Part shown: piece after piece, positions 1 to 64,000 of the stretch
How positions within the stretch are numbered: the first letter of the stretch is position 1
How the letters are laid out: every line of letters starts with the position of its first letter
Assembly (NCBI GenBank): GCA_964389675.1
Contig: CAYMEV010000003.1
Location: 129,109 to 193,108 of the forward strand
Reading direction: 5' to 3'
DNA from: an uncultured Candidatus Sumerlaeota bacterium
Lineage (GTDB): Bacteria; CAYMEV01
DNA: 64,000 nucleotides
Translations under genes and position numbers: made by a program
Notes under the pieces: model-generated
What the model saw: only the letters and a program-made list of their open reading frames with translations
What the model was told of the DNA's origin: nothing
Database searches by the model: none

Positions 1-1
1 C

Positions 2-2173
2 AATGCTGACCCGGTTATAGACTGCCTTTCCAGTTCAAATCACTATATAAAGGAAAAGGCGGCGAAAATACTGGGAAGAATAAAAGCTGAAAAAGCAGTA
101 GAGCCTTTAATCGGCCTGCTTCAGGATGAGAACAGGAATGTCAGGGAAAGGGCCGCCCTTGCATTAGGCTGTATTGGTGATAAGAAGGCGCTATCCTGTC
201 TTATACAGGTTTCAGAGGATGAGGATGATTATGTAAGGGAAGCAGCCGTCTGGTCATTAGGCGAGCTGGGTGATGACAGTACATTCTCCTGCCTTATTTC
301 CAGGGTCAATGACAAGGACGGGTATGTATCCCGGAAAGCCGTTGAATCACTGCAGAAAATAATTAAGGCGGACCCTGAGTCGATTATTCATATACGTGAG
401 CTGCTGATGTCAGGCAGCCTGGAGGAAGGAGATATTATCTCCATGCTGAAAAGAATTCTGAAAGACCAGGAGGAAATTAACATAGTAATGGAGCAGATGA
501 AAGAAAAGGATGATTATATATCCGGAAAGATAAACCTTGATATAAAGCTGAAAGATATGCTTAAGGAACACAGGGGAATATGTGAGGATCTTTCAAGAAA
601 GGACCTCATAATGAGCACCATTAAAAACAAAGAAGGTGTAATAACTGCAGCGGGCAGGATTGCGACATGGACCAGGCCTGAATCAACAGGAAGAAGCCCG
701 AAGGATACTATGATAGTCAAGAGGGAAGAAAGCCAGGATGAAATTGACTGGTCTTCACCAAACAATAACCCTGTAAGCCCTGAGACTTTCGATATGATTT
801 ACGATGATGCCATCTCCATGCTTAAGGATAGCGGGAAAATATATATTACCAACCGCTCAATAGGCGCAGATACAAAATACAATCTTTTTATTAAGACTAT
901 TACAGATAACAGCCTGACAGCGCTTTTTACGCTCAATATGTTCCTTCCTGTACCGGATGATTTCAAAGACAGCGTCTTTTTTGAGAAGGAGTTCGTGCTT
1001 ATAGTCCTTCCGGACAATAAACTGGATAAGAAGAAATACAAAGGCATCCTCAGGAAGCTTCCGGACGGCAGTACATCTGATATGGCGATCGTAATGGACT
1101 ATGACAGAAGGATTGGAGTGATAATAGGGTCTGCTTACCTTGGAAGTGTAAAGAAACTGATTTTTACTGTAATGAATTATTATCTTCCTGCTGAAGGCGC
1201 CCTGCCATTGCACTGCTCAGCAAATGAAGGGCCGGAAGGAGACACAACGCTTTTTCTCGGACTCAGCGGGACAGGGAAAACCACACTCTCGACAGATCCG
1301 GAAAGGCAGCTGATCGGAGATGATGAACATGGCTGGACAGACTCAGGCATATTTAATTTTGAAAATGGCTGTTATGCAAAGCTCATTAATCTGAATGCTG
1401 AAAAAGAGCCTGAGATTTACAGCGCAGTTATGTCAGAGATGGATTACAGGGAATGCGGAACGATAGTTGAAAATGCAATGATCTACCCTGACGGGACACT
1501 TGATCTGGATGATGAAAGGCTGACCCCTAATTCAAGGCTCAGTTTCCCTCTGGTAATGCTTTCAAATACCAAAAAGCCTTCAACAGGCAGCCACCCGAAA
1601 GCCATAGTGTTCCTGACTGCAGATGCCTACGGGGTGCTTCCTCCCGTTTCAAAGCTTGATAAAGATCAGGCCATGCTCTGGTTCCTGATGGGTTATACAA
1701 GCAAGCTGGCCGGTACAGAGACAGGCATTGTGGAACCGGTAGCCACATTTTCAAGGTTTTTCGGCGAACCCTTTATGCCAAGGAACCCAAATGTATATGC
1801 AAGTATGCTGGGTGAGAAACTTGAAAAGCACGGGTCTTCAGCATTCCTTATAAATACAGGATGGACCGGGGGCAAATATGGCATAGGTAAAAGGATAGAC
1901 ATAAGCCATACAAGGGCAATGATACGCGCAGCATTGACAGGAAAGCTTGATGATGCTGACTGTACACTGAATAAGATGTTTCACCTTAATATCCCTAAGA
2001 ACTGCCCGGGTGTGCCTAAAAGAATGCTGAATCCAAGGACTACATGGAAAGATAAGGAACTGTACACAAAGACTGCTGAGAAACTGGCAAAGGCTTTTTC
2101 TGACCATTTTGACAAGGCATATGGCGATAAGGGGATAGCTCCGGAAATTATTGCTCAGTGTCCAGGAAAATAG
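2..2173 (+). CDS. pckA: HEAT/PBS-lyase-repeat domain fused in frame to phosphoenolpyruvate carboxykinase (ATP); 5'-truncated by window edge
   Basis: The frame is open from nt 2 to the stop at 2173 (407 = 2+3x135). Nt 2-400 translate to HEAT repeats (KEKAAKILGRIKAEKAVEPLIGLLQDENRNVRERAALALGCIGDKKAL...). PEPCK motifs follow: TGRSPKD, LHCSAN, GLSGTGKTTLS, LIGDDEHGW, GCYAK, FLTADAYGVLPP. Confidence 0.92.
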   Translation, partial: NADPVIDCLSSSNHYIKEKAAKILGRIKAEKAVEPLIGLLQDENRNVRERAALALGCIGDKKALSCLIQVSEDEDDYVREAAVWSLGELGDDSTFSCLISRVNDKDGYVSRKAVESLQKIIKADPESIIHIRELLMSGSLEEGDIISMLKRILKDQEEINIVMEQMKEKDDYISGKINLDIKLKDMLKEHRGICEDLSRKDLIMSTIKNKEGVITAAGRIATWTRPESTGRSPKDTMIVKREESQDEIDWSSPNNNPVSPETFDMIYDDAISMLKDSGKIYITNRSIGADTKYNLFIKTITDNSLTALFTLNMFLPVPDDFKDSVFFEKEFVLIVLPDNKLDKKKYKGILRKLPDGSTSDMAIVMDYDRRIGVIIGSAYLGSVKKLIFTVMNYYLPAEGALPLHCSANEGPEGDTTLFLGLSGTGKTTLSTDPERQLIGDDEHGWTDSGIFNFENGCYAKLINLNAEKEPEIYSAVMSEMDYRECGTIVENAMIYPDGTLDLDDERLTPNSRLSFPLVMLSNTKKPSTGSHPKAIVFLTADAYGVLPPVSKLDKDQAMLWFLMGYTSKLAGTETGIVEPVATFSRFFGEPFMPRNPNVYASMLGEKLEKHGSSAFLINTGWTGGKYGIGKRIDISHTRAMIRAALTGKLDDADCTLNKMFHLNIPKNCPGVPKRMLNPRTTWKDKELYTKTAEKLAKAFSDHFDKAYGDKGIAPEIIAQCPGK

Positions 2174-2180
2174 CCCTTTT

Positions 2181-5100
2181 TCAGGCAGGCTTTATAGTAC
2201 TGTAGTACTGGCGGAAAACTGCATCTGCATCCCTGTAGGGGATATAGCCGTCTGCCTTTTTGATCTTATCCAGCATGGTGCTGAAATGAATATTATCCGA
2301 AAGTATAGGTGCATATCCGAGTATTATCAAATGCTGTTTTGCCCTTGAGACGGCCACGTTCAGCTTTCTGTCAACCTTGCTCCGGTTAATGTCATTCTCT
2401 GTAACATTGCTTATAAGGTTCAGCTGAGATTTGTGGCACAGAGCCAGTGAAAATACTATTATATCCCTTTCGGAACCCTGGAAACGCTCAACTGTATCAA
2501 CTGTAACCAGACGGGATAATTCTTCGGGAAGCAGTTTTTTTATCTCATTAGCCTGTGCCCTCCATGGGGTAATAACGCCTATGGTGTTCCGGGAGAACTC
2601 TTTACTGAAGGTTTCATGAATGGTCCTTATTATCAGAACTGTCCTCCTCGCTTCCTCAATATTTGTCTTTGGCGTTCCCTCAATCCTTGATTCAATGAAG
2701 ACAGTCCTCGAAAGCCCCAGTATCCTGCTGATGTCATTCAGCTGGGTATCCCTGAAAATATTGCTTTTCTGAACCTGGACATCCAGTTTGCTCACAAGCT
2801 TATTATCATAATAGCAGTTAATAAGGCCTGCAATGCTTTCATGCATCCTGTACTGATCCTGAAGCATTGCTGTACAGCAATTCCAGCCATTTTTCATATT
2901 TATCCGGTACAGCCTTTCAAATAATGAGCTTCTCAGGTCCTCTATGCCAATCGATTTTAAAAGCTGATTCTCTATAATACATCCGCTGTCTTCCTGTACG
3001 GATATTGCAGGAAGCTGATTCTGGTCGCCTATAAGAAAAAACCTCTTAAAATGGATCAGGATTCCAATAAGCTGGGGTTCAAGCAGCTGTGAGGATTCAT
3101 CCACAATTACAGAATCGAACTGCTTTATATTGAGGATCTCATTTTTCCTTGAGTTAAATGTGCTTGCTGTTGAGACTATTATTTTTGTATTCTTCAGGAT
3201 TTCCTTCACATCTTTCAGCTTTTTCCCCTTTATCAGATTTGAGAGGACATAATCCTCACCGGACTGACTGCTTCCGAGTCTGATAAAATCAATCCCGTTT
3301 TCCTTTAACTTATTGCATATCTCATTTACTGCCCTGTTTGTGAAAGCTAAAACTGCAATTGTCTCACTGAAATAGGATGTCAGGATACTGGCTAGATTCA
3401 GAAGTATTATCGAGGTTTTTCCAGTGCCCGGGGGGCCCTGAAGAAGAAAATAGTCCCTGGCTTTTATCATCTTTTTAAGTATTGAGCTTTGAATATCTGT
3501 GATCATATTTTTGTCTTTTAGCGACTGGAGATACTGGTCAGCAAAGGCGTATGGTCTATTGCCTGCAAAGTTTGAATGATCGATCAGTCCCGGCTGTCTT
3601 ATACCCAGCAGGAGATCCTTTGTCTCCCTTTTTGCGCCAAGGAAGTCAAATAGTGACTGGCAGAGAGTATAATTTCCGGACTCAAAGAAATCATGCTCAA
3701 TAACCCAGAATTCATCCTTTTTGAGCTCACCTGTAATATTAAGCTTGTTCCGGATTTTCAGCTTAAGGCTTTTCTCATCAATAGAATTTATAAAACCCCT
3801 TATTATCTCTCTGTCAAGGGGGAAACTGTTGTCCTTCTGCTGAGGGTAAAGCACTGCAATATCTCCCTCCCTGAAATTGGAGACAGTACTGCTCTTTATC
3901 CTGAAGCTGAATTCATCGGTATTATCATCAAAATCCAGGTATTCAAGCTGGTCAATGATATTATAGGTTGATCTCTTTGTTTCGAAATCAGCTTTCCATA
4001 ACTGGGAAAAACCCTCATAATGGCCTGAATCAATATCCTCAAAGCCAATTTTCGATGCAATAAGCTCCCTGAACAAAAATGAGATAAATTCCCTGTAATA
4101 TTCCTTATCAAGTTTATCTGCATTATTATAGCAGTAATTAAACAGTAATATTTCATCCTCTTTATATCCCGGATAATCGCCAAACTCCCTATTGTTTATC
4201 TTTGCAAGGCACCTGTGGTTTCCTTCTGCTATTTCCCAGACAGCCGATACTATCTGGTTTCTTATCATTACTATATCCTTCTCATAGCTTGCTATGCATG
4301 CAACATTTCTTATCGGGTTTACCGCATTCCCGGAGTAGAGTATGCAGCTGCTTCCCCTGCGGCCTTTGCTGTAAAGGTTTTTCAGCAGCATATCGTAGCA
4401 TACGACCTGCATTTTGTGATTCTCCCATACTCCGTAATCTGGGGATGATCCGCTCTTTAATTCAATTATATCCGCTTTCCCGCTGTCCCCTTTATAGGAT
4501 ATCAATGCATCCAGCCTTCCCTGGAGGCCGTATTCTGTTGAAAGAAAAGACGGTTCAAGCTTTATTGCCTTGTTCTCAATATCATTTCTTATGATATCTT
4601 TAATGGCCCTTTTTAGATTATTATAGTGATAGGATTTAATGTTTTTCATTATTTCACTGATAGTTTTGAATCCTAATGATAAGGAAAGAAGTATGCTCTG
4701 AAAAACACTTTCTTTGATTATGCCGTCAAGGTCAGAATCCGGATTGAATATCAGCTCATCAAATATGTCATTTACTATTTTGCCCTGCAGCATTGCTCTG
4801 GTTGTTTTTGAAGCAATGATCTTGGAAAGCAGAAAAAGCATGTAATTGGATTCATGGCCGCTGAAGCATCCCGCAATATCAGTTACATCTGTCAGAAAAT
4901 CCGGTTCCAGGACTATAAGGGTCTGGGGAATAACGGAATATATATTATCCCTGGTATTCTTAATATTAAAGATGTTTATACTGGAGTATTTCCTTGCAAG
5001 CCTTCCTATTGTCGAGTATCTGTTTCCTATGGTCCTGCCGGCCTGAGGCAGGTCATTGAGAAAGACCCGGAATGTCCCTATATTGTCGTTTTCACATGTC

Positions 5101-5621
5101 AGGATAAAAAGGTCATTTCCATTCTTATCGGTTTTTCTTTCGCTTATATCCGTTACAGTTGCCCTTGCAAAGCTCAGGATTTCAGGATTCTTATATATAT
5201 TCTTTACAGGGAAATCAGCCTTAAATTCCTCTGAATAGGGCTGAAGCTCACCAGGAACTGGAAGCCCGCTGAAAAATGATAATATACTGCAGAGAACACC
5301 AATTACATTTTCATAGTCCTTTTCCCTGATCTCAAAACTGCTTTCATGGGCTACCTTGTTAAGAAAGATCCTGACATTGTGTATATTTGTCTGTATTTCA
5401 CCGGAAAGGCGGAATTTATCCGATATGTACTTTATCCTGCTGAAGGTACTGTCGAAGAATTGCCTTTCTTTTCGGATTATATTTTTGAAAATGCTTTCAA
5501 AAATCTTTCTCAGCTCATATAAGCGGAATTTCAGGTCAATATTGCTGCTCTGGCTTATGTCCGATATTTTCTTGTAATGAAAATCAGCATCTGTTATGTC
5601 CAGGATCCTGTTTATATCCAT
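2181..5621 (-). CDS. Dna2/UPF1-like SF1 helicase with N-terminal RecB-family PD-(D/E)XK nuclease
   Basis: Nuclease motifs GLQGRLDAL...IIELKSG...HKMQVVCY. Helicase motifs QGPPGTGKT, IVDESSQ, GDQNQLP, QYRMH, TVERFQGSERD, LNVAVSRAK. Confidence 0.88.
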   Translation of the reverse strand: MDINRILDITDADFHYKKISDISQSSNIDLKFRLYELRKIFESIFKNIIRKERQFFDSTFSRIKYISDKFRLSGEIQTNIHNVRIFLNKVAHESSFEIREKDYENVIGVLCSILSFFSGLPVPGELQPYSEEFKADFPVKNIYKNPEILSFARATVTDISERKTDKNGNDLFILTCENDNIGTFRVFLNDLPQAGRTIGNRYSTIGRLARKYSSINIFNIKNTRDNIYSVIPQTLIVLEPDFLTDVTDIAGCFSGHESNYMLFLLSKIIASKTTRAMLQGKIVNDIFDELIFNPDSDLDGIIKESVFQSILLSLSLGFKTISEIMKNIKSYHYNNLKRAIKDIIRNDIENKAIKLEPSFLSTEYGLQGRLDALISYKGDSGKADIIELKSGSSPDYGVWENHKMQVVCYDMLLKNLYSKGRRGSSCILYSGNAVNPIRNVACIASYEKDIVMIRNQIVSAVWEIAEGNHRCLAKINNREFGDYPGYKEDEILLFNYCYNNADKLDKEYYREFISFLFRELIASKIGFEDIDSGHYEGFSQLWKADFETKRSTYNIIDQLEYLDFDDNTDEFSFRIKSSTVSNFREGDIAVLYPQQKDNSFPLDREIIRGFINSIDEKSLKLKIRNKLNITGELKKDEFWVIEHDFFESGNYTLCQSLFDFLGAKRETKDLLLGIRQPGLIDHSNFAGNRPYAFADQYLQSLKDKNMITDIQSSILKKMIKARDYFLLQGPPGTGKTSIILLNLASILTSYFSETIAVLAFTNRAVNEICNKLKENGIDFIRLGSSQSGEDYVLSNLIKGKKLKDVKEILKNTKIIVSTASTFNSRKNEILNIKQFDSVIVDESSQLLEPQLIGILIHFKRFFLIGDQNQLPAISVQEDSGCIIENQLLKSIGIEDLRSSLFERLYRINMKNGWNCCTAMLQDQYRMHESIAGLINCYYDNKLVSKLDVQVQKSNIFRDTQLNDISRILGLSRTVFIESRIEGTPKTNIEEARRTVLIIRTIHETFSKEFSRNTIGVITPWRAQANEIKKLLPEELSRLVTVDTVERFQGSERDIIVFSLALCHKSQLNLISNVTENDINRSKVDRKLNVAVSRAKQHLIILGYAPILSDNIHFSTMLDKIKKADGYIPYRDADAVFRQYYSTIKPA

Positions 5622-5622
5622 A

Positions 5623-5877
5623 TTATTTATTCATCACCGGTAAAGGAATGATATTTTCCACCAGGCTTAAGCAGAAATACCAGGCCGGAAATATCGTCAT
5701 TTTTGGAAGCCCTAAAGGCATCTTCCCCGGCCCTCCATATAAGCAGGCAGGGAAATTTGCAAACCTGAGTCTGATTTCGCCGGATTCAGCTGATAAGGGC
5801 AGTATAAGGACAAGGCTGAAAAGGAATGCCTTCGTAAAATTATCTATGATTTTTTCCCTGATCATTTTCAATTCCAA
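5623..5877 (-). CDS. possible small hypothetical protein (signal-peptide-like N-terminus) or gene remnant
   Basis: 84 aa ORF ending immediately before the helicase ATG. KAFLFSLVLILPLSA resembles a signal peptide; no recognisable domain. Confidence 0.25.
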   Translation of the reverse strand: MELKMIREKIIDNFTKAFLFSLVLILPLSAESGEIRLRFANFPACLYGGPGKMPLGLPKMTIFPAWYFCLSLVENIIPLPVMNK

Positions 5878-5989
5878 AGCTGTATCTAAGATATTTTAAT
5901 TTATGCCCATGTCAATATTTATATTATGTCCCGGATTATATTAAACGGCAACTTATCCTTAAGGATTGAAAATTAAATGGCTTTCTGCC

Positions 5990-5998
5990 TGCTATAAT
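5990..5998 (+). promoter_or_regulatory. putative extended -10 promoter element (TGnTATAAT)
   Basis: TGCTATAAT about 40 nt upstream of the 6040 ATG in an AT-rich divergent intergenic region; no well-spaced -35. Confidence 0.45.
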
Positions 5999-6039
5999 AT
6001 ATTGAATGAAATCCGAAAATATATTATTATATTCTTCTA

Positions 6040-9000
6040 ATGATTAACCTGATTCCACACTTTATTGCAGATAATTTCAGGAAGGGTAATCTCAGGGGAT
6101 CTCTGGATGCTTCGGGTATGTTTGTGGATATTTCAGGATTTACAGAACTTACTGAGATCCTTTCTGAAAAGGGAAAAGAGGGTGCTGAGATACTCTCCAA
6201 TCTGATAAAGGATGTATTTACCCCTTCTATCAGGTCAGTCTATAATAGAAATGGTTTTGTGATCAGCTTTGAAGGGGATTCCTTTATCGCTCTCTTTCCG
6301 GAAAGCAGAGAGAATTCTATTTATGCCGCCTCCGAGATAATGGAGCTTTTTGAAAAATATCATCATCGAACGACAAAATTCGGTGATTTTGATATATATG
6401 CCAAAATAGGGCTGTCCTGGGGAAGAACCGAATGGGGAATAGTAGGAAGGGAAAAGAAGACATACTATTTCAAGGGATATGCCATAGACAGCTGTTCACA
6501 GGCCGAAAAGAGATGCAGGTTCCTTGATATCATAATTGATGGTTCCTTATACTCAGACATTTCCGGAATAGTCAAAGCCAAAAAAGTAAGTGATCATCAT
6601 TATAAATTTACAGGTATGAATGCCAGAGAAAGCACAACTGAAAAGAATGAATTAAATGACATTGACCCGGAGGTTTTAAGGAGATTTGTGCCTGATGCCC
6701 TGATTGATGATAAGCCTCTGGATGAACTTAGGGAGATCGCAAGCATATTCATATCCTTCAGGGATATTGACAGAAGCTATGAGGAATTGAGCGGTTTTTC
6801 GGCAGACCTTATTGAGATATCTGCCAAATGGGGAGGATATTTTAATAAGATAGGGTTCAGTGATAAGGGTGGTACTGCCCTTATAAACTTCGGCTGTCTC
6901 GTGTCCTATGAAAAGAATATAGACAGGGCATTGAACTGCATTAAGGAGATCATGGAGATTTACAGGGATAAGGTCAGGGCTGGTGTTACATTCGGAAGGA
7001 TATTCTCGGGATTTATAGGAAGCAGGGAAAGATCATCCTATGATGTTCTCGGGGATGCGGTCAATCTATCAGCAAGGATAGCCATGAAAGCCCCCTGGGG
7101 GAGCATATGGCTTTCAAAAAATGTTGCCGACCATGCAAAAAAAAGCTTTGATTCGGAGATGATAGAGGAATTCCAGTTCAAGGGCAAATCAAACATCGTA
7201 AAGGTCTATGAATTAAGGGAGAAAAAAACAGGCATGCCGTCATTCTTCAGCGGCAGTATGTTCGGAAGGGATCCGGAGCTGGAAGGCCTGCAGGAACTGG
7301 CTGAACCCCTTTATGAAGGCAGGTTCGGAGGCGTAGTATATGTCTACGGTGATGCAGGGATAGGCAAGTCAAGACTGATACACGAGTTTATAAACAATAT
7401 ATCTTATACTGCAAATATATGTTTTATGCAGTGTGACAGTATTATTGCAAAGGCATGGAACCCCATTATCTATTTCCTGAACGCATATTTTGATCAGAAC
7501 CAGCGTGTTTCATATACAGAGAGAGAGGAGCTTTTTGAAAAAGGATTCAGCAGTATTATAGAAAAGATTACAGCTATAAGAGATGAGAGAACCTTGAGCA
7601 TAAAAGAGGAATTATTAAGGACAGTGCCATTTCTTAGGTCTATCCTTTCCCTTGAGGCAAGATCCGATCTTTATGAAAAACTGGATGCAAAAAAAAGATA
7701 TGAAAATACCATATATGCGGTAAAGGAGCTTTTTAAGGCTCTCAGCCTGATCAGACCCGTAATAATCCATCTTGAAGATATGCACATGCTTGACAGTGAA
7801 TCAAGGGGGCTGATCAAGCATCTTACCAGGAATATAAATGATTTTCCCATCATGCTTTTATGCTCAGCCAGGTATAATGATGACGGCTCAATGCCGGAGC
7901 TTGACCTTGAACCCGAAGTAAAGACCGCAAGAATTATCCTCAAGGCAATAACAGACGGATCTGCAGGGCTTCTGATGGGGGAAAAGCTGGGAGAAATGCC
8001 TGACGAGAACCTTTTTGAGTTTATAAAGAGCAAATGCTATAATAACCCCTTCTTTACAGAGCAGTTCTGCCTTTACCTCAAGGAAAACAGCTTTGTATCT
8101 TCCGATGAAGGAATGTATAGAATTACTGAAAAAACAGAGGATGTCCCCTCTGAAATAAACCAGATACTTATTGCCAGGATTGACAGGCTGTCGCCGGAGC
8201 TCAAAGAGCTTCTCAAGATTGCTTCTGTAATGGGTATGGAATTTGACAAGGAAATACTGTTTAAATCACTGGAAACCCTGGATGAGCTGATCAAAATATA
8301 TAAAAACATAGATAAAAGCAGGTTTGATACCGATTCCCTCGAGAAAATACTCCTTTCTGAAAGGGATAATTATCTTCTGGAAGGTAAGAAAAGCAATATA
8401 TGGGAAGGACTGGATGATGTAAGATATGCATTCAAGAACAGCCTTATCAGGGAATCAGCCTATGATATGCAGCTGAGGGAGAGATTGAGATTCCTTCACC
8501 GCACAATAGGGGATACAATAGAATCTATCCTGAATAAAGGAGAAGAGATAAATAAGGAATATTACACTGACCTTGCCTACCACTTTGAAAAAGCGGGAAT
8601 AAATGATAAAGCCGTGGAATATATTGAAAAATCGGCTGATCACCTGAAAGAGACATACAAGAACAAAGAGTCCATGGCTATGTATAAGAAACTGCTTGCA
8701 TATCTGGAGGATAAAGCAAAGACTATTGAAATAAACCTCAAACTGGGCCAGATATATTCCCTTCTGGGTATGACCATTGATGCTGAAGAGCTGTATAAAA
8801 AGAGCATAGATTATTCCCTGGAGATCAATAATAAAGGCCTTGAGGCTGAATCATACTACAGATACGGCATAATCAGGGCTAATACAGGCAAATTCGAAGA
8901 AGCTCTCGATTACTATGAACAAGCAAGGTCCATATTCGAGCAGACAGGCCATAAAGATGGTATAAGAAGGGCCACGGGCAATATGGGGATAGTCTATGGT

Positions 9001-10053
9001 TCCATGGGGCAGTTTGACAAAGCACTGGAATGTGCGGATCTTCAGAAAAAATATGCAGAAGACAGCCGGGACAGGATGGGGGTAGCTATCTCGCTCCAGA
9101 ACATGGGAAGGGTATATTCCTATCAGGGGAAATATGATAAAGCCCTTGATTGTTATACCTATTCAATGCAGATCTTTGAGGAGACAGAGAATAAGATAGC
9201 GATCGGGGTTGTGGCTGCAAATATGGGCGGTATATATATACGCCAGAACAGATTTGAGAAAGTACTGGAGTGTTTTGAGCTTCAAAAGGATATCTCTGAG
9301 GAGACAGGCGACAAACCAGGAATAGGCACTGCTCTTGGAAATATCGGAAGTGTCTATTATATCCAGGCAAATTACAATAAGGCAATTGAATGCTTTGAAC
9401 AGGCAAAAAGGATATCTGAGGAGATCGGGGACAGGAGGGGTATTGGGGTTAATACAGGAAGAAAGGGCCTTGTTTTTGAAGAATGCGGAGAATACCAGAA
9501 GGCGCTGGAATGCTACCAGGAATGGTACCGCATATCCGGAGAGCTTGGAGATAAGATAGGGATTGCCATTTCCACCGGAAGTACCGGAGGCCTGTACCTC
9601 AAGCTTGGAGCCCAGGATAAAGCGCTCAGGCATTTTGACAGGTGTATTGAGATCTTCAATAAGATTAATCTGAGAGACCCGCTGATCCTGGACTGTTATC
9701 TTGGAAAGGCAGCTATACTGCTTGAAAAAGGTGATATCAAACGATCCCTGGAAAGTAATGATACAGGAAGAAAACTGGCTGAGGAAATGAATGATCCAAG
9801 TGCGAATTTCAGGTTCAGGCTTCAGAATTATAAGATAAATGCTGTACATGACAGGGAAGGATCTTTCAGTTCAATGATAAAGCTTCTAAATGAAGCCATA
9901 GATGATGAACAGAGAGCCTCAGTCTATTACGAGCTTTATAATGACAGAAGATCAGTGGATTACAGGAATAAGGCGGTTGCATTATACAAATCACTGTATG
10001 AAAACAAAAAGAAGCATGAGTATAAGCTGAAGATAAAAGAGCTTATGGCATAA
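6040..10053 (+). CDS. tandem class III adenylate/guanylate cyclase - STAND (AAA) ATPase - TPR protein (soluble AC/ADCY10-like architecture)
   Basis: C1 FVDISGFT...FEGDS; C2 FNKIGFSDKGG...YDVLGDAVNLSARI; Walker A GDAGIGKS, Walker B IIHLEDMH; 40-aa TPR array at the C-terminus. Confidence 0.9.
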   Translation: MINLIPHFIADNFRKGNLRGSLDASGMFVDISGFTELTEILSEKGKEGAEILSNLIKDVFTPSIRSVYNRNGFVISFEGDSFIALFPESRENSIYAASEIMELFEKYHHRTTKFGDFDIYAKIGLSWGRTEWGIVGREKKTYYFKGYAIDSCSQAEKRCRFLDIIIDGSLYSDISGIVKAKKVSDHHYKFTGMNARESTTEKNELNDIDPEVLRRFVPDALIDDKPLDELREIASIFISFRDIDRSYEELSGFSADLIEISAKWGGYFNKIGFSDKGGTALINFGCLVSYEKNIDRALNCIKEIMEIYRDKVRAGVTFGRIFSGFIGSRERSSYDVLGDAVNLSARIAMKAPWGSIWLSKNVADHAKKSFDSEMIEEFQFKGKSNIVKVYELREKKTGMPSFFSGSMFGRDPELEGLQELAEPLYEGRFGGVVYVYGDAGIGKSRLIHEFINNISYTANICFMQCDSIIAKAWNPIIYFLNAYFDQNQRVSYTEREELFEKGFSSIIEKITAIRDERTLSIKEELLRTVPFLRSILSLEARSDLYEKLDAKKRYENTIYAVKELFKALSLIRPVIIHLEDMHMLDSESRGLIKHLTRNINDFPIMLLCSARYNDDGSMPELDLEPEVKTARIILKAITDGSAGLLMGEKLGEMPDENLFEFIKSKCYNNPFFTEQFCLYLKENSFVSSDEGMYRITEKTEDVPSEINQILIARIDRLSPELKELLKIASVMGMEFDKEILFKSLETLDELIKIYKNIDKSRFDTDSLEKILLSERDNYLLEGKKSNIWEGLDDVRYAFKNSLIRESAYDMQLRERLRFLHRTIGDTIESILNKGEEINKEYYTDLAYHFEKAGINDKAVEYIEKSADHLKETYKNKESMAMYKKLLAYLEDKAKTIEINLKLGQIYSLLGMTIDAEELYKKSIDYSLEINNKGLEAESYYRYGIIRANTGKFEEALDYYEQARSIFEQTGHKDGIRRATGNMGIVYGSMGQFDKALECADLQKKYAEDSRDRMGVAISLQNMGRVYSYQGKYDKALDCYTYSMQIFEETENKIAIGVVAANMGGIYIRQNRFEKVLECFELQKDISEETGDKPGIGTALGNIGSVYYIQANYNKAIECFEQAKRISEEIGDRRGIGVNTGRKGLVFEECGEYQKALECYQEWYRISGELGDKIGIAISTGSTGGLYLKLGAQDKALRHFDRCIEIFNKINLRDPLILDCYLGKAAILLEKGDIKRSLESNDTGRKLAEEMNDPSANFRFRLQNYKINAVHDREGSFSSMIKLLNEAIDDEQRASVYYELYNDRRSVDYRNKAVALYKSLYENKKKHEYKLKIKELMA

Positions 10054-10949
10054 TGAACAATCCGGTCAAAACAGATATCCTGATGGCTGCATACAACGGT
10101 GCAAAATTCATAAAGGAGCAGATTGATTCTATCCTTTCCCAGACTTATTCTGACTTTAGCCTGATCATCAGGGATGACGGGTCCGATGATGATACACAGG
10201 ATATACTGCATTCCTTTGAAAAGCTGGATAAAAGAGTAAGGATAATAAATGACGGCCTTGGGAATCTCGGGTATGTATCAAATTTTGAAAGACTCCTGTC
10301 AAATTCAGGATCAGACCTTATAATGTTTTCAGACCAGGATGACATATGGTTTCCGGATAAGATCGAGACATATATGGAAATAATCCGTGATGCCGATATG
10401 AATGCGCCCCTCCTTTTGCACAGCGACTGCATTGTCTGCAGTGAGGACCTGAGGATCATAAGAAAAAACTATATATCCTCAGCAGCCTATCAGGATTCAA
10501 TTAAAAACATGTTTTTCAGCTTTATGGTGCAGGGCTCGACAATGATGTTCAATAAAGCACTTAAAGAGATCTTCATGCCGTTCCTTCCAGAAACCTACCT
10601 TCATGACAGGTATATACATATCATGGCAGAGCTTTTCGGACGGAGGATATTTATACCAAAAACAACAATGTATTACAGACAGCACAAAAAAAACCAGATT
10701 GGATCAGGGGCAAGCATCAAAAACAAGCTGATCCATAAAAGGTATTTTGATCAAAGGGACAGATCATTGCTTGAAAAAATCCATAAACTGTATAATGACC
10801 GGATGGATGAAAATACAAAAAGGCTCTTTGATTCTTATTTTTTTATTACCGACCGTGCGAACAGCAGGTTTCGAAGGCTCTTAAAAGCTAATAGAAGCGG
10901 GATCAGAATGCATCTCTTCAAAAAGTTCTTTCTGCTGTTAAAGGGATGA
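10053..10949 (+). CDS. glycosyltransferase family 2 (rhamnosyltransferase-like)
   Basis: ILMAAYNG, IRDDGSDD, FSDQDDIW, HD and YRQH motifs; the ATG overlaps the upstream TAA (TAATG). Confidence 0.9.
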   Translation: MNNPVKTDILMAAYNGAKFIKEQIDSILSQTYSDFSLIIRDDGSDDDTQDILHSFEKLDKRVRIINDGLGNLGYVSNFERLLSNSGSDLIMFSDQDDIWFPDKIETYMEIIRDADMNAPLLLHSDCIVCSEDLRIIRKNYISSAAYQDSIKNMFFSFMVQGSTMMFNKALKEIFMPFLPETYLHDRYIHIMAELFGRRIFIPKTTMYYRQHKKNQIGSGASIKNKLIHKRYFDQRDRSLLEKIHKLYNDRMDENTKRLFDSYFFITDRANSRFRRLLKANRSGIRMHLFKKFFLLLKG

Positions 10950-11444
10950 TCAGTAAAGAATTATAAGCCCTTTTATGGTGTAATAGCCTATAATTCCGGT
11001 AGCTGCTATCTTGATTACCGTTGCAAGCATTGTCCCTACAAAGATTGCAAATGCTGATTTAAATGGCCTTTTATTCTCCCTGTTAAAGATCATTTCGCCT
11101 GCAAGTGCTCCTATAAAAGCACCTAATATTGACCCTAAAGGCGAGAAGAATACCATTCCTATTATCATACCGATTATGCTCAGCCATATCCCGGCCCTTC
11201 CAGCCCCCGCTCTCTTTGCAGATACTATCGGAAGGACAGAATCCAGCACAAGAGTAAGGGCCGTGACAAGAAGCAGTATTATAAGGGTTGTGATGCTGTA
11301 AACTTCCCATCCTCCGGCAAGCGATATGATTATCAGGCTGGCATATGCAACAGGCGGGCCCGGGACCCCCGGGATTATGCAGAACGCTATCCCAAGAATA
11401 AAAAGCACGGCACAGATAATAGTAATTATAATAGCAAGAATCAT
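10950..11444 (-). CDS. DUF456-like membrane protein
   Basis: Hydrophobic 164 aa with IIPGVPGPP, KRAGA and GAFIGALAGE, typical of the family. Confidence 0.75.
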   Translation of the reverse strand: MILAIIITIICAVLFILGIAFCIIPGVPGPPVAYASLIIISLAGGWEVYSITTLIILLLVTALTLVLDSVLPIVSAKRAGAGRAGIWLSIIGMIIGMVFFSPLGSILGAFIGALAGEMIFNRENKRPFKSAFAIFVGTMLATVIKIAATGIIGYYTIKGLIILY

Positions 11445-11556
11445 AAATTAAATAATCCCTTTATCAGAAAATACAATATGTTAAAAATATCTGGAAAAAA
11501 AGATAAAAATGGTTTTATACTCTGATATATTAAATCTAATATGAGAGGTCTTTAAC

Positions 11557-11928
11557 ATGCTGTTTTCAAAAAAGAACATTCTATTTATCCCGGTTATTCT
11601 TCTCCTTCTCTTTTCCGGATGTGAGACGAGCGATGATGAAGAGTCCGCAGTATATGATATAAGGGGGACATGGACTTATGCTCAGTATTATGCCGAAGGA
11701 GAAGTCTATGATGCAGGTACCATTGTATTTTCAGGGGACACGGAAGAGGGCAATTATACCGGTATGGATTATTATGGAAATTCATTCAGCGGTACATACA
11801 CTGTAGAAGGACTTGATGTCCATATAGCTGGTTCAAAAGTACTTACAGGCGAGTTCAATGACAACAATAATATGGAAGGCACCTGGCTGCTGGAGGGTGA
11901 TCCCGAGGCCTGGGAAGCCTGGAGATAG
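11557..11928 (+). CDS. hypothetical lipoprotein (small beta-rich, lipocalin-like)
   Basis: Lipobox LFSGC, acidic linker, DIRGTW motif; SD GAGG upstream. Confidence 0.7.
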   Translation: MLFSKKNILFIPVILLLLFSGCETSDDEESAVYDIRGTWTYAQYYAEGEVYDAGTIVFSGDTEEGNYTGMDYYGNSFSGTYTVEGLDVHIAGSKVLTGEFNDNNNMEGTWLLEGDPEAWEAWR

Positions 11929-11989
11929 GGATAATAAGGCCAAAAGGCCTATTTTTTATAAACAATATCTTACCCTAAAGGTTTTTCTT

Positions 11990-13683
11990 ATGGAGATAAA
12001 GAGATTCTCCCTGGCTTTTGCCCTTATCTTAGCGGTTCTTGCATCAGGATGCAGAAAAAATGAATATAAACACCCGGGAAACTTAAACTTTATTCTGGTC
12101 TCACTTGATACAGTGAGACTTGACCGCCTTAGCCTTTATGGCAATGACAGGGATGTTTCCCCCAACCTTGCAAGGCTTGCCAGAAGAGACCTTGTATTCG
12201 ATCAGGCTGTCACTGTTACAGAAAATACTCTTATATCCCATGCATCTCTTCTCACAGGCCTTTTCCCTGCTGCGCACGGGACGACATACCTGAAAAACGG
12301 TGTCCCCCTTGGGCAGCGCTATGAAACAATTGCAGAGGATTTCCTCAATACAGGGCTTTACCAGACAGCGGGCTTTGCAGCCCATAAGGCCTGGCTAAGC
12401 AGTAAGTTCGGAATGGACCAGGGTTTTGAGGTTTTCAGCACTGGCTTCCGTTCAGCTGATTTTGTATTAAAAGAGGCAGAAGAATGGCTGAAGAGCAGGG
12501 ACAGGGATAAACCGTTCTTTCTCTTTATCCATCTTTTTGATGCCCACTCGGACAGGGATGGACGCCCTTATGACGCACCATGTCCATTCCTGCATAAATG
12601 GACAGGAAACTATGACGGGCCATGGCAAAACTGGGATACGATATCGCCAAACGGCAGTAATTTCCTTGCTGCAGTTTCAAAGAAAGAGATAATGCCTGGT
12701 GAAGGGGATATCATGCATATAAGGGATCAGTATGATGAGGGGCTTGCCTATACAGATCATGCAATATGCACTTTCCTTGAGGAGTTTGCTGACTTTGACA
12801 ATACTTTCATTATTATTACTGCGGATCATGGCGAGGCTTTCCTTGAACATGGGTCAATGCTCCATAGCTCCTTATATGATGAGATTGTAAGGATTCCCCT
12901 GATTATAATACCCCCTGCCCCTTTTGCGGACATGTATCGTTCGCCAGGGAGGATTCCAGACCAGGTGCAAATAGTTGATATTCGCCCCACAATTCTATCT
13001 ATGGCAGGCTTACCTCAGCCTCTTATCAGCCAGGGAACAAACCTGAACCCCTGGCTTCTGGGCCAGGTAGAGGAATGCCCAGCCGGACCCGCTCCTTTCT
13101 ATCATAATGCTTTGAGGTATAACGGCTACAAGCTGTATATTAAAGGGGATAAAAAAATGCTTTTTGACCTCAATGATACGCGGGGGGGGGGAGAGACTGG
13201 TAAACCTTTATGCGCGGGAAGAGTTTAATCCCCTGGCAGTTGAATTGGAGGGGTATCTGGGGGATTTTGCCAAACGGGAAAAAAAACGTCTTTNNNNNNN
13301 NNNAATGAGACGGAGACCCCAGCGTGCTACCCGCCTGGTAAGCACCCTGCACCTATGGTGTATTGGCGGGGTAGAAAGAGCCGCAGCCGGACACGCTTGT
13401 TTATATAGAAAATCTTTAGGGTTAAACGGAAAATACTGGTAAAGTAAAGTGGATAAAAAAAGTCTTTTGTTCCTCAGTAGTGGGGGGGGGGGGGGAAAAG
13501 ACTGTAAACCTCTATGGCAGTGAAGAGTTTAATCCCCTGGCAGTTGAAATGGAGGGGATACTGAGGGATCTTGCCCAAAGGGATAAAAAACTGCTTATGG
13601 ATCTAAAAATAACTGAAGGAGAGGATTCCTTAGGGTATTCTGAGGATGAGCTTGAAAAGCTGAGGAGTCTTGGTTATTTTTAA
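11990..13683 (+). CDS. sulfatase-like / alkaline phosphatase superfamily lipoprotein, interrupted by an assembly gap
   Basis: Lipobox LASGC; LVSLDTVRLD, TLISHASLLTG, FIHLFDAH, TADHGE. The C-terminal LEKLRSLGYF lies after the N gap. Start placed at ATG 11990 rather than 11858. Confidence 0.8.
13294..13303. other. scaffold gap (10 N) with low-quality duplicated flanks
   Basis: N run. About 13304-13490 is a degraded copy of about 13000-13190, and about 13190-13290 is a degraded copy of about 13490-13590, both running off a G tract. Confidence 0.9.
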
Positions 13684-13866
13684 TCTGACCTCTTTATTAC
13701 AGCCCGGGGAGAAATGCAGATTTGCTATAATCTTATCTTGCCGGGCCCCGGTACATATCCTGTAAACAAAAAAAATAATGAATAATTTATGATTATATTG
13801 ATATTGCCATGAATAAAATATATTCTTTATAGATACTGGATTATATAATGCTGTAAGGAGTTTTAT

Positions 13867-15036
13867 ATGGGCCTCTTTAAGCTGAATGAGAAAAAGATCG
13901 ATAAGCTTTTACAAAAGGGAAAGATAGACAAAATTGCAGATATTTTTAACAGTGATTCCTGCAGGAATGATGAAAAACTGCTGGAGCACGCAAAAAATGT
14001 ACTTATCCAAAACGGCAGAGAAGCTGTACCTCTGATAGAAAACAGACTGAAAAAGATTAATCTATCCGCCACCAGCTGGGATAAGATCAGGTATTATTTC
14101 AGGATACTGGCCGAACTGAAGGAGTATGATATCCTGAACAGGTACCTTGTGGATCTTCTGCGCTGCAATATCTGTACCTTCTGGCATCAGAGGGATAAAG
14201 ACATCATCTATCTCATGGATATCCTTAGGGAAAGAGAAAGGGACTCTGACTATTTTCAGCCATTTTTATGGATACTGTATAAGAATATTACTGACCCGGA
14301 AAGTGATCACCATAAAACACTAATACCAGCAATAATTGATATCCTGAAAAAGGGATCATGGGAACCTTCCAGTAGAAAGGAAAATATCATATTTAACCTT
14401 TCAGTGTTCATGCAGGACAGGAACCTCATAGACCTTGGGTATATTATGCGGGCGCTGGGATGGAAGGATGATTATAACAAGGAAGAAGACTATTCAGATA
14501 TCAAAGGGGCCATTAACCTCTATAAAAAGACCTCTAAATATCTGAAAAAGAACAGCAAAAACAATGAAATTTCATTCCTTGAAGAACATGTCAAACCCAT
14601 TATAAAAGAAATACTGGGAAAAGCAGTATCCTTAAGTATCCACTGGTTCGACATATTTGCGGACAATCTCTCCTATAAGGTGCCAGAATGCTGTGCAGGA
14701 TGGCTTAGCCCGGATATTGACCATACAAACAGTTTTTATCTGCTTAAAGGAGACGATGGATATAATAAGGATTATATTAATATGAAACTGTCTTTCTGCG
14801 AGAAATGCAGAAATCTGGAAAATGAGATCATTAAGACGGATGACGGGCATATCAGTTTCAGCAATATCCTTTACGGCCTTCTTTTTGCAAGATCAAATAA
14901 GGTTGAGACATTTTTCTGCACAACCAGGGAAGAATATAGATCCAAAGCGCTTTCAGAACACTTAAAAAAGATGGGCAAAGATGATATGACCCTGGGAATA
15001 CCGGAGGATCAGCCTGGTGCAGATCTTTCTGTTTAA
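13867..15036 (+). CDS. hypothetical protein (helical N-terminus, Cys-containing C-terminus)
   Basis: 389 aa ORF with strong SD (AAGGAG); PECC and CEKC cysteines. Confidence 0.75.
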   Translation: MGLFKLNEKKIDKLLQKGKIDKIADIFNSDSCRNDEKLLEHAKNVLIQNGREAVPLIENRLKKINLSATSWDKIRYYFRILAELKEYDILNRYLVDLLRCNICTFWHQRDKDIIYLMDILRERERDSDYFQPFLWILYKNITDPESDHHKTLIPAIIDILKKGSWEPSSRKENIIFNLSVFMQDRNLIDLGYIMRALGWKDDYNKEEDYSDIKGAINLYKKTSKYLKKNSKNNEISFLEEHVKPIIKEILGKAVSLSIHWFDIFADNLSYKVPECCAGWLSPDIDHTNSFYLLKGDDGYNKDYINMKLSFCEKCRNLENEIIKTDDGHISFSNILYGLLFARSNKVETFFCTTREEYRSKALSEHLKKMGKDDMTLGIPEDQPGADLSV

Positions 15037-15072
15037 GCTTTGACCTGAAAAAAAATTATAGGAGATAATAAA

Positions 15073-15798
15073 ATGAAAAGGGCATTTATTTTTTCTGTTT
15101 TTTTTACTCTTTTAATAATTCTAATAACATCAACTTTATCATGCAGACCGGCCATTACAGTGAGAAATGCTCCAGTCCCTGTGCCTTCCCTTGTAATGGG
15201 CAACCTGGAACTGCTTGTGATGAGCCCTGATAAGACAACCCCGGAGCTGAAAGATGATAAGCAGATTATCCTTAAGGCTCCTCTTCAGCCTGCATCTGAA
15301 CTCAAGCACTACTGGGACGGAAAATCTGTCTTTTTTGGATCGCCGAAAGATGGAGCAGAATACACTGAATTTGGTCAAAGAGGCTACAGGGAAATGCTTT
15401 TTAAGGGTAATAAAAACCAGCTGAACTCCTTTGTTCAGAACAAGGGTAACTGCTTTTGCGTTATCGATCAGACCCTTTATCAGGAAATAGATGGCTCTGC
15501 TGTGGCCATTGCGGAATGTAAATTCAGGTCTTACACATCAGAGGACGGAAAAGAACACAGGGCCCAAATGACAAGAAGGCTGGCCGAAGGGGAAACATGG
15601 CACTTCATAGCAGAAAGCAATAAAGTATTCAGCCAGGATGAAAAGGGTTCAGTAAAGCAGGTCGGCTGGATAGAATGGAAAATTGCTGTCATGCCCTCCG
15701 GGGAAAAGGCCCTTATCCTTATGGCCAGGTCAATGGATGATAATTCCCTGTGGACAGGGGAGCATGAGGGTAAGGTCTATACCGGCAGACAGGAATAA
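15073..15798 (+). CDS. hypothetical lipoprotein
   Basis: SD AGGAG; hydrophobic leader ending TLSC; 241 aa. Confidence 0.7.
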   Translation: MKRAFIFSVFFTLLIILITSTLSCRPAITVRNAPVPVPSLVMGNLELLVMSPDKTTPELKDDKQIILKAPLQPASELKHYWDGKSVFFGSPKDGAEYTEFGQRGYREMLFKGNKNQLNSFVQNKGNCFCVIDQTLYQEIDGSAVAIAECKFRSYTSEDGKEHRAQMTRRLAEGETWHFIAESNKVFSQDEKGSVKQVGWIEWKIAVMPSGEKALILMARSMDDNSLWTGEHEGKVYTGRQE

Positions 15799-15905
15799 CT
15801 ATCCTTTTTGACCAGGTACCCCTGTCTTCTGCTCAATATATTCAGCCATGCACAGGATCTGAATAATGAACGGGGATATAATGAAGCTATTATTTTCCTT
15901 TCATT

Positions 15906-17465
15906 TTACTCTGCAGGCAGGACATAAAAGCAGATGCCCTCATATGTCCACTGAGGGAGCTCCATCACTGTATCTCTTTCATTTTCGCTTACGGTATAAA
16001 GGTGGCCTCCCCTTGCATGGTTAAAGAACCTGAATACCGGTATTGATCCGGGATACTGGCTGTTATAAACATAAAACTTGGGGCCTTCATAGTTCCATTG
16101 AGGGAGCTGCATTACAGCATCCCTCTCATCCTCGCTTATGGTATACAGATGTATGCCTGTATTGGTATTGAAGAACCTGTATACAACCGCAGTCCCTGCT
16201 TCTTCAGTCTCAAAGACCTCAAAGGCAATTCCCTCATAATTCCATTGAGGAAGCGCCATAACCGCATCTCTTTCCTGTTCGCTTATGGTATATAGGTGGC
16301 CTCCGCGGGCAGTATTGAAAAACCGGAATACAGGTGTGTTTGAATGCTCTGTCTCCACAGGCACAAGATCCTTTATTGCAGCCTGGTAATAGGAAAAATT
16401 ATAATCTCCGGGATTTAGATTATCTATATTGTAATACCCGTTATAGTATCCGCTCCAGCCCCAGTTGAAATGGAAAAAGTCACTGCTGTCATATCCGTCG
16501 CATACAAAGGCATGTCCATAGGTTTCTGAACCCCTGTAATATACAGGCCTGCCGTTATCAAGCTGGTTTTTCAGGATGTTTTTCCATTCTGTGTCGCTGT
16601 AGCCCTGTCTGTAGAGGTACTGAGAAGTGTCGCTGTATCCAAAATATACTGCCATAGCGGACGAAACACTCTCAGAGGAGGCTCCGGAACCATCGGGGCC
16701 ATAGTTCATATTTACCGATACTCCTGCGTGAAAAAGCAGTTTCTGGGAAGATGCTGTAGCAGATGATTCAGGCATATTCTGCCAGTCATAGACAGTGTTG
16801 CCGAAATCTGCAGAAATATTGCCGTATGTGTAGTGATAATATGAGTGATATCCTGTTCCCTGTGCAGGGTGCTGCCAGTATCTCATTATCTGGGACATGG
16901 CTACGGCAACGCATCCGGCATATACATGTCCCCCAGGGCCGGAAGAGTCTTCGGGGCACATATTGTTCCAGGGACTGTCCTGATCCCACTGGGTTGTCAA
17001 TAATGGCGCTACAGCCTTGCAGTCTGCCTTTGAATCAAAGCTGCCATCAAGCAGGTTGTTCCAGTTTAAATCGGTTTCTTTCCGGGATGGCTTATTATCC
17101 TGTGCCCTTATAATGGACTCTGCATGAAGGTTTAAGAAGCCCTCTACATTGCCTGTGATCTTATCCATATCAAAATATCCTCTGATATTATAAGCAATAA
17201 TTGGATAGACTGAATCGTCTGCTGATACTATTACCCATCCCGCAGGATCATAATTGAAGATATAAAAAACAGTACGGTTTTCCTTCAGGTAGACATACCT
17301 GCTGGAGGGGAAAATACCATCCTTTATCTGCCTTGTTTCCTTCTGTCGTTCAAGCCAGTTGAAACCGGCTCTTTCAGCTGTGTGGATATCGACAGGATCT
17401 GAAAATAAGGAAAAAACAGCTGACAGGATCATGATTGAGAAAAGAATATATTTTACAGGCTTCAT
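15906..17465 (-). CDS. secreted C10 (streptopain/SpeB-family) cysteine protease with propeptide and three C-terminal DUF5648-like repeats
   Basis: Signal peptide; propeptide GWVIVSADD; PLLTTQWDQ, AGCVAVAMSQIM (catalytic Cys), GHAFVCDGY (His), FHFNWGWSG; 3x RFFN..G.HLYT.S..ERD..WxYEG. Confidence 0.9.
   Translation of the reverse strand: MKPVKYILFSIMILSAVFSLFSDPVDIHTAERAGFNWLERQKETRQIKDGIFPSSRYVYLKENRTVFYIFNYDPAGWVIVSADDSVYPIIAYNIRGYFDMDKITGNVEGFLNLHAESIIRAQDNKPSRKETDLNWNNLLDGSFDSKADCKAVAPLLTTQWDQDSPWNNMCPEDSSGPGGHVYAGCVAVAMSQIMRYWQHPAQGTGYHSYYHYTYGNISADFGNTVYDWQNMPESSATASSQKLLFHAGVSVNMNYGPDGSGASSESVSSAMAVYFGYSDTSQYLYRQGYSDTEWKNILKNQLDNGRPVYYRGSETYGHAFVCDGYDSSDFFHFNWGWSGYYNGYYNIDNLNPGDYNFSYYQAAIKDLVPVETEHSNTPVFRFFNTARGGHLYTISEQERDAVMALPQWNYEGIAFEVFETEEAGTAVVYRFFNTNTGIHLYTISEDERDAVMQLPQWNYEGPKFYVYNSQYPGSIPVFRFFNHARGGHLYTVSENERDTVMELPQWTYEGICFYVLPAE
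15909..16340 (-). repeat. three ~147 bp intragenic repeats (49 aa units)
   Basis: PVFRFFNTARGGHLYTISEQERDAVMALPQWNYEG / VVYRFFNTNTGIHLYTISEDERDAVMQLPQWNYEG / PVFRFFNHARGGHLYTVSENERDTVMELPQWTYEG. Confidence 0.9.
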
Positions 17466-17621
17466 GGCTTTATTCTCCTGTTTTTATATTAATTATCTTA
17501 TCTTATAGCAATTTATTAAATGTTCATATAAAAATAGTTTTTTATTTAAGGAACTGTGTGATTATTAAAATACCAGATATTTACATTGCAGACTGTTTAC
17601 CGTATATCATTGCTTAGTTTT

Positions 17622-17657
17622 TTTTAACGATGCTGTAATATTTCATCTTCTATATTA
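17622..17657 (+). repeat. imperfect direct repeat, left copy
   Basis: TTTTAACGATGCTGTAATATTTCATCTTCTATATTA; matches 19755-19791 (27/28 identical core). Confidence 0.8.
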
Positions 17658-18342
17658 AGGGAAAAACAGGGATATAAATATTGTTTATAATCCTGCAGAT
17701 ATATGGTAAGGCTATGTTAGGGGCAATGATAATAAATAAAAAACTATGTATATGAGGTAGGCCAACTGAAATGTCCCATTATTCCCCTGTGGCTCTGATA
17801 TGGAAATAATAGCCTTTATTCAGTAAAGGTATGAGATTATAAAGATATTAAAACATATAGATATATATCCTGCCGAAATAGCTGTTATAGATTCAATAGC
17901 ATCACATTATGAGTACCACAGAGCTTCTGCTTCCTTGCAATAAAATGTATTTTAGAAAGAATTTACAATTATCAAGGGGATGCTACCGAAATTTTTGCCT
18001 TAAAACAGGGTAAAAATGCCATATAACCTTATGTATCAATATAGATTTCGCTCATCTAAATAAGGAGGAAAAGCGGTCATATTCAAACTCATATAATCAA
18101 GGAATTTAGAAAAGGTTTTACCCCCGGGGAAAATAGACTATAAGAAGAACAGGAAAAGAGGCAAGGACTAGCAAACAGATTAGAAAAAGCAAACACAAAT
18201 GGGAAACAGGCGAATTAATTTATCTTAAATCCGGAAAATAGTATATGGAAAATATCCTAATAAAAGGCTATAAATAGTTTGACACATACCATAATATAAA
18301 TAAAAACATAAACATAATTCATGTTATTTTGCAGGTGTCATA

Positions 18343-19674
18343 ATGATTAAATTACTTAAAAAAATTAAAAATTTCTATTACCAGAAGATAAAGCCCTTAC
18401 TTAGATCATTATATAATTTATCAATTCATGGATGGTTATTGAAGATAACTGGAAACTCTGAAATCAACTATAGGGGAAATATACAAATTGATATTAAAGT
18501 CATTAATATTTTCCCATTTTATAGAAATATTACTGTTGCAATTGTTATTTCCCCTCTTATTGACTATATTAAAGATCTAAAACTTTGCGGTAATTGGCGA
18601 ATAAAGTTAAATAGGGTGCGACCTTATTCGCAAATGTATTACTCTTTCAAAATAGCATTCCCTGAACTAATTTTGGAGGAAAAGCATTATGATAACCTAA
18701 TTGACATTAATAAGCTTATTACGGGTAAATACATAGGTTTTACATATTTAATACTTCTATCACGAGGACATGAAAGAATAGTTGCAGACAAGAGATTCAA
18801 GTTTTTTAATTTTAATAACTGGCTTAAGAAGAGAGAAAGATTGTCGCTTGACAAGAACAATAAAGCCTCCTTGTATTTTCTCTATTCAAAACCCTTCTCA
18901 AAAAACCAGGATAATTACATGTCCATGTGGCAGATAGATAATCCTTTTGCGCATCTGGAGTTTTTCTGCCAGTACACTTTTAATTTTATTGTGATGATAT
19001 CCAGGTTGAGAATGCTTCCGGGCTCAACCGTTCTTGATATAGGTTCCGGTTCAGGCTACACGACTGAATGGCTCTCAAGACTTGGATACAATGCAATAGG
19101 CTATGATATCTCACTAGAAACTCTGGCCATCGGCAATAGAAGACTGGAAAATGTAATCGATTCTCCGCTTTGCGGGCGGGGGGGTAGCGAATCAGATATT
19201 GATGCTGTAAGGCCTGATTTTTTAAATCTCTGCGGCGACAGCGAGATATTACCCTTTAAAGACAGTTCAATAGACTATCTATTATCAATTGAAACCCTTC
19301 ATCATGTTCCTAATTATCTTAAAACCATCAGAGAAGCAGCAAGGGTACTGAAAAGCAAAGGGAAAATGCTTATATTAGAACCTGGTTATAATCATTCAGA
19401 AAGAATGGATGCCCTGATCACTATGAAACAACATGGCATCCTGGAAAATTCCCTCGATAAAGCTAAAATTATTAAAGAAGCAAAAACATGTGGATTCAGG
19501 ATAAAGCATTATATGATTCCAGTTAATACATATGATATAACACAAAATGATAATCTGTTCTATAAATCCTACATGTTCCGATTTTATGGAAATATAAAGG
19601 ATATATTTGATAAGATGCTTAAAATAAACTCATATATGAAAGAAGTCATCTTTTTAATCCTGGAAAAGGAATAA
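18343..19674 (+). CDS. class I SAM-dependent methyltransferase with uncharacterised N-terminal region
   Basis: VLDIGSGSG, IGYDIS, GDSEILPFKDSSID, TLHHVP, RVLKSKG; visibly AT-rich coding sequence. Confidence 0.8.
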   Translation: MIKLLKKIKNFYYQKIKPLLRSLYNLSIHGWLLKITGNSEINYRGNIQIDIKVINIFPFYRNITVAIVISPLIDYIKDLKLCGNWRIKLNRVRPYSQMYYSFKIAFPELILEEKHYDNLIDINKLITGKYIGFTYLILLSRGHERIVADKRFKFFNFNNWLKKRERLSLDKNNKASLYFLYSKPFSKNQDNYMSMWQIDNPFAHLEFFCQYTFNFIVMISRLRMLPGSTVLDIGSGSGYTTEWLSRLGYNAIGYDISLETLAIGNRRLENVIDSPLCGRGGSESDIDAVRPDFLNLCGDSEILPFKDSSIDYLLSIETLHHVPNYLKTIREAARVLKSKGKMLILEPGYNHSERMDALITMKQHGILENSLDKAKIIKEAKTCGFRIKHYMIPVNTYDITQNDNLFYKSYMFRFYGNIKDIFDKMLKINSYMKEVIFLILEKE

Positions 19675-19754
19675 TATAATTAAAACCTTATGCCTTCTCT
19701 ATGGATTGAAAATTCATAAATAATCAACATATTATCTGATAAAATAAAAATTTA

Positions 19755-19791
19755 TTTTAACGATGCCGTAATATTTCATCTTTTTATATTA
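19755..19791 (+). repeat. imperfect direct repeat, right copy
   Basis: TTTTAACGATGCCGTAATATTTCATCTTTTTATATTA; 2133 bp downstream of the left copy. Confidence 0.8.
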
Positions 19792-19824
19792 GTGGATAAA
19801 TTTTTCTGTTAATGGTATTATTTA

Positions 19825-21642
19825 ATGACAGGAAGATATTACATAATGCGCTTTTTTTTAATATTCCTTATTTATTCTCTATGTGCTTTAATAGCCTTCG
19901 GTTCTTCTTATGGCCTTATATCTGATGCCTGTGAAAGAGGTGATATCAGTATTTATGACAAAGCCCTTCTGCAGGCTATGCTGATCCTGGATTATGAATC
20001 TGTCCCTGCGGAATACAAAACAAAAAATCCATGCGAAAGAAGCTTCATGTGTGCCACAGGTCTTATTAAGGAAGCAGAGTCAATATTGCGTTCTGCTCCC
20101 GCAGAGTATATCTTAAGGTATAAGTCAGTCAGATCAAGGCCGGGTTATTCAAACAAGGTCTATCGATATCTCTCAGGACAGGGGCATTTCTATATCCATT
20201 ATACGGTAAAGGGCGAGCATGCTGTAGATACCGCAGATGATAATACTAATGGGATACCAGATAAGGTAGAGCTTATGGCTGAATATTTTGAATATTCCCA
20301 TGATATTTATCACAGCCAGCTGGGTTATATTCTTCCTCCTTCTGACGGGGAGGCAGGCGGAGGGATTGATATCTATGATGTATATATTGAAAATTACCCG
20401 GAATATTATGGCTATACGATGCCAGAATACTATTCCGGTGATATGCCTGACTATTCCACAAGGACAGTAAGCTATATCGGAATATCAAGCTGGGTTACAG
20501 GAGATGATCTCGGAGCCACCATAGCCCATGAATATTATCATGCATGCCAGATGGCGTATTACTGCGATTATAATGCATATTCCTCATGGGCATGGGATGA
20601 GAATACAGCCATGTATACAGAGAAGATAGTTTTCCCGGAGGGAAATACATGGCTTGCCTACACAGGATACAGGCAGAACAGGCCTTTTAATGGGTTATGG
20701 CTGTTTGACGGATGGACTGAATACTCCAATGTTATCTGGCCGTTTTTCATTAGGGAGGCCCTGGTTGATTACGATGATACATTCTTCAGGACAGTTTTTG
20801 AAGAGCTTGGCAATTCTACTACAAATAATGAGGGAGGCTTCTACCCTTTTATCATCGATGAGCTCCTTTGCAGCTCTGCTGGTATGACTCTCAGGGAAGC
20901 CTATCAGATATTCACTCAGTGGAATTACCTGGTAAAGGACTGTTATGACGGAAGTGGATATGATGACGGAGAGGCATTTATCAGACAGCCAAAACCCCAT
21001 CAGGTATTATATTACCAGGATCTGCCCTTTTCTGGAACAGGTGACCCGAACTATAGCAATGAAATTCCGCCTGAGTCGCATGCAAGCCATTATATAGAAA
21101 TATACCCTGAACAAGCAGGGCCTGGAGCCCTTGTTGCAAAAATACAGGGAGATTTATCCAAAAACCAGGTATGGGGTTATTCAATTCTCTGCCATGAACG
21201 TCAGTTTCCCTTAACCGCCGGATGGACAGCCTGCAGCAGGGAGATCAGCCAGAAAGCAGGAGCTATGGATATATTGCTTCCGGAGCCGGGCCTCTATGAC
21301 AGAGTGGTCCTGATTATTGATAACCTGCAGTACATGGAGGAACCTGAGAGCAGAAACTACTCCTATTCAGTATCCCTGCATAATGATGTGCAGGTTTCAG
21401 GCATAGAACCTGATTCAGGGCATATAAGCGGAAATGAAATAGTACAAATATCAGGGGCTAATTTTGACAGCGGTGCCAGTGTCTTTTTTGATAAAACACC
21501 AGCCCTAATGGTGGATTTTATAAACAGCAGAGAGATTATTATCCTTACCCCTCCTCATTCAGAAGGTTCTGTTTCCATAACCGTAAGCACGATGTTTCAT
21601 GGCAGTCTAAGGCTGTATGATGCTTTTCTTTTTTATGAATAA
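19825..21642 (+). CDS. secreted zinc metalloprotease (HEXXH, MXAN_6640-like) with C-terminal IPT/TIG domain
   Basis: Signal peptide; GHFYIHYT, PPSDG, IAHEYYHACQ, WDENTA; IPT/TIG VSGIEPDSGHISGNEIVQISGANF. The true start may be 19846. Confidence 0.8.
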   Translation: MTGRYYIMRFFLIFLIYSLCALIAFGSSYGLISDACERGDISIYDKALLQAMLILDYESVPAEYKTKNPCERSFMCATGLIKEAESILRSAPAEYILRYKSVRSRPGYSNKVYRYLSGQGHFYIHYTVKGEHAVDTADDNTNGIPDKVELMAEYFEYSHDIYHSQLGYILPPSDGEAGGGIDIYDVYIENYPEYYGYTMPEYYSGDMPDYSTRTVSYIGISSWVTGDDLGATIAHEYYHACQMAYYCDYNAYSSWAWDENTAMYTEKIVFPEGNTWLAYTGYRQNRPFNGLWLFDGWTEYSNVIWPFFIREALVDYDDTFFRTVFEELGNSTTNNEGGFYPFIIDELLCSSAGMTLREAYQIFTQWNYLVKDCYDGSGYDDGEAFIRQPKPHQVLYYQDLPFSGTGDPNYSNEIPPESHASHYIEIYPEQAGPGALVAKIQGDLSKNQVWGYSILCHERQFPLTAGWTACSREISQKAGAMDILLPEPGLYDRVVLIIDNLQYMEEPESRNYSYSVSLHNDVQVSGIEPDSGHISGNEIVQISGANFDSGASVFFDKTPALMVDFINSREIIILTPPHSEGSVSITVSTMFHGSLRLYDAFLFYE

Positions 21643-21777
21643 GCATATGCTATAAATTTGCTCATATCAAAATAAGGATTAAAACATTACCGCATCAGAT
21701 AATCTGAAAATAACATCAGAATTATCCCAGAAGAAATATTATGCAGGATAGTTCTGCCTGTCCTGATTCTGAATATC

Positions 21778-22334
21778 TATAGCTATTCTTCAAATATTAT
21801 CTCACTTATCATATAGGAAAGGGTCCTTGTGTCATTTCCGGTACCCAGCTCTCTGGCTGAGATGGAGTAAGCAAACTCAAGGTCCAGGAAGATATTTTTA
21901 TCCCTGAAATCTTCATCTTCCATTTCTATATCAATATATGAAGGCTCTTTTTCAACAGTCCCTTCATATGCAGTTCTGCCATTGATACTGACCTTTATGG
22001 TCTGCTTTTTCCCCTCAGCATACTGGGGGAAACCGAATATCCTTACCCTGCTGTATTTATGACCCTGATTCGGGAAGGCAAAGATCGCACTATTTCCTGT
22101 AATCCACCTAAGTTCCCCCCCCTCAACTTCCGGGAAAACTCCCCTTGCGATATATGCCCTGATATCCTTATCAGACATCCTGTAGGTGTTTCTTTTTATA
22201 TCCTTTGCTTTTTCAAGTATGAACATTATATTCCCCTGATCATCTGTCCTCTCTTCCAGAACAGGGAATACTCTCCTTACAAGATCAAGGTAGTCCGGTA
22301 TGAAGTCATATCCCTTATGCTTATATTTAAGCTT
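21778..22334 (+). repeat. 557 bp near-identical direct repeat, copy 1 (3' end of paralogue B)
   Basis: Matches 23984-24540 (offset 2206); only two differences seen, at 21804 and 21823. Confidence 0.9.
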
Positions 22335-23999
22335 TTCCAATTCCTTCCTGAAGACTACAATATATTTAAGGTCTGCAATGCTTAGAAAGCCATCAGCGAC
22401 AGACTGAGCCTCGTCTATAAGCTTATAGTCAGGGATTTTGCCCTCCTGCATTAATAGAAATATCTTGAAAAGTGGCAGATTTGTAAAATAATTAAATACA
22501 TAAGGTGAAAGCTTGCATACATATCCGTTCACCATCCTCTTATTATGGAAGGCAGGGTAGAGCATATATTGTATTGCCCAAACACCCGCATTTGCTTTAG
22601 CCCATGTCCATGATAACGGCATTTCAATTACAGAGCAATCTTCTGTATCATCCCTGACGGTCTGGTAATGAGAAGAGATATAGTCATATTCAATGGATGT
22701 ATGAAAGGGAATATTAATATACTCTGCAAGCAGTATAAAGCAGAGGCTTATATGGAGAATTGCATATATTCTGTCCTTATTTAAATTACTGAATTTTGAT
22801 GACAGATAGTTCAGGATGTACCGGTAGTATAATCCAACAAATACTGCAAATGCAAAGAATGCAAAGCTAATTATCCTCCAGGAAGCCCTTATTGCATCTA
22901 ATACAGGCAGTTTGGTGAAGATCAGAAATGGAGCAGGGCATCTAAAATTCACAAATGGACTTATTGTAAAATACGGGCCAAATGACAATAAAAAGAATAT
23001 GAAAAAGCTAAAAAGCCAGATCCATCCTCCCCTGACACTTCTTAGCCTAATAACAGAGAGGATTAACAGAAAAACGCCACCCCATCCGAATATGGGCAGG
23101 AAATACCTTGCAAAACCCGGTGCGATCTTTCCTATATATCTATACAAATTGCCTCTGTAAAAAACTGAGCTTGTATAATTAATGAGATAAGACCCTGTTA
23201 TTTCTTCTAACCCGGAAGAAGCTACTTCTGAATATTCGCTCATATCAATCTGGACAAGCACAGGGACTGTAAAAATGAATACTATCACAGAAAAAATAAT
23301 AATATGCTTTAAATAGCTAAATAAAATGATCGGTTCTTTAATATGGCTGATAAAGAAATATCCAGATAATATCATTCCCAAGATCACTGTATAAATAGCC
23401 AGCTGGTATTCTGTATAAAAAATGCTTGCAAAACAAAGTGAACTGAAAACAGCATATTTATATTTCCTTGTCTCCAGCATTTTATAGAAAAATAATACAA
23501 ACAGAGGCACAAAAGCATCAAAATACATGTTGAAATAGCCACTGTTAGATACAAGCCTAACCCTGATGGGGCTGAAAGCAAAAATAAGCCCCGCGATAAA
23601 TGCAGAGGAGCTGTCCTTTGTCAGATACAATACAAGTCTGTACATGAATAGTCCGCCAAGAAAAAATGACAGGAATGCAATTAAATTATATGTGAATACA
23701 ACGCCGAATAGATGATAAAAGGGAATCGTAATCAGTATAGGGAATAAGCCAAATGCATGGAATATGCCACAGAAAGAAAAGGGATAGAAAAGATAATCGA
23801 TTGTATAAATATCCTTAAATTCCATGATGCATTTATTTACCCACCAGATATTCCATATAAACTGGTATTTATCGCCATAGGAGGCTATTGGGCGGGAGAA
23901 AAAACAGATAAAAGTCGGGTATGTCATTACAAGAGTAAGAAGGAAAAAAAGCAGTACTATAAAATACTGCCGATTCTTAAAAGTATAGCTATTCTTCAA
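21783..23999 (-). CDS. multi-pass membrane GT-C-like glycosyltransferase (YfhO-like), paralogue B
   Basis: About 12 TM segments; GDKYQFIWNIWW, AFIAGLIFAFSP, AIRASWR, HNKRMVNGY; soluble C-terminal domain; TTG start overlapping the upstream paralogue. Confidence 0.75.
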   Translation of the reverse strand: MKNSYTFKNRQYFIVLLFFLLTLVMTYPTFICFFSRPIASYGDKYQFIWNIWWVNKCIMEFKDIYTIDYLFYPFSFCGIFHAFGLFPILITIPFYHLFGVVFTYNLIAFLSFFLGGLFMYRLVLYLTKDSSSAFIAGLIFAFSPIRVRLVSNSGYFNMYFDAFVPLFVLFFYKMLETRKYKYAVFSSLCFASIFYTEYQLAIYTVILGMILSGYFFISHIKEPIILFSYLKHIIIFSVIVFIFTVPVLVQIDMSEYSEVASSGLEEITGSYLINYTSSVFYRGNLYRYIGKIAPGFARYFLPIFGWGGVFLLILSVIRLRSVRGGWIWLFSFFIFFLLSFGPYFTISPFVNFRCPAPFLIFTKLPVLDAIRASWRIISFAFFAFAVFVGLYYRYILNYLSSKFSNLNKDRIYAILHISLCFILLAEYINIPFHTSIEYDYISSHYQTVRDDTEDCSVIEMPLSWTWAKANAGVWAIQYMLYPAFHNKRMVNGYVCKLSPYVFNYFTNLPLFKIFLLMQEGKIPDYKLIDEAQSVADGFLSIADLKYIVVFRKELEKLKYKHKGYDFIPDYLDLVRRVFPVLEERTDDQGNIMFILEKAKDIKRNTYRMSDKDIRAYIARGVFPEVEGGELRWITGNSAIFAFPNQGHKYSRVRIFGFPQYAEGKKQTIKVSINGRTAYEGTVEKEPSYIDIEMEDEDFRDKNIFLDLEFAYSISARELGTGNDTRTLSYMISEIIFEE

Positions 24000-24540
24000 A
24001 TATTATCTCCCTTATCATATAGGAAAGGCTCCTTGTGTCATTTCCGGTACCCAGCTCTCTGGCTGAGATGGAGTAAGCAAACTCAAGGTCCAGGAAGATA
24101 TTTTTATCCCTGAAATCTTCATCTTCCATTTCTATATCAATATATGAAGGCTCTTTTTCAACAGTCCCTTCATATGCAGTTCTGCCATTGATACTGACCT
24201 TTATGGTCTGCTTTTTCCCCTCAGCATACTGGGGGAAACCGAATATCCTTACCCTGCTGTATTTATGACCCTGATTCGGGAAGGCAAAGATCGCACTATT
24301 TCCTGTAATCCACCTAAGTTCCCCCCCCTCAACTTCCGGGAAAACTCCCCTTGCGATATATGCCCTGATATCCTTATCAGACATCCTGTAGGTGTTTCTT
24401 TTTATATCCTTTGCTTTTTCAAGTATGAACATTATATTCCCCTGATCATCTGTCCTCTCTTCCAGAACAGGGAATACTCTCCTTACAAGATCAAGGTAGT
24501 CCGGTATGAAGTCATATCCCTTATGCTTATATTTAAGCTT
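23984..24540 (+). repeat. 557 bp near-identical direct repeat, copy 2 (3' end of paralogue A)
   Basis: Matches 21778-22334; differences at 24010 and 24029. Confidence 0.9.
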
Positions 24541-26217
24541 CTCAAGGAATCTTTTATGAACAACGATATATTTAAGGTCTGCAAGCTTTACAAAGCCCTC
24601 TGAAACATTTTGAGCTTCCTCTATTAGCTTATCATCAGGGATTTTCCCGTCCTGCATTAGAATAAATACTCTGAACAAAGGCAGTTCTTTGAAATAGTTG
24701 AATATATAAGGGGGAAGCTTGGATACATATCCATTGACTTCCCTCTTATTATGAAAAGCGGGATAATACATATACAATACGGAAAAGACATCTACATAGC
24801 CTTTGGCCCAAAGCCAGGATACAGGCATTTCAAGCACAGAACAATCATCTTTATCCTGTCTGATCAGGGCATAATGTGAAGAGATATCATCATATTCTAA
24901 GGCAGTCTTTAAGGGAATATTGATGTATTCTGCAAATATAAGAAAGCACAGCATTATATTTAAGGTATATAATACTTTCTTTTTATTATCTTTCTTTATC
25001 CTGGATGACAAATATTCTGTGATACTGCGGTAATGCATTCCTATAAAGACAGCAAGAGAGAAAAAAACAAAGCTTGCAATCCTCCATGGAGCCCTTATGG
25101 CATTGAGTACAGGTACCTTAGCAAATAAAAGATAGGGAGTTGGGAAGGAAAAACCGGTATTGGGGCTTATGGTGAAGTAGCAGCCGAAGGACAGGATGAA
25201 AAAAACCATTAGAAGAAATAGCCACATCCATCCCGGGCTTGTTTTTAATGTTTTAATGAATAGTATGGAAAATATAAACAGCAAAAGCACCGCCCAGCCT
25301 GACAGGGGCAAAGCATACCTGGCAAGATCAGGGAAAATACTGCCTATATACCTGTATAGATTACCCCTGAATAATGCAGAACTCATATAGATCATCAGGT
25401 TTAACCCTACTATATGCTCCTCGGGAGTATAAGTCATCTCGGTATATTCAACCTGATCCAGTTGCCTTAGTACAGGCACAGCAAGTATTAATACAATAAA
25501 GGCAAAAAAGAGGCCATTTTTTATCTGATTAATTAGAACTGCTTTTTTTCTGATGTTCCTGATAAAAAAATAAGCAAATATTACAGCACCTGTTATCACT
25601 GTATAAACTGTAAGCTGGTATTCAGTATAGAAAATGCTTATAAAAGCCAGGGAACTGATTATTGCATACCTGTAACGCCCTGTTTTCAGCATCTTTAAGA
25701 AAAAAAGTACAAACAGCGGTACAAAGGCATCAAAGTGCATATTAAAGTATCCACCGGAAGAAACCATACGGATCCTTACAGGATTGAAAGCAAATATAAT
25801 ACCTGCAATAAATGCTGAAGGCATGTCCTTTGTAAGATAAAGCACTAGTTTGTACATAAAAACCCCTGCAAGAAAAAAAGAGAGGAAAGCAATAAGGTTA
25901 TAAACAAATACGGGGCCAAAAAGATGATAAAAAGGTATTGTAATAAGAATAGGGAAGATAGAGAATGTATGAAATACACCGCTGAAGGAAAAGGGATAAA
26001 ACAAGTAATCTATGGTATAGATATCCTTAAACTCCAAAATGCATTTATTTACCCACCAGATATTCCATATAAACTGGTATTTATCCCCATAAACAGATAT
26101 AGGGTGGGAAAAGAAATAAATTACCAGAGGGTAGGTCATTATTATTGTGAGAATAAAGAATAATGAGTATGGAATAATATTTAACCTGATATGCTCTAAT
26201 GCTTTTTTAATAATCAT
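23989..26217 (-). CDS. multi-pass membrane GT-C-like glycosyltransferase (YfhO-like), paralogue A
   Basis: Same motifs as the neighbour (GDKYQFIWNIWW, AIRAPWR, HNKREVNGY); collinear over its full length. Confidence 0.75.
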   Translation of the reverse strand: MIIKKALEHIRLNIIPYSLFFILTIIMTYPLVIYFFSHPISVYGDKYQFIWNIWWVNKCILEFKDIYTIDYLFYPFSFSGVFHTFSIFPILITIPFYHLFGPVFVYNLIAFLSFFLAGVFMYKLVLYLTKDMPSAFIAGIIFAFNPVRIRMVSSGGYFNMHFDAFVPLFVLFFLKMLKTGRYRYAIISSLAFISIFYTEYQLTVYTVITGAVIFAYFFIRNIRKKAVLINQIKNGLFFAFIVLILAVPVLRQLDQVEYTEMTYTPEEHIVGLNLMIYMSSALFRGNLYRYIGSIFPDLARYALPLSGWAVLLLFIFSILFIKTLKTSPGWMWLFLLMVFFILSFGCYFTISPNTGFSFPTPYLLFAKVPVLNAIRAPWRIASFVFFSLAVFIGMHYRSITEYLSSRIKKDNKKKVLYTLNIMLCFLIFAEYINIPLKTALEYDDISSHYALIRQDKDDCSVLEMPVSWLWAKGYVDVFSVLYMYYPAFHNKREVNGYVSKLPPYIFNYFKELPLFRVFILMQDGKIPDDKLIEEAQNVSEGFVKLADLKYIVVHKRFLEKLKYKHKGYDFIPDYLDLVRRVFPVLEERTDDQGNIMFILEKAKDIKRNTYRMSDKDIRAYIARGVFPEVEGGELRWITGNSAIFAFPNQGHKYSRVRIFGFPQYAEGKKQTIKVSINGRTAYEGTVEKEPSYIDIEMEDEDFRDKNIFLDLEFAYSISARELGTGNDTRSLSYMIREIIFEE

Positions 26218-26442
26218 TTTATGTTATGCCTGCCTTTAAAATTTATAAGGCTAAAATTGCTAACTATTATGGCCAATTCATCATGAAAATCAACCAAAAA
26301 AATATATCCTGGCCATTTAGCAGTTTGTATTATTCTCCTGAAAGAGCATCAGGATCCTTTTGTTTTAGGAAATATTCAAAAAACTCGCTCTAAATGTAAA
26401 ATTGTGTAAAATTGCTGAGATTGAAGACAGTACTGAAAGATC

Positions 26443-28749
26443 CTATTTTACAGTAATGGTTACAGTATTGCCCGGCTGTCCTGAATCATCAATAATGTAT
26501 ATTCTTTTTGTCCCCTTTTCGGGCCTGATATTTATCTGCATATCATTCGGGTATCTTTCAATATAAGTATCATCAATAAAGAGATATAGGTATTCTGTCT
26601 GATCTGATGCGGAGATCTTCAATGATATTACATCTTCATTGTCTGAAAGTTCGAAGACCTGATCATCCTGTGGGAATATTATCAGGGGGGGAGGAATTGT
26701 CTGTGGTGAGCAGTCCTTGCGGTATTTCGGCATGCTGAAGGATATATTCTTATTAAGCCTGAGCCAGCTTGAAACAGAGGGAGGAAAATCGACAAAAACG
26801 CTATAGCTGTATTTACCTGAAAGGGAGGAAGGGTTGCATACAGCATATCCTTCACTGTCCACGGGAAGGAGCTGGTGATACCTGCATTTTTCCATGGGGA
26901 TCTTTGAAGCAAGAGCAAGAGTCTTTTTGGTATGGGGGCAGTAGTCATTCGGTATCATGCCTGAAAGAGAGCATACATCAATCTCGGTGACCTCCTCCGG
27001 CTGTCTGTACCATGTTATTGGCTTGTTTTTCATAAGCAGGTTAAACAGCATGAACATGAGAGGCGCTGCGGTGCTGTGCCCTGTGTTGACAGGGGGGATG
27101 GCTCCTTTCAGGTTACCTGTCCATACACCTATTATAAAATCAGGATTATAGCCCAGGGCCCATGCATCACGGTACATATATGATGTCCCGGTCTTCCATG
27201 CCACTTTATAGGGTATGTATCTGTCAAGATGAGAGCCGGGATGGCCTGAAAGCATTTCGCTTATTATATATGATGTTCCCTCTTTGAATACCCTTTCCGG
27301 GTCTTTCTGCTTCTGGCCTGTTGTGAATACAAGGTCTTTAAGGGTGCCTTTATTGTTAAAGGCTGAAAAAGCCCTGAGAGCCTCAAGCATTGTGATCTCA
27401 GCACTCCCTAATATGATGGAAAGCCCGTATTTATCATGTGTATATGGGATTGAGAATCCAATGCTTTTTAGAAGATTGAAGAATTTTTCTGTGCCTGTTG
27501 CCTCCAGGAGCTTTATGGCCGGGATGTTAAGGCTGTTGCACAGTGCATCCTTTGCGCTTGATACGCCTGTAAAAATACCTCCGTAATTGGTCGGTTCATA
27601 GTCACTGTAATAAATAGGGACATCTTCAAGCAGTGTTGAGGGGGTTATAAGCCCTGATTCAATGCATTCTGCGTACAAAAAGGGTTTTAGCAGGGAGCCG
27701 GGGCTTAAAGGGGAATCAAATCCTATTATCTGGCCGCTGGATTCTTCAAAATAGTCTTCAGAACCGACAGCTGCAAGTACTTCATTTGTCCTGGAGGAGA
27801 CTATTACTGCGCTGATATTCTTTATTCCTATCTTTTTCAGGTTTGACATATAGTCTTTTATGCTTTTTTCAAGCACTGCCTGAAGCTCTTTATCTATGGT
27901 CGAGATTATCTTTCCTCTCATCCCTGATCTGTAATACAGGTAATCAGAATAATGGGGCATGGAAAAGGGGATATTCTCGGCATTTTCAGGGAGGGGCGTT
28001 TTTGACGATATATCAAAGATATCGCTGCTTATCACCCTGTTATTAAGCATCAGTTTCAGTGCACGGTCACGGGCCTTCCTGATCTTTTCCGGGTCTCCGG
28101 TCGACGGGTTGTGTATGGCCGGTGACCTTGGGATTGTAGTAAGTATTGCTATTTCTCCGGGATTCAGGTCCCGGGTGCTTTTTGAGAAATAGAGCAGGGA
28201 TGCTGTCTCAATACCTTCAATATTGCCTCCGAAGGGGAGAAGGTTTAAGTATATTGTAAGTATATCATTCTTGGAGTATTTCAGTTCTATCTGCAGAGAA
28301 CGGAATGCCTCTATTATCTTATTAAAAAGCGTTCTTCTCTTTGGTTCCATCATTCGGGCAGCCTGCATTGTTATTGTGGAAGCTCCGGATACTATTTCCC
28401 CGTGGATTATATTTGAGTAAAGCGCTTTTACTATTGAAAAAGGGTTAATTCCGGGATGATAGTAAAAGTACCTGTCTTCCGCTGAGATAAAAGCGTCCTT
28501 CACAATGACGGGGATATCCGCATAATCAATGCCTATCCTTATCTTTTCATCGTCTGTAAGGAATACCCTTGCAATGGAGCCGTCATTATAGCAGATGACA
28601 GTGGATTCCTGTTTGCAGAGCTTCTTGAGAGGGAGAGGGAACAGAAAATTCAGGATGAAAAAGGATACGACGGGAAGGGCAAGAAATAAAAAGGGGAGGA
28701 GAAATATTCTCCTCCCGCGGAATAATCCAAGTTTACTTAATTTCAGCAT
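26443..28749 (-). CDS. pbpC: penicillin-binding protein 1C
   Basis: Transglycosylase EDRYFYYHPGI, GASTITMQ; transpeptidase SLLK, SLN, KTG; Cys-rich C-terminal domain; directly downstream of alpha-2-macroglobulin. Confidence 0.92.
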   Translation of the reverse strand: MLKLSKLGLFRGRRIFLLPFLFLALPVVSFFILNFLFPLPLKKLCKQESTVICYNDGSIARVFLTDDEKIRIGIDYADIPVIVKDAFISAEDRYFYYHPGINPFSIVKALYSNIIHGEIVSGASTITMQAARMMEPKRRTLFNKIIEAFRSLQIELKYSKNDILTIYLNLLPFGGNIEGIETASLLYFSKSTRDLNPGEIAILTTIPRSPAIHNPSTGDPEKIRKARDRALKLMLNNRVISSDIFDISSKTPLPENAENIPFSMPHYSDYLYYRSGMRGKIISTIDKELQAVLEKSIKDYMSNLKKIGIKNISAVIVSSRTNEVLAAVGSEDYFEESSGQIIGFDSPLSPGSLLKPFLYAECIESGLITPSTLLEDVPIYYSDYEPTNYGGIFTGVSSAKDALCNSLNIPAIKLLEATGTEKFFNLLKSIGFSIPYTHDKYGLSIILGSAEITMLEALRAFSAFNNKGTLKDLVFTTGQKQKDPERVFKEGTSYIISEMLSGHPGSHLDRYIPYKVAWKTGTSYMYRDAWALGYNPDFIIGVWTGNLKGAIPPVNTGHSTAAPLMFMLFNLLMKNKPITWYRQPEEVTEIDVCSLSGMIPNDYCPHTKKTLALASKIPMEKCRYHQLLPVDSEGYAVCNPSSLSGKYSYSVFVDFPPSVSSWLRLNKNISFSMPKYRKDCSPQTIPPPLIIFPQDDQVFELSDNEDVISLKISASDQTEYLYLFIDDTYIERYPNDMQINIRPEKGTKRIYIIDDSGQPGNTVTITVK

Positions 28750-31700
28750 TCATTGCACTGTCTGATGCCCTTGTTGTCGGGTCATACATTATCTCAATAC
28801 TGACAGGGGGTATCAGGAACCTGCCCTTAGTCAGCGCTTTCAGCTTGTAGAAGATGGCAGTATCCATCCCCGGGTGTATATCGCCGAAGAAGCTTATCTG
28901 ATGATCCTTTATGTCTATGTGTGCCGGGTTATAGATATCCTTCGGCTTTATCCATGATGGCAGGACCTGTTCTGTGAGCCTCGGATTCTCTATTTCAAAG
29001 CCAGCTCCTATCCTGTCTGTTACAGCTGCATTTCTGAACCTGCTCTGGGCAATGATGACTATCTTTGCCCATATCTCCTGCCCCTGCTTTAGGTTCAGCA
29101 TGTCGTCCTGGTTCAGAAGGTTTCCTGCCTCGTCATAGAATACCCTTTTTATCTCTATCCCCTGGGCATATTTTGTGAACTGCACTCCCGGCTTGATGCC
29201 TTCGATGGCAAGCAATGCATAAAAAGGCCTGTCCTTTTTGTTTAATATTTTCAGGTCATGGCCTGTCAGCCCTGAGCCGAAAACTGTCCTCTGACCATGG
29301 GTAAATGATAGGATCTCCTTGCCGTCCTTATATAGATAGCCCTCAAACTGTTCATCCCCGCTTGCTTTGTTCTGCTCTAAAAGCTTTACAAAGGCTCTCA
29401 GGCTCCAGACAAGCTCCTGTGTTGAATAGTAATATACATATTTTCTGGTTCTAAGGTCCTGGACTATCTTCAGCATCAATTGATCCCTTAATTCTGTATC
29501 AGCAAACTGCCCCATATCCATAAGCACATTGAGTATTATGCCCTTCTGCCTCAGTTCGGAATAGAAGAAGAGCTGGAGCTCATTTCTGTCATTTTCGGTT
29601 AAATTGACACCTTTATTGAGGTTCAGGTCTGAAGATATCAGCTCCTTTGCCATGGAAATATTGCCAATATTTGCATATGCTCCTGCAATAAAGGCTATTG
29701 ATTCAGGAAGAAGCCTGTCCCTGTATCTCTGAAGGAAGAAATCAATGTCGTTCTGCCGGGTTTTTTTCATGAGGCTCAATACATAATATCCGTATGCCCT
29801 CGTTGATATGCTGTGAATCTTATCATCCTCAATGTTTATGGTGCCTGTTATATAGTCTGCAAGCGAGTTCAGAACTGACTGGTCAACAAGAAATCCCCTG
29901 GCATTCGCCTCATAAAGGAAATGAGTGGCATAGACAGATACCCAGCTATTGACATTCCTGGTGGATGGCCACATGCCAAATCCGCTGTCTCCTATTCTCA
30001 TTGATATCACCTTGCTGACGGCACTCAGGATAAGCTGGTTGATATCCCTGTCTTTTAGATATTCATTTATCTCCTTGACGGTATCAATATCCTTTAAGTA
30101 CAGAAGCGGAAAGGCAGTGGAGATAGTCTGTTCAAGGCATCCGTACGGGTACCTTATGAGGTACTTGAGATATCCCAGTTCTTTGGAATAGACGAGCGAA
30201 GTAAGCGTTATGAATGTCCTTTCAAACTCGGGGGCCCAGCCTTTGGTATAGCTGTCGAGGCTTGTCTCTCCCTTACTGCATTCAACAAGGTGGTATTCAG
30301 TGACAGATGGTGAATTTGGGAGGATTGGAATGGTTGTTTCTGCGGATGTTCTTTCGCCGTTGCCTTCTGCCTGGATCTTTATTTCAGAAAATCCAAGGTT
30401 GCCTTCCGGCGATGCTTTTGCAATGATTATCTTTGATTCATTATCCTTGATCGGTATCCTGCTGTCCTCAAAACTGATTATTTTTATATTTTCAGCTGAG
30501 ATATCAATACTGAACTCTCCATCCTCTCCTGTTGAATTTACCACTGTAATTGGAATCTCAAATATATCCCCTGCAAGAAGGAACCTTGGCATTGTTGAAA
30601 TAACCTGTATCTTGTCCCTGATAATTGTAAATCCCTCATAAGAGCCGAATTTTCCGTCACTGACGGCAACTGCCATTACCCTTACCTTTCCCAGGAAGTT
30701 CGGGATATCAAAAGCTATAGTGCCCTTGCCATCTTTGCTGACGGTATTGAATCCTGACCAGAATGCAAGTGGTTTTACCCTCATTATCCTTCCCCTGTCA
30801 CCTTCTTCCGGTACCGGAGGCATTTCCTCAAAATCTCCATAGCCTGTTTTCCCGGTATACAGTTCAGTGAATTCCGGCATTATCATTCCAAGTATATCAT
30901 TAAGCTTTACTCCAAGTGCTGTCTTGCTGAAAAAGAATGCATAGGGGTCCGGTGTCATGAATTTCCTTATCTGGAGTATGCCCTCATCAACTGCAAAAAC
31001 AGCTATCCTTCCTTCATTTCCCAGGTTCTTTATTTCATATTCTATCTCCAGGCTTGTATTGGGCTTTATTACCTCAGGATGGGACAATCTTACATCAAGC
31101 TTATTGTCATCATGCCTTATGGCAATATTTGCCATTCCAAGGGCTCTTAACGGAACAGAGCCGTAATTGTATTCACTGTTTATTATGAAGGCTGATACAT
31201 ATACATTATTATAATCCTTGGATTTTGGAGGCACCCTGAAATTTATTGTATTGTGCCCCTTTTTAATATCATGCCATTCTGACAGCAATACATCGTCGCT
31301 GTCAATTGTCATAAGCATTCTGCCATTGAAGGGGGAGTTCAGTACCATCTCAACCTTCTCGCCAGGGAGGGCATTTTCTTTATCAAGTGTCAGGTCTATG
31401 TAATATGGCGCTTTGTTCTTGTCTGCAGTTGTACCGTAACCCCACCACCATGGATATTTTGTGCATTCTGTAACAGACCCTGTATCCCTGTCTGTCAGGG
31501 TTATCCTGTAAGCACCCCAGTAGTTTCTGGAATTGAAATCAAATGAGAATTTTCCATTTTCAGACTTGATCGAATCCCTTTTTATCAAATTCTCTATCTC
31601 TTCAAATCGATACCTGTGCCTTCCATAGTTTGTATCGTAATAGTAGATATACCTGTGCTCTATATGGAAGACTGATATGTCTATATCCCTTTCATCTTCT

Positions 31701-34234
31701 ATAGCCTTTCCTTCAGTATTTACGACTATACCGCTTAAATTATTTACTTTCCCGCTTCTGATATTGTCAATGTCATCTTTTTTGATGCCCAGATAGATAT
31801 CATAGGGATTCACAAGGACAGAAACAGAATCGTCCACTGTCCTTCCGCCTGCCTGCTCCTCGATCTCAGCCTTTATATCGATTTTCGAGTACTGCTTTAT
31901 TCCGTAATTGTTCAGGTCGATCTTAATTTCAGCTGTGCCTCCACTGTCAAGGCTGTCTGTAAACCTGAAAAGCTCTACAGGCTTAATATCATCAAAATCG
32001 GAATAACCGAAGCTGTATTCATTAAATCCCCGGATCGACAGCTCAGCGGGGGACAGATAGCCGTGCAGACTGTAGCTGCCGTTTGAAACAGGCGCTCCGA
32101 ATAGATAGAGCCCTTTAAGAGTGAGCTCTATGATGTCCCTGGATGTCAGGGCTTCTCTTACAGTGTTCAGCAGGGTTTGTATCCTCTGCGGTATGAACTC
32201 CTCTATCTGTATTGTCAACTTGCCTATATCGATTTTACCTATTTTGAAGCCGGCATAATAATACCCTGTTTCCTGATAATCTGATGTTTTCCACTGGTAT
32301 TCGACTGTCCCCTGGCTGTCCAGAGGCCTGGCAAGCGATGTTACAAGCCTGTGGCTTGAATCCTTTATTTCCATTTTAACAGGAACCTTGTCGACAGTGG
32401 TGAACTGATTCAGGTCCCTCTTCCTTACTATTCCGCCGAAATTAACCGTATCTCCGGGCCTGAACAGATTTCTCTCCGAGAAGAAATATGAATTGTAGTC
32501 TCCCTTAAGGATAGGGAAGCCGTGTGTCTTGTATTCTGAAAGGTCAATAGACTGAGTATAGATGTCAATGAAGGAAAAATCATTATCCTGACGTGCAAAG
32601 ACTATGAAGGGTATCCCTACGGTATCCGTGTATTCCTTCAGCCCTTTGAAAATGACCTTTCCATCCTTATCAGTGCTGTCTTCTGCCAGCTGCTGGTTAT
32701 TAAGGGAAAAGAGGGAAACATCCACATTACTCTGGGGTTTACCGGATTCAAGTGAGACTGCCCATACAAAGAGCTTATCCTCAGCAAGTTTTGAGATCAG
32801 CCCTATGTCTGTGATGCATAACCACATGGAATCCCTGGTATGATAATTTTCCTCAGAGGAAAGGATGATATGATAGAACCCATTATCTGCATTATCTATC
32901 AATTCTGAGAAATTCAGGTAATGGGTGTGTTTTTGATTTGGCCTGTAATCCAGGCTTATATCCTTATCAAGCATCTTGAATGAGATCTTTTCATCAGGCG
33001 ACCCAAGGTTCCCGCTCCATTCCTTGTAGAAATTAAACAGAACGGGAATATTATTATCAAATATCCTGTAAACCTTTATATTGACCTTATCAAGGTTCCT
33101 GTATGAAAATTTAAGAGTCTTCTTCCCGTTTTTCCTGATGAATGTGCCCTTCTCTTCGAATCCTACCATCTGGCTGAAATTCCTGAACTTTACATCCTGT
33201 GAGATACCGTTTAATAAAATGTTGTTGTTTCTGCTTAGAAGCCCCGGCTTAATATTTAAGTTCACTCTGGTTTCAGGTGTAAAATCGCCCTCTATGATAA
33301 CTGAATAATAATTTGACTTCATGCTTGTTGTGATATCCGGTTTTATCTCTATAAAGCCTTCCAGGTCTTCATCATCAATGATATCAGAAAAATTGAGTAT
33401 TAAATTGTATTTATCACCAACCTCCTGCAGGTCGTAGTTATAGAACATAAGGCTTGTATTTGATGGAATATCTATGGCTTTTACATAATCTGCCTTAAGA
33501 TCCAGGTCATCATAGTACTGGCTTTGGACACCCTTGGAAACATGGATATAAACAGGGTGCTTGTAGGTCTTCAGGTCAAACGGGGGATTTGTGACCCTTA
33601 GTCTGACTGAATCAGTACTGTATGATTCAATTGTATATGGTATCTGAATATTATCCTTTGTCTTTATGAATATCTTCTCAGACAGGAATTTTGGCGATAT
33701 GGTGAAATTGAAATCGACTGCTATCCTTATAAGCCTGTCTTTCCTGTTTATCTGGTATATATAGGCATCCCTGACCAAGGGTGCTGTCTTTGCCTTGATA
33801 AAATAATCTGTATCCTGGTCAAGCTTGTAATCCTCACTGCCGATCGTTATGCTGTTATTGAGTGAAAGCTTATAGAGCGTGTCAGTTTTAAGGTCCTTTG
33901 ACAATTCGTATTCAATATGGTTTGCAGAAACTGCAATCCTCTTTGCAAGCATGTCAGGATCTATTTTAAATACAGGCTCCTTCACCAGCAGATTATTATC
34001 TTCATCCGTTATATTCTTATTGAAAGTGATAAGAATGGATGGCTTCAGGCTTTTTTCAATGCCCGGAAAGCTAATTTCCACCTTTAATGCAGGCGGTTCT
34101 TCAACCGGAAGGGAGAATGCCAGCTCAGCATCGCTTTTATCGCTTTCCCGCCTGGTTGACTTTCCGCACTGGATGAAAATAAACAGTGCAATAAAAATAA
34201 CTAATATCGAGATAAAAAACCTTTTAATACTCAT
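28733..34234 (-). CDS. bacterial alpha-2-macroglobulin (YfhM-like) lipoprotein
   Basis: 1833 aa; lipobox-like FIQC; ITDIGL, SERNLFRPGDTV, AVDEGIL; thioester motif PYGCLEQT; MYDP near the C-terminus. Confidence 0.95.
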   Translation of the reverse strand: MSIKRFFISILVIFIALFIFIQCGKSTRRESDKSDAELAFSLPVEEPPALKVEISFPGIEKSLKPSILITFNKNITDEDNNLLVKEPVFKIDPDMLAKRIAVSANHIEYELSKDLKTDTLYKLSLNNSITIGSEDYKLDQDTDYFIKAKTAPLVRDAYIYQINRKDRLIRIAVDFNFTISPKFLSEKIFIKTKDNIQIPYTIESYSTDSVRLRVTNPPFDLKTYKHPVYIHVSKGVQSQYYDDLDLKADYVKAIDIPSNTSLMFYNYDLQEVGDKYNLILNFSDIIDDEDLEGFIEIKPDITTSMKSNYYSVIIEGDFTPETRVNLNIKPGLLSRNNNILLNGISQDVKFRNFSQMVGFEEKGTFIRKNGKKTLKFSYRNLDKVNIKVYRIFDNNIPVLFNFYKEWSGNLGSPDEKISFKMLDKDISLDYRPNQKHTHYLNFSELIDNADNGFYHIILSSEENYHTRDSMWLCITDIGLISKLAEDKLFVWAVSLESGKPQSNVDVSLFSLNNQQLAEDSTDKDGKVIFKGLKEYTDTVGIPFIVFARQDNDFSFIDIYTQSIDLSEYKTHGFPILKGDYNSYFFSERNLFRPGDTVNFGGIVRKRDLNQFTTVDKVPVKMEIKDSSHRLVTSLARPLDSQGTVEYQWKTSDYQETGYYYAGFKIGKIDIGKLTIQIEEFIPQRIQTLLNTVREALTSRDIIELTLKGLYLFGAPVSNGSYSLHGYLSPAELSIRGFNEYSFGYSDFDDIKPVELFRFTDSLDSGGTAEIKIDLNNYGIKQYSKIDIKAEIEEQAGGRTVDDSVSVLVNPYDIYLGIKKDDIDNIRSGKVNNLSGIVVNTEGKAIEDERDIDISVFHIEHRYIYYYDTNYGRHRYRFEEIENLIKRDSIKSENGKFSFDFNSRNYWGAYRITLTDRDTGSVTECTKYPWWWGYGTTADKNKAPYYIDLTLDKENALPGEKVEMVLNSPFNGRMLMTIDSDDVLLSEWHDIKKGHNTINFRVPPKSKDYNNVYVSAFIINSEYNYGSVPLRALGMANIAIRHDDNKLDVRLSHPEVIKPNTSLEIEYEIKNLGNEGRIAVFAVDEGILQIRKFMTPDPYAFFFSKTALGVKLNDILGMIMPEFTELYTGKTGYGDFEEMPPVPEEGDRGRIMRVKPLAFWSGFNTVSKDGKGTIAFDIPNFLGKVRVMAVAVSDGKFGSYEGFTIIRDKIQVISTMPRFLLAGDIFEIPITVVNSTGEDGEFSIDISAENIKIISFEDSRIPIKDNESKIIIAKASPEGNLGFSEIKIQAEGNGERTSAETTIPILPNSPSVTEYHLVECSKGETSLDSYTKGWAPEFERTFITLTSLVYSKELGYLKYLIRYPYGCLEQTISTAFPLLYLKDIDTVKEINEYLKDRDINQLILSAVSKVISMRIGDSGFGMWPSTRNVNSWVSVYATHFLYEANARGFLVDQSVLNSLADYITGTINIEDDKIHSISTRAYGYYVLSLMKKTRQNDIDFFLQRYRDRLLPESIAFIAGAYANIGNISMAKELISSDLNLNKGVNLTENDRNELQLFFYSELRQKGIILNVLMDMGQFADTELRDQLMLKIVQDLRTRKYVYYYSTQELVWSLRAFVKLLEQNKASGDEQFEGYLYKDGKEILSFTHGQRTVFGSGLTGHDLKILNKKDRPFYALLAIEGIKPGVQFTKYAQGIEIKRVFYDEAGNLLNQDDMLNLKQGQEIWAKIVIIAQSRFRNAAVTDRIGAGFEIENPRLTEQVLPSWIKPKDIYNPAHIDIKDHQISFFGDIHPGMDTAIFYKLKALTKGRFLIPPVSIEIMYDPTTRASDSAMNAEIK

Positions 34235-34628
34235 ATACTATCAAGCTCCTTTTAAAAATTACTTATTTGCAAAACATATATAGGATTTATTCTATCACAA
34301 ATAATGACTGCATCAAAAATAAATAGAATCTTTTCAACTGGCTGGCAGGATAAAAAACTAAAACATAAAGCATAAAATGCAAAAAGCCTGGAATCATGTT
34401 TTATTTTATTACTGGAGCATTACCTCATAAAAGCCGGGTTTCAGAGGCTGTTCTGTATATCTGGGTGGAATTAAGAGGAGCAGGCATGAAGGATTGCGGG
34501 GAGATGGCTTCTGGTGGGCCCACCTGGTTCCTATACATTAGGCTTAATGAAAGAATTAGCAATAGAAAAATCCTTTCGTCTTCGGTTTACCGCATAATGT
34601 AAGGGCATTTAATTCGAATAGAAAAAAA

Positions 34629-34657
34629 TTTACAAACCATAGCACTTTCCATATATT
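34629..34657 (+). promoter_or_regulatory. putative sigma70 promoter of CDF transporter
   Basis: TTTACA-17 nt-TATATT upstream of SD AGGAGG and the ATG at 34691. Confidence 0.4.
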
Positions 34658-34690
34658 ATATAAGCAGCTGTTTTTTAGGAGGGCTTATAG

Positions 34691-35593
34691 ATGAATATCG
34701 AGCAATGGCAGCATAGTCATTCGTTTGGCAAAAATAAAGAGCAGATCGAAAAGAAAACACTCATTGTTGTCCTGATAACTTTTGCAATGATGATTGCTGA
34801 AATAGCAGCTGGACTGTTATCTAATTCCATGGCCCTTTTTGCTGACGGCGTTCATATGGGAACTCATGCTTTTGCATTGGGGATATCTTTCTTTGCATAT
34901 ATTCTGGCAAGAAAATATTCTAAAAATCAAAAATTTGTATTTGGTACATGGAAAATTGAGATCTTAGGTGCTTATACAAGTGCACTTCTTCTTGGAGTAG
35001 TAGCCATCATGATGACCTATTCGTCTATTGAAAGAATTATCCGTCCCAAGGTTATATTTTATAATGAAGCCCTCATTGTGGCAGTCATCGGCCTTCTGGT
35101 AAACCTGGCCTGTGCTTATATACTCCATTCGAGTACAGGTCATCATGAACATGAACATCATGCTTCTGATCATGATCATGAGGATCTGAACCTGAAGTCA
35201 GCATATCTGCATGTCATAGCAGATGCTTTAACATCTGTATTTGCAATCGTTGCTTTAATAAGTGCAAAGTATTTCAATTTACAGTTTTTAGATCCGGTAA
35301 TGGGAATTGTCGGAGCTTTTCTCATAATGAGATGGTCATTATCATTATTGAAAGATTCATCAAAAATTCTTCTGGATTACAATGTAAACCAGCCTTTGGC
35401 CAATAAGATAAAGGAGATTATAGAGTCAGACGAAGAAACCAAAATTACTGACCTGCATCTATGGAAGGTGGCTGATAACAGCTATTCATGTATAATTGCA
35501 CTTGTTTCGGACAATGATCAGTCGATAGAGGATTATAAGAACAGACTTCACGTTTTGAAAGAGCTGGCACATGTAACTGTCGAGATTAACTGA
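34691..35593 (+). CDS. dmeF: CDF family Co/Ni/Zn efflux transporter (DmeF-like)
   Basis: WQHSHSF N-terminus, SMALFADGVHMGTH, FGTWKIEILGAY, His-rich loop HHEHEHHASDHDHED, NLKSAYLHVIADALTS, DLHLW. Confidence 0.88.
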   Translation: MNIEQWQHSHSFGKNKEQIEKKTLIVVLITFAMMIAEIAAGLLSNSMALFADGVHMGTHAFALGISFFAYILARKYSKNQKFVFGTWKIEILGAYTSALLLGVVAIMMTYSSIERIIRPKVIFYNEALIVAVIGLLVNLACAYILHSSTGHHEHEHHASDHDHEDLNLKSAYLHVIADALTSVFAIVALISAKYFNLQFLDPVMGIVGAFLIMRWSLSLLKDSSKILLDYNVNQPLANKIKEIIESDEETKITDLHLWKVADNSYSCIIALVSDNDQSIEDYKNRLHVLKELAHVTVEIN

Positions 35594-35735
35594 AAGGTTC
35601 AGGATAAACCGCTGTCCGGTACAGCAATTTCTGGTTGCTACAGCCTTCAGGCTGACGAAGTAGGGCAAAGGCACCTAAAGCAGCATAACAGCTTCATTGC
35701 CGGTAAGAACCGTCTGAATTGCAGAGAAAAACCAA

Positions 35736-36422
35736 ATGCTTAATAAAAGTGAAATGAAAAGCCTTATTATAAAAGTCATTATGAGATTTTCACTTTTCCC
35801 GGTCTTTATTGGTGTAATTACTCTATTACCGGCAGGTACATTTAATTACTGGCAGGTATATGTCTATACTGCGTTCATTTTTATTCCAATGATATTTACC
35901 CTTTTATATTTCCTGAAAAATGATCCACAGCTTTTAGAGCGAAGAACAAGAACAAAAGAAAAGGAAAAAGCACAGAGAATTATACAGATAGCTTATTCAC
36001 TGCTTTTTTTATCAGCTTTTATTATCTCCGGATTTGACCGGCGTTTTGCCTGGTCAAGCATTCCGCCCTGTTTAGTGCTCCTGGCAGATCTTGTTTGTTT
36101 CTCTGGATATCTTATGGTCTTCTTTGTATTTAAGCAGAACAGTTATGCATCCAGAGTGGTTGAAGTAGACGAAGGTCAGGAAGTAATATCTACCGGGCTA
36201 TACAGTATTGTGCGACATCCGATGTATGCAGGCATTATTATAATGGGGATTCCAATACCAGTTGCGCTTGGTTCCTGGTGGGCTTTGATACCGATAGCTT
36301 TGATGCCCGTTACAATAATGGCTAGGATATTAAACGAAGAATCTGTATTAATAAGGGAATTGCCCGGGTATAGAGAATACTGCCAAAAGACAAAATATCG
36401 GCTGATACCATTTGTATGGTAG
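35736..36422 (+). CDS. isoprenylcysteine carboxyl methyltransferase (ICMT/PEMT) family membrane protein
   Basis: VISTGLYSIVRHPMYAG, RILNEESVL, YRLIPFVW. Confidence 0.88.
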   Translation: MLNKSEMKSLIIKVIMRFSLFPVFIGVITLLPAGTFNYWQVYVYTAFIFIPMIFTLLYFLKNDPQLLERRTRTKEKEKAQRIIQIAYSLLFLSAFIISGFDRRFAWSSIPPCLVLLADLVCFSGYLMVFFVFKQNSYASRVVEVDEGQEVISTGLYSIVRHPMYAGIIIMGIPIPVALGSWWALIPIALMPVTIMARILNEESVLIRELPGYREYCQKTKYRLIPFVW

Positions 36423-36572
36423 ACTATATTGCCGCTTGCAGTTGAAAGAATGGCCTTATGCATGGTGACAGGCAGGGAATGTCTCTTAATCCGGAATATC
36501 AGGTTTAACGCGTAGACATTATCTTAAGCTGTAATAAAGCCTGTGAAGAAAGGGATGCAGTCTCTGGATCTG

Positions 36573-39500
36573 TTATTTATCCATTGAAAGCTCTTTGAGC
36601 CTCTTTTTAAATTCGTACCTCGAAGTTTCCTTGAATTGATCCATATTTAACTCTTCTGCTTTGTCCCTGTATTCTGCTTTATTTGTAATTTTCCACAATT
36701 CATAGTAAATAACGGCAGTTTTTGCCTGGTCTGAGCTATTTTCCTGAAGCATCCTGATCAGGGCTTTAATATTCCCGTCTATACTATGTTTGAGAACCAG
36801 GGCGCTGAAGAGCACATCGTACCGTTCTATCTCACGGGCAATCAATATTGCTTCATCAAGCCTGTCAGGAATATCCTGCTTCCTGCCCATCAGGTGCAGC
36901 AGCTCAGAGATATGCAGTAAATAACTGCATAAATTATACTTAAAACCAATATCCCCGGCAATCCCTGCGGCTTTTTCAAAATGCTTCAGTGCTTGCTTGT
37001 AATTACCCTTCTCCATGTGGATCAGGCCGAAATTATCATGTGCCCTGCCTATCTGGTCTGTGTGCTTGATCTCCTTAGAGATTTCCATGTGCTTTATAAA
37101 ATTCAGCATTGCATTATCAGGGTCGCCCTGAGCCAGGAAAGCACTGCCGGTATTATGATAGGCATATAAAGACTCGTATTTATACCCGTTCTCATTGCAT
37201 ATTTCAAGCTGTCTCTTATAAAAATCTATAGCTTTGCCAAAATCATTCCTTTTATAGAAAAGGACGCCTATGTTCCCCAGAGCACCTGCTATCCCGCGTT
37301 TATCACCAATTTCACTGCATATTTTCATCTTTTTCGTATAGAATTCCATGGCTTTTTTGTAATTTCCCCGGTTAAAATAGATTACCCCGATATTTCCGAG
37401 TGCATAGCTGATCCCGGATTTATCTCCTATCTCCTGGCATATTTTCATCTTTTTATTATAGTACTCCATGGCCTTTCTGTAATTTCCCTGGTTGAAACAG
37501 AGGACGCCTATATTCCCGCAGGCATAACTGATGGAATTCTTATCTCCGATCTTTACAGCGATATCAAGTTTTCTTTTCTGGAAAGCAAAAGCTTTTTTAT
37601 AATTACCCTGGTCTGAATAAATGTTTGCAATGAGGCCGTAGGCTATGCTCATCATCCCCATGTCTCCCAGTGCCCTGCTGCAGTCAAGGTGCTTTTTGTA
37701 CCACTCCATGGCATTATCGTATTCACCCCTGTAATAGCATATATTGCCAAGGTTATTATAGACTGAATTTAACTCTGCCCTGTTACCTGTCTCCGTGGCA
37801 ATCTTGAGTTTTTTTAGCTGGTAATCCTTGGCTCTGCTGTAATCTCCTAGATTTATGAATACTGCTCCCAGATTGCCGGTTGCCCTTCCAATGCCTGTAT
37901 AATCATCAATGGACCTGTAGATATTGAGGCTTCTCTCATAATATTTCTGAGCCTCTTTATAATTGCACTGGTGCAGGTAAGCTGTCCCTATGTTTTCGTA
38001 GGATATTGCTGACCCTTTTTTATTATCAGTCATTTTGCATATCTCAAGGTTCTTTGAATGGTAAATTATGGCTTTGGTGTAGTTTCCCTGAAGGTTGTGG
38101 GCATACCCGATATTGCTGAAGGCTGTTCCCAGGCCGTTTAAATATCCGGAATCATCGGCAATTTTCAGAGACCTGCCTAAAAGCTTCCTCGCTTCCCTGA
38201 TCCTGCCTTTTTTTATCATGGTCTCAGCTATGGCATTCATACAGTCGACAGAAGTTTTTGTTTTCCGGTTTTTTTCTGAAAGGCTGAGTGCCTTTTTCAG
38301 TGTCCTGACAGCCTCATTCCACATTCCGGCGGACTGCATGATAATCCCTGTCCTTATGAGTATGTCAATTCTTTTATCAATATCATCATTGAGATAATCA
38401 AGGAGTTTCTTATAGAAGAATACGGCTTTCTCATTGTGATAATTGCCGGCTGATTTCCTGCCGGCAAGTTCAAGGAAAATAACGGCTTTTTGCCTGTTTT
38501 CCGCTTTATCATAATGCTGAGCAAGCTCTTCATAATGCTCTGGCAGATTGCCTGCGCGGACTTCCTCAATAATACTGCCTGCAAGGCCGTGAAGCCTTCT
38601 TAACCTCTCCTTCAGCTGTATTTCATATACTGCATCCCTTATGAGGGCATGCCTGAATATGCATCTGAGCTCAGAGGCCTTGCTCCATATATGTTCCTTC
38701 TGGCCCTTCTTAATTTTTTCAGAAAAATCCATTTCGCTCTCATTGAGCTTTACTGCAGAAAGAAGCCTTTCAAGGACTTTGAGCCCGAACTCCCTTCCAA
38801 GTACGGATGCTGTCTTTATGGTCTCTTTAAGCTCTGCTGAAAGCCTGTCTATACGGGCAAGTATTATCTGGCTGACCTTTGAGGGAATCCTGGTGTTTTC
38901 CCTTTTGAGCCTGTAATTACTGCCGAGCAGTTTATTTTCCGCAAGGTACATTATTATCTGTTCTGCAAAGAACGGAATACCCTCGCTCTTCTTCCAGACA
39001 AATTCGACAGTTGAATCATCTGCCTTTTCAGTTACCAGTTTTTTTAAAAGGAGCTGCCGGATATGCTCCCTGCTGAACACGCCGAGCCTTATCCTCTCAG
39101 TTCTTATGGGAAGGCTTCTGTGAATGTCCGGGATATTCACACCATCATTATCCCTGCATACGGCTGTAACTGCAACAGGGTAATTTTCAGCTGAAATCAG
39201 GAGGGACCTTAGCAAAAAAAGACTGTCATTATCTGCCCATTGCGCATCTTCAAGGACTATTAGAATAGGCTTTATTGATGCAGCCGTTTTAAAAAACCTG
39301 ATGACAGCAAAGACCGTGTTATCATAGCGCCCCTTGGCATCAAGCCGGAGGCTTATCTGATCACTGTAATCAAGGCCGATCATCGCACCGATCAATGGCC
39401 GGCAGTCCTCAATGCTGTCATTAGTATCATCTCTGAATTTATTTTCCAGAAACTCATCGAAAGCCCTTTCAAAACGGTCCCTGTTCTGATTTTCTGAATA

Positions 39501-41015
39501 TGATTCACTCTGGTTAAAAAAGGCCCTGAAAAAATGAATAAAAGGGTTGAAAGGCTTTTTTAATATCTCATCGCAGGGGAGATAGAATACATTACAGCCC
39601 CGGATATTATCTGTAAAATTTTCAATGAGGGCTGTCTTGCCAATACCTGCAGGGCCTGTTATATATATAAGGCCTGCCTGACTGCCTTTGAAAACAGGTT
39701 TTAAGAACTTTGCCAGCTCTGCAGTTTCATCCTGCCTGCCTATAAACTTTCCTTTAAAGAAGCCTGCAGTTCCAAATGCCTGCTTTGATCTCAGGCTGAA
39801 AACATCAGTCTTTTGCTTAAAGCCCTTAAAGAGCCTTGACCCTTCCGGCTCAGCGTCAAAATATGCAGGCAGTTCGGCTGCAAAGGATCTGTCAGCTGAT
39901 ATCCCCATCCAGGATGTATCCATCATGATCCTTGAGGAAAGATTGACAACATTTCCAAATGCTGTATATTCCTGCCTGATATCTGAACCTATAAAACCAG
40001 CAAAGGCAATGCCTGATGAAAGGCCGGCCCTGAAGGCAAATCCTCTGATCTTCCTCAGGCTAAGCGCAAAATCAGCAGCCCGCTGATAAAGCCTGTCCAT
40101 TGCTTTCGGAGCACCGAAGAGCACAAGGATCGTACCACCCTTGTCGCCGAAATCTATACGGTTAAAGTACCCGCCAAATATCCTGCAGTTTCTGATTACC
40201 TGTGCCAGGGCTTTCAGATAGCATCCCTTCTCCTTGAAATTAATAAAGCAGGAAACAATATCCCTGAATTCCCCCCTGTCTCTCAGTTCAAAAACAGGTT
40301 CCGGAATAAACTGAGATTCAGCCTGGCGAGGGACAGCGATTCTTTTTATTTTTCTGCGGCCGGGTATTCTTAAAGAAGCTGGAGATAACCTGTACCAGTG
40401 ATCTCCAATACTGCTTTTATCAATACTTGCTGATAATTTAGCCATAAAAAGGCTGTCAGCGATGATCTGCATTTCTTTGGCCTGATGCTCAGCTGATGCG
40501 CAGTTATCTACAGCCTCACCCCTGAAGAAGTAAGCCTTCTGGATCCCTGCATCAATTATCCTGAAGAAAACATTTCCAGAGGACAGGCCTATTTTTGCTG
40601 ACAACCTGAATTTGCCGAACCTGGTGATGGTTTTCGTTTTTTTTCTGAAAAGAGAGTTGATTGAAAAAGCTGCATTAAGGACATGCTCTGCCTTTCTCAC
40701 CCTGAATATTGCCGTGAATGCGTCCCCTGCAAAGGATGAAATAAATCCGCCATTTTCATATACAGCCTCAATGGATGGTGCAAAAAATCCATTTATTATT
40801 GAAGAAAGGACCTCTGCACCCTCTTTTCCATGTTTCATGAGATCTTGAGTCATTGCAGTAAAGCCTGATATGTCTATGAACATTGTAAAAGCTGATATTC
40901 TGCCTTTTATGCGGTTTCGGGAGAGATTCTCAGCAATGAAACCCGGGACCAGGTTGAGAGATGACCTGTATCCCTCGTTTTTCTCATGGGGAAAAGTCTT
41001 CTTTTTATCACTCAT
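36573..41015 (-). CDS. tandem class III cyclase - STAND ATPase - TPR protein, second paralogue
   Basis: FIDISGFT...FAGDA; FNRIDFGDKGG...YTAFGNVVNLSSRI; GPAGIGKT, LIVLEDAQW; long 40-aa TPR array. Confidence 0.9.
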   Translation of the reverse strand: MSDKKKTFPHEKNEGYRSSLNLVPGFIAENLSRNRIKGRISAFTMFIDISGFTAMTQDLMKHGKEGAEVLSSIINGFFAPSIEAVYENGGFISSFAGDAFTAIFRVRKAEHVLNAAFSINSLFRKKTKTITRFGKFRLSAKIGLSSGNVFFRIIDAGIQKAYFFRGEAVDNCASAEHQAKEMQIIADSLFMAKLSASIDKSSIGDHWYRLSPASLRIPGRRKIKRIAVPRQAESQFIPEPVFELRDRGEFRDIVSCFINFKEKGCYLKALAQVIRNCRIFGGYFNRIDFGDKGGTILVLFGAPKAMDRLYQRAADFALSLRKIRGFAFRAGLSSGIAFAGFIGSDIRQEYTAFGNVVNLSSRIMMDTSWMGISADRSFAAELPAYFDAEPEGSRLFKGFKQKTDVFSLRSKQAFGTAGFFKGKFIGRQDETAELAKFLKPVFKGSQAGLIYITGPAGIGKTALIENFTDNIRGCNVFYLPCDEILKKPFNPFIHFFRAFFNQSESYSENQNRDRFERAFDEFLENKFRDDTNDSIEDCRPLIGAMIGLDYSDQISLRLDAKGRYDNTVFAVIRFFKTAASIKPILIVLEDAQWADNDSLFLLRSLLISAENYPVAVTAVCRDNDGVNIPDIHRSLPIRTERIRLGVFSREHIRQLLLKKLVTEKADDSTVEFVWKKSEGIPFFAEQIIMYLAENKLLGSNYRLKRENTRIPSKVSQIILARIDRLSAELKETIKTASVLGREFGLKVLERLLSAVKLNESEMDFSEKIKKGQKEHIWSKASELRCIFRHALIRDAVYEIQLKERLRRLHGLAGSIIEEVRAGNLPEHYEELAQHYDKAENRQKAVIFLELAGRKSAGNYHNEKAVFFYKKLLDYLNDDIDKRIDILIRTGIIMQSAGMWNEAVRTLKKALSLSEKNRKTKTSVDCMNAIAETMIKKGRIREARKLLGRSLKIADDSGYLNGLGTAFSNIGYAHNLQGNYTKAIIYHSKNLEICKMTDNKKGSAISYENIGTAYLHQCNYKEAQKYYERSLNIYRSIDDYTGIGRATGNLGAVFINLGDYSRAKDYQLKKLKIATETGNRAELNSVYNNLGNICYYRGEYDNAMEWYKKHLDCSRALGDMGMMSIAYGLIANIYSDQGNYKKAFAFQKRKLDIAVKIGDKNSISYACGNIGVLCFNQGNYRKAMEYYNKKMKICQEIGDKSGISYALGNIGVIYFNRGNYKKAMEFYTKKMKICSEIGDKRGIAGALGNIGVLFYKRNDFGKAIDFYKRQLEICNENGYKYESLYAYHNTGSAFLAQGDPDNAMLNFIKHMEISKEIKHTDQIGRAHDNFGLIHMEKGNYKQALKHFEKAAGIAGDIGFKYNLCSYLLHISELLHLMGRKQDIPDRLDEAILIAREIERYDVLFSALVLKHSIDGNIKALIRMLQENSSDQAKTAVIYYELWKITNKAEYRDKAEELNMDQFKETSRYEFKKRLKELSMDK

Positions 41016-41328
41016 TATACAGGATAATATCTCAAAAACAGCAATAATTGAATAGAAAAATACCGTTAAAAGATTACGAAAACAGGAGATGGATTTTCAG
41101 ATTTTATATGAGTAAACCTGTATAGCTTACCATCATTTTTATATTGAGCCGGTTTCTGATGGCTTAAAGCAAAAACTTCCGCCATCTTTTTTCAGATGGA
41201 TTTTGCTGTTGAACCTGAAATCATTTATATTTTCTTTTAAAAAATTATATTATCAGGTATGATAAAAAATTATTATTATATTTATATTTCATTTTCTTTT
41301 AATAATATTTTAGATTTAGGAGGTTAGT

Positions 41329-42999
41329 ATGAAACTGGTTGAATGCGTCCCTAATTTCAGCGAGGGAAGGGACAAAGCCAAGATAGAGACTATTGTCAGG
41401 GAGATAAGGGATACCAGAGGTGTCATGCTTCTGGATGTTGACCCCGGGGAAGCAACCAACAGGACGGTAGTAACATTCCTGGGCCCGCCCGATGCGGCCG
41501 TTGAAGCAGCTTTTAAGGCTATAAAAAAGGCGTCTGAGGTCATAGACATGAGGACACACAAGGGTGAGCATCCGAGAATGGGCGCAACCGATGTATGCCC
41601 CTTTGTGCCTGTTAGCGAAATAAGCACTGAGGAATGTATTGAACTGGCGAAAAGGCTCGGGGAAAGGGTTGGAAAAGAGCTTTCTATCCCGGTCTACCTG
41701 TATGAGTATGCGGCCTCAAAACCCGACAGGAAGGCATTAAGCAGTATAAGGAAGGGTGAATACGAAGGCTTTGAGGAAAAGATCAGGGATGAACACTGGG
41801 AACCCGATTTCGGCCCTGCAACATTTAATGCAAAATCAGGCTGTACAGCTATAGGGGTCAGAGAATTCCTGATAGCTTATAATGTAAACCTTAATACAAG
41901 GGATAAGAAGAAGGCAAATAAGATTGCTAAAATTATCAGGGAAAGCGGTTATACTGAGAAAAACAAAAAGGGCCAGAAAGTCCGCGATGAAGACGGAAGC
42001 CCTGTGATCGTCCCCGGCAGGCTTCAGGAATGCAGGGCTGTCGGATGGTATATAGATGAGTATAATATGGCTCAGGTCTCGATCAACCTTACAAACTATA
42101 AAATTACCCCTGTGCACAAGGCTTTCGATACTGTCTGCGAAGAGGCTGAAAAGCTCGGGATCAGGGTTACCGGAAGCGAAATAGTTGGCCTGGTTCCCAA
42201 AGAAGCCATGCTGATGGCCGGAAAGCATTATTTAAGCATGCAGGGGGAAAATACAGGCCTTCCCGAAAAGGATATCATAGCAAATGCAATACAGTCAATG
42301 GGGCTTAATGAGGTATCTGCCTTCTGCGTACAGGACAAGATCATTGAATATGCATATAAGAAGGACAGGAGCGGGCTTGTCGACATGAAGATTGACGAGT
42401 TCTCCGACCTTCTTTCAACAGATGCTCCGGCACCCGGAGGAGGCAGTGTGGCTGCACTGAACGGGGCTTTGTCCGCATCTCTTACCGCAATGGTCGCCTC
42501 TCTCACCATAGGAAAGAAAAAATACAGGGAATATGATGAGCTTATGAAGGATATTGCCCAGGAGGCTCAGGACCTGAAGTATTTTTACCTGAATGCTGTA
42601 GATGAGGATACTGATGCATTTAATGAGATAATGGAAGCATTTTCCCTTCCAAAGAAGACTGATGAAGAAACTGAAGCAAGAAACCTGGCTGTGCAGAATG
42701 CTACAAAAAAGGCTACACTTGTGCCTTTCAGCGTGCTTGAGAATACCAAGAGGCTTGCTGACCTCGCCATGGAAGTTGCACAGAAGGGAAATAAAAACAG
42801 CCTGTCAGATAGCGGTGTTGCGGGGCTTACAGCTTATTCTGCATGTATGGGAGCTTATTATAATGTCCTGATAAATCTGTCAGGCATAGAGGATGAGGGT
42901 TTCAAGAATGAGATCTTAGAGAAGGCCAGGTTCATAAAGGAAAATGTGCTCGCTGTTACTTCCGGGATTGAAGATCTCTTATGCAGTGACCTTGAATGA
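41329..42999 (+). CDS. ftcD: bifunctional glutamate formimidoyltransferase / formiminotetrahydrofolate cyclodeaminase
   Basis: LVECVPNFSEGRD, HKGEHPRMGATDVCPF, AQVSINL, SEIVGLVP; cyclodeaminase PAPGGGS, GNKNSLSD, NVLINL. Confidence 0.95.
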   Translation: MKLVECVPNFSEGRDKAKIETIVREIRDTRGVMLLDVDPGEATNRTVVTFLGPPDAAVEAAFKAIKKASEVIDMRTHKGEHPRMGATDVCPFVPVSEISTEECIELAKRLGERVGKELSIPVYLYEYAASKPDRKALSSIRKGEYEGFEEKIRDEHWEPDFGPATFNAKSGCTAIGVREFLIAYNVNLNTRDKKKANKIAKIIRESGYTEKNKKGQKVRDEDGSPVIVPGRLQECRAVGWYIDEYNMAQVSINLTNYKITPVHKAFDTVCEEAEKLGIRVTGSEIVGLVPKEAMLMAGKHYLSMQGENTGLPEKDIIANAIQSMGLNEVSAFCVQDKIIEYAYKKDRSGLVDMKIDEFSDLLSTDAPAPGGGSVAALNGALSASLTAMVASLTIGKKKYREYDELMKDIAQEAQDLKYFYLNAVDEDTDAFNEIMEAFSLPKKTDEETEARNLAVQNATKKATLVPFSVLENTKRLADLAMEVAQKGNKNSLSDSGVAGLTAYSACMGAYYNVLINLSGIEDEGFKNEILEKARFIKENVLAVTSGIEDLLCSDLE

Positions 43000-43105
43000 A
43001 CATGCGGATATTTAATAAAAGGACAGCAGTATAAAATTTTCTTTAATCGGAATTGTTAATAATTTATATTTTTGATCATATATTAGAACAGGAGATTTTT
43101 TTGCA

Positions 43106-44341
43106 ATGAATACAGAACAGAAAAAGAAAGAAATTTTAGGATTCTTTGAAAAAAACAGGGAAAACCTCAAACGAAAACTGATAAGCCTTCTTGGAGAAAT
43201 GGTTGCTCAGAAGACTATAAATGTTGTTTCAGAAAAGATGCCTGAATTTCCCTTCCTTAAGCACAGGGGTGAAGAGTACAGGGTCGGAGATATTGCAGTA
43301 AGAGAGCTTGAGAAGCTCGGGATAAGGTATGAGGTGTTCGGGAAGCAGAAGGAGAGGCCTAATATAATTACGCATTATGGAAGTAATATTAAGGAAAAGA
43401 GGCTTTTTATAGCATCCCATATGGATATAGTACCTCCCGGTGATGGATGGGATACTGATCCGTTTGAAATGAAGGTTGAAGGCAATAAGGCGACAGGAAG
43501 GGGAGTGCTTGACAATAAAGGACCGCTTGTAAGCTCTATTATTGCACTTGAGATCCTCAAAAGCGTTATAAAAGAAGATGATATAGAGGGGGATTTTCAG
43601 GTAGCTTTCCTGTCTGATGAAGAAGCGCATGAGGAAGTAGATTACGGTATCGGCTACCTTCTTGAGGATAAGCTGATAAACCCCACCTATGCCATCATAC
43701 CTGATATCGGGGGCAATATGCTTGAGATCGACATAGCTGAAAAGGGGAGGGTAGTTGCAAAGGTAATAGCAAAGGGAAAGCAGGCGCATGGTTCAACACC
43801 TGAAAGGGGAGATAATGCAATTAACAGAATGGGCAGATACCTCTCAGCCCTTGAGAAATACACATTAAAGCATGGAGATGATCCTATTTTGGGCGATCCT
43901 ACGATAAATGTCGGCGAAATAAGAGGAGGTTCTGCTCCGAATATTGTCCCGTCTGTCTGTGAAGCAATACTCGATATAAGGCTTGTCAGGGATATGACCC
44001 CTGAAAAGATAAAAGAGGAATTGCAGGGGATCCTTCCTGATGAGAAGGATAAGATAGAAATTATAATCAAAGGTGGAACATACCCGCACAGCATATCACC
44101 TGACAATGAGCTTGTAAAATCTGTTATTGAAAACAGCAGGAAATATTTCAAAAAGGATCCCAAACCGTTCGGGAGCGGAGGGGGCACCTATGCAAAGAAG
44201 CTTAATATGTGCGGGATCAAGGCCATAGGTTTCGGGCCCGGTGATGACAATGCCTTTCATATGGCCAATGAATATGTTGAAATTGACCAGCTCCTGGATT
44301 TTAGCGTGCTGATATGCCTGATAGCCCTGGACCTGATCTAA
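43106..44341 (+). CDS. M20 family metallopeptidase/amidohydrolase (ArgE/DapE-like)
   Basis: SHMDIVP, GRGVLDNKG, SDEE, AHGSTPERGDNAI, FHMANEYV. Confidence 0.9.
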   Translation: MNTEQKKKEILGFFEKNRENLKRKLISLLGEMVAQKTINVVSEKMPEFPFLKHRGEEYRVGDIAVRELEKLGIRYEVFGKQKERPNIITHYGSNIKEKRLFIASHMDIVPPGDGWDTDPFEMKVEGNKATGRGVLDNKGPLVSSIIALEILKSVIKEDDIEGDFQVAFLSDEEAHEEVDYGIGYLLEDKLINPTYAIIPDIGGNMLEIDIAEKGRVVAKVIAKGKQAHGSTPERGDNAINRMGRYLSALEKYTLKHGDDPILGDPTINVGEIRGGSAPNIVPSVCEAILDIRLVRDMTPEKIKEELQGILPDEKDKIEIIIKGGTYPHSISPDNELVKSVIENSRKYFKKDPKPFGSGGGTYAKKLNMCGIKAIGFGPGDDNAFHMANEYVEIDQLLDFSVLICLIALDLI

Positions 44342-44772
44342 ATGACAAGGAATTTGGAAGACTCCTGTTCGAGTGGGAGATTCATCCTGCCGGAAGAAAT
44401 AAAAAGAAGCTGGCCCTGCTGTGCATCGTGTCCGGGGTCTTTCTGATGTTTCTGATAGAGGTTACAAAAAGCTTTATAATAACATATCTTATACTGCTTA
44501 TATATTTATTTACATTGAAGTCTTTTATATTTAAAACCTACTATAGGCTTTATGAAAAGGGCCTTTGTACTGTACAGCTTGGTTTTAACGACAGGAGGAG
44601 CTACAGCAGTTTCATCTCAGTTTTCCGCAGTGATGATTCCCTGCTGTTGTCCTCTGTCAGGAAATATTCTTTTATAGCAAAAACCAGGGGAATTGAGCTG
44701 GTTTTTGAGGATCCGGGACTGAAAAAAAGGGTTGCGGATTTTCTGGAGGGGAAGATTGCAGAGGATCACTGA
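44314..44772 (+). CDS. hypothetical 2-TM membrane protein with small C-terminal beta domain
   Basis: Two hydrophobic segments then YRLYEKGL, reminiscent of bacterial PH-like proteins; overlaps both neighbours. Confidence 0.6.
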   Translation: MPDSPGPDLNDKEFGRLLFEWEIHPAGRNKKKLALLCIVSGVFLMFLIEVTKSFIITYLILLIYLFTLKSFIFKTYYRLYEKGLCTVQLGFNDRRSYSSFISVFRSDDSLLLSSVRKYSFIAKTRGIELVFEDPGLKKRVADFLEGKIAEDH

Positions 44773-45031
44773 GGAAGAAAGAGAGCTTGTCGACAGGATT
44801 GCTCAGAAGATTTATGAGAGGCGTATGTCTGTACCTGCCATATTATTCCTTGAGATGTCAAAACCCCTGTGCTTCGTAGGGTCATCACTGATAGCATTCC
44901 TTGAGCCTGTTCTGCAGAGCATTATTCCATACCGGGATGTTGAAAAGTTCAGAAGCTTTATTGAAAAGAGGGAGAATGTAGAATATCTCATCGAGCAGAT
45001 AGAAAAGAAGGATATTAAAGAGGAAAAATAA
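44756..45031 (+). CDS. small conserved-looking hypothetical protein
   Basis: TTG start at 44756 preceded by SD GGAGGGG; PAILFLEMSKPL...ENVEYLI. Confidence 0.7.
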   Translation: MQRITEEERELVDRIAQKIYERRMSVPAILFLEMSKPLCFVGSSLIAFLEPVLQSIIPYRDVEKFRSFIEKRENVEYLIEQIEKKDIKEEK

Positions 45032-45062
45032 ATTAATATTAAAATAATCTGGAGGTCGTTTT

Positions 45063-46895
45063 GTGGATACCAAATTACCGGAAAAGATTAATTCAATCCT
45101 TGCAACGGATTGCGGGAGCACCACGACAAAAGCCATCCTGATAGAAAAAAAGGGAGATGAATACAGGCTTATTGTCAGGGGGGAAGCTCCTACCACAGTT
45201 GAAGCTCCTGCTGAGGATGTCACCAAGGGTGTTCTGAATGCTGTGAAAGAGGTAGAAGAGCTTGCCGGAAGAAAGATCCTTAATGGAGACAAGATAATTA
45301 CGCCTATGAAGGACGGAGAAGGGGTCGACATCTATATTTCCACCTCTTCTGCAGGAGGAGGCCTGCAGATGATGGTGGCCGGGGTTGTAAAGAACATGAC
45401 CGCTGAGAGTGCGGCAAGGGCTGCCCTGGGAGCCGGTGCTATCGTTATGGATACTATTGCTTCAAATGACAGGAGGCTGCCCTATGAGCAGATCGAGAGG
45501 ATAAGGCATCTAAGGCCGGACATGATACTGCTTTCAGGCGGGATCGACGGTGGGACGATCAAGCATGTCGTTGACCTGGGAGAAAGGATCAGGGCCGCGA
45601 ATCCCAAGCCGAGGCTGGGAATAGGCTTCAAACTGCCGGTTATATATGCAGGTAATAAAGATGCGGTTGAGGAGATCGAACATCTCCTGAGGGATATTAC
45701 TTCCCTTGATGTAGTGCCAAATATAAGGCCGAAGCTGGAATTTGAAAACCTGCTTCCTGCAAGGGAGAAAATACATGACCTTTTTATGGAGCATGTTATG
45801 GCTCAAGCGCCTGGATATGACAAGCTCATGACATGGACGGATGTTCCCATCATGCCTACTCCGGGTGCGGTGGGCCTTATTATACAGACTATTGCCGAAC
45901 TGCAGAAGATACAGGCAGTAGGTGTCGATATAGGAGGTGCAACAACTGATGTCTTCAGTGTATTTCAGAACACATTCAACAGGACTGTAAGCGCAAACCT
46001 CGGTATGAGCTATTCAATATCAAATGTTTTTGCGGAAGCAGGGCTTGAAAATGTAATGAGATGGGTGCCTTTCAATATCAAGGAGAGCGAACTTCGAAAC
46101 AGGATCAAGAATAAGATGATAAGGCCAACCACTATTCCTCAGATGATGGAAGAGCTTGTGCTGGAGCAGGCTGTAGCAAAGGAAGCGCTGAGGCTTGCTT
46201 TCATTCAGCATAAGGAATTTGCAGTTGGCCTGAAAGGTGTGCAAAAGCAGAGGACAATATCCGATGCATTTGACCAGAAGCTTTCCGGTGAAACACTTGT
46301 GGATATGATGGAGCTGGACCTTCTTGTAGGATCAGGGGGAGTCCTGTCGCATGCGCCGAGAAGGCACCAGTCAGCTCTTATGCTGATCGACGCTTTCCTG
46401 CCGGAAGGAATTACCATGCTTGCTGTTGATTCCATTTTCATGATGCCTCAGCTCGGGGTACTTTCAACTGTCCATAAGGTTGCCGCTATGGAGGTCTTTA
46501 ACAAGGACTGCATGATCAAGCTTGGTTCATGTGTTGCCCCGGTCGGCAATGCAAAAAGGGAGGGGATTGAGATCCTTGAAGTAGAGCTTGAAATGCCAGG
46601 AGGGGAGAAAAAGGAATTCAATCTGAAGTACGGGGAGATGAAGCTTATCCCCCTTGGAGTTGATGAAAAAGCAAAAGTTATTCTTAAACCGCTAAAGGGG
46701 TTTGATATCGGTGAGGGAAAGAACAAGAAGAAAGAGGCATATGTTGAAGGCGGTGTTGTCGGTGTTATCTTTGACGGAAGAGGGAGGAACCCGTTGAATA
46801 TTCCTTCCGATGAGTCTGAAAGAGTAAGAAAGCTATTAGAATGGATCGAAGAACTGAGGGTCTACCCCCGGGATAAGATCCAGAATCTGTATTAA
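45063..46895 (+). CDS. GlmL/MutL (glutamate mutase accessory)-family ASKHA/actin-fold ATPase
   Basis: Phosphate-1 TDCGSTTTK, SSAGGGL, LLSGGIDGG, MPTPGAV, phosphate-2 VDIGGATTDV, adenosine loop GSGGVLSH; GTG start with SD GGAGG. Confidence 0.85.
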   Translation: MDTKLPEKINSILATDCGSTTTKAILIEKKGDEYRLIVRGEAPTTVEAPAEDVTKGVLNAVKEVEELAGRKILNGDKIITPMKDGEGVDIYISTSSAGGGLQMMVAGVVKNMTAESAARAALGAGAIVMDTIASNDRRLPYEQIERIRHLRPDMILLSGGIDGGTIKHVVDLGERIRAANPKPRLGIGFKLPVIYAGNKDAVEEIEHLLRDITSLDVVPNIRPKLEFENLLPAREKIHDLFMEHVMAQAPGYDKLMTWTDVPIMPTPGAVGLIIQTIAELQKIQAVGVDIGGATTDVFSVFQNTFNRTVSANLGMSYSISNVFAEAGLENVMRWVPFNIKESELRNRIKNKMIRPTTIPQMMEELVLEQAVAKEALRLAFIQHKEFAVGLKGVQKQRTISDAFDQKLSGETLVDMMELDLLVGSGGVLSHAPRRHQSALMLIDAFLPEGITMLAVDSIFMMPQLGVLSTVHKVAAMEVFNKDCMIKLGSCVAPVGNAKREGIEILEVELEMPGGEKKEFNLKYGEMKLIPLGVDEKAKVILKPLKGFDIGEGKNKKKEAYVEGGVVGVIFDGRGRNPLNIPSDESERVRKLLEWIEELRVYPRDKIQNLY

Positions 46896-46908
46896 CAGGA
46901 GGAGAAAG

Positions 46909-48033
46909 ATGGGAGAAGCATATACACCCGGACTGAAAGTCACGGGGATGACCATAGTAAAGAAAGAAAGAAGACTTCCCTTGCTGGGCGATGTCCTGCC
47001 TGCAAAAGGAGAACCGGTGAAGGCTGAAGATATTGTTGCAAGAACGGAACTGCCTGGCCCTATAACTCCGGTCAATGTTGCTAATGTGCTTTCATGCCTT
47101 CCTGAAGATATTCCCAATCTTTTATGTAAAAAAGCCGGCGATAAAGTTGCAAAGGGCGAGACCATAGCCTCACTGAAGACATTTTTCGGCCTGTTCACAT
47201 CTCTCTGCAAGGCCCCTACAGGAGGCACAATAGAGGATATATCCAAGACTACAGGACAGGTTTATATCAGGGGTAATTCCATCCCTGTAGAGATCAGGGC
47301 ATATATTGACGGTGAAGTCATTGATGTTCTGGAAAAAGAGGGTGTAATAATTCAGACAGAAGGCGCATTTATCCAGGGCATATTTGGAATCGGGCCGGAA
47401 ACCATAGGAGAAATAGATGTTATTGTAGAAAGCCCTGATGATATACTTACTGAGGACATGCTGCATGAAAGGCATGAAGGAAAGATCGTTGTCGGCGGAA
47501 GCCTGGTTACATATGAAGCATTGAAAAAGGCTGTGGACCTGAAAGTCAATGCAATTATAGTTGGAGGCTTCAATGACAAGGACCTCAGGGAATTTCTCGG
47601 TTACGACCTTGGTGTAGCGATCACAGGCAAGGAAGATAAAGGAATAACACTTGTCATAACTGAAGGCTTCGGCAAGATCAATATTGCAAAGAAGACATTC
47701 GACCTGCTTGTTGCCAACCAGGGCAATAAAGCATCCGTAAACGGCGCAACCCAGATCAGGGCAGGGGTAATAAGGCCTGAGATCATAATTCCGAAGAAAT
47801 ACGAAAAGAAAGAGGATATTGATGGTGCTGTATCTGAGGGGCTTGTCCATGGGACTCAGGTCAGAATGATAAGGGAGCCTTATTTCGGGTTTTTGGGGAA
47901 AATTAAGGAAATGCCCGTAAAACTTAAGATGATGGAGTCTGAAACAATGGTGAGGACTGTAATAGTCACCCTTGATGATACAGGCGAAGATGTACTTGTT
48001 CCAAGAGCAAACGTAGAGATAATAGAGACATGA
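46909..48033 (+). CDS. conserved hypothetical soluble protein (barrel-sandwich-hybrid repeats, C-terminal KOW/SH3-like)
   Basis: KGEPVKAEDIVA and AGDKVAKGETIA...KAPTGGTI (biotinyl/lipoyl-like); IQGIFGIG, ITEGFG; GTQVRMIREPYFG...VPRANVEII; SD AGGAGG. Confidence 0.75.
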   Translation: MGEAYTPGLKVTGMTIVKKERRLPLLGDVLPAKGEPVKAEDIVARTELPGPITPVNVANVLSCLPEDIPNLLCKKAGDKVAKGETIASLKTFFGLFTSLCKAPTGGTIEDISKTTGQVYIRGNSIPVEIRAYIDGEVIDVLEKEGVIIQTEGAFIQGIFGIGPETIGEIDVIVESPDDILTEDMLHERHEGKIVVGGSLVTYEALKKAVDLKVNAIIVGGFNDKDLREFLGYDLGVAITGKEDKGITLVITEGFGKINIAKKTFDLLVANQGNKASVNGATQIRAGVIRPEIIIPKKYEKKEDIDGAVSEGLVHGTQVRMIREPYFGFLGKIKEMPVKLKMMESETMVRTVIVTLDDTGEDVLVPRANVEIIET

Positions 48034-48067
48034 TTGATATTAAAATTAAAAATATAGGAGAAAAGAT

Positions 48068-49324
48068 ATGAGAAAAAGGATACTCCTTTTCATTTTGCTG
48101 ATGATCTGTATTTCTTTTATCCATGCTTATTCTCAGGAGAATTCCGGAGATGGTGAGGCAGTAATGCCGGAGGATAATGAGGCTGTCAGCCTCAAGCCTC
48201 TCAGCATTGTGGTGCCAGGCCCCGTTGATGTAAGGGCAGTGGATCATCCGAATGACAATGGCAAGGCCCTTATAGTGCAATGGGACCATTCGCCATTGCA
48301 GAAAGAAGGCAAAATTCTGCTTTACCGGATCTACAGGTCAGAAAAAAGGACAGGGCCCTTTGCGGAGATATCCACTGTCCCTGCACTGGAGAATGAATTT
48401 GTGGATTCAACGGTCTATCCCGACAATCCTTTCTACTACAAGGTAATAGCAGAGGATAAAAAGGGAAACCATTCACGTATGGACATATTTGCCTCAGAAG
48501 GAATTGCAACTGCGCAGTTCTTTCACAGTGGAAGGCTGAACATGCTTATAATACTTGCAGTCCTGTGTTTTTTCATCCTTTACAGCATCAATCAGGCAAA
48601 AAAGAACCCCTATGGATATATAAGGCCTATTGCAGGACTGGCAGCTGTTGAAGAAGCGATAGGCAGGGCTACGGAAATGGGAAAGCCTACCCTGTATGTA
48701 TCAGGCATAATGGATATGGATGATGTTCAGACGATCGCAGGCATAACCATCCTCGGCCAGGTTGCAAAGATGTGTGCGGAATATGATACTCCCATACTGG
48801 TGCCTACCTGCAGGAGCGTAGTCATGTCAACATCACAGGAGGTTGTAAGGGAGGCTTACCTGAAGGCAGGCAGGCCCGATGCATTCAATCAGGACAGGAT
48901 CTGGTACATGACAGATGACCAGTTTGGTTTTGCTGCAGGTGTTGACGGCCTCATAATAAGGGAAAAGCCCGCTGCTGTATTCCTTCTCGGGAGGTTCTAT
49001 GCTGAATCCCTTATCCTTGCTGAGACAGGAAATTTTGTCGGTGCGATACAGATAGCAGGAACTGCAGAAGCAAGCCAGCTTCCGTTCTTTGTCACAGCCT
49101 GCGACTATACTCTGATAGGGGAAGAGCTATTTGCCGCGAGTGCCTACCTTTCAAGGGATCCCATGTCAGTTGGAAGCCTGAAGGGCCAGGACTGGGGAAA
49201 GGCGGTCATTATTGCAGTGCTTGCACTTGGATTCATCTTCTCGATCGTATCTTATTTCAGGCAGGATATGGGTATGTCTTTTGACATCTTTGAAGCCTTC
49301 AAAAATCTATTCAAGGTGGTATAG
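48068..49324 (+). CDS. FN3 + DUF6754-like membrane protein
   Basis: Signal peptide; FN3 (IVQWDHS..YRIYRS..YYKVIA); TM; IRPIAGLAAVEEAIGRATEMGKP, FYAESLIL, LIGEELFAASAYL; C-terminal TM. Confidence 0.75.
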   Translation: MRKRILLFILLMICISFIHAYSQENSGDGEAVMPEDNEAVSLKPLSIVVPGPVDVRAVDHPNDNGKALIVQWDHSPLQKEGKILLYRIYRSEKRTGPFAEISTVPALENEFVDSTVYPDNPFYYKVIAEDKKGNHSRMDIFASEGIATAQFFHSGRLNMLIILAVLCFFILYSINQAKKNPYGYIRPIAGLAAVEEAIGRATEMGKPTLYVSGIMDMDDVQTIAGITILGQVAKMCAEYDTPILVPTCRSVVMSTSQEVVREAYLKAGRPDAFNQDRIWYMTDDQFGFAAGVDGLIIREKPAAVFLLGRFYAESLILAETGNFVGAIQIAGTAEASQLPFFVTACDYTLIGEELFAASAYLSRDPMSVGSLKGQDWGKAVIIAVLALGFIFSIVSYFRQDMGMSFDIFEAFKNLFKVV

Positions 49325-49326
49325 CT

Positions 49327-50283
49327 ATGAAGTACAGAATTCCAGTTTTGATTACTATGATAACGGGCATTATTATGGTCATAAAAGAATTCATTCCCCA
49401 CAATCCCTTTGACAGAATGGATGATATACTGCAGGACTGGTATATGATCGTAGCATCATTTGCCATCATTCTCGGAGTGGAAAGCCTTCTCCATGTCCAT
49501 GCCATGAAGATCTCATTCAAGAGGAAGGACTGGCAGTATTCAGTGGTCCTTATAGTGACTCTTTTCCTGATGGCATTCTGCGGGCTTTTCGGGGGTATAG
49601 AGGATAAAGAATTTTATAATCTGAAAGACGAACAGGACATTAATACTGTGCTTAATATGGACATTCAGCTTGCGGACGGCACTGTTAAGATAAGCAGCCT
49701 GATCCCGGAAGGAACGGCTGATAAGGGAAAATTCATGTATGAAAACCAGGGCAGTATTATGCTTGATATAATAAATGAAAAGAATGTATCAGCAGTCCAC
49801 CCTGAAAGGGGATATAAAATTCCGGCCCAGTACCAGGAGAAAAAGAACCAGAGCCTTCAGAAGACGCTTAAAGACCAGCAGATATTCCTGCACAGGGGGG
49901 GGCTGAAATATGCATGGATCTTCTATCTCTACGGAGGTTTCCAGTTCAGTTACAGATTCATCTATACTGCCCTGGGAAGCACCATGTTCAGCATCCTTGC
50001 TTTTTTTGTCGCATCTGCCGCCTACAGGGCTTTCAAGGCAAGGACATTTGAAGCGACCCTCCTTCTGCTTTCAGCCTTTATTGTTATGCTGGGGAGAGTG
50101 ACATTCGGTGAAATGATAGCTGATATTACATCCATCAATATCCCCTTTATAACCGAGTGGCTTATTGATTATCCGAATACAGCCGGTCAGAAGGCTATCA
50201 TGATAGGCATTGCGCTCGGGATCATCTCAACATCCCTGAGAGTTATCCTTGGCATAGAAAAATCCTACCTTGGTAGGGATTAA
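49327..50283 (+). CDS. hypothetical multi-pass membrane protein
   Basis: About 6 TM segments with a ~110 aa soluble insert; STMFSILAFFVASAAYRAF, PNTAGQKAIMIGIALG. Confidence 0.8.
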   Translation: MKYRIPVLITMITGIIMVIKEFIPHNPFDRMDDILQDWYMIVASFAIILGVESLLHVHAMKISFKRKDWQYSVVLIVTLFLMAFCGLFGGIEDKEFYNLKDEQDINTVLNMDIQLADGTVKISSLIPEGTADKGKFMYENQGSIMLDIINEKNVSAVHPERGYKIPAQYQEKKNQSLQKTLKDQQIFLHRGGLKYAWIFYLYGGFQFSYRFIYTALGSTMFSILAFFVASAAYRAFKARTFEATLLLLSAFIVMLGRVTFGEMIADITSINIPFITEWLIDYPNTAGQKAIMIGIALGIISTSLRVILGIEKSYLGRD

Positions 50284-50293
50284 GGAGGTTTAT

Positions 50294-51157
50294 ATGGATA
50301 TTTTAGAAAAGATTAAGAACCTTGACAGAAGGATAATTTTCCTGATCATATTCCTGGCTGTAGCTGTTCCGATTTTAGTCCCTATAGGCCTGCCTGTAAA
50401 GCCCTCTCCCATTGTTCAGAAAGGTTATGACGCAGTTGAGGCACTTGATGAGGGATCGGTCGTGCTGGTATCCTTTGATTATGACCCGTCAGCTGAACCT
50501 GAGCTGTATCCGATGAGTGTTGCAGTGGTCAAGCACCTTATGAAGAAAAGGACAAAAATAATTACAATGGCTTTATGGCCTGCCGGTGCAAAGCTTGCAG
50601 AGGATACACTCAAAGAGTCCGTTGCCTATATGGAAGCAGAGGAAAAATATACCCCTGTATACGGTGAAGATTATGCCAATATAGGATTTATGGCAGGAGG
50701 CCTTATTGTTATGACCTCAATAGGCAAGTCGCTTCCGAGAACATTTCCCGCGGATTTCTATAAGACCCCTGTTGAATCGCTTCCCATTATGAAGGGTGTT
50801 GAGAACTATTCAAATATTGATATGGTCATTACCCTTTCTGCAGGAGACCCCGGTGTCCCATACTGGGTCATGGTTGCGGCAACAAGCTATGGTAAGAGCC
50901 TGATAGGCGGATGCACAGCTGTTTCAGCGCCTCAGCTTTATCCCTATGTCCAGTCAGGCCAGCTTACATCTCTTATCGGAGGGCTAAAAGGGGCAGCTGA
51001 ATATGAAACCCTGGCCAGTGTTCCTGCAAAAGCCACAAAGGGCATGGATTCTCAGTCGATTGCTCACCTTATGATAGTAATAATGATAATTATCGGAAAT
51101 ATTACTTTCTTTGTTGAAAAACAGAGACTGAAAAAACTAAAGAAGAAAATAAGGTAA
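50294..51157 (+). CDS. hypothetical membrane-anchored alpha/beta-domain protein
   Basis: ATG 50294 with SD TAAGGAGGT; N-terminal TM, FDYDPSAEPEL, GGLKGAAEYE, C-terminal TM and a Lys-rich tail. Confidence 0.8.
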   Translation: MDILEKIKNLDRRIIFLIIFLAVAVPILVPIGLPVKPSPIVQKGYDAVEALDEGSVVLVSFDYDPSAEPELYPMSVAVVKHLMKKRTKIITMALWPAGAKLAEDTLKESVAYMEAEEKYTPVYGEDYANIGFMAGGLIVMTSIGKSLPRTFPADFYKTPVESLPIMKGVENYSNIDMVITLSAGDPGVPYWVMVAATSYGKSLIGGCTAVSAPQLYPYVQSGQLTSLIGGLKGAAEYETLASVPAKATKGMDSQSIAHLMIVIMIIIGNITFFVEKQRLKKLKKKIR

Positions 51158-51170
51158 AGGGAGGCAGATA

Positions 51171-51884
51171 ATGGAAGCAGTAGGTATTTGGTTAGCGGCT
51201 TTTTTGACACTTTGCATATTCAGCTTTTTATATAAAGACAATCCCTTCTATAAGTTTGCAGAACACTGCTTTGTGGGTGTATCTGCCGGGTTCTGGATGG
51301 CTACCTATTATCATAATACCATAGACCCCAAGCTACTGAAGCCAATAGGGGATTTTATCTGGGAGCTTTCTAACAGCAATGTGAAGGTACTGGCAAAAAT
51401 AAACAATGAGCAGGTGGAGATCCAGGGGATAAGCCCCACATATTACTCCATCCTTCTGATCATCCCCCTTGTCTTTTCCATAATGCTTCTTATGAGGATC
51501 ATTCCAAGGTTTTCATGGATGAGCAGAATGGGCATATCGCTTATGGTCGGTACAGGAGCGGGCCTTTATATTATAAATTACCTCAAATCAAATGTGGTAA
51601 GCCAGATATACAGCGCAATCGTCCCGATATTCAGCAACAGCAATGTAGGCTGGTGGGTTATCATAGGTAATTTTACACTCCTTTTCGGAACGCTTTTCGG
51701 CCTTCTTTACTTCTTTTTCTCCAAGGCTCATAAAGGTGCTTTCGGACTGGGTGCCAAGATAGGTATCTATTTCATAATGATATCCTTCGGTGTATCATTC
51801 GGCTATACAGTTATGGCAAGGGTCAGCCTTCTCATAGGCAGGCTTGATTTTCTTATAAACACCTGGCTTGGAGGGATAATATAA
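51171..51884 (+). CDS. hypothetical multi-pass membrane protein
   Basis: SD GGGAGG; about 6 TM segments; SFLYKDNPFYKFAEH, FGYTVMAR. Confidence 0.8.
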   Translation: MEAVGIWLAAFLTLCIFSFLYKDNPFYKFAEHCFVGVSAGFWMATYYHNTIDPKLLKPIGDFIWELSNSNVKVLAKINNEQVEIQGISPTYYSILLIIPLVFSIMLLMRIIPRFSWMSRMGISLMVGTGAGLYIINYLKSNVVSQIYSAIVPIFSNSNVGWWVIIGNFTLLFGTLFGLLYFFFSKAHKGAFGLGAKIGIYFIMISFGVSFGYTVMARVSLLIGRLDFLINTWLGGII

Positions 51885-51889
51885 CTTTC

Positions 51890-52798
51890 ATGCCGGACCT
51901 GAGCACTGAGATATGCGGTATAAGGCTTGATAATCCATTGATACTGGCATCAGGCATACTGGGGGTCAACAGGGGATGCCTGAAGCGGGTTGAAATGGAG
52001 GGGGCTGGTGCAGTTACAATAAAGAGCATAAGCGTTGAGACCAGATCAGGCCATAACAGCCCGATAATTGTGCCATTTGATGGTGGTATGCTGAATGCTG
52101 TGGGCTATTCCAATCCGGGGCTGGAGGAAGCATACAGTGTTTTCAAGGGCCATGATGTCAATATCCCTGTATTTGCCAGTATTATAGGCCAGAAACCTGA
52201 TGATTTTGCAAAGATCATTGAGAGATTTGAAGATATTGAATTCTGCGGGTATGAGATCCCTGTCTCATGCCCGCATACACCAGGATTCGGGACTATGGGG
52301 GGGCAGGACAGCCCTGATTTTATAAGGTCGGTCCTGAAGAGAATAAAGGAAATAACCTCAAGGCCGGTATTTGTGAAGATACCCCCGATTGACAGAAATA
52401 TAGGGGATTATGGCAGAATGATAGAGGATGCGGGGGCATCGGGGATCACAGCTGTCAATACAGCAGGCCCGGGTATGATAATTGATATAGAATCCAGAAG
52501 GCCCTTCCTGGGATTTAAGAAGGGGGGGCTGAGCGGCCCTGCTCTCAGGCCTATAGCTGTAAGGTGTGTTTATGAGCTTTATGAAGCGGTCAAAATACCC
52601 GTTATAGGCACAGGAGGGATCACCACAGGTGAGGATGCTGTTGAAATGATAATGGCCGGTGCAAGTGCCCTGGGTATCGGCACAGCAGTATATTTCAGGG
52701 GATTGAACGCCTTTTCCAAGATCAGGGCGGAGATCCAGGACTGGCTTTCCAGGCATGAAATAAGCGATATAAGTGCTATCAAAGGCACCGCTCATTAA
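51890..52798 (+). CDS. pyrD: dihydroorotate dehydrogenase, class 1 catalytic subunit
   Basis: LASG, TIKS, MLNAVGYSNPG, SCPH, AVNT, GGLSG, IGTGGI. Confidence 0.85.
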   Translation: MPDLSTEICGIRLDNPLILASGILGVNRGCLKRVEMEGAGAVTIKSISVETRSGHNSPIIVPFDGGMLNAVGYSNPGLEEAYSVFKGHDVNIPVFASIIGQKPDDFAKIIERFEDIEFCGYEIPVSCPHTPGFGTMGGQDSPDFIRSVLKRIKEITSRPVFVKIPPIDRNIGDYGRMIEDAGASGITAVNTAGPGMIIDIESRRPFLGFKKGGLSGPALRPIAVRCVYELYEAVKIPVIGTGGITTGEDAVEMIMAGASALGIGTAVYFRGLNAFSKIRAEIQDWLSRHEISDISAIKGTAH

Positions 52799-52837
52799 AA
52801 TAAAATTGTTATTTTAAGAATATTATTCATTTTTAGA

Positions 52838-52866
52838 TTGATATTTTTGCGTTACTATGATATAAT
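52838..52866 (+). promoter_or_regulatory. sigma70 promoter of S8 protease gene
   Basis: TTGATA-17 nt-TATAAT with an extended -10 TG; SD AAGGAGG before the ATG at 52896. Confidence 0.75.
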
Positions 52867-52895
52867 AAAACAAACAAAACACAAGGAGGGATTCT

Positions 52896-55800
52896 ATGCT
52901 TTTCGGAGCTAAAGGCAAGTGGATGCCGGCAGTTATTGTGCTGGCGATGTTTTTCTGCTTCAGCTTTGCATTAACAGCAACAACTGAAGCAAACGAGGCT
53001 TACAACAGCGGGGAGAGTTATAAAGTTTCATTCGGGGAAAGGCCTCATATCGACCTGGATTCAATTCCAGAAGAGGCTTATGAGAAGGGAAGAATAAGTA
53101 TCAAGTTTCAGCCTGACATCAGGCAGATGAACCTGGGCAAATTGATCAGTGCTGAAGCGCTTGATCATGTTGTCTTAAATATTGCAGAGATTGATGCCCT
53201 TAATATGAAATATGGCGTGAAACAGTACAAGGCCATGCTTAACCGCCTTTATGATGTTTCACCTGCATCAGCCCAGTATAAGGAAAGGCACAAAGCATGG
53301 GGGTTTGATCTCTGGTATGAACTTACACTGGATAAGGATGCAGATATCATTGATGCTGTAAAGAGCTACTCCAGCCTTTCATGCATAGCAGTCGCAGAGC
53401 CTGTCTATAAGAAGACCAGGCCTGTAGCCGATTCTGTAAAAGAGCTGAAAGCTGTGGGCAATAATACCAAGTTTGAACCTGACGATACCTATTATTACGG
53501 CAATCAGTGGCATTATTACAACTACGGCCAGGAGATAGATGGCCAGGTCGGAACAGCAGGCTGTGACGTTGATGCCCAGAATGCATGGGATATTGAAAAG
53601 GGCAACAGCAATGTAATAGTAGCGGTAATGGACGGCGGTATTGATTATGACCATGAGGATATTGCTGATAACATGTGGTCAGGGATAGGCCCGGACGGTA
53701 CAGGTACTGTCGCTGATGACCACGGGACACATACATCAGGCACCATTTCAGCTGTCACAAATAACAGCCTTGGTGTGGCAGGGCTCGCGGGAGGAAGCGG
53801 GACAGGCGACGGCGTCAGGCTCATGAGTATTGATATATTTGACGGGAGCCACGGGCTTTCAATGTATGAGATCTATGCATACGGCGCTGATAATAATGCA
53901 TGCATATCCCAGAACAGCTGGGGCTATACTTATGCTGGATCTTATGAACAAGCCTGCCTTGACGGTATTGATTATTTTATCGCAAACGGCGGGGGAAGCG
54001 TCATGTCTGGCGGTATCGTAATATTTGCCGCTGGTAATGATGGTAGTGATGATGACTGGTATCCGGGCTACTATTCACCCTGTATGGCAGTAGCAGGGAC
54101 AGACAACCAGGATGTAATGTATGATGATACAGGCATTGGCGGTGGTGCTTCAAACTACGGTACATGGGTTGAGATATCTGCACCTGCCGTAGATGTTGCA
54201 AGCACTGTTACAATGGAAAATTCTTATGGAAAATACCTGTTTTATACAGGTACTTCAATGGCATGCCCGCATGTATCCGGTGCTGCAGCTCTGATAGTAT
54301 CCTATGCAGCAAGGAACGGCCTTATACTTTCAAAGACGCAGGTATGGAACATACTTGTTGATAATACTGATGATCATTACTCTGTTAATCCGTCTTATAT
54401 TGGCAAGCTGGGAAGCGGAAGGCTGAATGCCTATGCAGCGCTTCAGGAAGTCCAGGGTATGATCGGTGGTGTTGAGAACCCGACCAATTTTGCCTCAAAT
54501 CCTGTCTCCCAGACAGAAATAGACCTGACATGGCAGAGGAATTCAAGCAATAATTCTGTTATGGTTGTATGGAATTCAACCAATACATTCGGCACACCTG
54601 TTGACGGTACAAGCTACAGCGTTGGAAATACGATATCAGGCGGAGGGACAGTCCTCTACAGGGGAAGCCAGACCAGTTATGACCATACAGGGCTTACTCC
54701 GGGGACTGTGTATTATTATAAGGCATTTTCATATAATGGATCGAATGAATACTCTTCAGGCGTTACAACAAGTGCCGCTACTCAGTGCGGGGCTGTAAGC
54801 TCCTTCCCGTATACGCAGGATTTCAATGCATCCACAACCTGTCCTGCATGCTGGTCTGTCGTCGATAATCAGGGCAATGGCCAGGTATGGACATTCGGGA
54901 CTGTAACAAACGGCCTTTCCGGAACAACCGGAAACTATGCACTGCTGGACAGCGACGGCTACGGAAGCGGAAATACGCAGAATTCAGACCTCGTTTCACC
55001 TACATTTGATTTTACAGGCCTGACAGATGTAACACTTGAATTTACGCATTATTTCAGGCAATACGAATCAGCATCAACCGTTACCTTTGCATACAGCACA
55101 AACAACGGTTCAAGCTGGACCCCTGTCCAGACATGGGAAGTTACTACATCCAATCCTGCTACCTTCAGCCAGGGTTTCCCGTCCCTTGCAGGCCAGTCCC
55201 AGGTCAAGTTCAAATGGAATTATACAGGTACATGGGGTTATTACTGGTGTGTTGATGATATCATTGTCAATGCAGATACCCAGTCAACCACACATAATGT
55301 CACTCTGGTTGCAAATCCAGCCGGTATAGGGATAGTCGTATCAGGAGGCGGTGAATACCAGACTGATGCAGTTGTTAACATACATACCTATTTTGATCAG
55401 AAGGGCTATGTCTTTGTTGAATGGAGAGGTGTGGAGGAGCAAAAGGCCATAGGGGATGAGGATTTACTTGATGATCCTTATTCACCGTCAACCTTTTTCA
55501 CAATGCCGAATACTGATGTTGCACTGGAGGCTGTCTGGGTTGAAGAAACAGGTGATTATACTCCTGCATTTATAAGCCTTGCTGAGAACTCAGTTCAGGG
55601 TATATGGAAATGGACATACAGCTCATTAAAATCAAATGATATTGATTCAAAGGGCTCCACATGGGTCAAGCTTCTTGGTGATATTACTGCATCAAAGATG
55701 ATGGCAGGCGATATATCCGGCGATGGAAATATGGAGATTGTAGCTCTGATACCGGGAATGGGCCTTTATTATTATGATATTATTGCTGAGACATGGACAA

Positions 55801-56627
55801 GCATTATCGGAGATGCTGCAGGGATCACGGAATTTACCCTTGCAAAGACACAGGCAGGCGGTCCTCTTGAGGTGGTTGCATCATTTACGGCAAATGGAAT
55901 CCAGAAATGGACATTCGGGGGATCATGGACGGCCATAAACACCATGTCAGCCGATATACTTGCTGCCGGAGACATCAACCGGGATGTAGATGCTATTGAT
56001 GAGCTCATAGTTGTATTTACAGACTATTCCGGATACTTCCTCTATGATTTTACCACATCAAGCTTTACCAATATTATAAATATCAGCCCGTCACAGGTGG
56101 CAGTTGCAGATGTAACAAATGACGGCTATAATGAACTGGTCACTGTTTTTGACGGTTTTGGCATCTATGTTGTCAGATACCTTCCTGAAAAGGGCCTTGA
56201 TATGAAGAAGGCAGGAGATATGAATCCTGATTTTGACCTTATCATGGATATACCCGAGAACCATGTCTGGGTTTCCAAGGGAGGCATTCCAAAGGGATTC
56301 CAGTTCAACAGGATCACATATGCCTCGCCGGAAGAGGGCCATTATATCGGGACAGGTGATATAAACGGGACAGCCGGAGCAGAGGTTATGTTCACCTATA
56401 CTGACGGCAGGACCTACTGTTATTCTTACGATGCAAAGGGATGGACAACACTTGTAATGGCCGGGTTCAAGAGAATGATCACCGGGAAGTTCACAGGCGG
56501 AGCAAAGGATGACATAATTGCATGTGAATCTTCATCTGGAAGCGTTTATCTGAGAAAGACATCCACCGGAGCATGGGAGATAATGGCGGCCAATGGCGAT
56601 GCAAGCGCTATGACAGCACTTGAATAA
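52896..56627 (+). CDS. secreted S8 subtilisin-like serine protease with FN3, cleaved-adhesin/MAM-like and C-terminal FG-GAP/VCBS-like repeat domains
   Basis: Triad VAVMDGG, HGTHTSG, GTSMACPHVSG; oxyanion AAGND; FN3 IDLTW..YYYKAF; LVSPTFDF..WCVDDI; repeated AGDISGDG/AGDINRD/ADVTNDG/GDINGT. Confidence 0.92.
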   Translation: MLFGAKGKWMPAVIVLAMFFCFSFALTATTEANEAYNSGESYKVSFGERPHIDLDSIPEEAYEKGRISIKFQPDIRQMNLGKLISAEALDHVVLNIAEIDALNMKYGVKQYKAMLNRLYDVSPASAQYKERHKAWGFDLWYELTLDKDADIIDAVKSYSSLSCIAVAEPVYKKTRPVADSVKELKAVGNNTKFEPDDTYYYGNQWHYYNYGQEIDGQVGTAGCDVDAQNAWDIEKGNSNVIVAVMDGGIDYDHEDIADNMWSGIGPDGTGTVADDHGTHTSGTISAVTNNSLGVAGLAGGSGTGDGVRLMSIDIFDGSHGLSMYEIYAYGADNNACISQNSWGYTYAGSYEQACLDGIDYFIANGGGSVMSGGIVIFAAGNDGSDDDWYPGYYSPCMAVAGTDNQDVMYDDTGIGGGASNYGTWVEISAPAVDVASTVTMENSYGKYLFYTGTSMACPHVSGAAALIVSYAARNGLILSKTQVWNILVDNTDDHYSVNPSYIGKLGSGRLNAYAALQEVQGMIGGVENPTNFASNPVSQTEIDLTWQRNSSNNSVMVVWNSTNTFGTPVDGTSYSVGNTISGGGTVLYRGSQTSYDHTGLTPGTVYYYKAFSYNGSNEYSSGVTTSAATQCGAVSSFPYTQDFNASTTCPACWSVVDNQGNGQVWTFGTVTNGLSGTTGNYALLDSDGYGSGNTQNSDLVSPTFDFTGLTDVTLEFTHYFRQYESASTVTFAYSTNNGSSWTPVQTWEVTTSNPATFSQGFPSLAGQSQVKFKWNYTGTWGYYWCVDDIIVNADTQSTTHNVTLVANPAGIGIVVSGGGEYQTDAVVNIHTYFDQKGYVFVEWRGVEEQKAIGDEDLLDDPYSPSTFFTMPNTDVALEAVWVEETGDYTPAFISLAENSVQGIWKWTYSSLKSNDIDSKGSTWVKLLGDITASKMMAGDISGDGNMEIVALIPGMGLYYYDIIAETWTSIIGDAAGITEFTLAKTQAGGPLEVVASFTANGIQKWTFGGSWTAINTMSADILAAGDINRDVDAIDELIVVFTDYSGYFLYDFTTSSFTNIINISPSQVAVADVTNDGYNELVTVFDGFGIYVVRYLPEKGLDMKKAGDMNPDFDLIMDIPENHVWVSKGGIPKGFQFNRITYASPEEGHYIGTGDINGTAGAEVMFTYTDGRTYCYSYDAKGWTTLVMAGFKRMITGKFTGGAKDDIIACESSSGSVYLRKTSTGAWEIMAANGDASAMTALE

Positions 56628-56643
56628 ACCTGATACATATAAG

Positions 56644-56677
56644 AAAGGGCAGTGCATTTGCACTGTCCTTTTTTTTT
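56644..56677 (+). terminator. rho-independent terminator
   Basis: AAAGGGCAGTGC-ATTT-GCACTGTCC followed by a T run, 16 nt after the protease stop. Confidence 0.85.
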
Positions 56678-56752
56678 GCTGAAATAATGATTCCATGTTA
56701 GTATGCCTCAGTTAAAAAATTTTATGAGTTTTTATGGAAGGGTACAGAGAAA

Positions 56753-57529
56753 TTGAAGAGTGATAAAAGATCTGTAATGGTCTGGCAGGCATTCATTCTG
56801 CTATCAGCTTTTTTATTCCTGAAGACAGATGTATCAGCAGAGGATTATTATATGAGGTTTTATTCAGGCTGGGATTTCAGGATGTCTGCTGAATGGAAGG
56901 ATACTGACTGCAGTGACACAACAAATACGCCCGTTTACGGATGCGGATACTCCTCTGAGGGAAAAGCCGGGGATACAGTATTATTTGACGGATTTCTCGG
57001 CTGGAGGATTAATGATGCCTTTTTCATAGAGGCTGGGTTCCTTTACAGGCCTGATACAGGCTTTGAAGGACAGGTGAATTATCCAGATGCCGGTGAAAAC
57101 CAGCCAGTCAGCGCTGATATTGAGTCATTAGCAGGGGTCATCGGGATGAGTGTGGACATACCGGAGCTTCTCAATATGGGTGGGGGCAGTTTCAAGCCCT
57201 ATATCTCAATTCATGCAGGCATATCAAGAAACAGGGTAAGCAATTTCTGTATGTATTTTCCTGACCTGGAGACACCTCATAATTTCATAGTGCCGGGCGG
57301 GACGGAAACAGGCCTCTGCTACAGCATGGCAGTCGGAAGCTGTTTTTTAATAAGCAGTCATATCGGGATCGATGTGGAGGCTCACTATACCAGTTTTGGG
57401 AAAATGGCAACCCCCAGCGGTAACGGTATTATGGAAAGGGCAGGGGAGACCATTGTAATTCCTGTGAACGGCACTGAGGCAGAACTGAAGACAGCAGGCA
57501 TCAGAGCCGGGTTAAGGTATCTTTTTTAA
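56753..57529 (+). CDS. outer-membrane beta-barrel protein (opacity/OmpA-TM-like)
   Basis: Signal peptide; alternating amphipathic strands; KPYISIHAGIS; C-terminal GIRAGLRYLF beta-signal. Confidence 0.75.
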   Translation: MKSDKRSVMVWQAFILLSAFLFLKTDVSAEDYYMRFYSGWDFRMSAEWKDTDCSDTTNTPVYGCGYSSEGKAGDTVLFDGFLGWRINDAFFIEAGFLYRPDTGFEGQVNYPDAGENQPVSADIESLAGVIGMSVDIPELLNMGGGSFKPYISIHAGISRNRVSNFCMYFPDLETPHNFIVPGGTETGLCYSMAVGSCFLISSHIGIDVEAHYTSFGKMATPSGNGIMERAGETIVIPVNGTEAELKTAGIRAGLRYLF

Positions 57530-57553
57530 GAAGGCTTTTTTGAGGATAATATT

Positions 57554-59560
57554 ATGAGAAACCATAGATTCGATATTCCAAAAGCAGTTCAATTCCTGTT
57601 CTGCGTTTTTTTAACCCTTTTCTGTGTGAACCTGATATACAGGCTTGCCTTTCTGGTATTCTTCAAGCCCTCAGGCATGTCATTTTATTCGCATGATATG
57701 CTTTATGCTACATACCTGGGCATCAAGTTTGACCTCAGACTGACAGCATTTATTATTCTGCCTCTTCTGATCCTTGCATATTTCATCGGGAAAAGGCTGA
57801 TCTGCACAAAATGGATAAGAATAGCTGTAAATATCTACATAACAGCCTGCTTCATGATGATGCTCGTTTTTTTCGGCTTTGATTTTGGCGTGTACAGCTA
57901 TATAAGGAACAGGATAAACTCATCCCTCTTTATGTTCCTTGACAATCCGGATATATCCTTTTCGATGATCTGTCAGTCATACCCTGTTTTCTGGATATCA
58001 TCAGGGTTTATTGTATTATCTCTGTTATTTGGCATCTTTATATTCAGAAAAGCATATTCATTCTCAAAAAGTGACTCTGAACCGGGCAAAAAAACAGGCT
58101 TTACTGCCTATCTGATATTCACCCTGCTTGTCCTGGCTGTCATGTACGGCAGGGTATCACGGTTTCCCCTGAGGTGGAGCGAGGCATATTTCACCACAGA
58201 CGGCTTTGTGAGCAATTATACATTCAATCCGGTCTTGTATTTCTATGACAGCTTCAAGGTAAAGCCCCATAATTATGACCTGAAGGAAGCGCAGAAGGCA
58301 TATTCAGTCCTTGCTGATTTCTATGGAATTGAAAGCCCGGCTGAAGGTGATTTAAGCCTTTTAAGGCGTATAAAACCAGAGCAGAGGTTTGATGTACAGC
58401 CGAATATAGTGATCATACTTCTTGAAACATTTGCATCATTCAAGACAGGTGCATTCGGGAACCAGCTTGATCCTTCGCCGAATTTTGACAGGCTTTCAAA
58501 GGAAGGACTGCTTTTTAAGAGATTCTATGTACCCATGGAAAATACATCAAGGTCCATATTCTGTTCTCTTTTCGGTATACCTGATGTAAGTGCGGGTTAT
58601 TATTCATCAAAGAACCCCCTTGTTGTCGAACAGCATACCATACTCAATGCACTTAAGGACCATGAAAAGCTTTATTTTCTCGGAGGAAGCGCAAACTGGG
58701 GGAACATAAGGGGAATACTGTCATATAATATTGAGGGCCTGAAAATTTATGAGGAGGGTTCATATTCATCACCCGTCCATGATGTGTGGGGGATCTCGGA
58801 TGCTGACCTTTTCTTTGAAGCAAATGAGGTTCTTTCAGAAACAGGTGAGCCGTTCTTTGCATTCATCCAGACAGCAGGAAATCACAGGCCCTTTAAGATC
58901 CCTGATGATCCGAAAGGCTTCATAGAGGAGGATATTGATGAGGCTGTCCTTGCCGAGAACGGGTTCTATTCACTGAAGGAGTATAACGGGTTCAGGTTCC
59001 TTGACCACTGTCTCGGTTATTATTTCAGCATTGCAGGGAATGAAGGATATTTTGAAAATACAATTTTTATAATATACGGGGACCACGGGACAAACGGAGG
59101 CGCCATAGACAGAAGGTTCGGCGACCTGGCACTGGCTTCATACAGTGTCCCGATGCTTATATACTCGCCAAAGCTTATAAGTGAGCCGGAAATTATAGAG
59201 AAAACTGCAAGTTCGCTGGATATAATGCCTACTATTGCCGGCCTTGCAGGAAAGCCGTATATCAATAAAACACTGGGAAGAGACCTCTTCGATACAGAGT
59301 GCAAAGTGCCGAACATCGCATTTACATTTACCCCTTTCAGGAATCCGCCGAGATACGGGCTGCTGATGGATGAATTTTATGTAAATGTCGAGCCTGATGG
59401 TAATTACAGCCTCTTTTACCGGGATAAGGAAATGGGATATTCGGATATAAAGGGAAAGTTTCCCGAAAAGGCAGAATATATGGCCGGGCTTTGCAGGTCA
59501 ATATACGAATACTCAAGATATCTGCTGTATAATAATAAGAAGATCGCAGACAGGGAATAA
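57554..59560 (+). CDS. LTA-synthase/phosphoglycerol transferase family (membrane anchor + sulfatase-fold domain)
   Basis: 5 N-terminal TM segments (GIKFDLR); PNIVIILLETF, Thr nucleophile in NTSRS, GNHRPF, YGDHG. Confidence 0.85.
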   Translation: MRNHRFDIPKAVQFLFCVFLTLFCVNLIYRLAFLVFFKPSGMSFYSHDMLYATYLGIKFDLRLTAFIILPLLILAYFIGKRLICTKWIRIAVNIYITACFMMMLVFFGFDFGVYSYIRNRINSSLFMFLDNPDISFSMICQSYPVFWISSGFIVLSLLFGIFIFRKAYSFSKSDSEPGKKTGFTAYLIFTLLVLAVMYGRVSRFPLRWSEAYFTTDGFVSNYTFNPVLYFYDSFKVKPHNYDLKEAQKAYSVLADFYGIESPAEGDLSLLRRIKPEQRFDVQPNIVIILLETFASFKTGAFGNQLDPSPNFDRLSKEGLLFKRFYVPMENTSRSIFCSLFGIPDVSAGYYSSKNPLVVEQHTILNALKDHEKLYFLGGSANWGNIRGILSYNIEGLKIYEEGSYSSPVHDVWGISDADLFFEANEVLSETGEPFFAFIQTAGNHRPFKIPDDPKGFIEEDIDEAVLAENGFYSLKEYNGFRFLDHCLGYYFSIAGNEGYFENTIFIIYGDHGTNGGAIDRRFGDLALASYSVPMLIYSPKLISEPEIIEKTASSLDIMPTIAGLAGKPYINKTLGRDLFDTECKVPNIAFTFTPFRNPPRYGLLMDEFYVNVEPDGNYSLFYRDKEMGYSDIKGKFPEKAEYMAGLCRSIYEYSRYLLYNNKKIADRE

Positions 59561-59633
59561 GGGCACCTGTTTTATATTTCCTGCATTTTATTGATATTAT
59601 AGTTTTGAATTATATTATTCAAGGGGGATTATT

Positions 59634-60608
59634 ATGGATAGATCAGTTTTAATCACAGGGGCAGCAGGGTTTATTGGGTGGAAAACATGCCGAAGGTTCC
59701 TGGAAAGCGGGTACAGGGTCACAGGCATAGATAATATGAATGATTATTATGATGTGAAACTTAAGGAATACAGGGCGGATGACCTTGAAAAGAATCAGGC
59801 CTTTGAGTTATGCAGGATTGACATAGAGGATTATGATAAGCTCGAGGGGGTATTCAGGAGGGATAAATATTCAGCCGTTATAAACCTGGCAGCCAGGGCA
59901 GGAGTAAGATACAGCCTTGAGAATCCTGACATATACCTCTCTACCAATACCCAGGGAACGCTGAATATTCTCAAGCTGATGGTCAAATACAGCACAGGAA
60001 AGCTTGTCCTTGCTTCCACAAGCTCCCTCTATGCAGGCCAGAAGATGCCTTTTTCCGAGTGCCTTCCGGTGAACACTCCCATCTCTCCGTATGCTGCAAC
60101 GAAAAAGGCCGCAGAAGTTCTTGTGTATTCATATCATTACCTTTATGGGATCGATGCGACTGTTGTCCGATATTTTACTGTTTACGGGCCCTGCGGGAGG
60201 CCAGACATGAGCATATTCAGGTTTATAAAATGGATAGATGAGGGCAGTGCCATAAGGCTTTTCGGAGATGGCACCCAGAGCCGGGATTTTACATATGTTG
60301 ACGATATAGCCGAAGGGACATTCAGGGCAGTAAAGAATACAGGTTATGAGATAATAAACCTTGGAGGGGGGAAAAACCCAGTCTCAATGAACTATATCAT
60401 ATCCCTTATTGAAAAGAGGCTTGGAAAGACTGCAAAGATCGATTATAAACCCTTTCACAAGGCAGATATGCTTTCTACCTGGGCAGACATAAACAAGGCT
60501 GAAAGGATTCTGGGGTGGAAACCCCATGTAAGTATAGAAAAAGGCCTGGAGATGACCATTGACTGGTATCTTGACAACAGAAGCTGGCTTAAGGATGTAA
60601 AGCTGTAG
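59634..60608 (+). CDS. NAD-dependent nucleotide-sugar epimerase (UDP-glucuronate 4-epimerase-like)
   Basis: TGAAGFIG, LAARAGVRYSL, YAATK, YFTVYGPCGRPDM, RDFTYVDD. Confidence 0.92.
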   Translation: MDRSVLITGAAGFIGWKTCRRFLESGYRVTGIDNMNDYYDVKLKEYRADDLEKNQAFELCRIDIEDYDKLEGVFRRDKYSAVINLAARAGVRYSLENPDIYLSTNTQGTLNILKLMVKYSTGKLVLASTSSLYAGQKMPFSECLPVNTPISPYAATKKAAEVLVYSYHYLYGIDATVVRYFTVYGPCGRPDMSIFRFIKWIDEGSAIRLFGDGTQSRDFTYVDDIAEGTFRAVKNTGYEIINLGGGKNPVSMNYIISLIEKRLGKTAKIDYKPFHKADMLSTWADINKAERILGWKPHVSIEKGLEMTIDWYLDNRSWLKDVKL

Positions 60609-60712
60609 GGTCATAATACTTTCAGCCGAATAATTAAGTGATCGGGATAAATTTTCTTGAAAATAACTTATACTGTGCTAAAAATGATGTCCTGTAAAGG
60701 TTAAGACTGATT

Positions 60713-62506
60713 ATGAAAAATATAAGGAATTTCAGTATCATCGCCCACATAGACCATGGCAAGTCAACACTTGCTGACCGGCTCATACAGAGTGATGCAC
60801 TGATAGAAAAAAGGCTTCTGAGGGACCAGGTCCTTGATAACAATGAAATAGAAAGGGAAAGGGGCATTACCATTAAAAGCCAGACCATCGCCCTTTACTA
60901 TTACCATAATGGCGAGAAATTTGTATTGAATCTCATTGACACACCTGGGCATGTTGATTTTTCCTATGAGGTGTCACGGGCCCTTGCTTCCTGCGAAGGG
61001 GTATTGCTTCTGGTAGATGCAAGCCAGGGGGTTGAAGCCCAGACCATTGCCACATTATACGGTGCTATGGAACAGGACCTTGAGATTATCCCTGTTATAA
61101 ACAAGATAGACCTTCCTTCCGCCAGTATAGATGCTGTAAAGGAGCAGATAGAGATAGACCTCGGCCTGGACTCGGATAAGGCTATATTATGTTCAGCCAA
61201 GGAGGGCACCGGCATTGAAGATGTTCTCGAGGCCATAGTTAAAGAGATCCCTCCGCCTGAAGGAGATGAATCAAACCCCCTTAAGGCCCTGATCTTCGAT
61301 GCATTCTATGACTCATTCAGGGGGGCTGTAGTAGTATGCAGAATATTTGACGGCACTATAGAGACAGGCGACAGGATCAGGATGATGCACAACAGATCGA
61401 CCTATACGGTTGAAGAGCTCGGGGTCTTCAGGCTTAACAAGGAGCCGAGGAAGAAACTGAATGCAGGTGAAGTAGGCTTTATCATAGCCAATATTAAAAG
61501 CCTCAGCGATACAAAGATAGGAGATACCATAACCCTTGAGCATAATCCAGCTGACAGGCCCCTGGCAGGCTTCAAGGAAGTTAAGCCGGTTGTTTTCTCA
61601 TCGATCTACCCTATTGAGAGCAGTGATTATAATTCCCTGTCAGACGCAATGCAGAAATATGTGCTTAATGATGCTTCACTCATATATCAGAAGGATTCAT
61701 CAATATCACTGGGACAGGGTTTCAGATGCGGGTTTCTGGGGCTCCTGCATATGGATATCGTGCAGGAAAGGCTTGAGAGAGAATATGGACAATCCATAAT
61801 ACTTACATCGCCCTCGATAAAGTACAGGTTTACGCTGGAAAATGGCGAACAGGCAATAATTGACAATCCTCAGCAGTACCCGGAAGAAACAAAGATCGCA
61901 AAAGCAGAGGAGCTTTTCTGCCGTGTCAGCATTATAATACCTGACAGGTATATGGGAAAGGTAATGGAGCTGTGCCTTGAGCACAGGGGGATCGAGCCTC
62001 AGTTCCAGTATCCCACACAGGGCAGGATAGAGCTAAGTTTCCGTATGCCCCTTGCTGAGATAATATATGATTTTTACGATAAGCTGAAAACCATCACTCA
62101 GGGTTACGGATCATTTGATTATGAAATAATTGATTACAGGGAAAGCAGTCTTGTAAAAATGGACATACTGCTGAACGGAGAAAAGATAGACGCCTTATCA
62201 CAGATAATCCATAAAGACAGGGCCAGGACAAGGGCCCTCCAGATATGCGAAAAGCTTAAAGAAGAGATCCCGAGGCATTTGTTCAAGATAGCCATACAGG
62301 GTGCAATAGGGGGCACCATAATTGCAAGGAGCACCATAAGCCCATTCCGCAAGGATGTTACAGCAAAGTGCTATGGAGGGGATATAACAAGGAAGAGAAA
62401 ACTCCTGGAAAAGCAGAAAAAGGGCAAGAAAAGAATGAAGATGGTAGGCTCGGTCTATGTCCCTCAGAGTGCTTTTATCTCTGTACTGAAAAGCGATAAT
62501 GAATGA
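60713..62506 (+). CDS. lepA: elongation factor 4
   Basis: IRNFSIIAHIDHGKSTLADR, ERERGITIK, DTPGHVDF, GFRCGFLGLLH, KCYGGDITRKRKLLEKQKKGKKRMK. Confidence 0.98.
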   Translation: MKNIRNFSIIAHIDHGKSTLADRLIQSDALIEKRLLRDQVLDNNEIERERGITIKSQTIALYYYHNGEKFVLNLIDTPGHVDFSYEVSRALASCEGVLLLVDASQGVEAQTIATLYGAMEQDLEIIPVINKIDLPSASIDAVKEQIEIDLGLDSDKAILCSAKEGTGIEDVLEAIVKEIPPPEGDESNPLKALIFDAFYDSFRGAVVVCRIFDGTIETGDRIRMMHNRSTYTVEELGVFRLNKEPRKKLNAGEVGFIIANIKSLSDTKIGDTITLEHNPADRPLAGFKEVKPVVFSSIYPIESSDYNSLSDAMQKYVLNDASLIYQKDSSISLGQGFRCGFLGLLHMDIVQERLEREYGQSIILTSPSIKYRFTLENGEQAIIDNPQQYPEETKIAKAEELFCRVSIIIPDRYMGKVMELCLEHRGIEPQFQYPTQGRIELSFRMPLAEIIYDFYDKLKTITQGYGSFDYEIIDYRESSLVKMDILLNGEKIDALSQIIHKDRARTRALQICEKLKEEIPRHLFKIAIQGAIGGTIIARSTISPFRKDVTAKCYGGDITRKRKLLEKQKKGKKRMKMVGSVYVPQSAFISVLKSDNE

Positions 62507-63617
62507 TCCTCCATATGGATTGTATATCCATGTCCCCTTCTGTTTAAGCAAATGCATCTACTGCAGTTTTTATTCAGTTACTGAAAGACACCTGATCGAA
62601 GAATATCTCAAAGCTCTCATAATTGAAATCCGGAAATACAGTAATACAGCTAAAAGAATAGATACGGTCTACCTGGGGGGCGGTACCCCTTCCGTCCTTG
62701 AAGCAGGGCAGATAAGCGTCATTTTTGATGCAATATACAGGTACTATGATGTTGAAGACGGTGCAGAGATAACAATAGAGGCTAATCCTCAGGATATTAC
62801 GAGGAACTTTGTCAGGGAGCTTGAACACCTGGGAATTAACAGGGTAAGTGTCGGAATTCAATCCTTCTTCGGAAAGGACCTGGAATTCCTGCACAGAAGG
62901 CATACTGCCGGAGAATCCTTTGAGAGCCTGGATATATTGCATAACAGCGGTATTGAGAAGATAAACGCAGATATAATATGGGGCCTGCCCGGACAGGATA
63001 CAGGACATACCATTGAAAACCTCAAAAGGGCAGCCTTATTTAAGCCATCGCATATATCAGCCTATGAACTGACATATTCTTCAGGCACCCCTCTTTTTGA
63101 AATGATGAAAGCCGGAAGGTTCAGCAAAATATCAGATCATGAAAAAGCTGATATCTATACAGCTGTTTCAGAATTCTTGACAGCTGAGGGGTATATTCAT
63201 TATGAAATATCCAATTTTTCCAGAAACACCAGTTCCTGTTCAAAGCATAATAAAAAGTACTGGGACCATATGCCTTATATTGGGCTTGGTCCTTCTGCCC
63301 ATTCATTTGATATGAAAAGGAGATGGTGGAACTATCCGGACATAAAAAAATACTGCAAAACTATAATAAATGGCAATTCCTCTGTGGAAGCATCAGAGAC
63401 CCTGACAGCCGGACAGATCAGGTCAGAAAGAATAATGCTCGGCTTCAGGACCATCGAAGGGGTCAGCCTTTCCATTATCAACAGACTGCCGGAAAGCAGA
63501 AAAATACTTGAAGATCTTAAAGAACAGGGGTTCATCAGGATAATGGGTGAAAAAGCCGTTCCAACACTAAAAGGGATGCTTATTGCTGATCATCTGGCAT
63601 CATTATTTGAAATCTGA
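62499..63617 (+). CDS. hemW: radical SAM heme chaperone (HemN-like)
   Basis: LYIHVPFCLSKCIYCSF (CxxxCxxC), GGGTPS, YEISNF, HNKKYW; follows lepA. Confidence 0.9.
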   Translation: MNDPPYGLYIHVPFCLSKCIYCSFYSVTERHLIEEYLKALIIEIRKYSNTAKRIDTVYLGGGTPSVLEAGQISVIFDAIYRYYDVEDGAEITIEANPQDITRNFVRELEHLGINRVSVGIQSFFGKDLEFLHRRHTAGESFESLDILHNSGIEKINADIIWGLPGQDTGHTIENLKRAALFKPSHISAYELTYSSGTPLFEMMKAGRFSKISDHEKADIYTAVSEFLTAEGYIHYEISNFSRNTSSCSKHNKKYWDHMPYIGLGPSAHSFDMKRRWWNYPDIKKYCKTIINGNSSVEASETLTAGQIRSERIMLGFRTIEGVSLSIINRLPESRKILEDLKEQGFIRIMGEKAVPTLKGMLIADHLASLFEI

Positions 63618-63622
63618 CCTGT

Positions 63623-64000
63623 TCAGGGCCTGATCAGGGCTTTTTCTATTTCGCCTATATAAAGCCTGTGATAATCACATCCCGGATAATTGTCCATTAT
63701 TGAGCCGTCAAGGAAATTCCCAGGTTCAATGTCCTGCCAGTAGATCTTTTTTGCAAGTATTACAGCTTCTGCTTCCAGGAAGTATATAAATCCAGGCTCC
63801 TTAAAAGCAGGGGTTAAACCTGGAATATTCATTTTATCTATATCCCTGCCTGATTTAGTCCCGCACAGGCTGAGCAGGTCCCTCTTTTCATCTCCAAGGA
63901 AGGAAAGCGTGAAATAATCATTCCTTTCCATGAACTTATAAGTATATCTCTCAGGCCTGACAAAAGCAATGCAGATGTCCCTGTTCCAGAGGACCCCGAA
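63623..64000 (-). CDS. flavin reductase-like FMN-binding protein, 5'-truncated by window edge
   Basis: The frame is open to the window end (FGVLWNRDICIAFVRPERYTYKFME...); CGTKSGRDIDK, YHRLYIGEI. Confidence 0.85.
   Translation of the reverse strand, partial: FGVLWNRDICIAFVRPERYTYKFMERNDYFTLSFLGDEKRDLLSLCGTKSGRDIDKMNIPGLTPAFKEPGFIYFLEAEAVILAKKIYWQDIEPGNFLDGSIMDNYPGCDYHRLYIGEIEKALIRP

Follow-up and report, generated by a model that had tools for sequence, protein, structure and literature searches.

Described ASKHA ATPases and the locus

The reactivases DdrAB and EutA are ASKHA proteins, with DdrB working by subunit mimicry, while PilM-PilN and FtsA are examples of ASKHA proteins docking on bitopic membrane proteins. 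The part of PMC4682846 that concerns GlmL/MutL, the only described member of the family to which the ATPase analysed here belongs, calls it a chaperone that reactivates glutamate mutase. The window, a stretch of 64,000 nt from an uncultured Candidatus Sumerlaeota bacterium, encodes such an ATPase within a cluster of eight genes (44314-51884) that fall into two modules:

Module B, 44314-48033: g1, g2, the ATPase and g4
g1, 44314-44772, + strand: small membrane protein of 152 aa with about 2 transmembrane (TM) helices (ORF, hydropathy)
g2, 44756-45031 (likelier start), + strand: about 91 aa, a single weakly hydrophobic segment (ORF, hydropathy)
ATPase, 45063-46895, + strand: 610 aa, GTG start, ASKHA protein with the actin/Hsp70 fold, MutL/GlmL family (Pfam PF13941)
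g4, 46909-48033, + strand: soluble protein of 374 aa, predicted partner of the ATPase (ORF, hydropathy, AF2 model)
Module A, 48068-51884: g5 to g8, a DUF6754 protein and three membrane proteins without a Pfam family
g5, 48068-49324, + strand: 418 aa, DUF6754 and FN3 (Pfam, PDB profile search)
g6, 49327-50283, + strand: 318 aa, polytopic, about 6 TM helices (ORF, hydropathy)
g7, 50294-51157 (likelier start), + strand: TM-periplasmic domain-TM protein (ORF, hydropathy)
g8, 51171-51884, + strand: 237 aa, polytopic, about 5 TM helices (ORF, hydropathy)

Gene organization

As the original prediction had it, the eight open reading frames (ORFs) are co-directional and tightly packed, every gap or overlap between neighbours being at most 41 nt, and GGAGG-like sites precede seven of the eight starts, the exception being g1. 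All eight have conserved homologues in other genomes and are therefore more than chance reading frames. The g1 ORF shares 28 nt with the 3' end of the M20 gene, and its hydrophobic stretch comprises residues 33-72. Two starts were reconsidered: the g2 ORF is open from TTG 44732 (99 aa, 44732-45031), with TTG 44756, which has a GGAGGGG site upstream, as the more likely start, giving 91 aa; similarly, the g7 ORF is open from TTG 50270 (295 aa, 50270-51157), and ATG 50294, with an AGGAGG site upstream, is more likely to be used. The hydropathy scan agreed with the membrane and soluble proteins proposed earlier, assigning about two TM helices to g1, a signal peptide and two to g5, about six to g6, two to g7, about five to g8, and none to the ATPase and g4.

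Pfam families were assigned to the ATPase and g5 and to none of the other six proteins. No ABC_tran, other P-loop domain or permease family was detected by Pfam or NCBIfam in the eight proteins, which places the cluster outside the ABC and other P-loop ATP-driven transporters. The domain scan of the window covered its 36 larger ORFs (17 + 19, of about 90 aa or more) and revealed no mutase or B12-binding Pfam domain among them. A search for a riboswitch or other regulatory RNA hinting at a substrate returned none.

The ATPase and its soluble partner

The ATPase matched Pfam MutL (PF13941) with 422.2 bits against a cut-off of 27 (E 3e-126), the match spanning residues 12-483 and the complete model (positions 1-450 of 450), while residues 484-610 constitute a clade-specific C-terminal extension. 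The intact nucleotide motifs claimed for the 610 aa protein are indeed there (DCGSTTTK, DIGGATTD and GSGG), and because all 15 orthologues keep DCGSTTTK, DIGGATTD and SGG unchanged, the enzyme looks active. Also invariant across orthologues are Cys17, Cys483 and Cys490. Identity to the 14 other orthologues (603-678 aa) ranges from 61 to 74% across phyla. Profile searches found no PDB relative at E<=1. Weak Pfam matches were obtained to Hydantoinase_A and Hydant_A_N (E 3e-5 and 6e-5), and none to DDR or EutA at E<=0.01. The locus shares with DdrAB/EutA and with the A subunits of hydantoinases and oxoprolinases the ATPase superfamily and the character of a two-protein system, but it differs in lacking a DDR or EutA match and a recognised partner enzyme.

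With GlmL/MutL and Or-4 the ATPase has in common the Pfam family, the ASKHA fold class, and the phosphate-1, phosphate-2 and adenosine motifs. However, the window protein scored less than half of the equivalog cut-offs, with 222.6 bits against 475 for GlmL (NF040745) and 208.6 against 600 for Or-4 (NF040744), and it also fell short of the glmL_fam cut-off (TIGR01319, 163.7 against 204.05). The best E-values among the 15 orthologues, all of which match these models, were 4.5e-72 (GlmL), 3.6e-68 and 1.7e-53. The protein further differs in an added C-terminal domain, about 125 aa long, in which a DCx6C motif is invariant, in the far higher conservation of its clade, and in its partners, g4 and membrane proteins. 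Scanning representatives of the gene families that flank the ATPase in 28 ATPase-bearing loci revealed no mutase or B12 domain, and neither the window ORFs nor those scanned neighbours placed glmS or glmE beside it. The orphan status proposed for this GlmL-family ATPase is hence upheld, and by sequence it is a MutL/GlmL-family ASKHA protein of a distinct clade, with no mutase in the context scanned.

The protein encoded downstream, g4, was modelled (AF2, pLDDT 82.8) as an N-terminal beta-rich part with a barrel-sandwich-hybrid domain, a central alpha/beta region, and a C-terminal KOW-like barrel. Foldseek matches were at the domain level only, such as the KOW domain of Spt5/NusG, and the best PDB match in profile searches had an E-value of 0.1. 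Mean column identity over 16 sequences was 66%. The ATPase and g4 genes are adjacent or one gene apart in the ORF maps, and 2 of 150 listed g4 representatives are natural ATPase::g4 fusions, about 1000 aa long, in which the PF13941 part precedes g4; the two proteins are therefore predicted to act together.

RnfC and NqrA are peripheral cytoplasmic subunits of membrane complexes, and g4 resembles their N-terminal barrel-sandwich-hybrid domain. RnfC_N matched window g4 weakly (17 bits, below the cut-off of 25.6) and a g4 relative, P0243, above that cut-off (37 bits), while another homologue, P0338, carries a precomputed NQRA match. The likeness is nevertheless confined to this one domain. The window cluster has no flavin or Fe-S domains and no homologues of RnfD/A/E/G or NqrB-F, which sets it apart from Rnf and Na+-NQR.

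The membrane module

The description of g5 as an FN3-DUF6754-like protein was confirmed by a full-length Pfam match to DUF6754 (PF20539, 389.3 bits against a cut-off of 27, E 8e-117) and by the PDB profile search, in which relatives were restricted to the FN3 domain. From the N-terminus, g5 comprises a signal peptide, a periplasmic FN3 domain, a TM helix, a cytoplasmic Rossmann-like alpha/beta domain (the DUF6754 core), and a second TM helix (AF2 model, pLDDT 83.6). Within module A, this cytoplasmic domain is conserved best: among paralogues within a locus, its mean identity was 0.60, compared to 0.33 for FN3 and 0.38 for the periplasmic domain of g7. The ectodomain of g5 is replaced by a beta-propeller in one locus (L075) and absent from third copies, which are 267-305 aa long; in another locus (L025) a periplasmic S49 peptidase is appended to the protein.

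The remaining subunits are without named relatives in the searches made. Window g6 carries an insert of about 100 aa compared to relatives of about 215 aa, and no consistent Pfam match was found in 23 members of its family; the same was true of 22 members of the g8 family. In g7, a periplasmic domain of about 220 aa lies between the two TM helices, and the cytoplasmic N-terminus carries a conserved DRR motif; 25 members gave no Pfam match, and the Atlas offered no named look-alike (best score 0.75). PDB profile searches with g6, g7 and g8 returned nothing below E 0.2, and g5-g8 showed no similarity to a known transporter, motor or mechanotransducer family. An ASKHA gene beside bitopic membrane proteins with short conserved cytoplasmic N-termini, here the DRR motif of g7, recalls PilM-PilN and FtsA-type docking, but the window ATPase belongs to another ASKHA family, and the cluster contains no pilus or division genes.

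Conservation and linkage of the two modules

The families of g5, g4 and the ATPase each comprise at least 8000 clusters at 90% identity. A locus survey seeded with g5, and thus covering g5-bearing loci, was carried out on the best 80 of at least 584 loci from species-representative genomes. The order g5-g6-g7-g8 was kept in 102 of 118 g5 copies from at least ten named phyla, the others being 13 copies cut by the end of the locus and three exceptions. Module A is often repeated in tandem, with two or three paralogous copies next to one ATPase module. These copies group by position in clades of their own, which makes them old paralogues. The ATPase or g4 lay within the fetched locus in 28 of the 80 cases; in 17, neither occurred on either side over at least 7 kb, while 35 cannot be judged. 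Their linkage to module A spans at least six named phyla (Zixibacteriota, Ignavibacteria, Fermentibacterota/Aegiribacteria, Planctomycetota, Acidobacteriota and Coatesbacteria) and takes three arrangements, namely co-directional upstream, divergent upstream, and downstream between two module A copies. The 17 loci without module B nearby include all fully flanked WOR-3 loci (L001, L004) and four of four Poribacteria loci (L047, L056, L067, L073); because of these 17, module A may be able to function on its own, or module B may lie in another part of the genome.

Relatives of g1, which has no Pfam or NCBIfam match, were found with a profile HMM in 11 loci, directly upstream of g2 in each. An HMM of g2 identified 16 loci, in 15 of which the gene lies directly upstream of the ATPase; in L054 it stands directly upstream of g5 without the ATPase. 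The g2 gene thus bridges the modules, since it adjoins either.

The survey bore out the expectation that the cluster would recur in unrelated phyla, without a mutase among the scanned neighbours. A single operon was proposed as well: the eight genes are co-directional here, but g5-g8 form a self-standing module, and the loci lacking B nearby show that this is not one obligate eight-gene operon. The cluster maps to no described complex, and the literature search yielded no paper, and the PDB searches no solved structure, for any subunit, in keeping with the claim of an undescribed system. The four-protein membrane set, the ATPase and g4 are widely conserved in many mostly uncultured phyla and were previously unstudied.

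Neighbouring genes

The flanking ftcD and M20 genes had been taken as hints of an amino-acid, peptide or folate-linked substrate. This suggestion was not supported by the survey, in which tblastn located M20 and pyrD near module A in none of the 80 loci and ftcD in three. The most recurrent neighbours are instead envelope energy-transduction genes, with MotA/ExbB/TolQ in 10 loci, ExbD/TolR in seven and TonB-dependent receptors in eight. Tol/Ton neighbours are limited to 10 of 80 loci, the adjoining genes being mostly unrelated housekeeping genes, and the window cluster itself holds neither MotA/ExbB/TolQ nor ExbD/TolR, hence it is not a Tol-Pal or Ton system.

Proposed function

We propose, with about even confidence for and against, that the two modules are linked parts of an undescribed inner-membrane machine in diderm bacteria, ATP-driven or ATP-regulated, acting as a transporter or mechanotransducer. 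Module A would combine four subunits and about 14-15 TM helices into one complex, in which the periplasmic parts (the FN3 domain of g5 and some 220 aa of g7) vary, whereas the cytoplasmic DUF6754 core of g5 is strongly conserved. Module B would consist of the cytoplasmic ASKHA ATPase working with g4, together with the small membrane proteins g1 and g2. The ATPase-g4 pair might dock on the cytoplasmic face of module A, probably at the DUF6754 domain or via g1/g2, and its ATP cycle could drive or gate a conformational change passed through the TM bundle to the periplasmic domains. These may handle a cargo or partner, either in substrate uptake across the inner membrane or in mechanical work on an envelope component, and a single ATPase module could serve up to three paralogous membrane modules differing mainly in their periplasmic parts. 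By functional analogy only, a cytoplasmic ATPase with membrane subunits bearing large periplasmic domains resembles FtsEX, LolCDE and MacB, and one energiser possibly serving several specific modules resembles ECF transporters and TonB-ExbBD; the window cluster differs from all of these in having no P-loop/ABC domain or sequence relation to them.

A broader claim is offered tentatively, the balance being against it: that this is a new class of primary-active membrane machine, in which an ASKHA ATPase and a barrel-sandwich/KOW adaptor replace the P-loop ATPase and are shared by up to three paralogous four-subunit complexes of families without known relatives. Such a machine would be housekeeping in many diderm phyla (Zixibacteriota, WOR-3, Fermentibacterota, Cloacimonadota, Ignavibacteria, Planctomycetota, Acidobacteriota, Poribacteria and others) and absent from model organisms. 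Despite their size, the g5, g4 and ATPase families carry no functional name, and conservation on the scale of core machinery implies an important function that textbook bacteria lack. Should the ATPase energise the membrane complex, membrane work would be coupled to ATP in a new way; otherwise, g4, g2 and the DUF6754 protein would still be the first defined partners for the poorly understood MutL/GlmL family.

Alternative explanations

By analogy with GlmL/MutL, DdrAB and EutA, the ATPase and g4 could instead assist the assembly or reactivation of the cytoplasmic DUF6754 domain in the manner of a chaperone, with module A powered otherwise, e.g., by proton-motive force. We regard this as unlikely, though worth weighing. 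The role proposed for GlmL would favour it, as would the 17 loci with module A and no B nearby, the single B module beside up to three A modules, and the strong conservation of the g5 cytoplasmic domain. In contrast, the ATPase is unusually well conserved across phyla if it is to be an accessory factor, g5 showed no recognisable cofactor-binding motif, and hhalign found no relation between g4 and g5, unlike the subunit mimicry of DdrB.

Equally unlikely in our estimate is an envelope or division machine tied to Tol-Pal rather than a transporter, in which motion of the ATPase would make the periplasmic domains act on peptidoglycan, lipoproteins or the outer membrane, as in FtsEX, LolCDE or MacB but with an ASKHA in place of the ABC ATPase. 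The architecture of g7 and the swappable g5 ectodomains, including the S49 peptidase, fit periplasmic work, as does the housekeeping gene context. In L021 and L078, tolQ-tolR-tolA-like-tolB directly follow ATPase-f17-g4, bactofilin genes adjoin the module in L009 and L011, and in L046 g2 and the ATPase are separated by a gene for a peptidoglycan-binding M15 peptidase. However, Tol genes are adjacent in those two loci only, while in the other eight ExbB/ExbD loci the genes come with TonB and TonB-dependent receptors, pointing to uptake, and a set of three ancient paralogues in one genome is more in keeping with a substrate-specific system.

It is improbable that modules A and B are functionally unrelated and adjoin only through an inherited housekeeping neighbourhood. 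Both do stand amid conserved housekeeping genes (rpsF-ssb-rplI, pth, obg and glycine cleavage genes), and B is missing near A in 17 of 80 loci, but the pairing survives three arrangements and strand orientations in at least six phyla while the other neighbours all change, and g2 adjoins either module.

Finally, the ATPase is most improbable as a true GlmL, reactivating a B12-dependent mutase of glutamate or ornithine whose genes lie in another part of the genome: the database names of its orthologues and the strong Pfam MutL match speak for this, but it lies under all three GlmL-type cut-offs, is 150 aa longer than the models, has no mutase or B12 domain encoded among the 36 window ORFs or the scanned neighbours of 28 loci, and has g4 and g2 as its constant partners. 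Those names are 'glutamate mutase L' or 'methylaspartate mutase' in public records, and JGI labels orthologues 'TIGR01319 family' despite the window protein being under that cut-off. Whether or not the ATPase is the energiser, the analysis corrects the routine mislabel 'glutamate mutase L', through which glutamate fermentation is wrongly called when the metabolism of uncultured phyla is reconstructed.

An undescribed membrane system with an orphan GlmL-type ATPase

The g5–g8 genes and the adjoining ATPase module form a real, widespread and undescribed system, and the core idea of the original prediction, that an orphan GlmL-type ATPase is linked with a membrane complex of several subunits, was upheld. 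The eight co-directional ORFs, from 44314 to 51884, were recovered at exactly the coordinates listed earlier, and they are tightly packed, neighbours overlapping by at most 41 nt or being separated by at most 34 nt. GGAGG-like sites precede seven of the eight starts. For two genes, a better start than that of the longest ORF was found (TTG 44756 for g2 and ATG 50294 for g7), both with strong SD-like sites upstream. The cluster is composed of two modules:

44314-48033, module B: g1 and g2 (small proteins), the 610 aa MutL/GlmL-family ASKHA ATPase, and g4 (374 aa, soluble)
48068-51884, module A: g5 (DUF6754 protein with FN3) and the membrane proteins g6, g7, and g8

Pfam assigned a family to two of the eight products: MutL PF13941 to the 610 aa protein (422 bits) and DUF6754 to the 418 aa protein (389 bits). 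NCBIfam added no family for the remaining six. A hydropathy scan concurred with the predicted membrane and soluble assignments, the ASKHA motifs cited for the 610 aa protein were present, and scans of the window's 36 larger ORFs brought up no mutase or B12-binding domain, as had been noticed before. In the literature searched, outside which most subscription journals lie, no relevant paper was found on DUF6754/PF20539, PF13941, TIGR01319, or GlmL-like proteins.

Distribution and organization of module A

Homologues of g5 comprise at least 8000 clusters, and those listed were all unnamed or labelled "hypothetical". The survey was seeded with g5, using an alignment of its homologues (A1) as the query against species-representative genomes; at least 600 pattern matches and at least 584 confirmed relatives were obtained, and the results rest on the 80 best loci, kept with flanks of up to 10 kb. 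These loci belong to WOR-3, Stahlbacteria, Zixibacteriota, Ignavibacteria, Fermentibacterota/Aegiribacteria, Cloacimonadota, Coatesbacteria, Edwardsbacteria, Eisenbacteria, Gemmatimonadota, Poribacteria, Planctomycetota, Acidobacteriota, "Deltaproteobacteria" MAGs, and one Bacillota MAG. Gene counts among them were taken from tblastn of the window proteins together with an order count; antisense artefact families (F4, f12), produced by naive ORF calls in high-GC loci, were excluded.

By tblastn, the 80 loci contained 118 copies of g5. Since in 102 of these the next genes on that strand are g6, g7, and g8, always in this order, module A is a fixed four-gene unit; 13 more copies were cut by the end of the locus, and the three exceptions were a lone fusion gene (locus L025) and two third copies interrupted by one inserted ORF.

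Module B and its linkage to module A

The ATPase or g4 was present in 28 of the 80 best loci, while 35 were too short to be judged. In 17 loci with flanks of 7 kb or more on each side, neither gene was found; adjacency of the two modules is therefore not obligatory. Where both modules occurred, three layouts were observed:

Layout 1: g1-g2-ATPase-g4 immediately upstream of module A and co-directional with it, as in the window; Fermentibacterota, Planctomycetota, Acidobacteriota, and some Zixibacteriota and Ignavibacteria
Layout 2: ATPase-f17-g4, divergent from module A; other Zixibacteriota and Ignavibacteria
Layout 3: g2-ATPase-g4 between two copies of module A, downstream of the first and upstream of the second; loci L009, L011, and L068

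The f17 product of the second layout is an exported protein of 250 aa that is anchored at its C-terminus. Profile HMMs located g2 in 16 and g1 in 11 of the 80 loci, including one (L054) in which g1-g2 lies immediately before g5 without the ATPase. There is good evidence that modules A and B are functionally linked, because their pairing is kept through rearrangement in at least six phyla while all other neighbours vary. The single operon proposed originally is better described as two modules with facultative adjacency and tandem paralogues.

The proposed hints to a substrate, an M20 hydrolase and ftcD, were not supported by the comparison, and the flanks are not conserved: among the 80 best loci, tblastn found M20 in none and ftcD in three, in one of which (L079) it was confirmed as FTCD_N. 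In the window, the pyrD gene for class 1 dihydroorotate dehydrogenase (51890-52798, +) begins 5 nt past g8 and for this reason looks co-transcribed with it; pyrD was near module A in none of the 80 loci (tblastn). Among the 323 families within 5 kb of the module, the most recurrent were MotA/ExbB/TolQ (10 loci), ExbD/TolR (seven), SDR (seven), and the glycine-cleavage P protein (five); a TonB-dependent receptor was found in five loci of this flank survey and in eight overall. In WOR-3 and Fermentibacterota, the genes that come after module A encode ExbB-ExbD(-ExbD)-TonB and a TonB-dependent receptor. In two other loci, tolQ, tolR, a TonB_2/TolA-like gene, and tolB are situated directly after ATPase-f17-g4 on the same strand:

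L021:419-3591 (-), tolQ-tolR-TonB_2/TolA-like-tolB
L078:1-3073 (-), the same series

Other neighbours were housekeeping genes (rpsF, ssb, rplI, pth, obg, dksA, prfA, prmC, ndk, plsX-fabH-fabD, and bactofilin). An Rfam riboswitch search of the window returned nothing, and in seven of the 80 loci Rfam gave no substrate lead, the only matches being a partial SSU match (L001) and a cobalamin riboswitch in a Planctomycetota MAG (L064:19527-19756, +; 96 bits). The latter, some 6 kb downstream of the module, is probably unrelated to it.

The ATPase and its partner g4

The window ATPase matched three NCBIfam GlmL-type models with 222.6, 208.6, and 163.7 bits, where the cut-offs are 475, 600, and 204, and all 15 orthologues matched the same three models (best E-values 4.5e-72, 3.6e-68, and 1.7e-53). 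The orthologues are 61–74% identical to the window protein across phyla and, as all measure 603–678 aa, have in common a C-terminal extension of about 125 aa; the nucleotide motifs and three cysteines (C17, C483, and C490) are invariant. Sequence search revealed no solved structure for the family. Public records label these proteins "glutamate mutase L", "methylaspartate mutase", or "TIGR01319 family", names that are transferred by homology. Scans of neighbour families near the ATPase in the 28 loci, covering 29, 16, 46, and 76 proteins (76 of 89 representatives, the other 13 being in earlier scans), yielded no mutase or B12 domain.

In the AF2 model of g4 (pLDDT 82.8), a small alpha/beta domain connects a beta-rich N-terminal half with a C-terminal barrel, and this barrel can be superposed on Spt5/NusG KOW domains with an rmsd of 1.3–1.6 Å over about 60 columns. 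Foldseek found no whole-chain analogue for the complete g4 and g5 models, with a best TM-score of 0.15–0.20 for g4. At 50% clustering, g4 has 3464 representatives with E<=1e-3 and 1039 with E<=1e-30. Some relatives gave RnfC_N and biotin-lipoyl-like barrel-sandwich matches (P0243, 37 bits against a cut-off of 25.6), and variants of about 450 aa, roughly 11 of the 150 listed representatives (including P0170, P0179, and P0243), carry an extra N-terminal segment of this barrel-sandwich/biotin-lipoyl-like type. The lysine that a biotin/lipoyl carrier would need is not conserved in g4, and this role was rejected for that reason; mimicry of a g5 domain was discarded when hhalign of g4 against g5 found no homology. 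Two of the 150 listed representatives are natural fusions, P0132 (995 aa) and P0217 (1003 aa), with PF13941 in front and g4 behind, and their existence supports the view that the ATPase and g4 act as one unit. The predicted complex of g4 with the g5 cytoplasmic domain (residues 176-378) scored 0.00 against a mark of 0.32, a value with no bearing either way on binding.

Subunits of module A and their exchangeable ectodomains

In the AF2 model of g5 (pLDDT 83.6), built from a 45-sequence alignment, a signal helix is followed by FN3 (53-130), a TM helix (154-179), a six-stranded alternating alpha/beta domain (189-362), and a long TM helix (365-399). We infer a cytoplasmic location for the alpha/beta domain, because positive residues follow TM1 and both FN3 and the S49 peptidase of the L025 fusion are periplasmic. 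Foldseek matches of g5 were dominated by FN3 proteins, and the HAD-like Nir2 LNS2 domain was matched weakly and with a low TM-score. Because D216 and D218 are not conserved in the 45-sequence alignment, the idea of a HAD-type DxD catalytic motif was dropped. The g7 protein has a conserved cytoplasmic N-terminus (DRR), a TM helix, a domain of about 220 aa that is necessarily periplasmic, a second TM helix, and a basic tail, and g6 and g8 are polytopic. Relaxed Pfam scans of 25 g7, 23 g6, and 22 g8 members gave scattered weak matches and no family; those of g6 to DUF7521 (7/23) and TMD0_ABC (6/23) were rejected as low-complexity TM matches. Sequence search found no PDB relative of g6, g7, or g8, comparison of g7 with named Atlas clusters yielded no named look-alike (best score 0.75), and hhalign detected no internal homology between g7 and g5 or between g6 and g8.

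In many loci of Zixibacteriota and Ignavibacteria, two or three complete g5–g8 sets stand in series beside one ATPase module. In a quick maximum-likelihood search with IQ-TREE on 106 g5 C-terminal regions, the first, second, and third copies formed separate clades common to several loci, and this clustering by position identifies the tandem copies as old, position-specific paralogues; the long L025 branch is an artefact of including its S49 domain. Across ten three-copy loci, the mean identity between same-locus paralogues was 0.60 for the g5 cytoplasmic domain and only 0.33 for FN3 and 0.38 for the g7 periplasmic domain. The inside is constant and the outside variable. The g5 ectodomain is missing from a clade of third copies (267–305 aa), and in L057 an fn3 match that is weak and below the threshold (E 5e-4), placed clearly upstream of the DUF6754 core, may represent an additional FN3. 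Two further loci bear altered architectures:

L075:8309-10771 (+), Bacillota-labelled MAG: g5 homologue with an N-terminal PQQ_2/BamB-like beta-propeller replacing FN3
L025:9959-12346 (+): lone DUF6754 paralogue with a C-terminal Peptidase_S49 (SppA/NfeD-like), appended past the last TM helix, without g6–g8 nearby

An ABC ATPase gene (7596-8288) is situated closely upstream of the L075 homologue, and the Zixibacteriota chromosome CP070824.1 bears the L025 fusion as well as a complete module A (L027).

Proposed function

These features are consistent with a cell-envelope machine whose cytoplasmic face is conserved and whose periplasmic faces are diversified, together with a genetically tied soluble pair of ASKHA ATPase and adaptor. 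In the most likely mechanism, the ATPase-g4 pair would drive or gate conformational changes in the membrane complex. These could serve the uptake of substrates, perhaps those delivered by TonB-dependent receptors, or a Tol-Pal-linked mechanical task in the periplasm. A serious rival is a chaperone- or reactivase-like role of the ATPase-g4 pair, nearer to that proposed for GlmL, which would account for module A standing without module B nearby.

Other genes in the window

Outside the cluster, the window contains several further genes and one compositional anomaly:

2-2173 (+): ATP-dependent PEP carboxykinase with HEAT repeats ahead in the same open frame
6040-10053 (+) and 36573-41015 (-): two large proteins, both of which join an adenylate/guanylate cyclase domain to an AAA_16 STAND-type ATPase and long TPR arrays
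15906-17465 (-): streptopain-like Peptidase C10 that carries a Spi/I69 inhibitor prodomain as well as two DUF5648 repeats
18001-20000: GC falls to 0.319, compared with about 0.42 elsewhere, around a methyltransferase gene (18343-19674)
26443-34234 (-): bacterial alpha-2-macroglobulin (1833 aa) immediately upstream of a PBP1C-type penicillin-binding protein (Transgly, Transpeptidase, BiPBP_C)

As its frame runs off the start of the window, the HEAT-PEP carboxykinase may be either a fusion or two genes. The alpha-2-macroglobulin and PBP1C-type genes form the known A2M-PBP1c pairing.

Follow-up and report, generated by a model that had tools for sequence, protein, structure and literature searches.

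Na+-NQR and Rnf-type complexes combine bitopic subunits, which carry a cytoplasmic or a periplasmic domain, with two polytopic subunits and a peripheral protein. The DNA analysed here, a 64,000-nucleotide stretch from an uncultured Candidatus Sumerlaeota bacterium (the window), carries a gene module that resembles these complexes in outline only. It encodes one bitopic protein with a predicted cytoplasmic domain (A), one with a predicted periplasmic domain (C), and two polytopic proteins (B and D) of ~205-240 aa in most related loci and of 318 and 237 aa here. It also encodes a candidate peripheral protein (S), residues 74-118 of which give a weak barrel-sandwich-hybrid signal in Pfam (RnfC_N, E 0.0063; Biotin_lipoyl, E 0.032; both below cutoff). 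Unlike the Rnf and Nqr subunits, B, C and D have no Pfam match to any Rnf/Nqr family, the alignments of B and D hold no Cys among their invariant or nearly invariant columns, and flavin and Fe-S motifs were not found. The module has an actin-fold ATPase (M) in place of redox input.

M matches the MutL/GlmL family (PF13941), which comprises accessory proteins of glutamate mutase and ornithine degradation, over the full length of the family (E 3.1e-126, residues 12-483). Unlike those proteins, it has a C-terminal extension of ~125 aa (residues 484-610, past the Pfam match), shows linkage to genes for membrane proteins, and scores under the NCBIfam cutoffs for the GlmL equivalog (222.6 bits, cutoff 475), a GlmL family subfamily model (163.7 bits, cutoff 204.05) and Or-4 (208.6 bits, cutoff 600). 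A role as the GlmL/MutL accessory protein of a glutamate mutase was rejected on these sub-cutoff scores and because no mutase is present among the scanned genes neighbouring M in the window.

EmrE-type pairs, NqrD/NqrE and RnfA/RnfE, which are dual-topology or inverted homologous pairs of membrane proteins, offer another comparison. A and C are like them in having similar layouts, nearby genes and opposite orientations as predicted from Lys and Arg (K+R) counts. The known inverted pairs are small polytopic proteins and recognisably homologous, whereas A and C are bitopic with large soluble domains and have no detectable homology. A is also like the PF20539 proteins with a fibronectin type III (FN3) or beta-propeller N-terminus, sharing their succession of variable ectodomain, transmembrane (TM) helix, conserved domain and TM helix. 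No known family, structure or paper that accounts for the module was found in Pfam, NCBIfam, PDB and literature searches. The literature searches returned no paper on DUF6754, PF20539, PF13941 or GlmL/MutL-like phrases, and the part of the literature retrieved with 'GlmL' or 'ASKHA' held irrelevant matches only.

A conserved gene module

The seven genes from n to D lie on the same strand with intergenic gaps of 2-34 nt (Table 1). Their core is the four-gene unit A-B-C-D, encoding in conserved order a DUF6754 protein, a 6-TM protein, a 287-aa protein and a polytopic protein, and it is often preceded by the small protein n, the MutL/GlmL-family ATPase M and the 374-aa protein S. Searches with tblastn over 79 related loci, many of which are cut by contig ends, found C in all 79, B and D in 78 each and A in 74; S, M and n were found in 33, 29 and 25, respectively. 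The other neighbours in the window (FTCD, M20 peptidase, g152 and DHO dehydrogenase) were found in 0/79. Clustering of the open reading frames in these loci gave a contiguous ABCD in 41/79 and a contiguous ABC or BCD in 55/79, and only n, M, S, A, B, C and D recur as families in more than 13 loci. Tandem copies of the whole ABCD unit occur, with at least two in 7 loci and three in 2 loci, and in one locus (L029) n-M-S is placed after D, not before A. Two proteins of 598 aa each (P0349 and P0367) are fusions of C and D. In a species-representative set with one genome per species, a relative of C is encoded in at least 594 matched stretches. The A-B-C-D order is kept in WOR-3, Stahlbacteria, Latescibacterota, Zixiibacteriota, Fermentibacteria, Cloacimonadota, Coatesbacteria, Eisenbacteria, Binatia, Methylomirabilota and others. 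None of the seven module proteins matched the PADLOC anti-phage defence models at E<=0.01, no Rfam RNA family was found within the window, and a promoter and terminator scan gave nothing decisive inside the gene cluster.

Table 1. Features of the module, in window coordinates
Feature	Position	Strand	Basis
Gene n, small protein, 99 aa as called	44732..45031	+	tblastn in 25/79 loci
Gene M, 610-aa actin-fold (ASKHA) ATPase, MutL/GlmL family	45063..46895	+	Pfam PF13941
Gene S, 374-aa soluble protein	46909..48033	+	alignment; tblastn in 33/79 loci
Gene A, 418-aa DUF6754 protein	48068..49324	+	Pfam; AF2 model; tblastn in 74/79 loci
A 1-23, putative signal peptide, hydrophobic segment after MRKR	48068..48136	+	hydropathy segment 5-23
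A ~50-146, FN3 domain, predicted outside the cytoplasmic membrane	48215..48505	+	AF2, Foldseek, profile matches
A 157-175, TM helix	48536..48592	+	hydropathy 2.31; C-flank QAKKNPYGYIRP = +3
A 180-372, DUF6754 soluble domain, predicted cytoplasmic	48605..49183	+	alignments, AF2, K+R bias
A 379-397, second TM helix, then short tail	49202..49258	+	hydropathy 2.56
Gene B, 318-aa protein, six hydrophobic segments	49327..50283	+	hydropathy; alignment; 78/79 loci
Gene C, 287 aa: TM, alpha/beta domain, TM, basic tail	50294..51157	+	alignment
C 13-31, first TM segment	50330..50386	+	AF2 helix 12-28; hydropathy window peak 7-25
C 32-250, alpha/beta domain, predicted extracytoplasmic	50387..51043	+	AF2, Foldseek, residue counts, K+R bias
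C 256-274, second TM helix	51059..51115	+	hydropathy, AF2, residue counts
C 275-287, basic tail EKQRLKKLKKKIR, 8 K+R, predicted cytoplasmic	51116..51154	+	translation, hydropathy
Gene D, 237-aa polytopic membrane protein	51171..51884	+	alignment; 78/79 loci; some fused to C

The upstream gene n, just before M, has a conserved core of ~75 aa with a hydrophobic hairpin; its relatives match 44724-44999 of the window, as computed from segment offsets, and it has no Pfam or NCBIfam match. S is strongly conserved (mean column identity 64%), with no PDB relative found by single-sequence or profile search. B carries an insertion of ~110 aa (residues ~92-205) which is missing from its ~207-aa orthologues in the alignment, and has no Pfam match above cutoff.

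Domain layout and predicted topology of A and C

The first protein had been read from its sequence as carrying a DUF6754-like domain, and this was borne out. A belongs to Pfam DUF6754 (PF20539; 389.3 bits against a cutoff of 27, E 8.1e-117), with residues 148-395 matching profile positions 2-249 of 257, and the domain has 62-93% identity to A's copy among the 119 near-length relatives listed. Ahead of the domain lie a signal-peptide-like segment, an FN3 domain and a TM helix, and behind it a second TM helix and a short tail (12 aa on average in the family). By its modelled beta-sandwich fold, the segment at residues ~50-146 is an FN3 domain: AF2 gives pLDDT 90-96 over residues 51-130, Foldseek matches it to PDB FN3 domains (E 8.6e-07, target-normalised TM up to 0.78), and profile matches were obtained to titin and other Fn3 chains. 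Pfam fn3 gave nothing on A at E<=0.1; the A paralogue in locus L029 matches it at E 0.00016. Long DUF6754 forms have PQQ-like beta-propellers, more FN3 or RHS repeats in its place.

The DUF6754 domain itself is rich in invariant acidic residues. E203, E313, E319, D346, E352 and E353 are present in 239/239 sequences, as is D375, which lies just past residues 180-372. Its first part (residues 190-290) is modelled as beta-alpha units with AF2 10-residue block means of 53-89, and residues 291-380 reach block-mean pLDDT values of only 31-57 despite extreme conservation. Foldseek on the A model, which is unreliable over residues 290-372, returned FN3 matches only. PDB profile searches with DUF6754 alignments gave FN3 chains only or nothing meaningful, and an ESM Atlas search with the domain, skipping PF20539 clusters, gave no usable match. 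A HAD-like assignment, suggested by D216-x-D218 after strand 1, was rejected since the two Asp are replaced in 7/26 and 8/26 sequences (paralogous copies included) and no profile match supports it.

The start of C at ATG 50294 agrees with that of its relatives; a TTG at 50270 does not. C belongs to no Pfam family, and a Pfam scan of 36 C-family members at E<=5 gave scattered noise only. The sole NCBIfam match is to the CLC_0170 family (E 0.029, 14.3 bits, below the cutoff of 30). Relatives are numerous, with 1977 at E<=0.001 and 5318 clusters at 50% identity. The domain is modelled as six strands alternating with helices (AF2 pLDDT 91.9, pTM 0.85), and its most conserved residues are E70, P73, D126, G131, D154, T208, Q223, Y237 and E238. 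Foldseek against the PDB returned generic Rossmann-like matches only (best E 3.4e-04), scattered over aldolases, GT-B halves, SDRs and eIF2B. With query-normalised TM <=0.33 and 0 matches at E<=1 in a PDB profile search, C is not close to a solved Rossmann-like family, and in the ESM Atlas it matched nothing beyond its own unnamed family. The idea of a nucleophile elbow with Cys (G-G-C207-T-A) was rejected, residue 207 being Cys in only 140/239 sequences. The second TM helix contains two near-invariant polar residues, H258 (234/239) and N269 (238/239).

The sequence-only reading placed the two soluble domains on opposite sides of the membrane, with signal peptide, FN3 (outside) and TM helix putting the DUF6754 domain in the cytoplasm, and basic residues at both ends of C putting its domain in the periplasm. 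This prediction is supported for both proteins. In A, the signal-peptide-like segment (called by hydropathy), the FN3 domain and the +3 flank that follows TM 157-175 all point to a cytoplasmic DUF6754 domain; in 115 of 120 family members the TM helix is preceded by 90 aa or more, and 106 of these 115 have an N-terminal hydrophobic segment. Across the 120, the domain-side flanks carry 3.78 and 3.08 K+R on average, against 1.69 and 0.89 on the opposite side. In C, the basic residues before the first TM segment (K6, K8, R12 and R13) and the KKLKKKIR tail are present in the translation, and D11-R12-R13 are conserved (223, 226 and 224 of 239). Among its 239 relatives, the N- and C-terminal tails average 3.81 and 4.37 K+R, compared with 1.63 and 1.82 for the flanks that face the domain. 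In one relative of C the soluble domain contains a CARDB insertion, and the C-D fusion has an extra hydrophobic segment in its linker. Given the K+R bias in both families, the single-sequence flanks, the signal-peptide-like segment and domain fusions of a type typical of the outside, the soluble domains of A and C probably face opposite sides of the membrane. The assignment rests on domain types and on the positive-inside rule, which is statistical only, and both domains could instead lie on the same side, for example if the DUF6754 domain were partly membrane-embedded or re-entrant in its C-terminal half, which is hydrophobic and strongly conserved. The low model confidence at A residues 291-380 is in keeping with this, as are two segments there with a 19-residue hydropathy mean of ~1.2 (hand-calculated), under the threshold of 1.6 that was used. 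We consider a same-side arrangement unlikely, since the charge bias is consistent in 120 and 239 sequences, A has a signal-peptide-like N-terminus with FN3, beta-propeller or RHS ectodomains, and both the CARDB insertion and the extra linker segment of the fusion argue against it.

Sequence relationship between A and C

The same reading held that A and C are distant homologues which align along their length, and quoted three pairs of segments. All six strings were located, starting at residues 185, 325 and 370 of A and 35, 200 and 250 of C, but the similarity proved to be within chance by BLASTP, hhalign, profile alignment and window ranks. The best BLASTP match (E 0.19) pairs the FN3 part of A with the N-terminus of C, not the quoted segments. 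Among sliding windows, the first and second segment pairs rank 8/55 and 28/52, and 16/55 and 35/52 reversed windows score at least as high. Single-sequence local alignment of the soluble parts gave z 1.2 (40/300 shuffles as good); the semi-global score (z 3.4, 3/300 shuffles) is the only mildly raised value among the single-sequence scores.

HHalign, which had been proposed as the check on this homology, gave probabilities of 0.9-3.5%, with reversed and unrelated controls similar or higher. With 36 sequences on each side the alignment covered a TM helix only (3.5%), and with 239 and 120 sequences the probability was 1.1-1.6%. Restricted to the soluble domains, the score was 12.6 (E 0.39), lower than the 16.1 that the reversed control reached. 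With 239 sequences on each side it was 18.1 (E 0.065, probability 0.9%) against 16.0 reversed, and adding secondary structure gave E 0.14 against 0.51 reversed. The widest profiles produced a colinear alignment of 144-151 columns (E 0.046-0.14) in which the first three beta-alpha units are paired. The DUF6754 domain scored 19.7 against B and 26.1 against S in unrelated-pair controls. A separate profile-profile alignment gave a local z of 1.5 (4/60 column shuffles as good) and a semi-global z of 0.0 (29/60). Homology between A and C is not supported, as none of the sequence and profile tests rose above its controls, with the caveat that non-detection does not prove non-homology.

A and C might still be paralogues that arose by an ancient duplication, diverged strongly and came to be inserted in opposite orientation, so that one and the same alpha/beta domain would have a cytoplasmic copy and a periplasmic copy. 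Both proteins consist of a TM helix, an alpha/beta domain of ~200 aa and a second TM helix, each is followed by a polytopic partner, and their elements run in like order through helix, beta1, alpha, beta2, alpha and beta3. The colinear 239+239 alignment, slightly over its reversed control with and without secondary structure, and the raised semi-global single-sequence score lean the same way. An alternating beta-alpha order is, however, common to many unrelated Rossmann-like folds, unrelated cluster proteins outscore C against the DUF6754 domain, and the sole hhalign match at the top of the probability range is a TM helix. One reversed control outscored the forward alignment, the profile-level z values are low, and the quoted segment pairs are not above the window background. 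The register found by hhalign in the second half differs from that originally proposed, and the conserved motifs differ, being acidic E/D in A against E70, D126, D154, T208, Q223 and Y237-E238 in C. B and D are without detectable relation as well (hhalign probability 0.26%), so nothing points to an early duplication of a gene pair that would have produced (A+B) and (C+D), and that idea was rejected. Common descent of A and C thus seems improbable to us.

A proposed trans-membrane complex

We hold with middling confidence that A and C are different, not detectably homologous subunits of a conserved four-gene inner-membrane module, A-B-C-D. Set beside the observed gene content, conservation, synteny, fusions, charge bias and fold class of C, the following arrangement can be proposed. 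A would expose a variable ectodomain outside (FN3 here, beta-propellers elsewhere) and hold its very conserved acidic domain in the cytoplasm, and C would place its conserved domain in the periplasm and keep its two termini cytoplasmic. B and D would be polytopic partners. Contacts between TM helices may hold the four proteins together in one complex, which would couple the DUF6754 domain, as its cytoplasmic site, to a periplasmic site made up of the C domain and the A ectodomain. Where n-M-S is co-encoded, as in the window, the ATPase M with S and n may drive or regulate the complex from the cytoplasmic face. The adjacency of n-M-S in only 25-33/79 loci means that ABCD may work without it, or that the ATPase genes may lie elsewhere. 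The role of ABCD would most likely be a transport or envelope-assembly step.

A and C could also be functionally unrelated neighbours with no shared complex, their adjacency reflecting mere operon packing, and for neither family was an assigned function found in Pfam, NCBIfam and literature searches. We think there is little chance of this, as many phyla-level lineages share the gene order A-B-C-D, duplications take in all four genes at once, and some proteins carry C and D as a fusion. More improbable again is the grander interpretation that ABCD and n-M-S together make up a trans-membrane machine of a new class, which is powered by the actin-fold ATPase, is widespread among mostly uncultured bacterial phyla, and contains A and C as inverted paralogues diverged beyond sequence recognition; if it were true, one ancestral alpha/beta domain would now work on both faces of the membrane.

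A homologous inverted domain pair is unsupported, so that part is no discovery. There remains a strongly conserved module that a very large number of genomes carry and that many lineages link to an actin-fold ATPase. Three of its core proteins (B, C and D) have no Pfam family, the fourth (A) is a DUF, and no solved relative was found in PDB searches. Establishing what this module does would give an annotation to thousands of hypothetical membrane proteins from candidate phyla, and could reveal a new coupling of cytoplasmic ATP use to the periplasm.

Gene content and spread of the module

Positions 48068 to 51157 hold three tightly packed genes, all on the forward strand, encoding a DUF6754 protein (A), a protein with six hydrophobic segments (B) and a third protein (C); the gene for a polytopic protein (D) lies just downstream, and those for a small protein (n), a MutL/GlmL-family actin-fold ATPase (M) and a further protein (S) lie upstream. 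The start of C was placed at an ATG and not at the TTG at 50270, since its relatives begin at the ATG position. Pfam DUF6754 matches residues 148–395 of A (E 8.1e-117). Nothing was found for B, C or D in Pfam or NCBIfam, the sole NCBIfam match to C scoring under its cutoff. Most B orthologues are about 207 aa long, without the insertion that B carries in the window (residues about 92–205, in the loop after the third hydrophobic segment); the acidic flank of this insertion suggests that it lies outside the cytoplasm.

Coordinates of the module genes and neighbouring features in the window
Feature	Position	Strand	Length (aa)	Remarks
Multidomain protein	36573–41015	-	1480	Cyclase catalytic domain (Guanylate_cyc, E 2.1e-10), AAA_16 ATPase domain, long TPR arrays
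ORF g152	44314–44772	+	152	One hydrophobic segment; overlaps gene n start by about 40 nt
Gene n	44732–45031	+		Small protein
Gene M	45063–46895	+		Actin-fold ATPase
Gene S	46909–48033	+	374
Gene A	48068–49324	+	418	DUF6754
Gene B	49327–50283	+	318
Insertion in B	49600–49941		~110
Gene C	from 50294 (ATG)	+	287
Gene D	51171–51884	+	237	Polytopic
Dihydroorotate dehydrogenase gene	51890–52798	+		Pfam DHO_dh, E 1.3e-68; 5 nt after gene D

When one genome was scanned for each species, at least 594 matched stretches encoded a C relative, in many candidate phyla. Among 79 related loci that were fetched and searched by tblastn, many of which end at contig edges, C was found in 79, B and D in 78 each, A in 74, S in 33, M in 29 and n in 25. 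None of the remaining neighbours in the window (formiminotransferase-cyclodeaminase, M20 peptidase, g152 and dihydroorotate dehydrogenase) had a match in any of the 79 loci; g152 could be confined to one lineage or might not be a real gene. When 1006 ORFs were clustered all against all, the only families recurring in more than 13 loci were A, B, C, D, n, M and S. By crude ORF calls, on which both contiguity and repeat counts rest, ABCD is contiguous in 41/79 loci and ABC or BCD in 55/79, and seven loci contain two or more complete ABCD units (L013, L038, L062, L069 and L076, with three units in L035 and L051). In one locus (L029) n-M-S come after D and are followed by a second A-B pair. Fusions also occur: two 598-aa proteins (P0349, P0367) join C to D through a linker that has an additional hydrophobic segment, and another (P0244) consists of two C domains in tandem. 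A-B-C-D is a real, widespread and uncharacterised membrane module. An old (A+B)/(C+D) duplication was also considered, but nothing indicates one, as hhalign detected no relationship between B and D (probability 0.26%). On a WOR-3 chromosome (L032, 9457–10323 and 12449–13078) a DUF4388 protein comes after the module, with a MotA/ExbB-family protein further downstream, a neighbourhood that recurs in only about 7–13 loci.

Predicted membrane topology of A and C

Hydropathy and flank charges give A a signal-peptide-like segment (5–23), an FN3 domain, a TM helix (157–175, with +3 on its C-terminal flank), the DUF6754 domain, a second TM helix (379–397) and a short tail. C begins with D11-R12-R13 before TM1, followed by its domain, TM2 (256–274) and a tail with eight K+R. 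The same bias is seen family-wide: 239 C relatives average 3.81 K+R in the N-terminal tail and 4.37 in the C-terminal tail vs 1.63 and 1.82 beside the domain, while 120 A relatives average 3.78 and 3.08 on the domain-side flanks vs 1.69 and 0.89 opposite. At least 90 aa precede the TM helix in 115 of the 120 A relatives, 106 of which have a hydrophobic N-terminal segment. In all 120 long A forms examined, DUF6754 sits C-terminally (median 15 residues beyond the match), and PQQ-like beta-propellers, more FN3 or RHS repeats replace the single FN3. These long proteins (P0390–P0509, 733–1159 aa) have sources pointing to Eremiobacterota, Armatimonadota and Vulcanimicrobiota. C relatives (among them P0279 and P0339) accept large insertions at about domain residues 108–125, of which one contains a CARDB domain and another HEAT repeats. 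From hydropathy, charge and domain architecture, the A domain is therefore predicted to be cytoplasmic and that of C is probably extracytoplasmic, in agreement with the opposite faces proposed by the sequence-only reading.

Resemblance between the two soluble domains

That reading also took the two domains for distant homologues, quoting six strings that are all present (A residues 185, 325 and 370; C residues 35, 200 and 250). Their similarity does not rise above chance: among sliding windows the first two pairs rank 8/55 and 28/52, and 16/55 and 35/52 reversed windows equal or exceed their scores. BLASTP of A against C gave a best E of 0.19, outside the quoted register. Shuffling of the soluble parts gave z 1.2 locally (40/300 shuffles equally good) and z 3.4 semi-globally (3/300), the only mildly raised value, and profile-profile Smith-Waterman gave z 1.5 (4/60 column shuffles equal) and z 0.0 (29/60), respectively.

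Family alignments fared no better. With 36 relatives of each protein, hhalign aligned a TM helix alone (probability 3.5%), and with 239 + 120 sequences the probability was 1.1–1.6%. Restricted to soluble domains, the score was 12.6 (E 0.39) vs 16.1 for the reversed control; after the DUF6754 set was widened by 120 long, more diverse proteins it was 18.1 (E 0.065, probability 0.9%) vs 16.0 reversed, and with AF2 secondary structure E was 0.14 vs 0.51 reversed. Unrelated proteins of the same cluster scored as well as C or better against the DUF6754 domain (S 26.1, B 19.7); the match to S residues 195–333 was the top cross-comparison score (E 0.007, probability 5.5%) and is not significant. The widest-profile alignment is colinear over 144–151 columns, in which helix, beta1, alpha, beta2, alpha and beta3 of one domain fall opposite those of the other, and its second-half register differs from the one first proposed; such pairing is the usual outcome for any two alternating beta-alpha domains. 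At the level of sequence, the A-C resemblance is what chance would give; of the proposed inverted homologous pair, the predicted opposite topology is supported and the homology is not.

The AF2 model of C (mean pLDDT 91.9, pTM 0.85) has a TM helix (12–28), six strands alternating with helices (39–241) and a long helix (246–286); Foldseek against the PDB returned generic Rossmann-like matches only (best E 3.4e-04, query-normalised TM ≤0.33). The model of A is weaker (mean pLDDT 68.9). Its FN3 part is excellent and is all that Foldseek matched; residues 190–290 form beta-alpha units (10-residue block means 53–89), and residues 291–380 are poorly modelled (31–57) yet are the most conserved stretch of the family.

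Conserved residues and possible role

The A domain carries E203, E313, E319, D346, E352, E353 and D375 in 239/239 sequences. D216 and D218 are often replaced in array copies of A (7/26 and 8/26 sequences in the family alignment A6). C keeps E70, D126, D154, T208, Q223, Y237 and E238, with polar H258 and N269 within TM2. M gives a full PF13941 match but falls under the GlmL equivalog cutoffs, and no mutase gene was found among the window neighbours scanned. Searches of PADLOC, the PDB (by sequence or profile), the ESM Atlas and the literature returned no known system. Inverted homologous pairs, the Rnf/Nqr architecture and bitopic proteins with a docked actin-fold ATPase offer analogies to the module and are not groups to which it belongs. 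From gene content, conservation, synteny, fusions and charge bias, we infer that A, B, C and D would be four different subunits of one membrane complex, which may connect an acidic site in the cytoplasm with a site in the periplasm. At loci that also encode the ATPase genes, M together with S and n would act on this complex, whose most likely role would be in a transport or envelope-assembly step.
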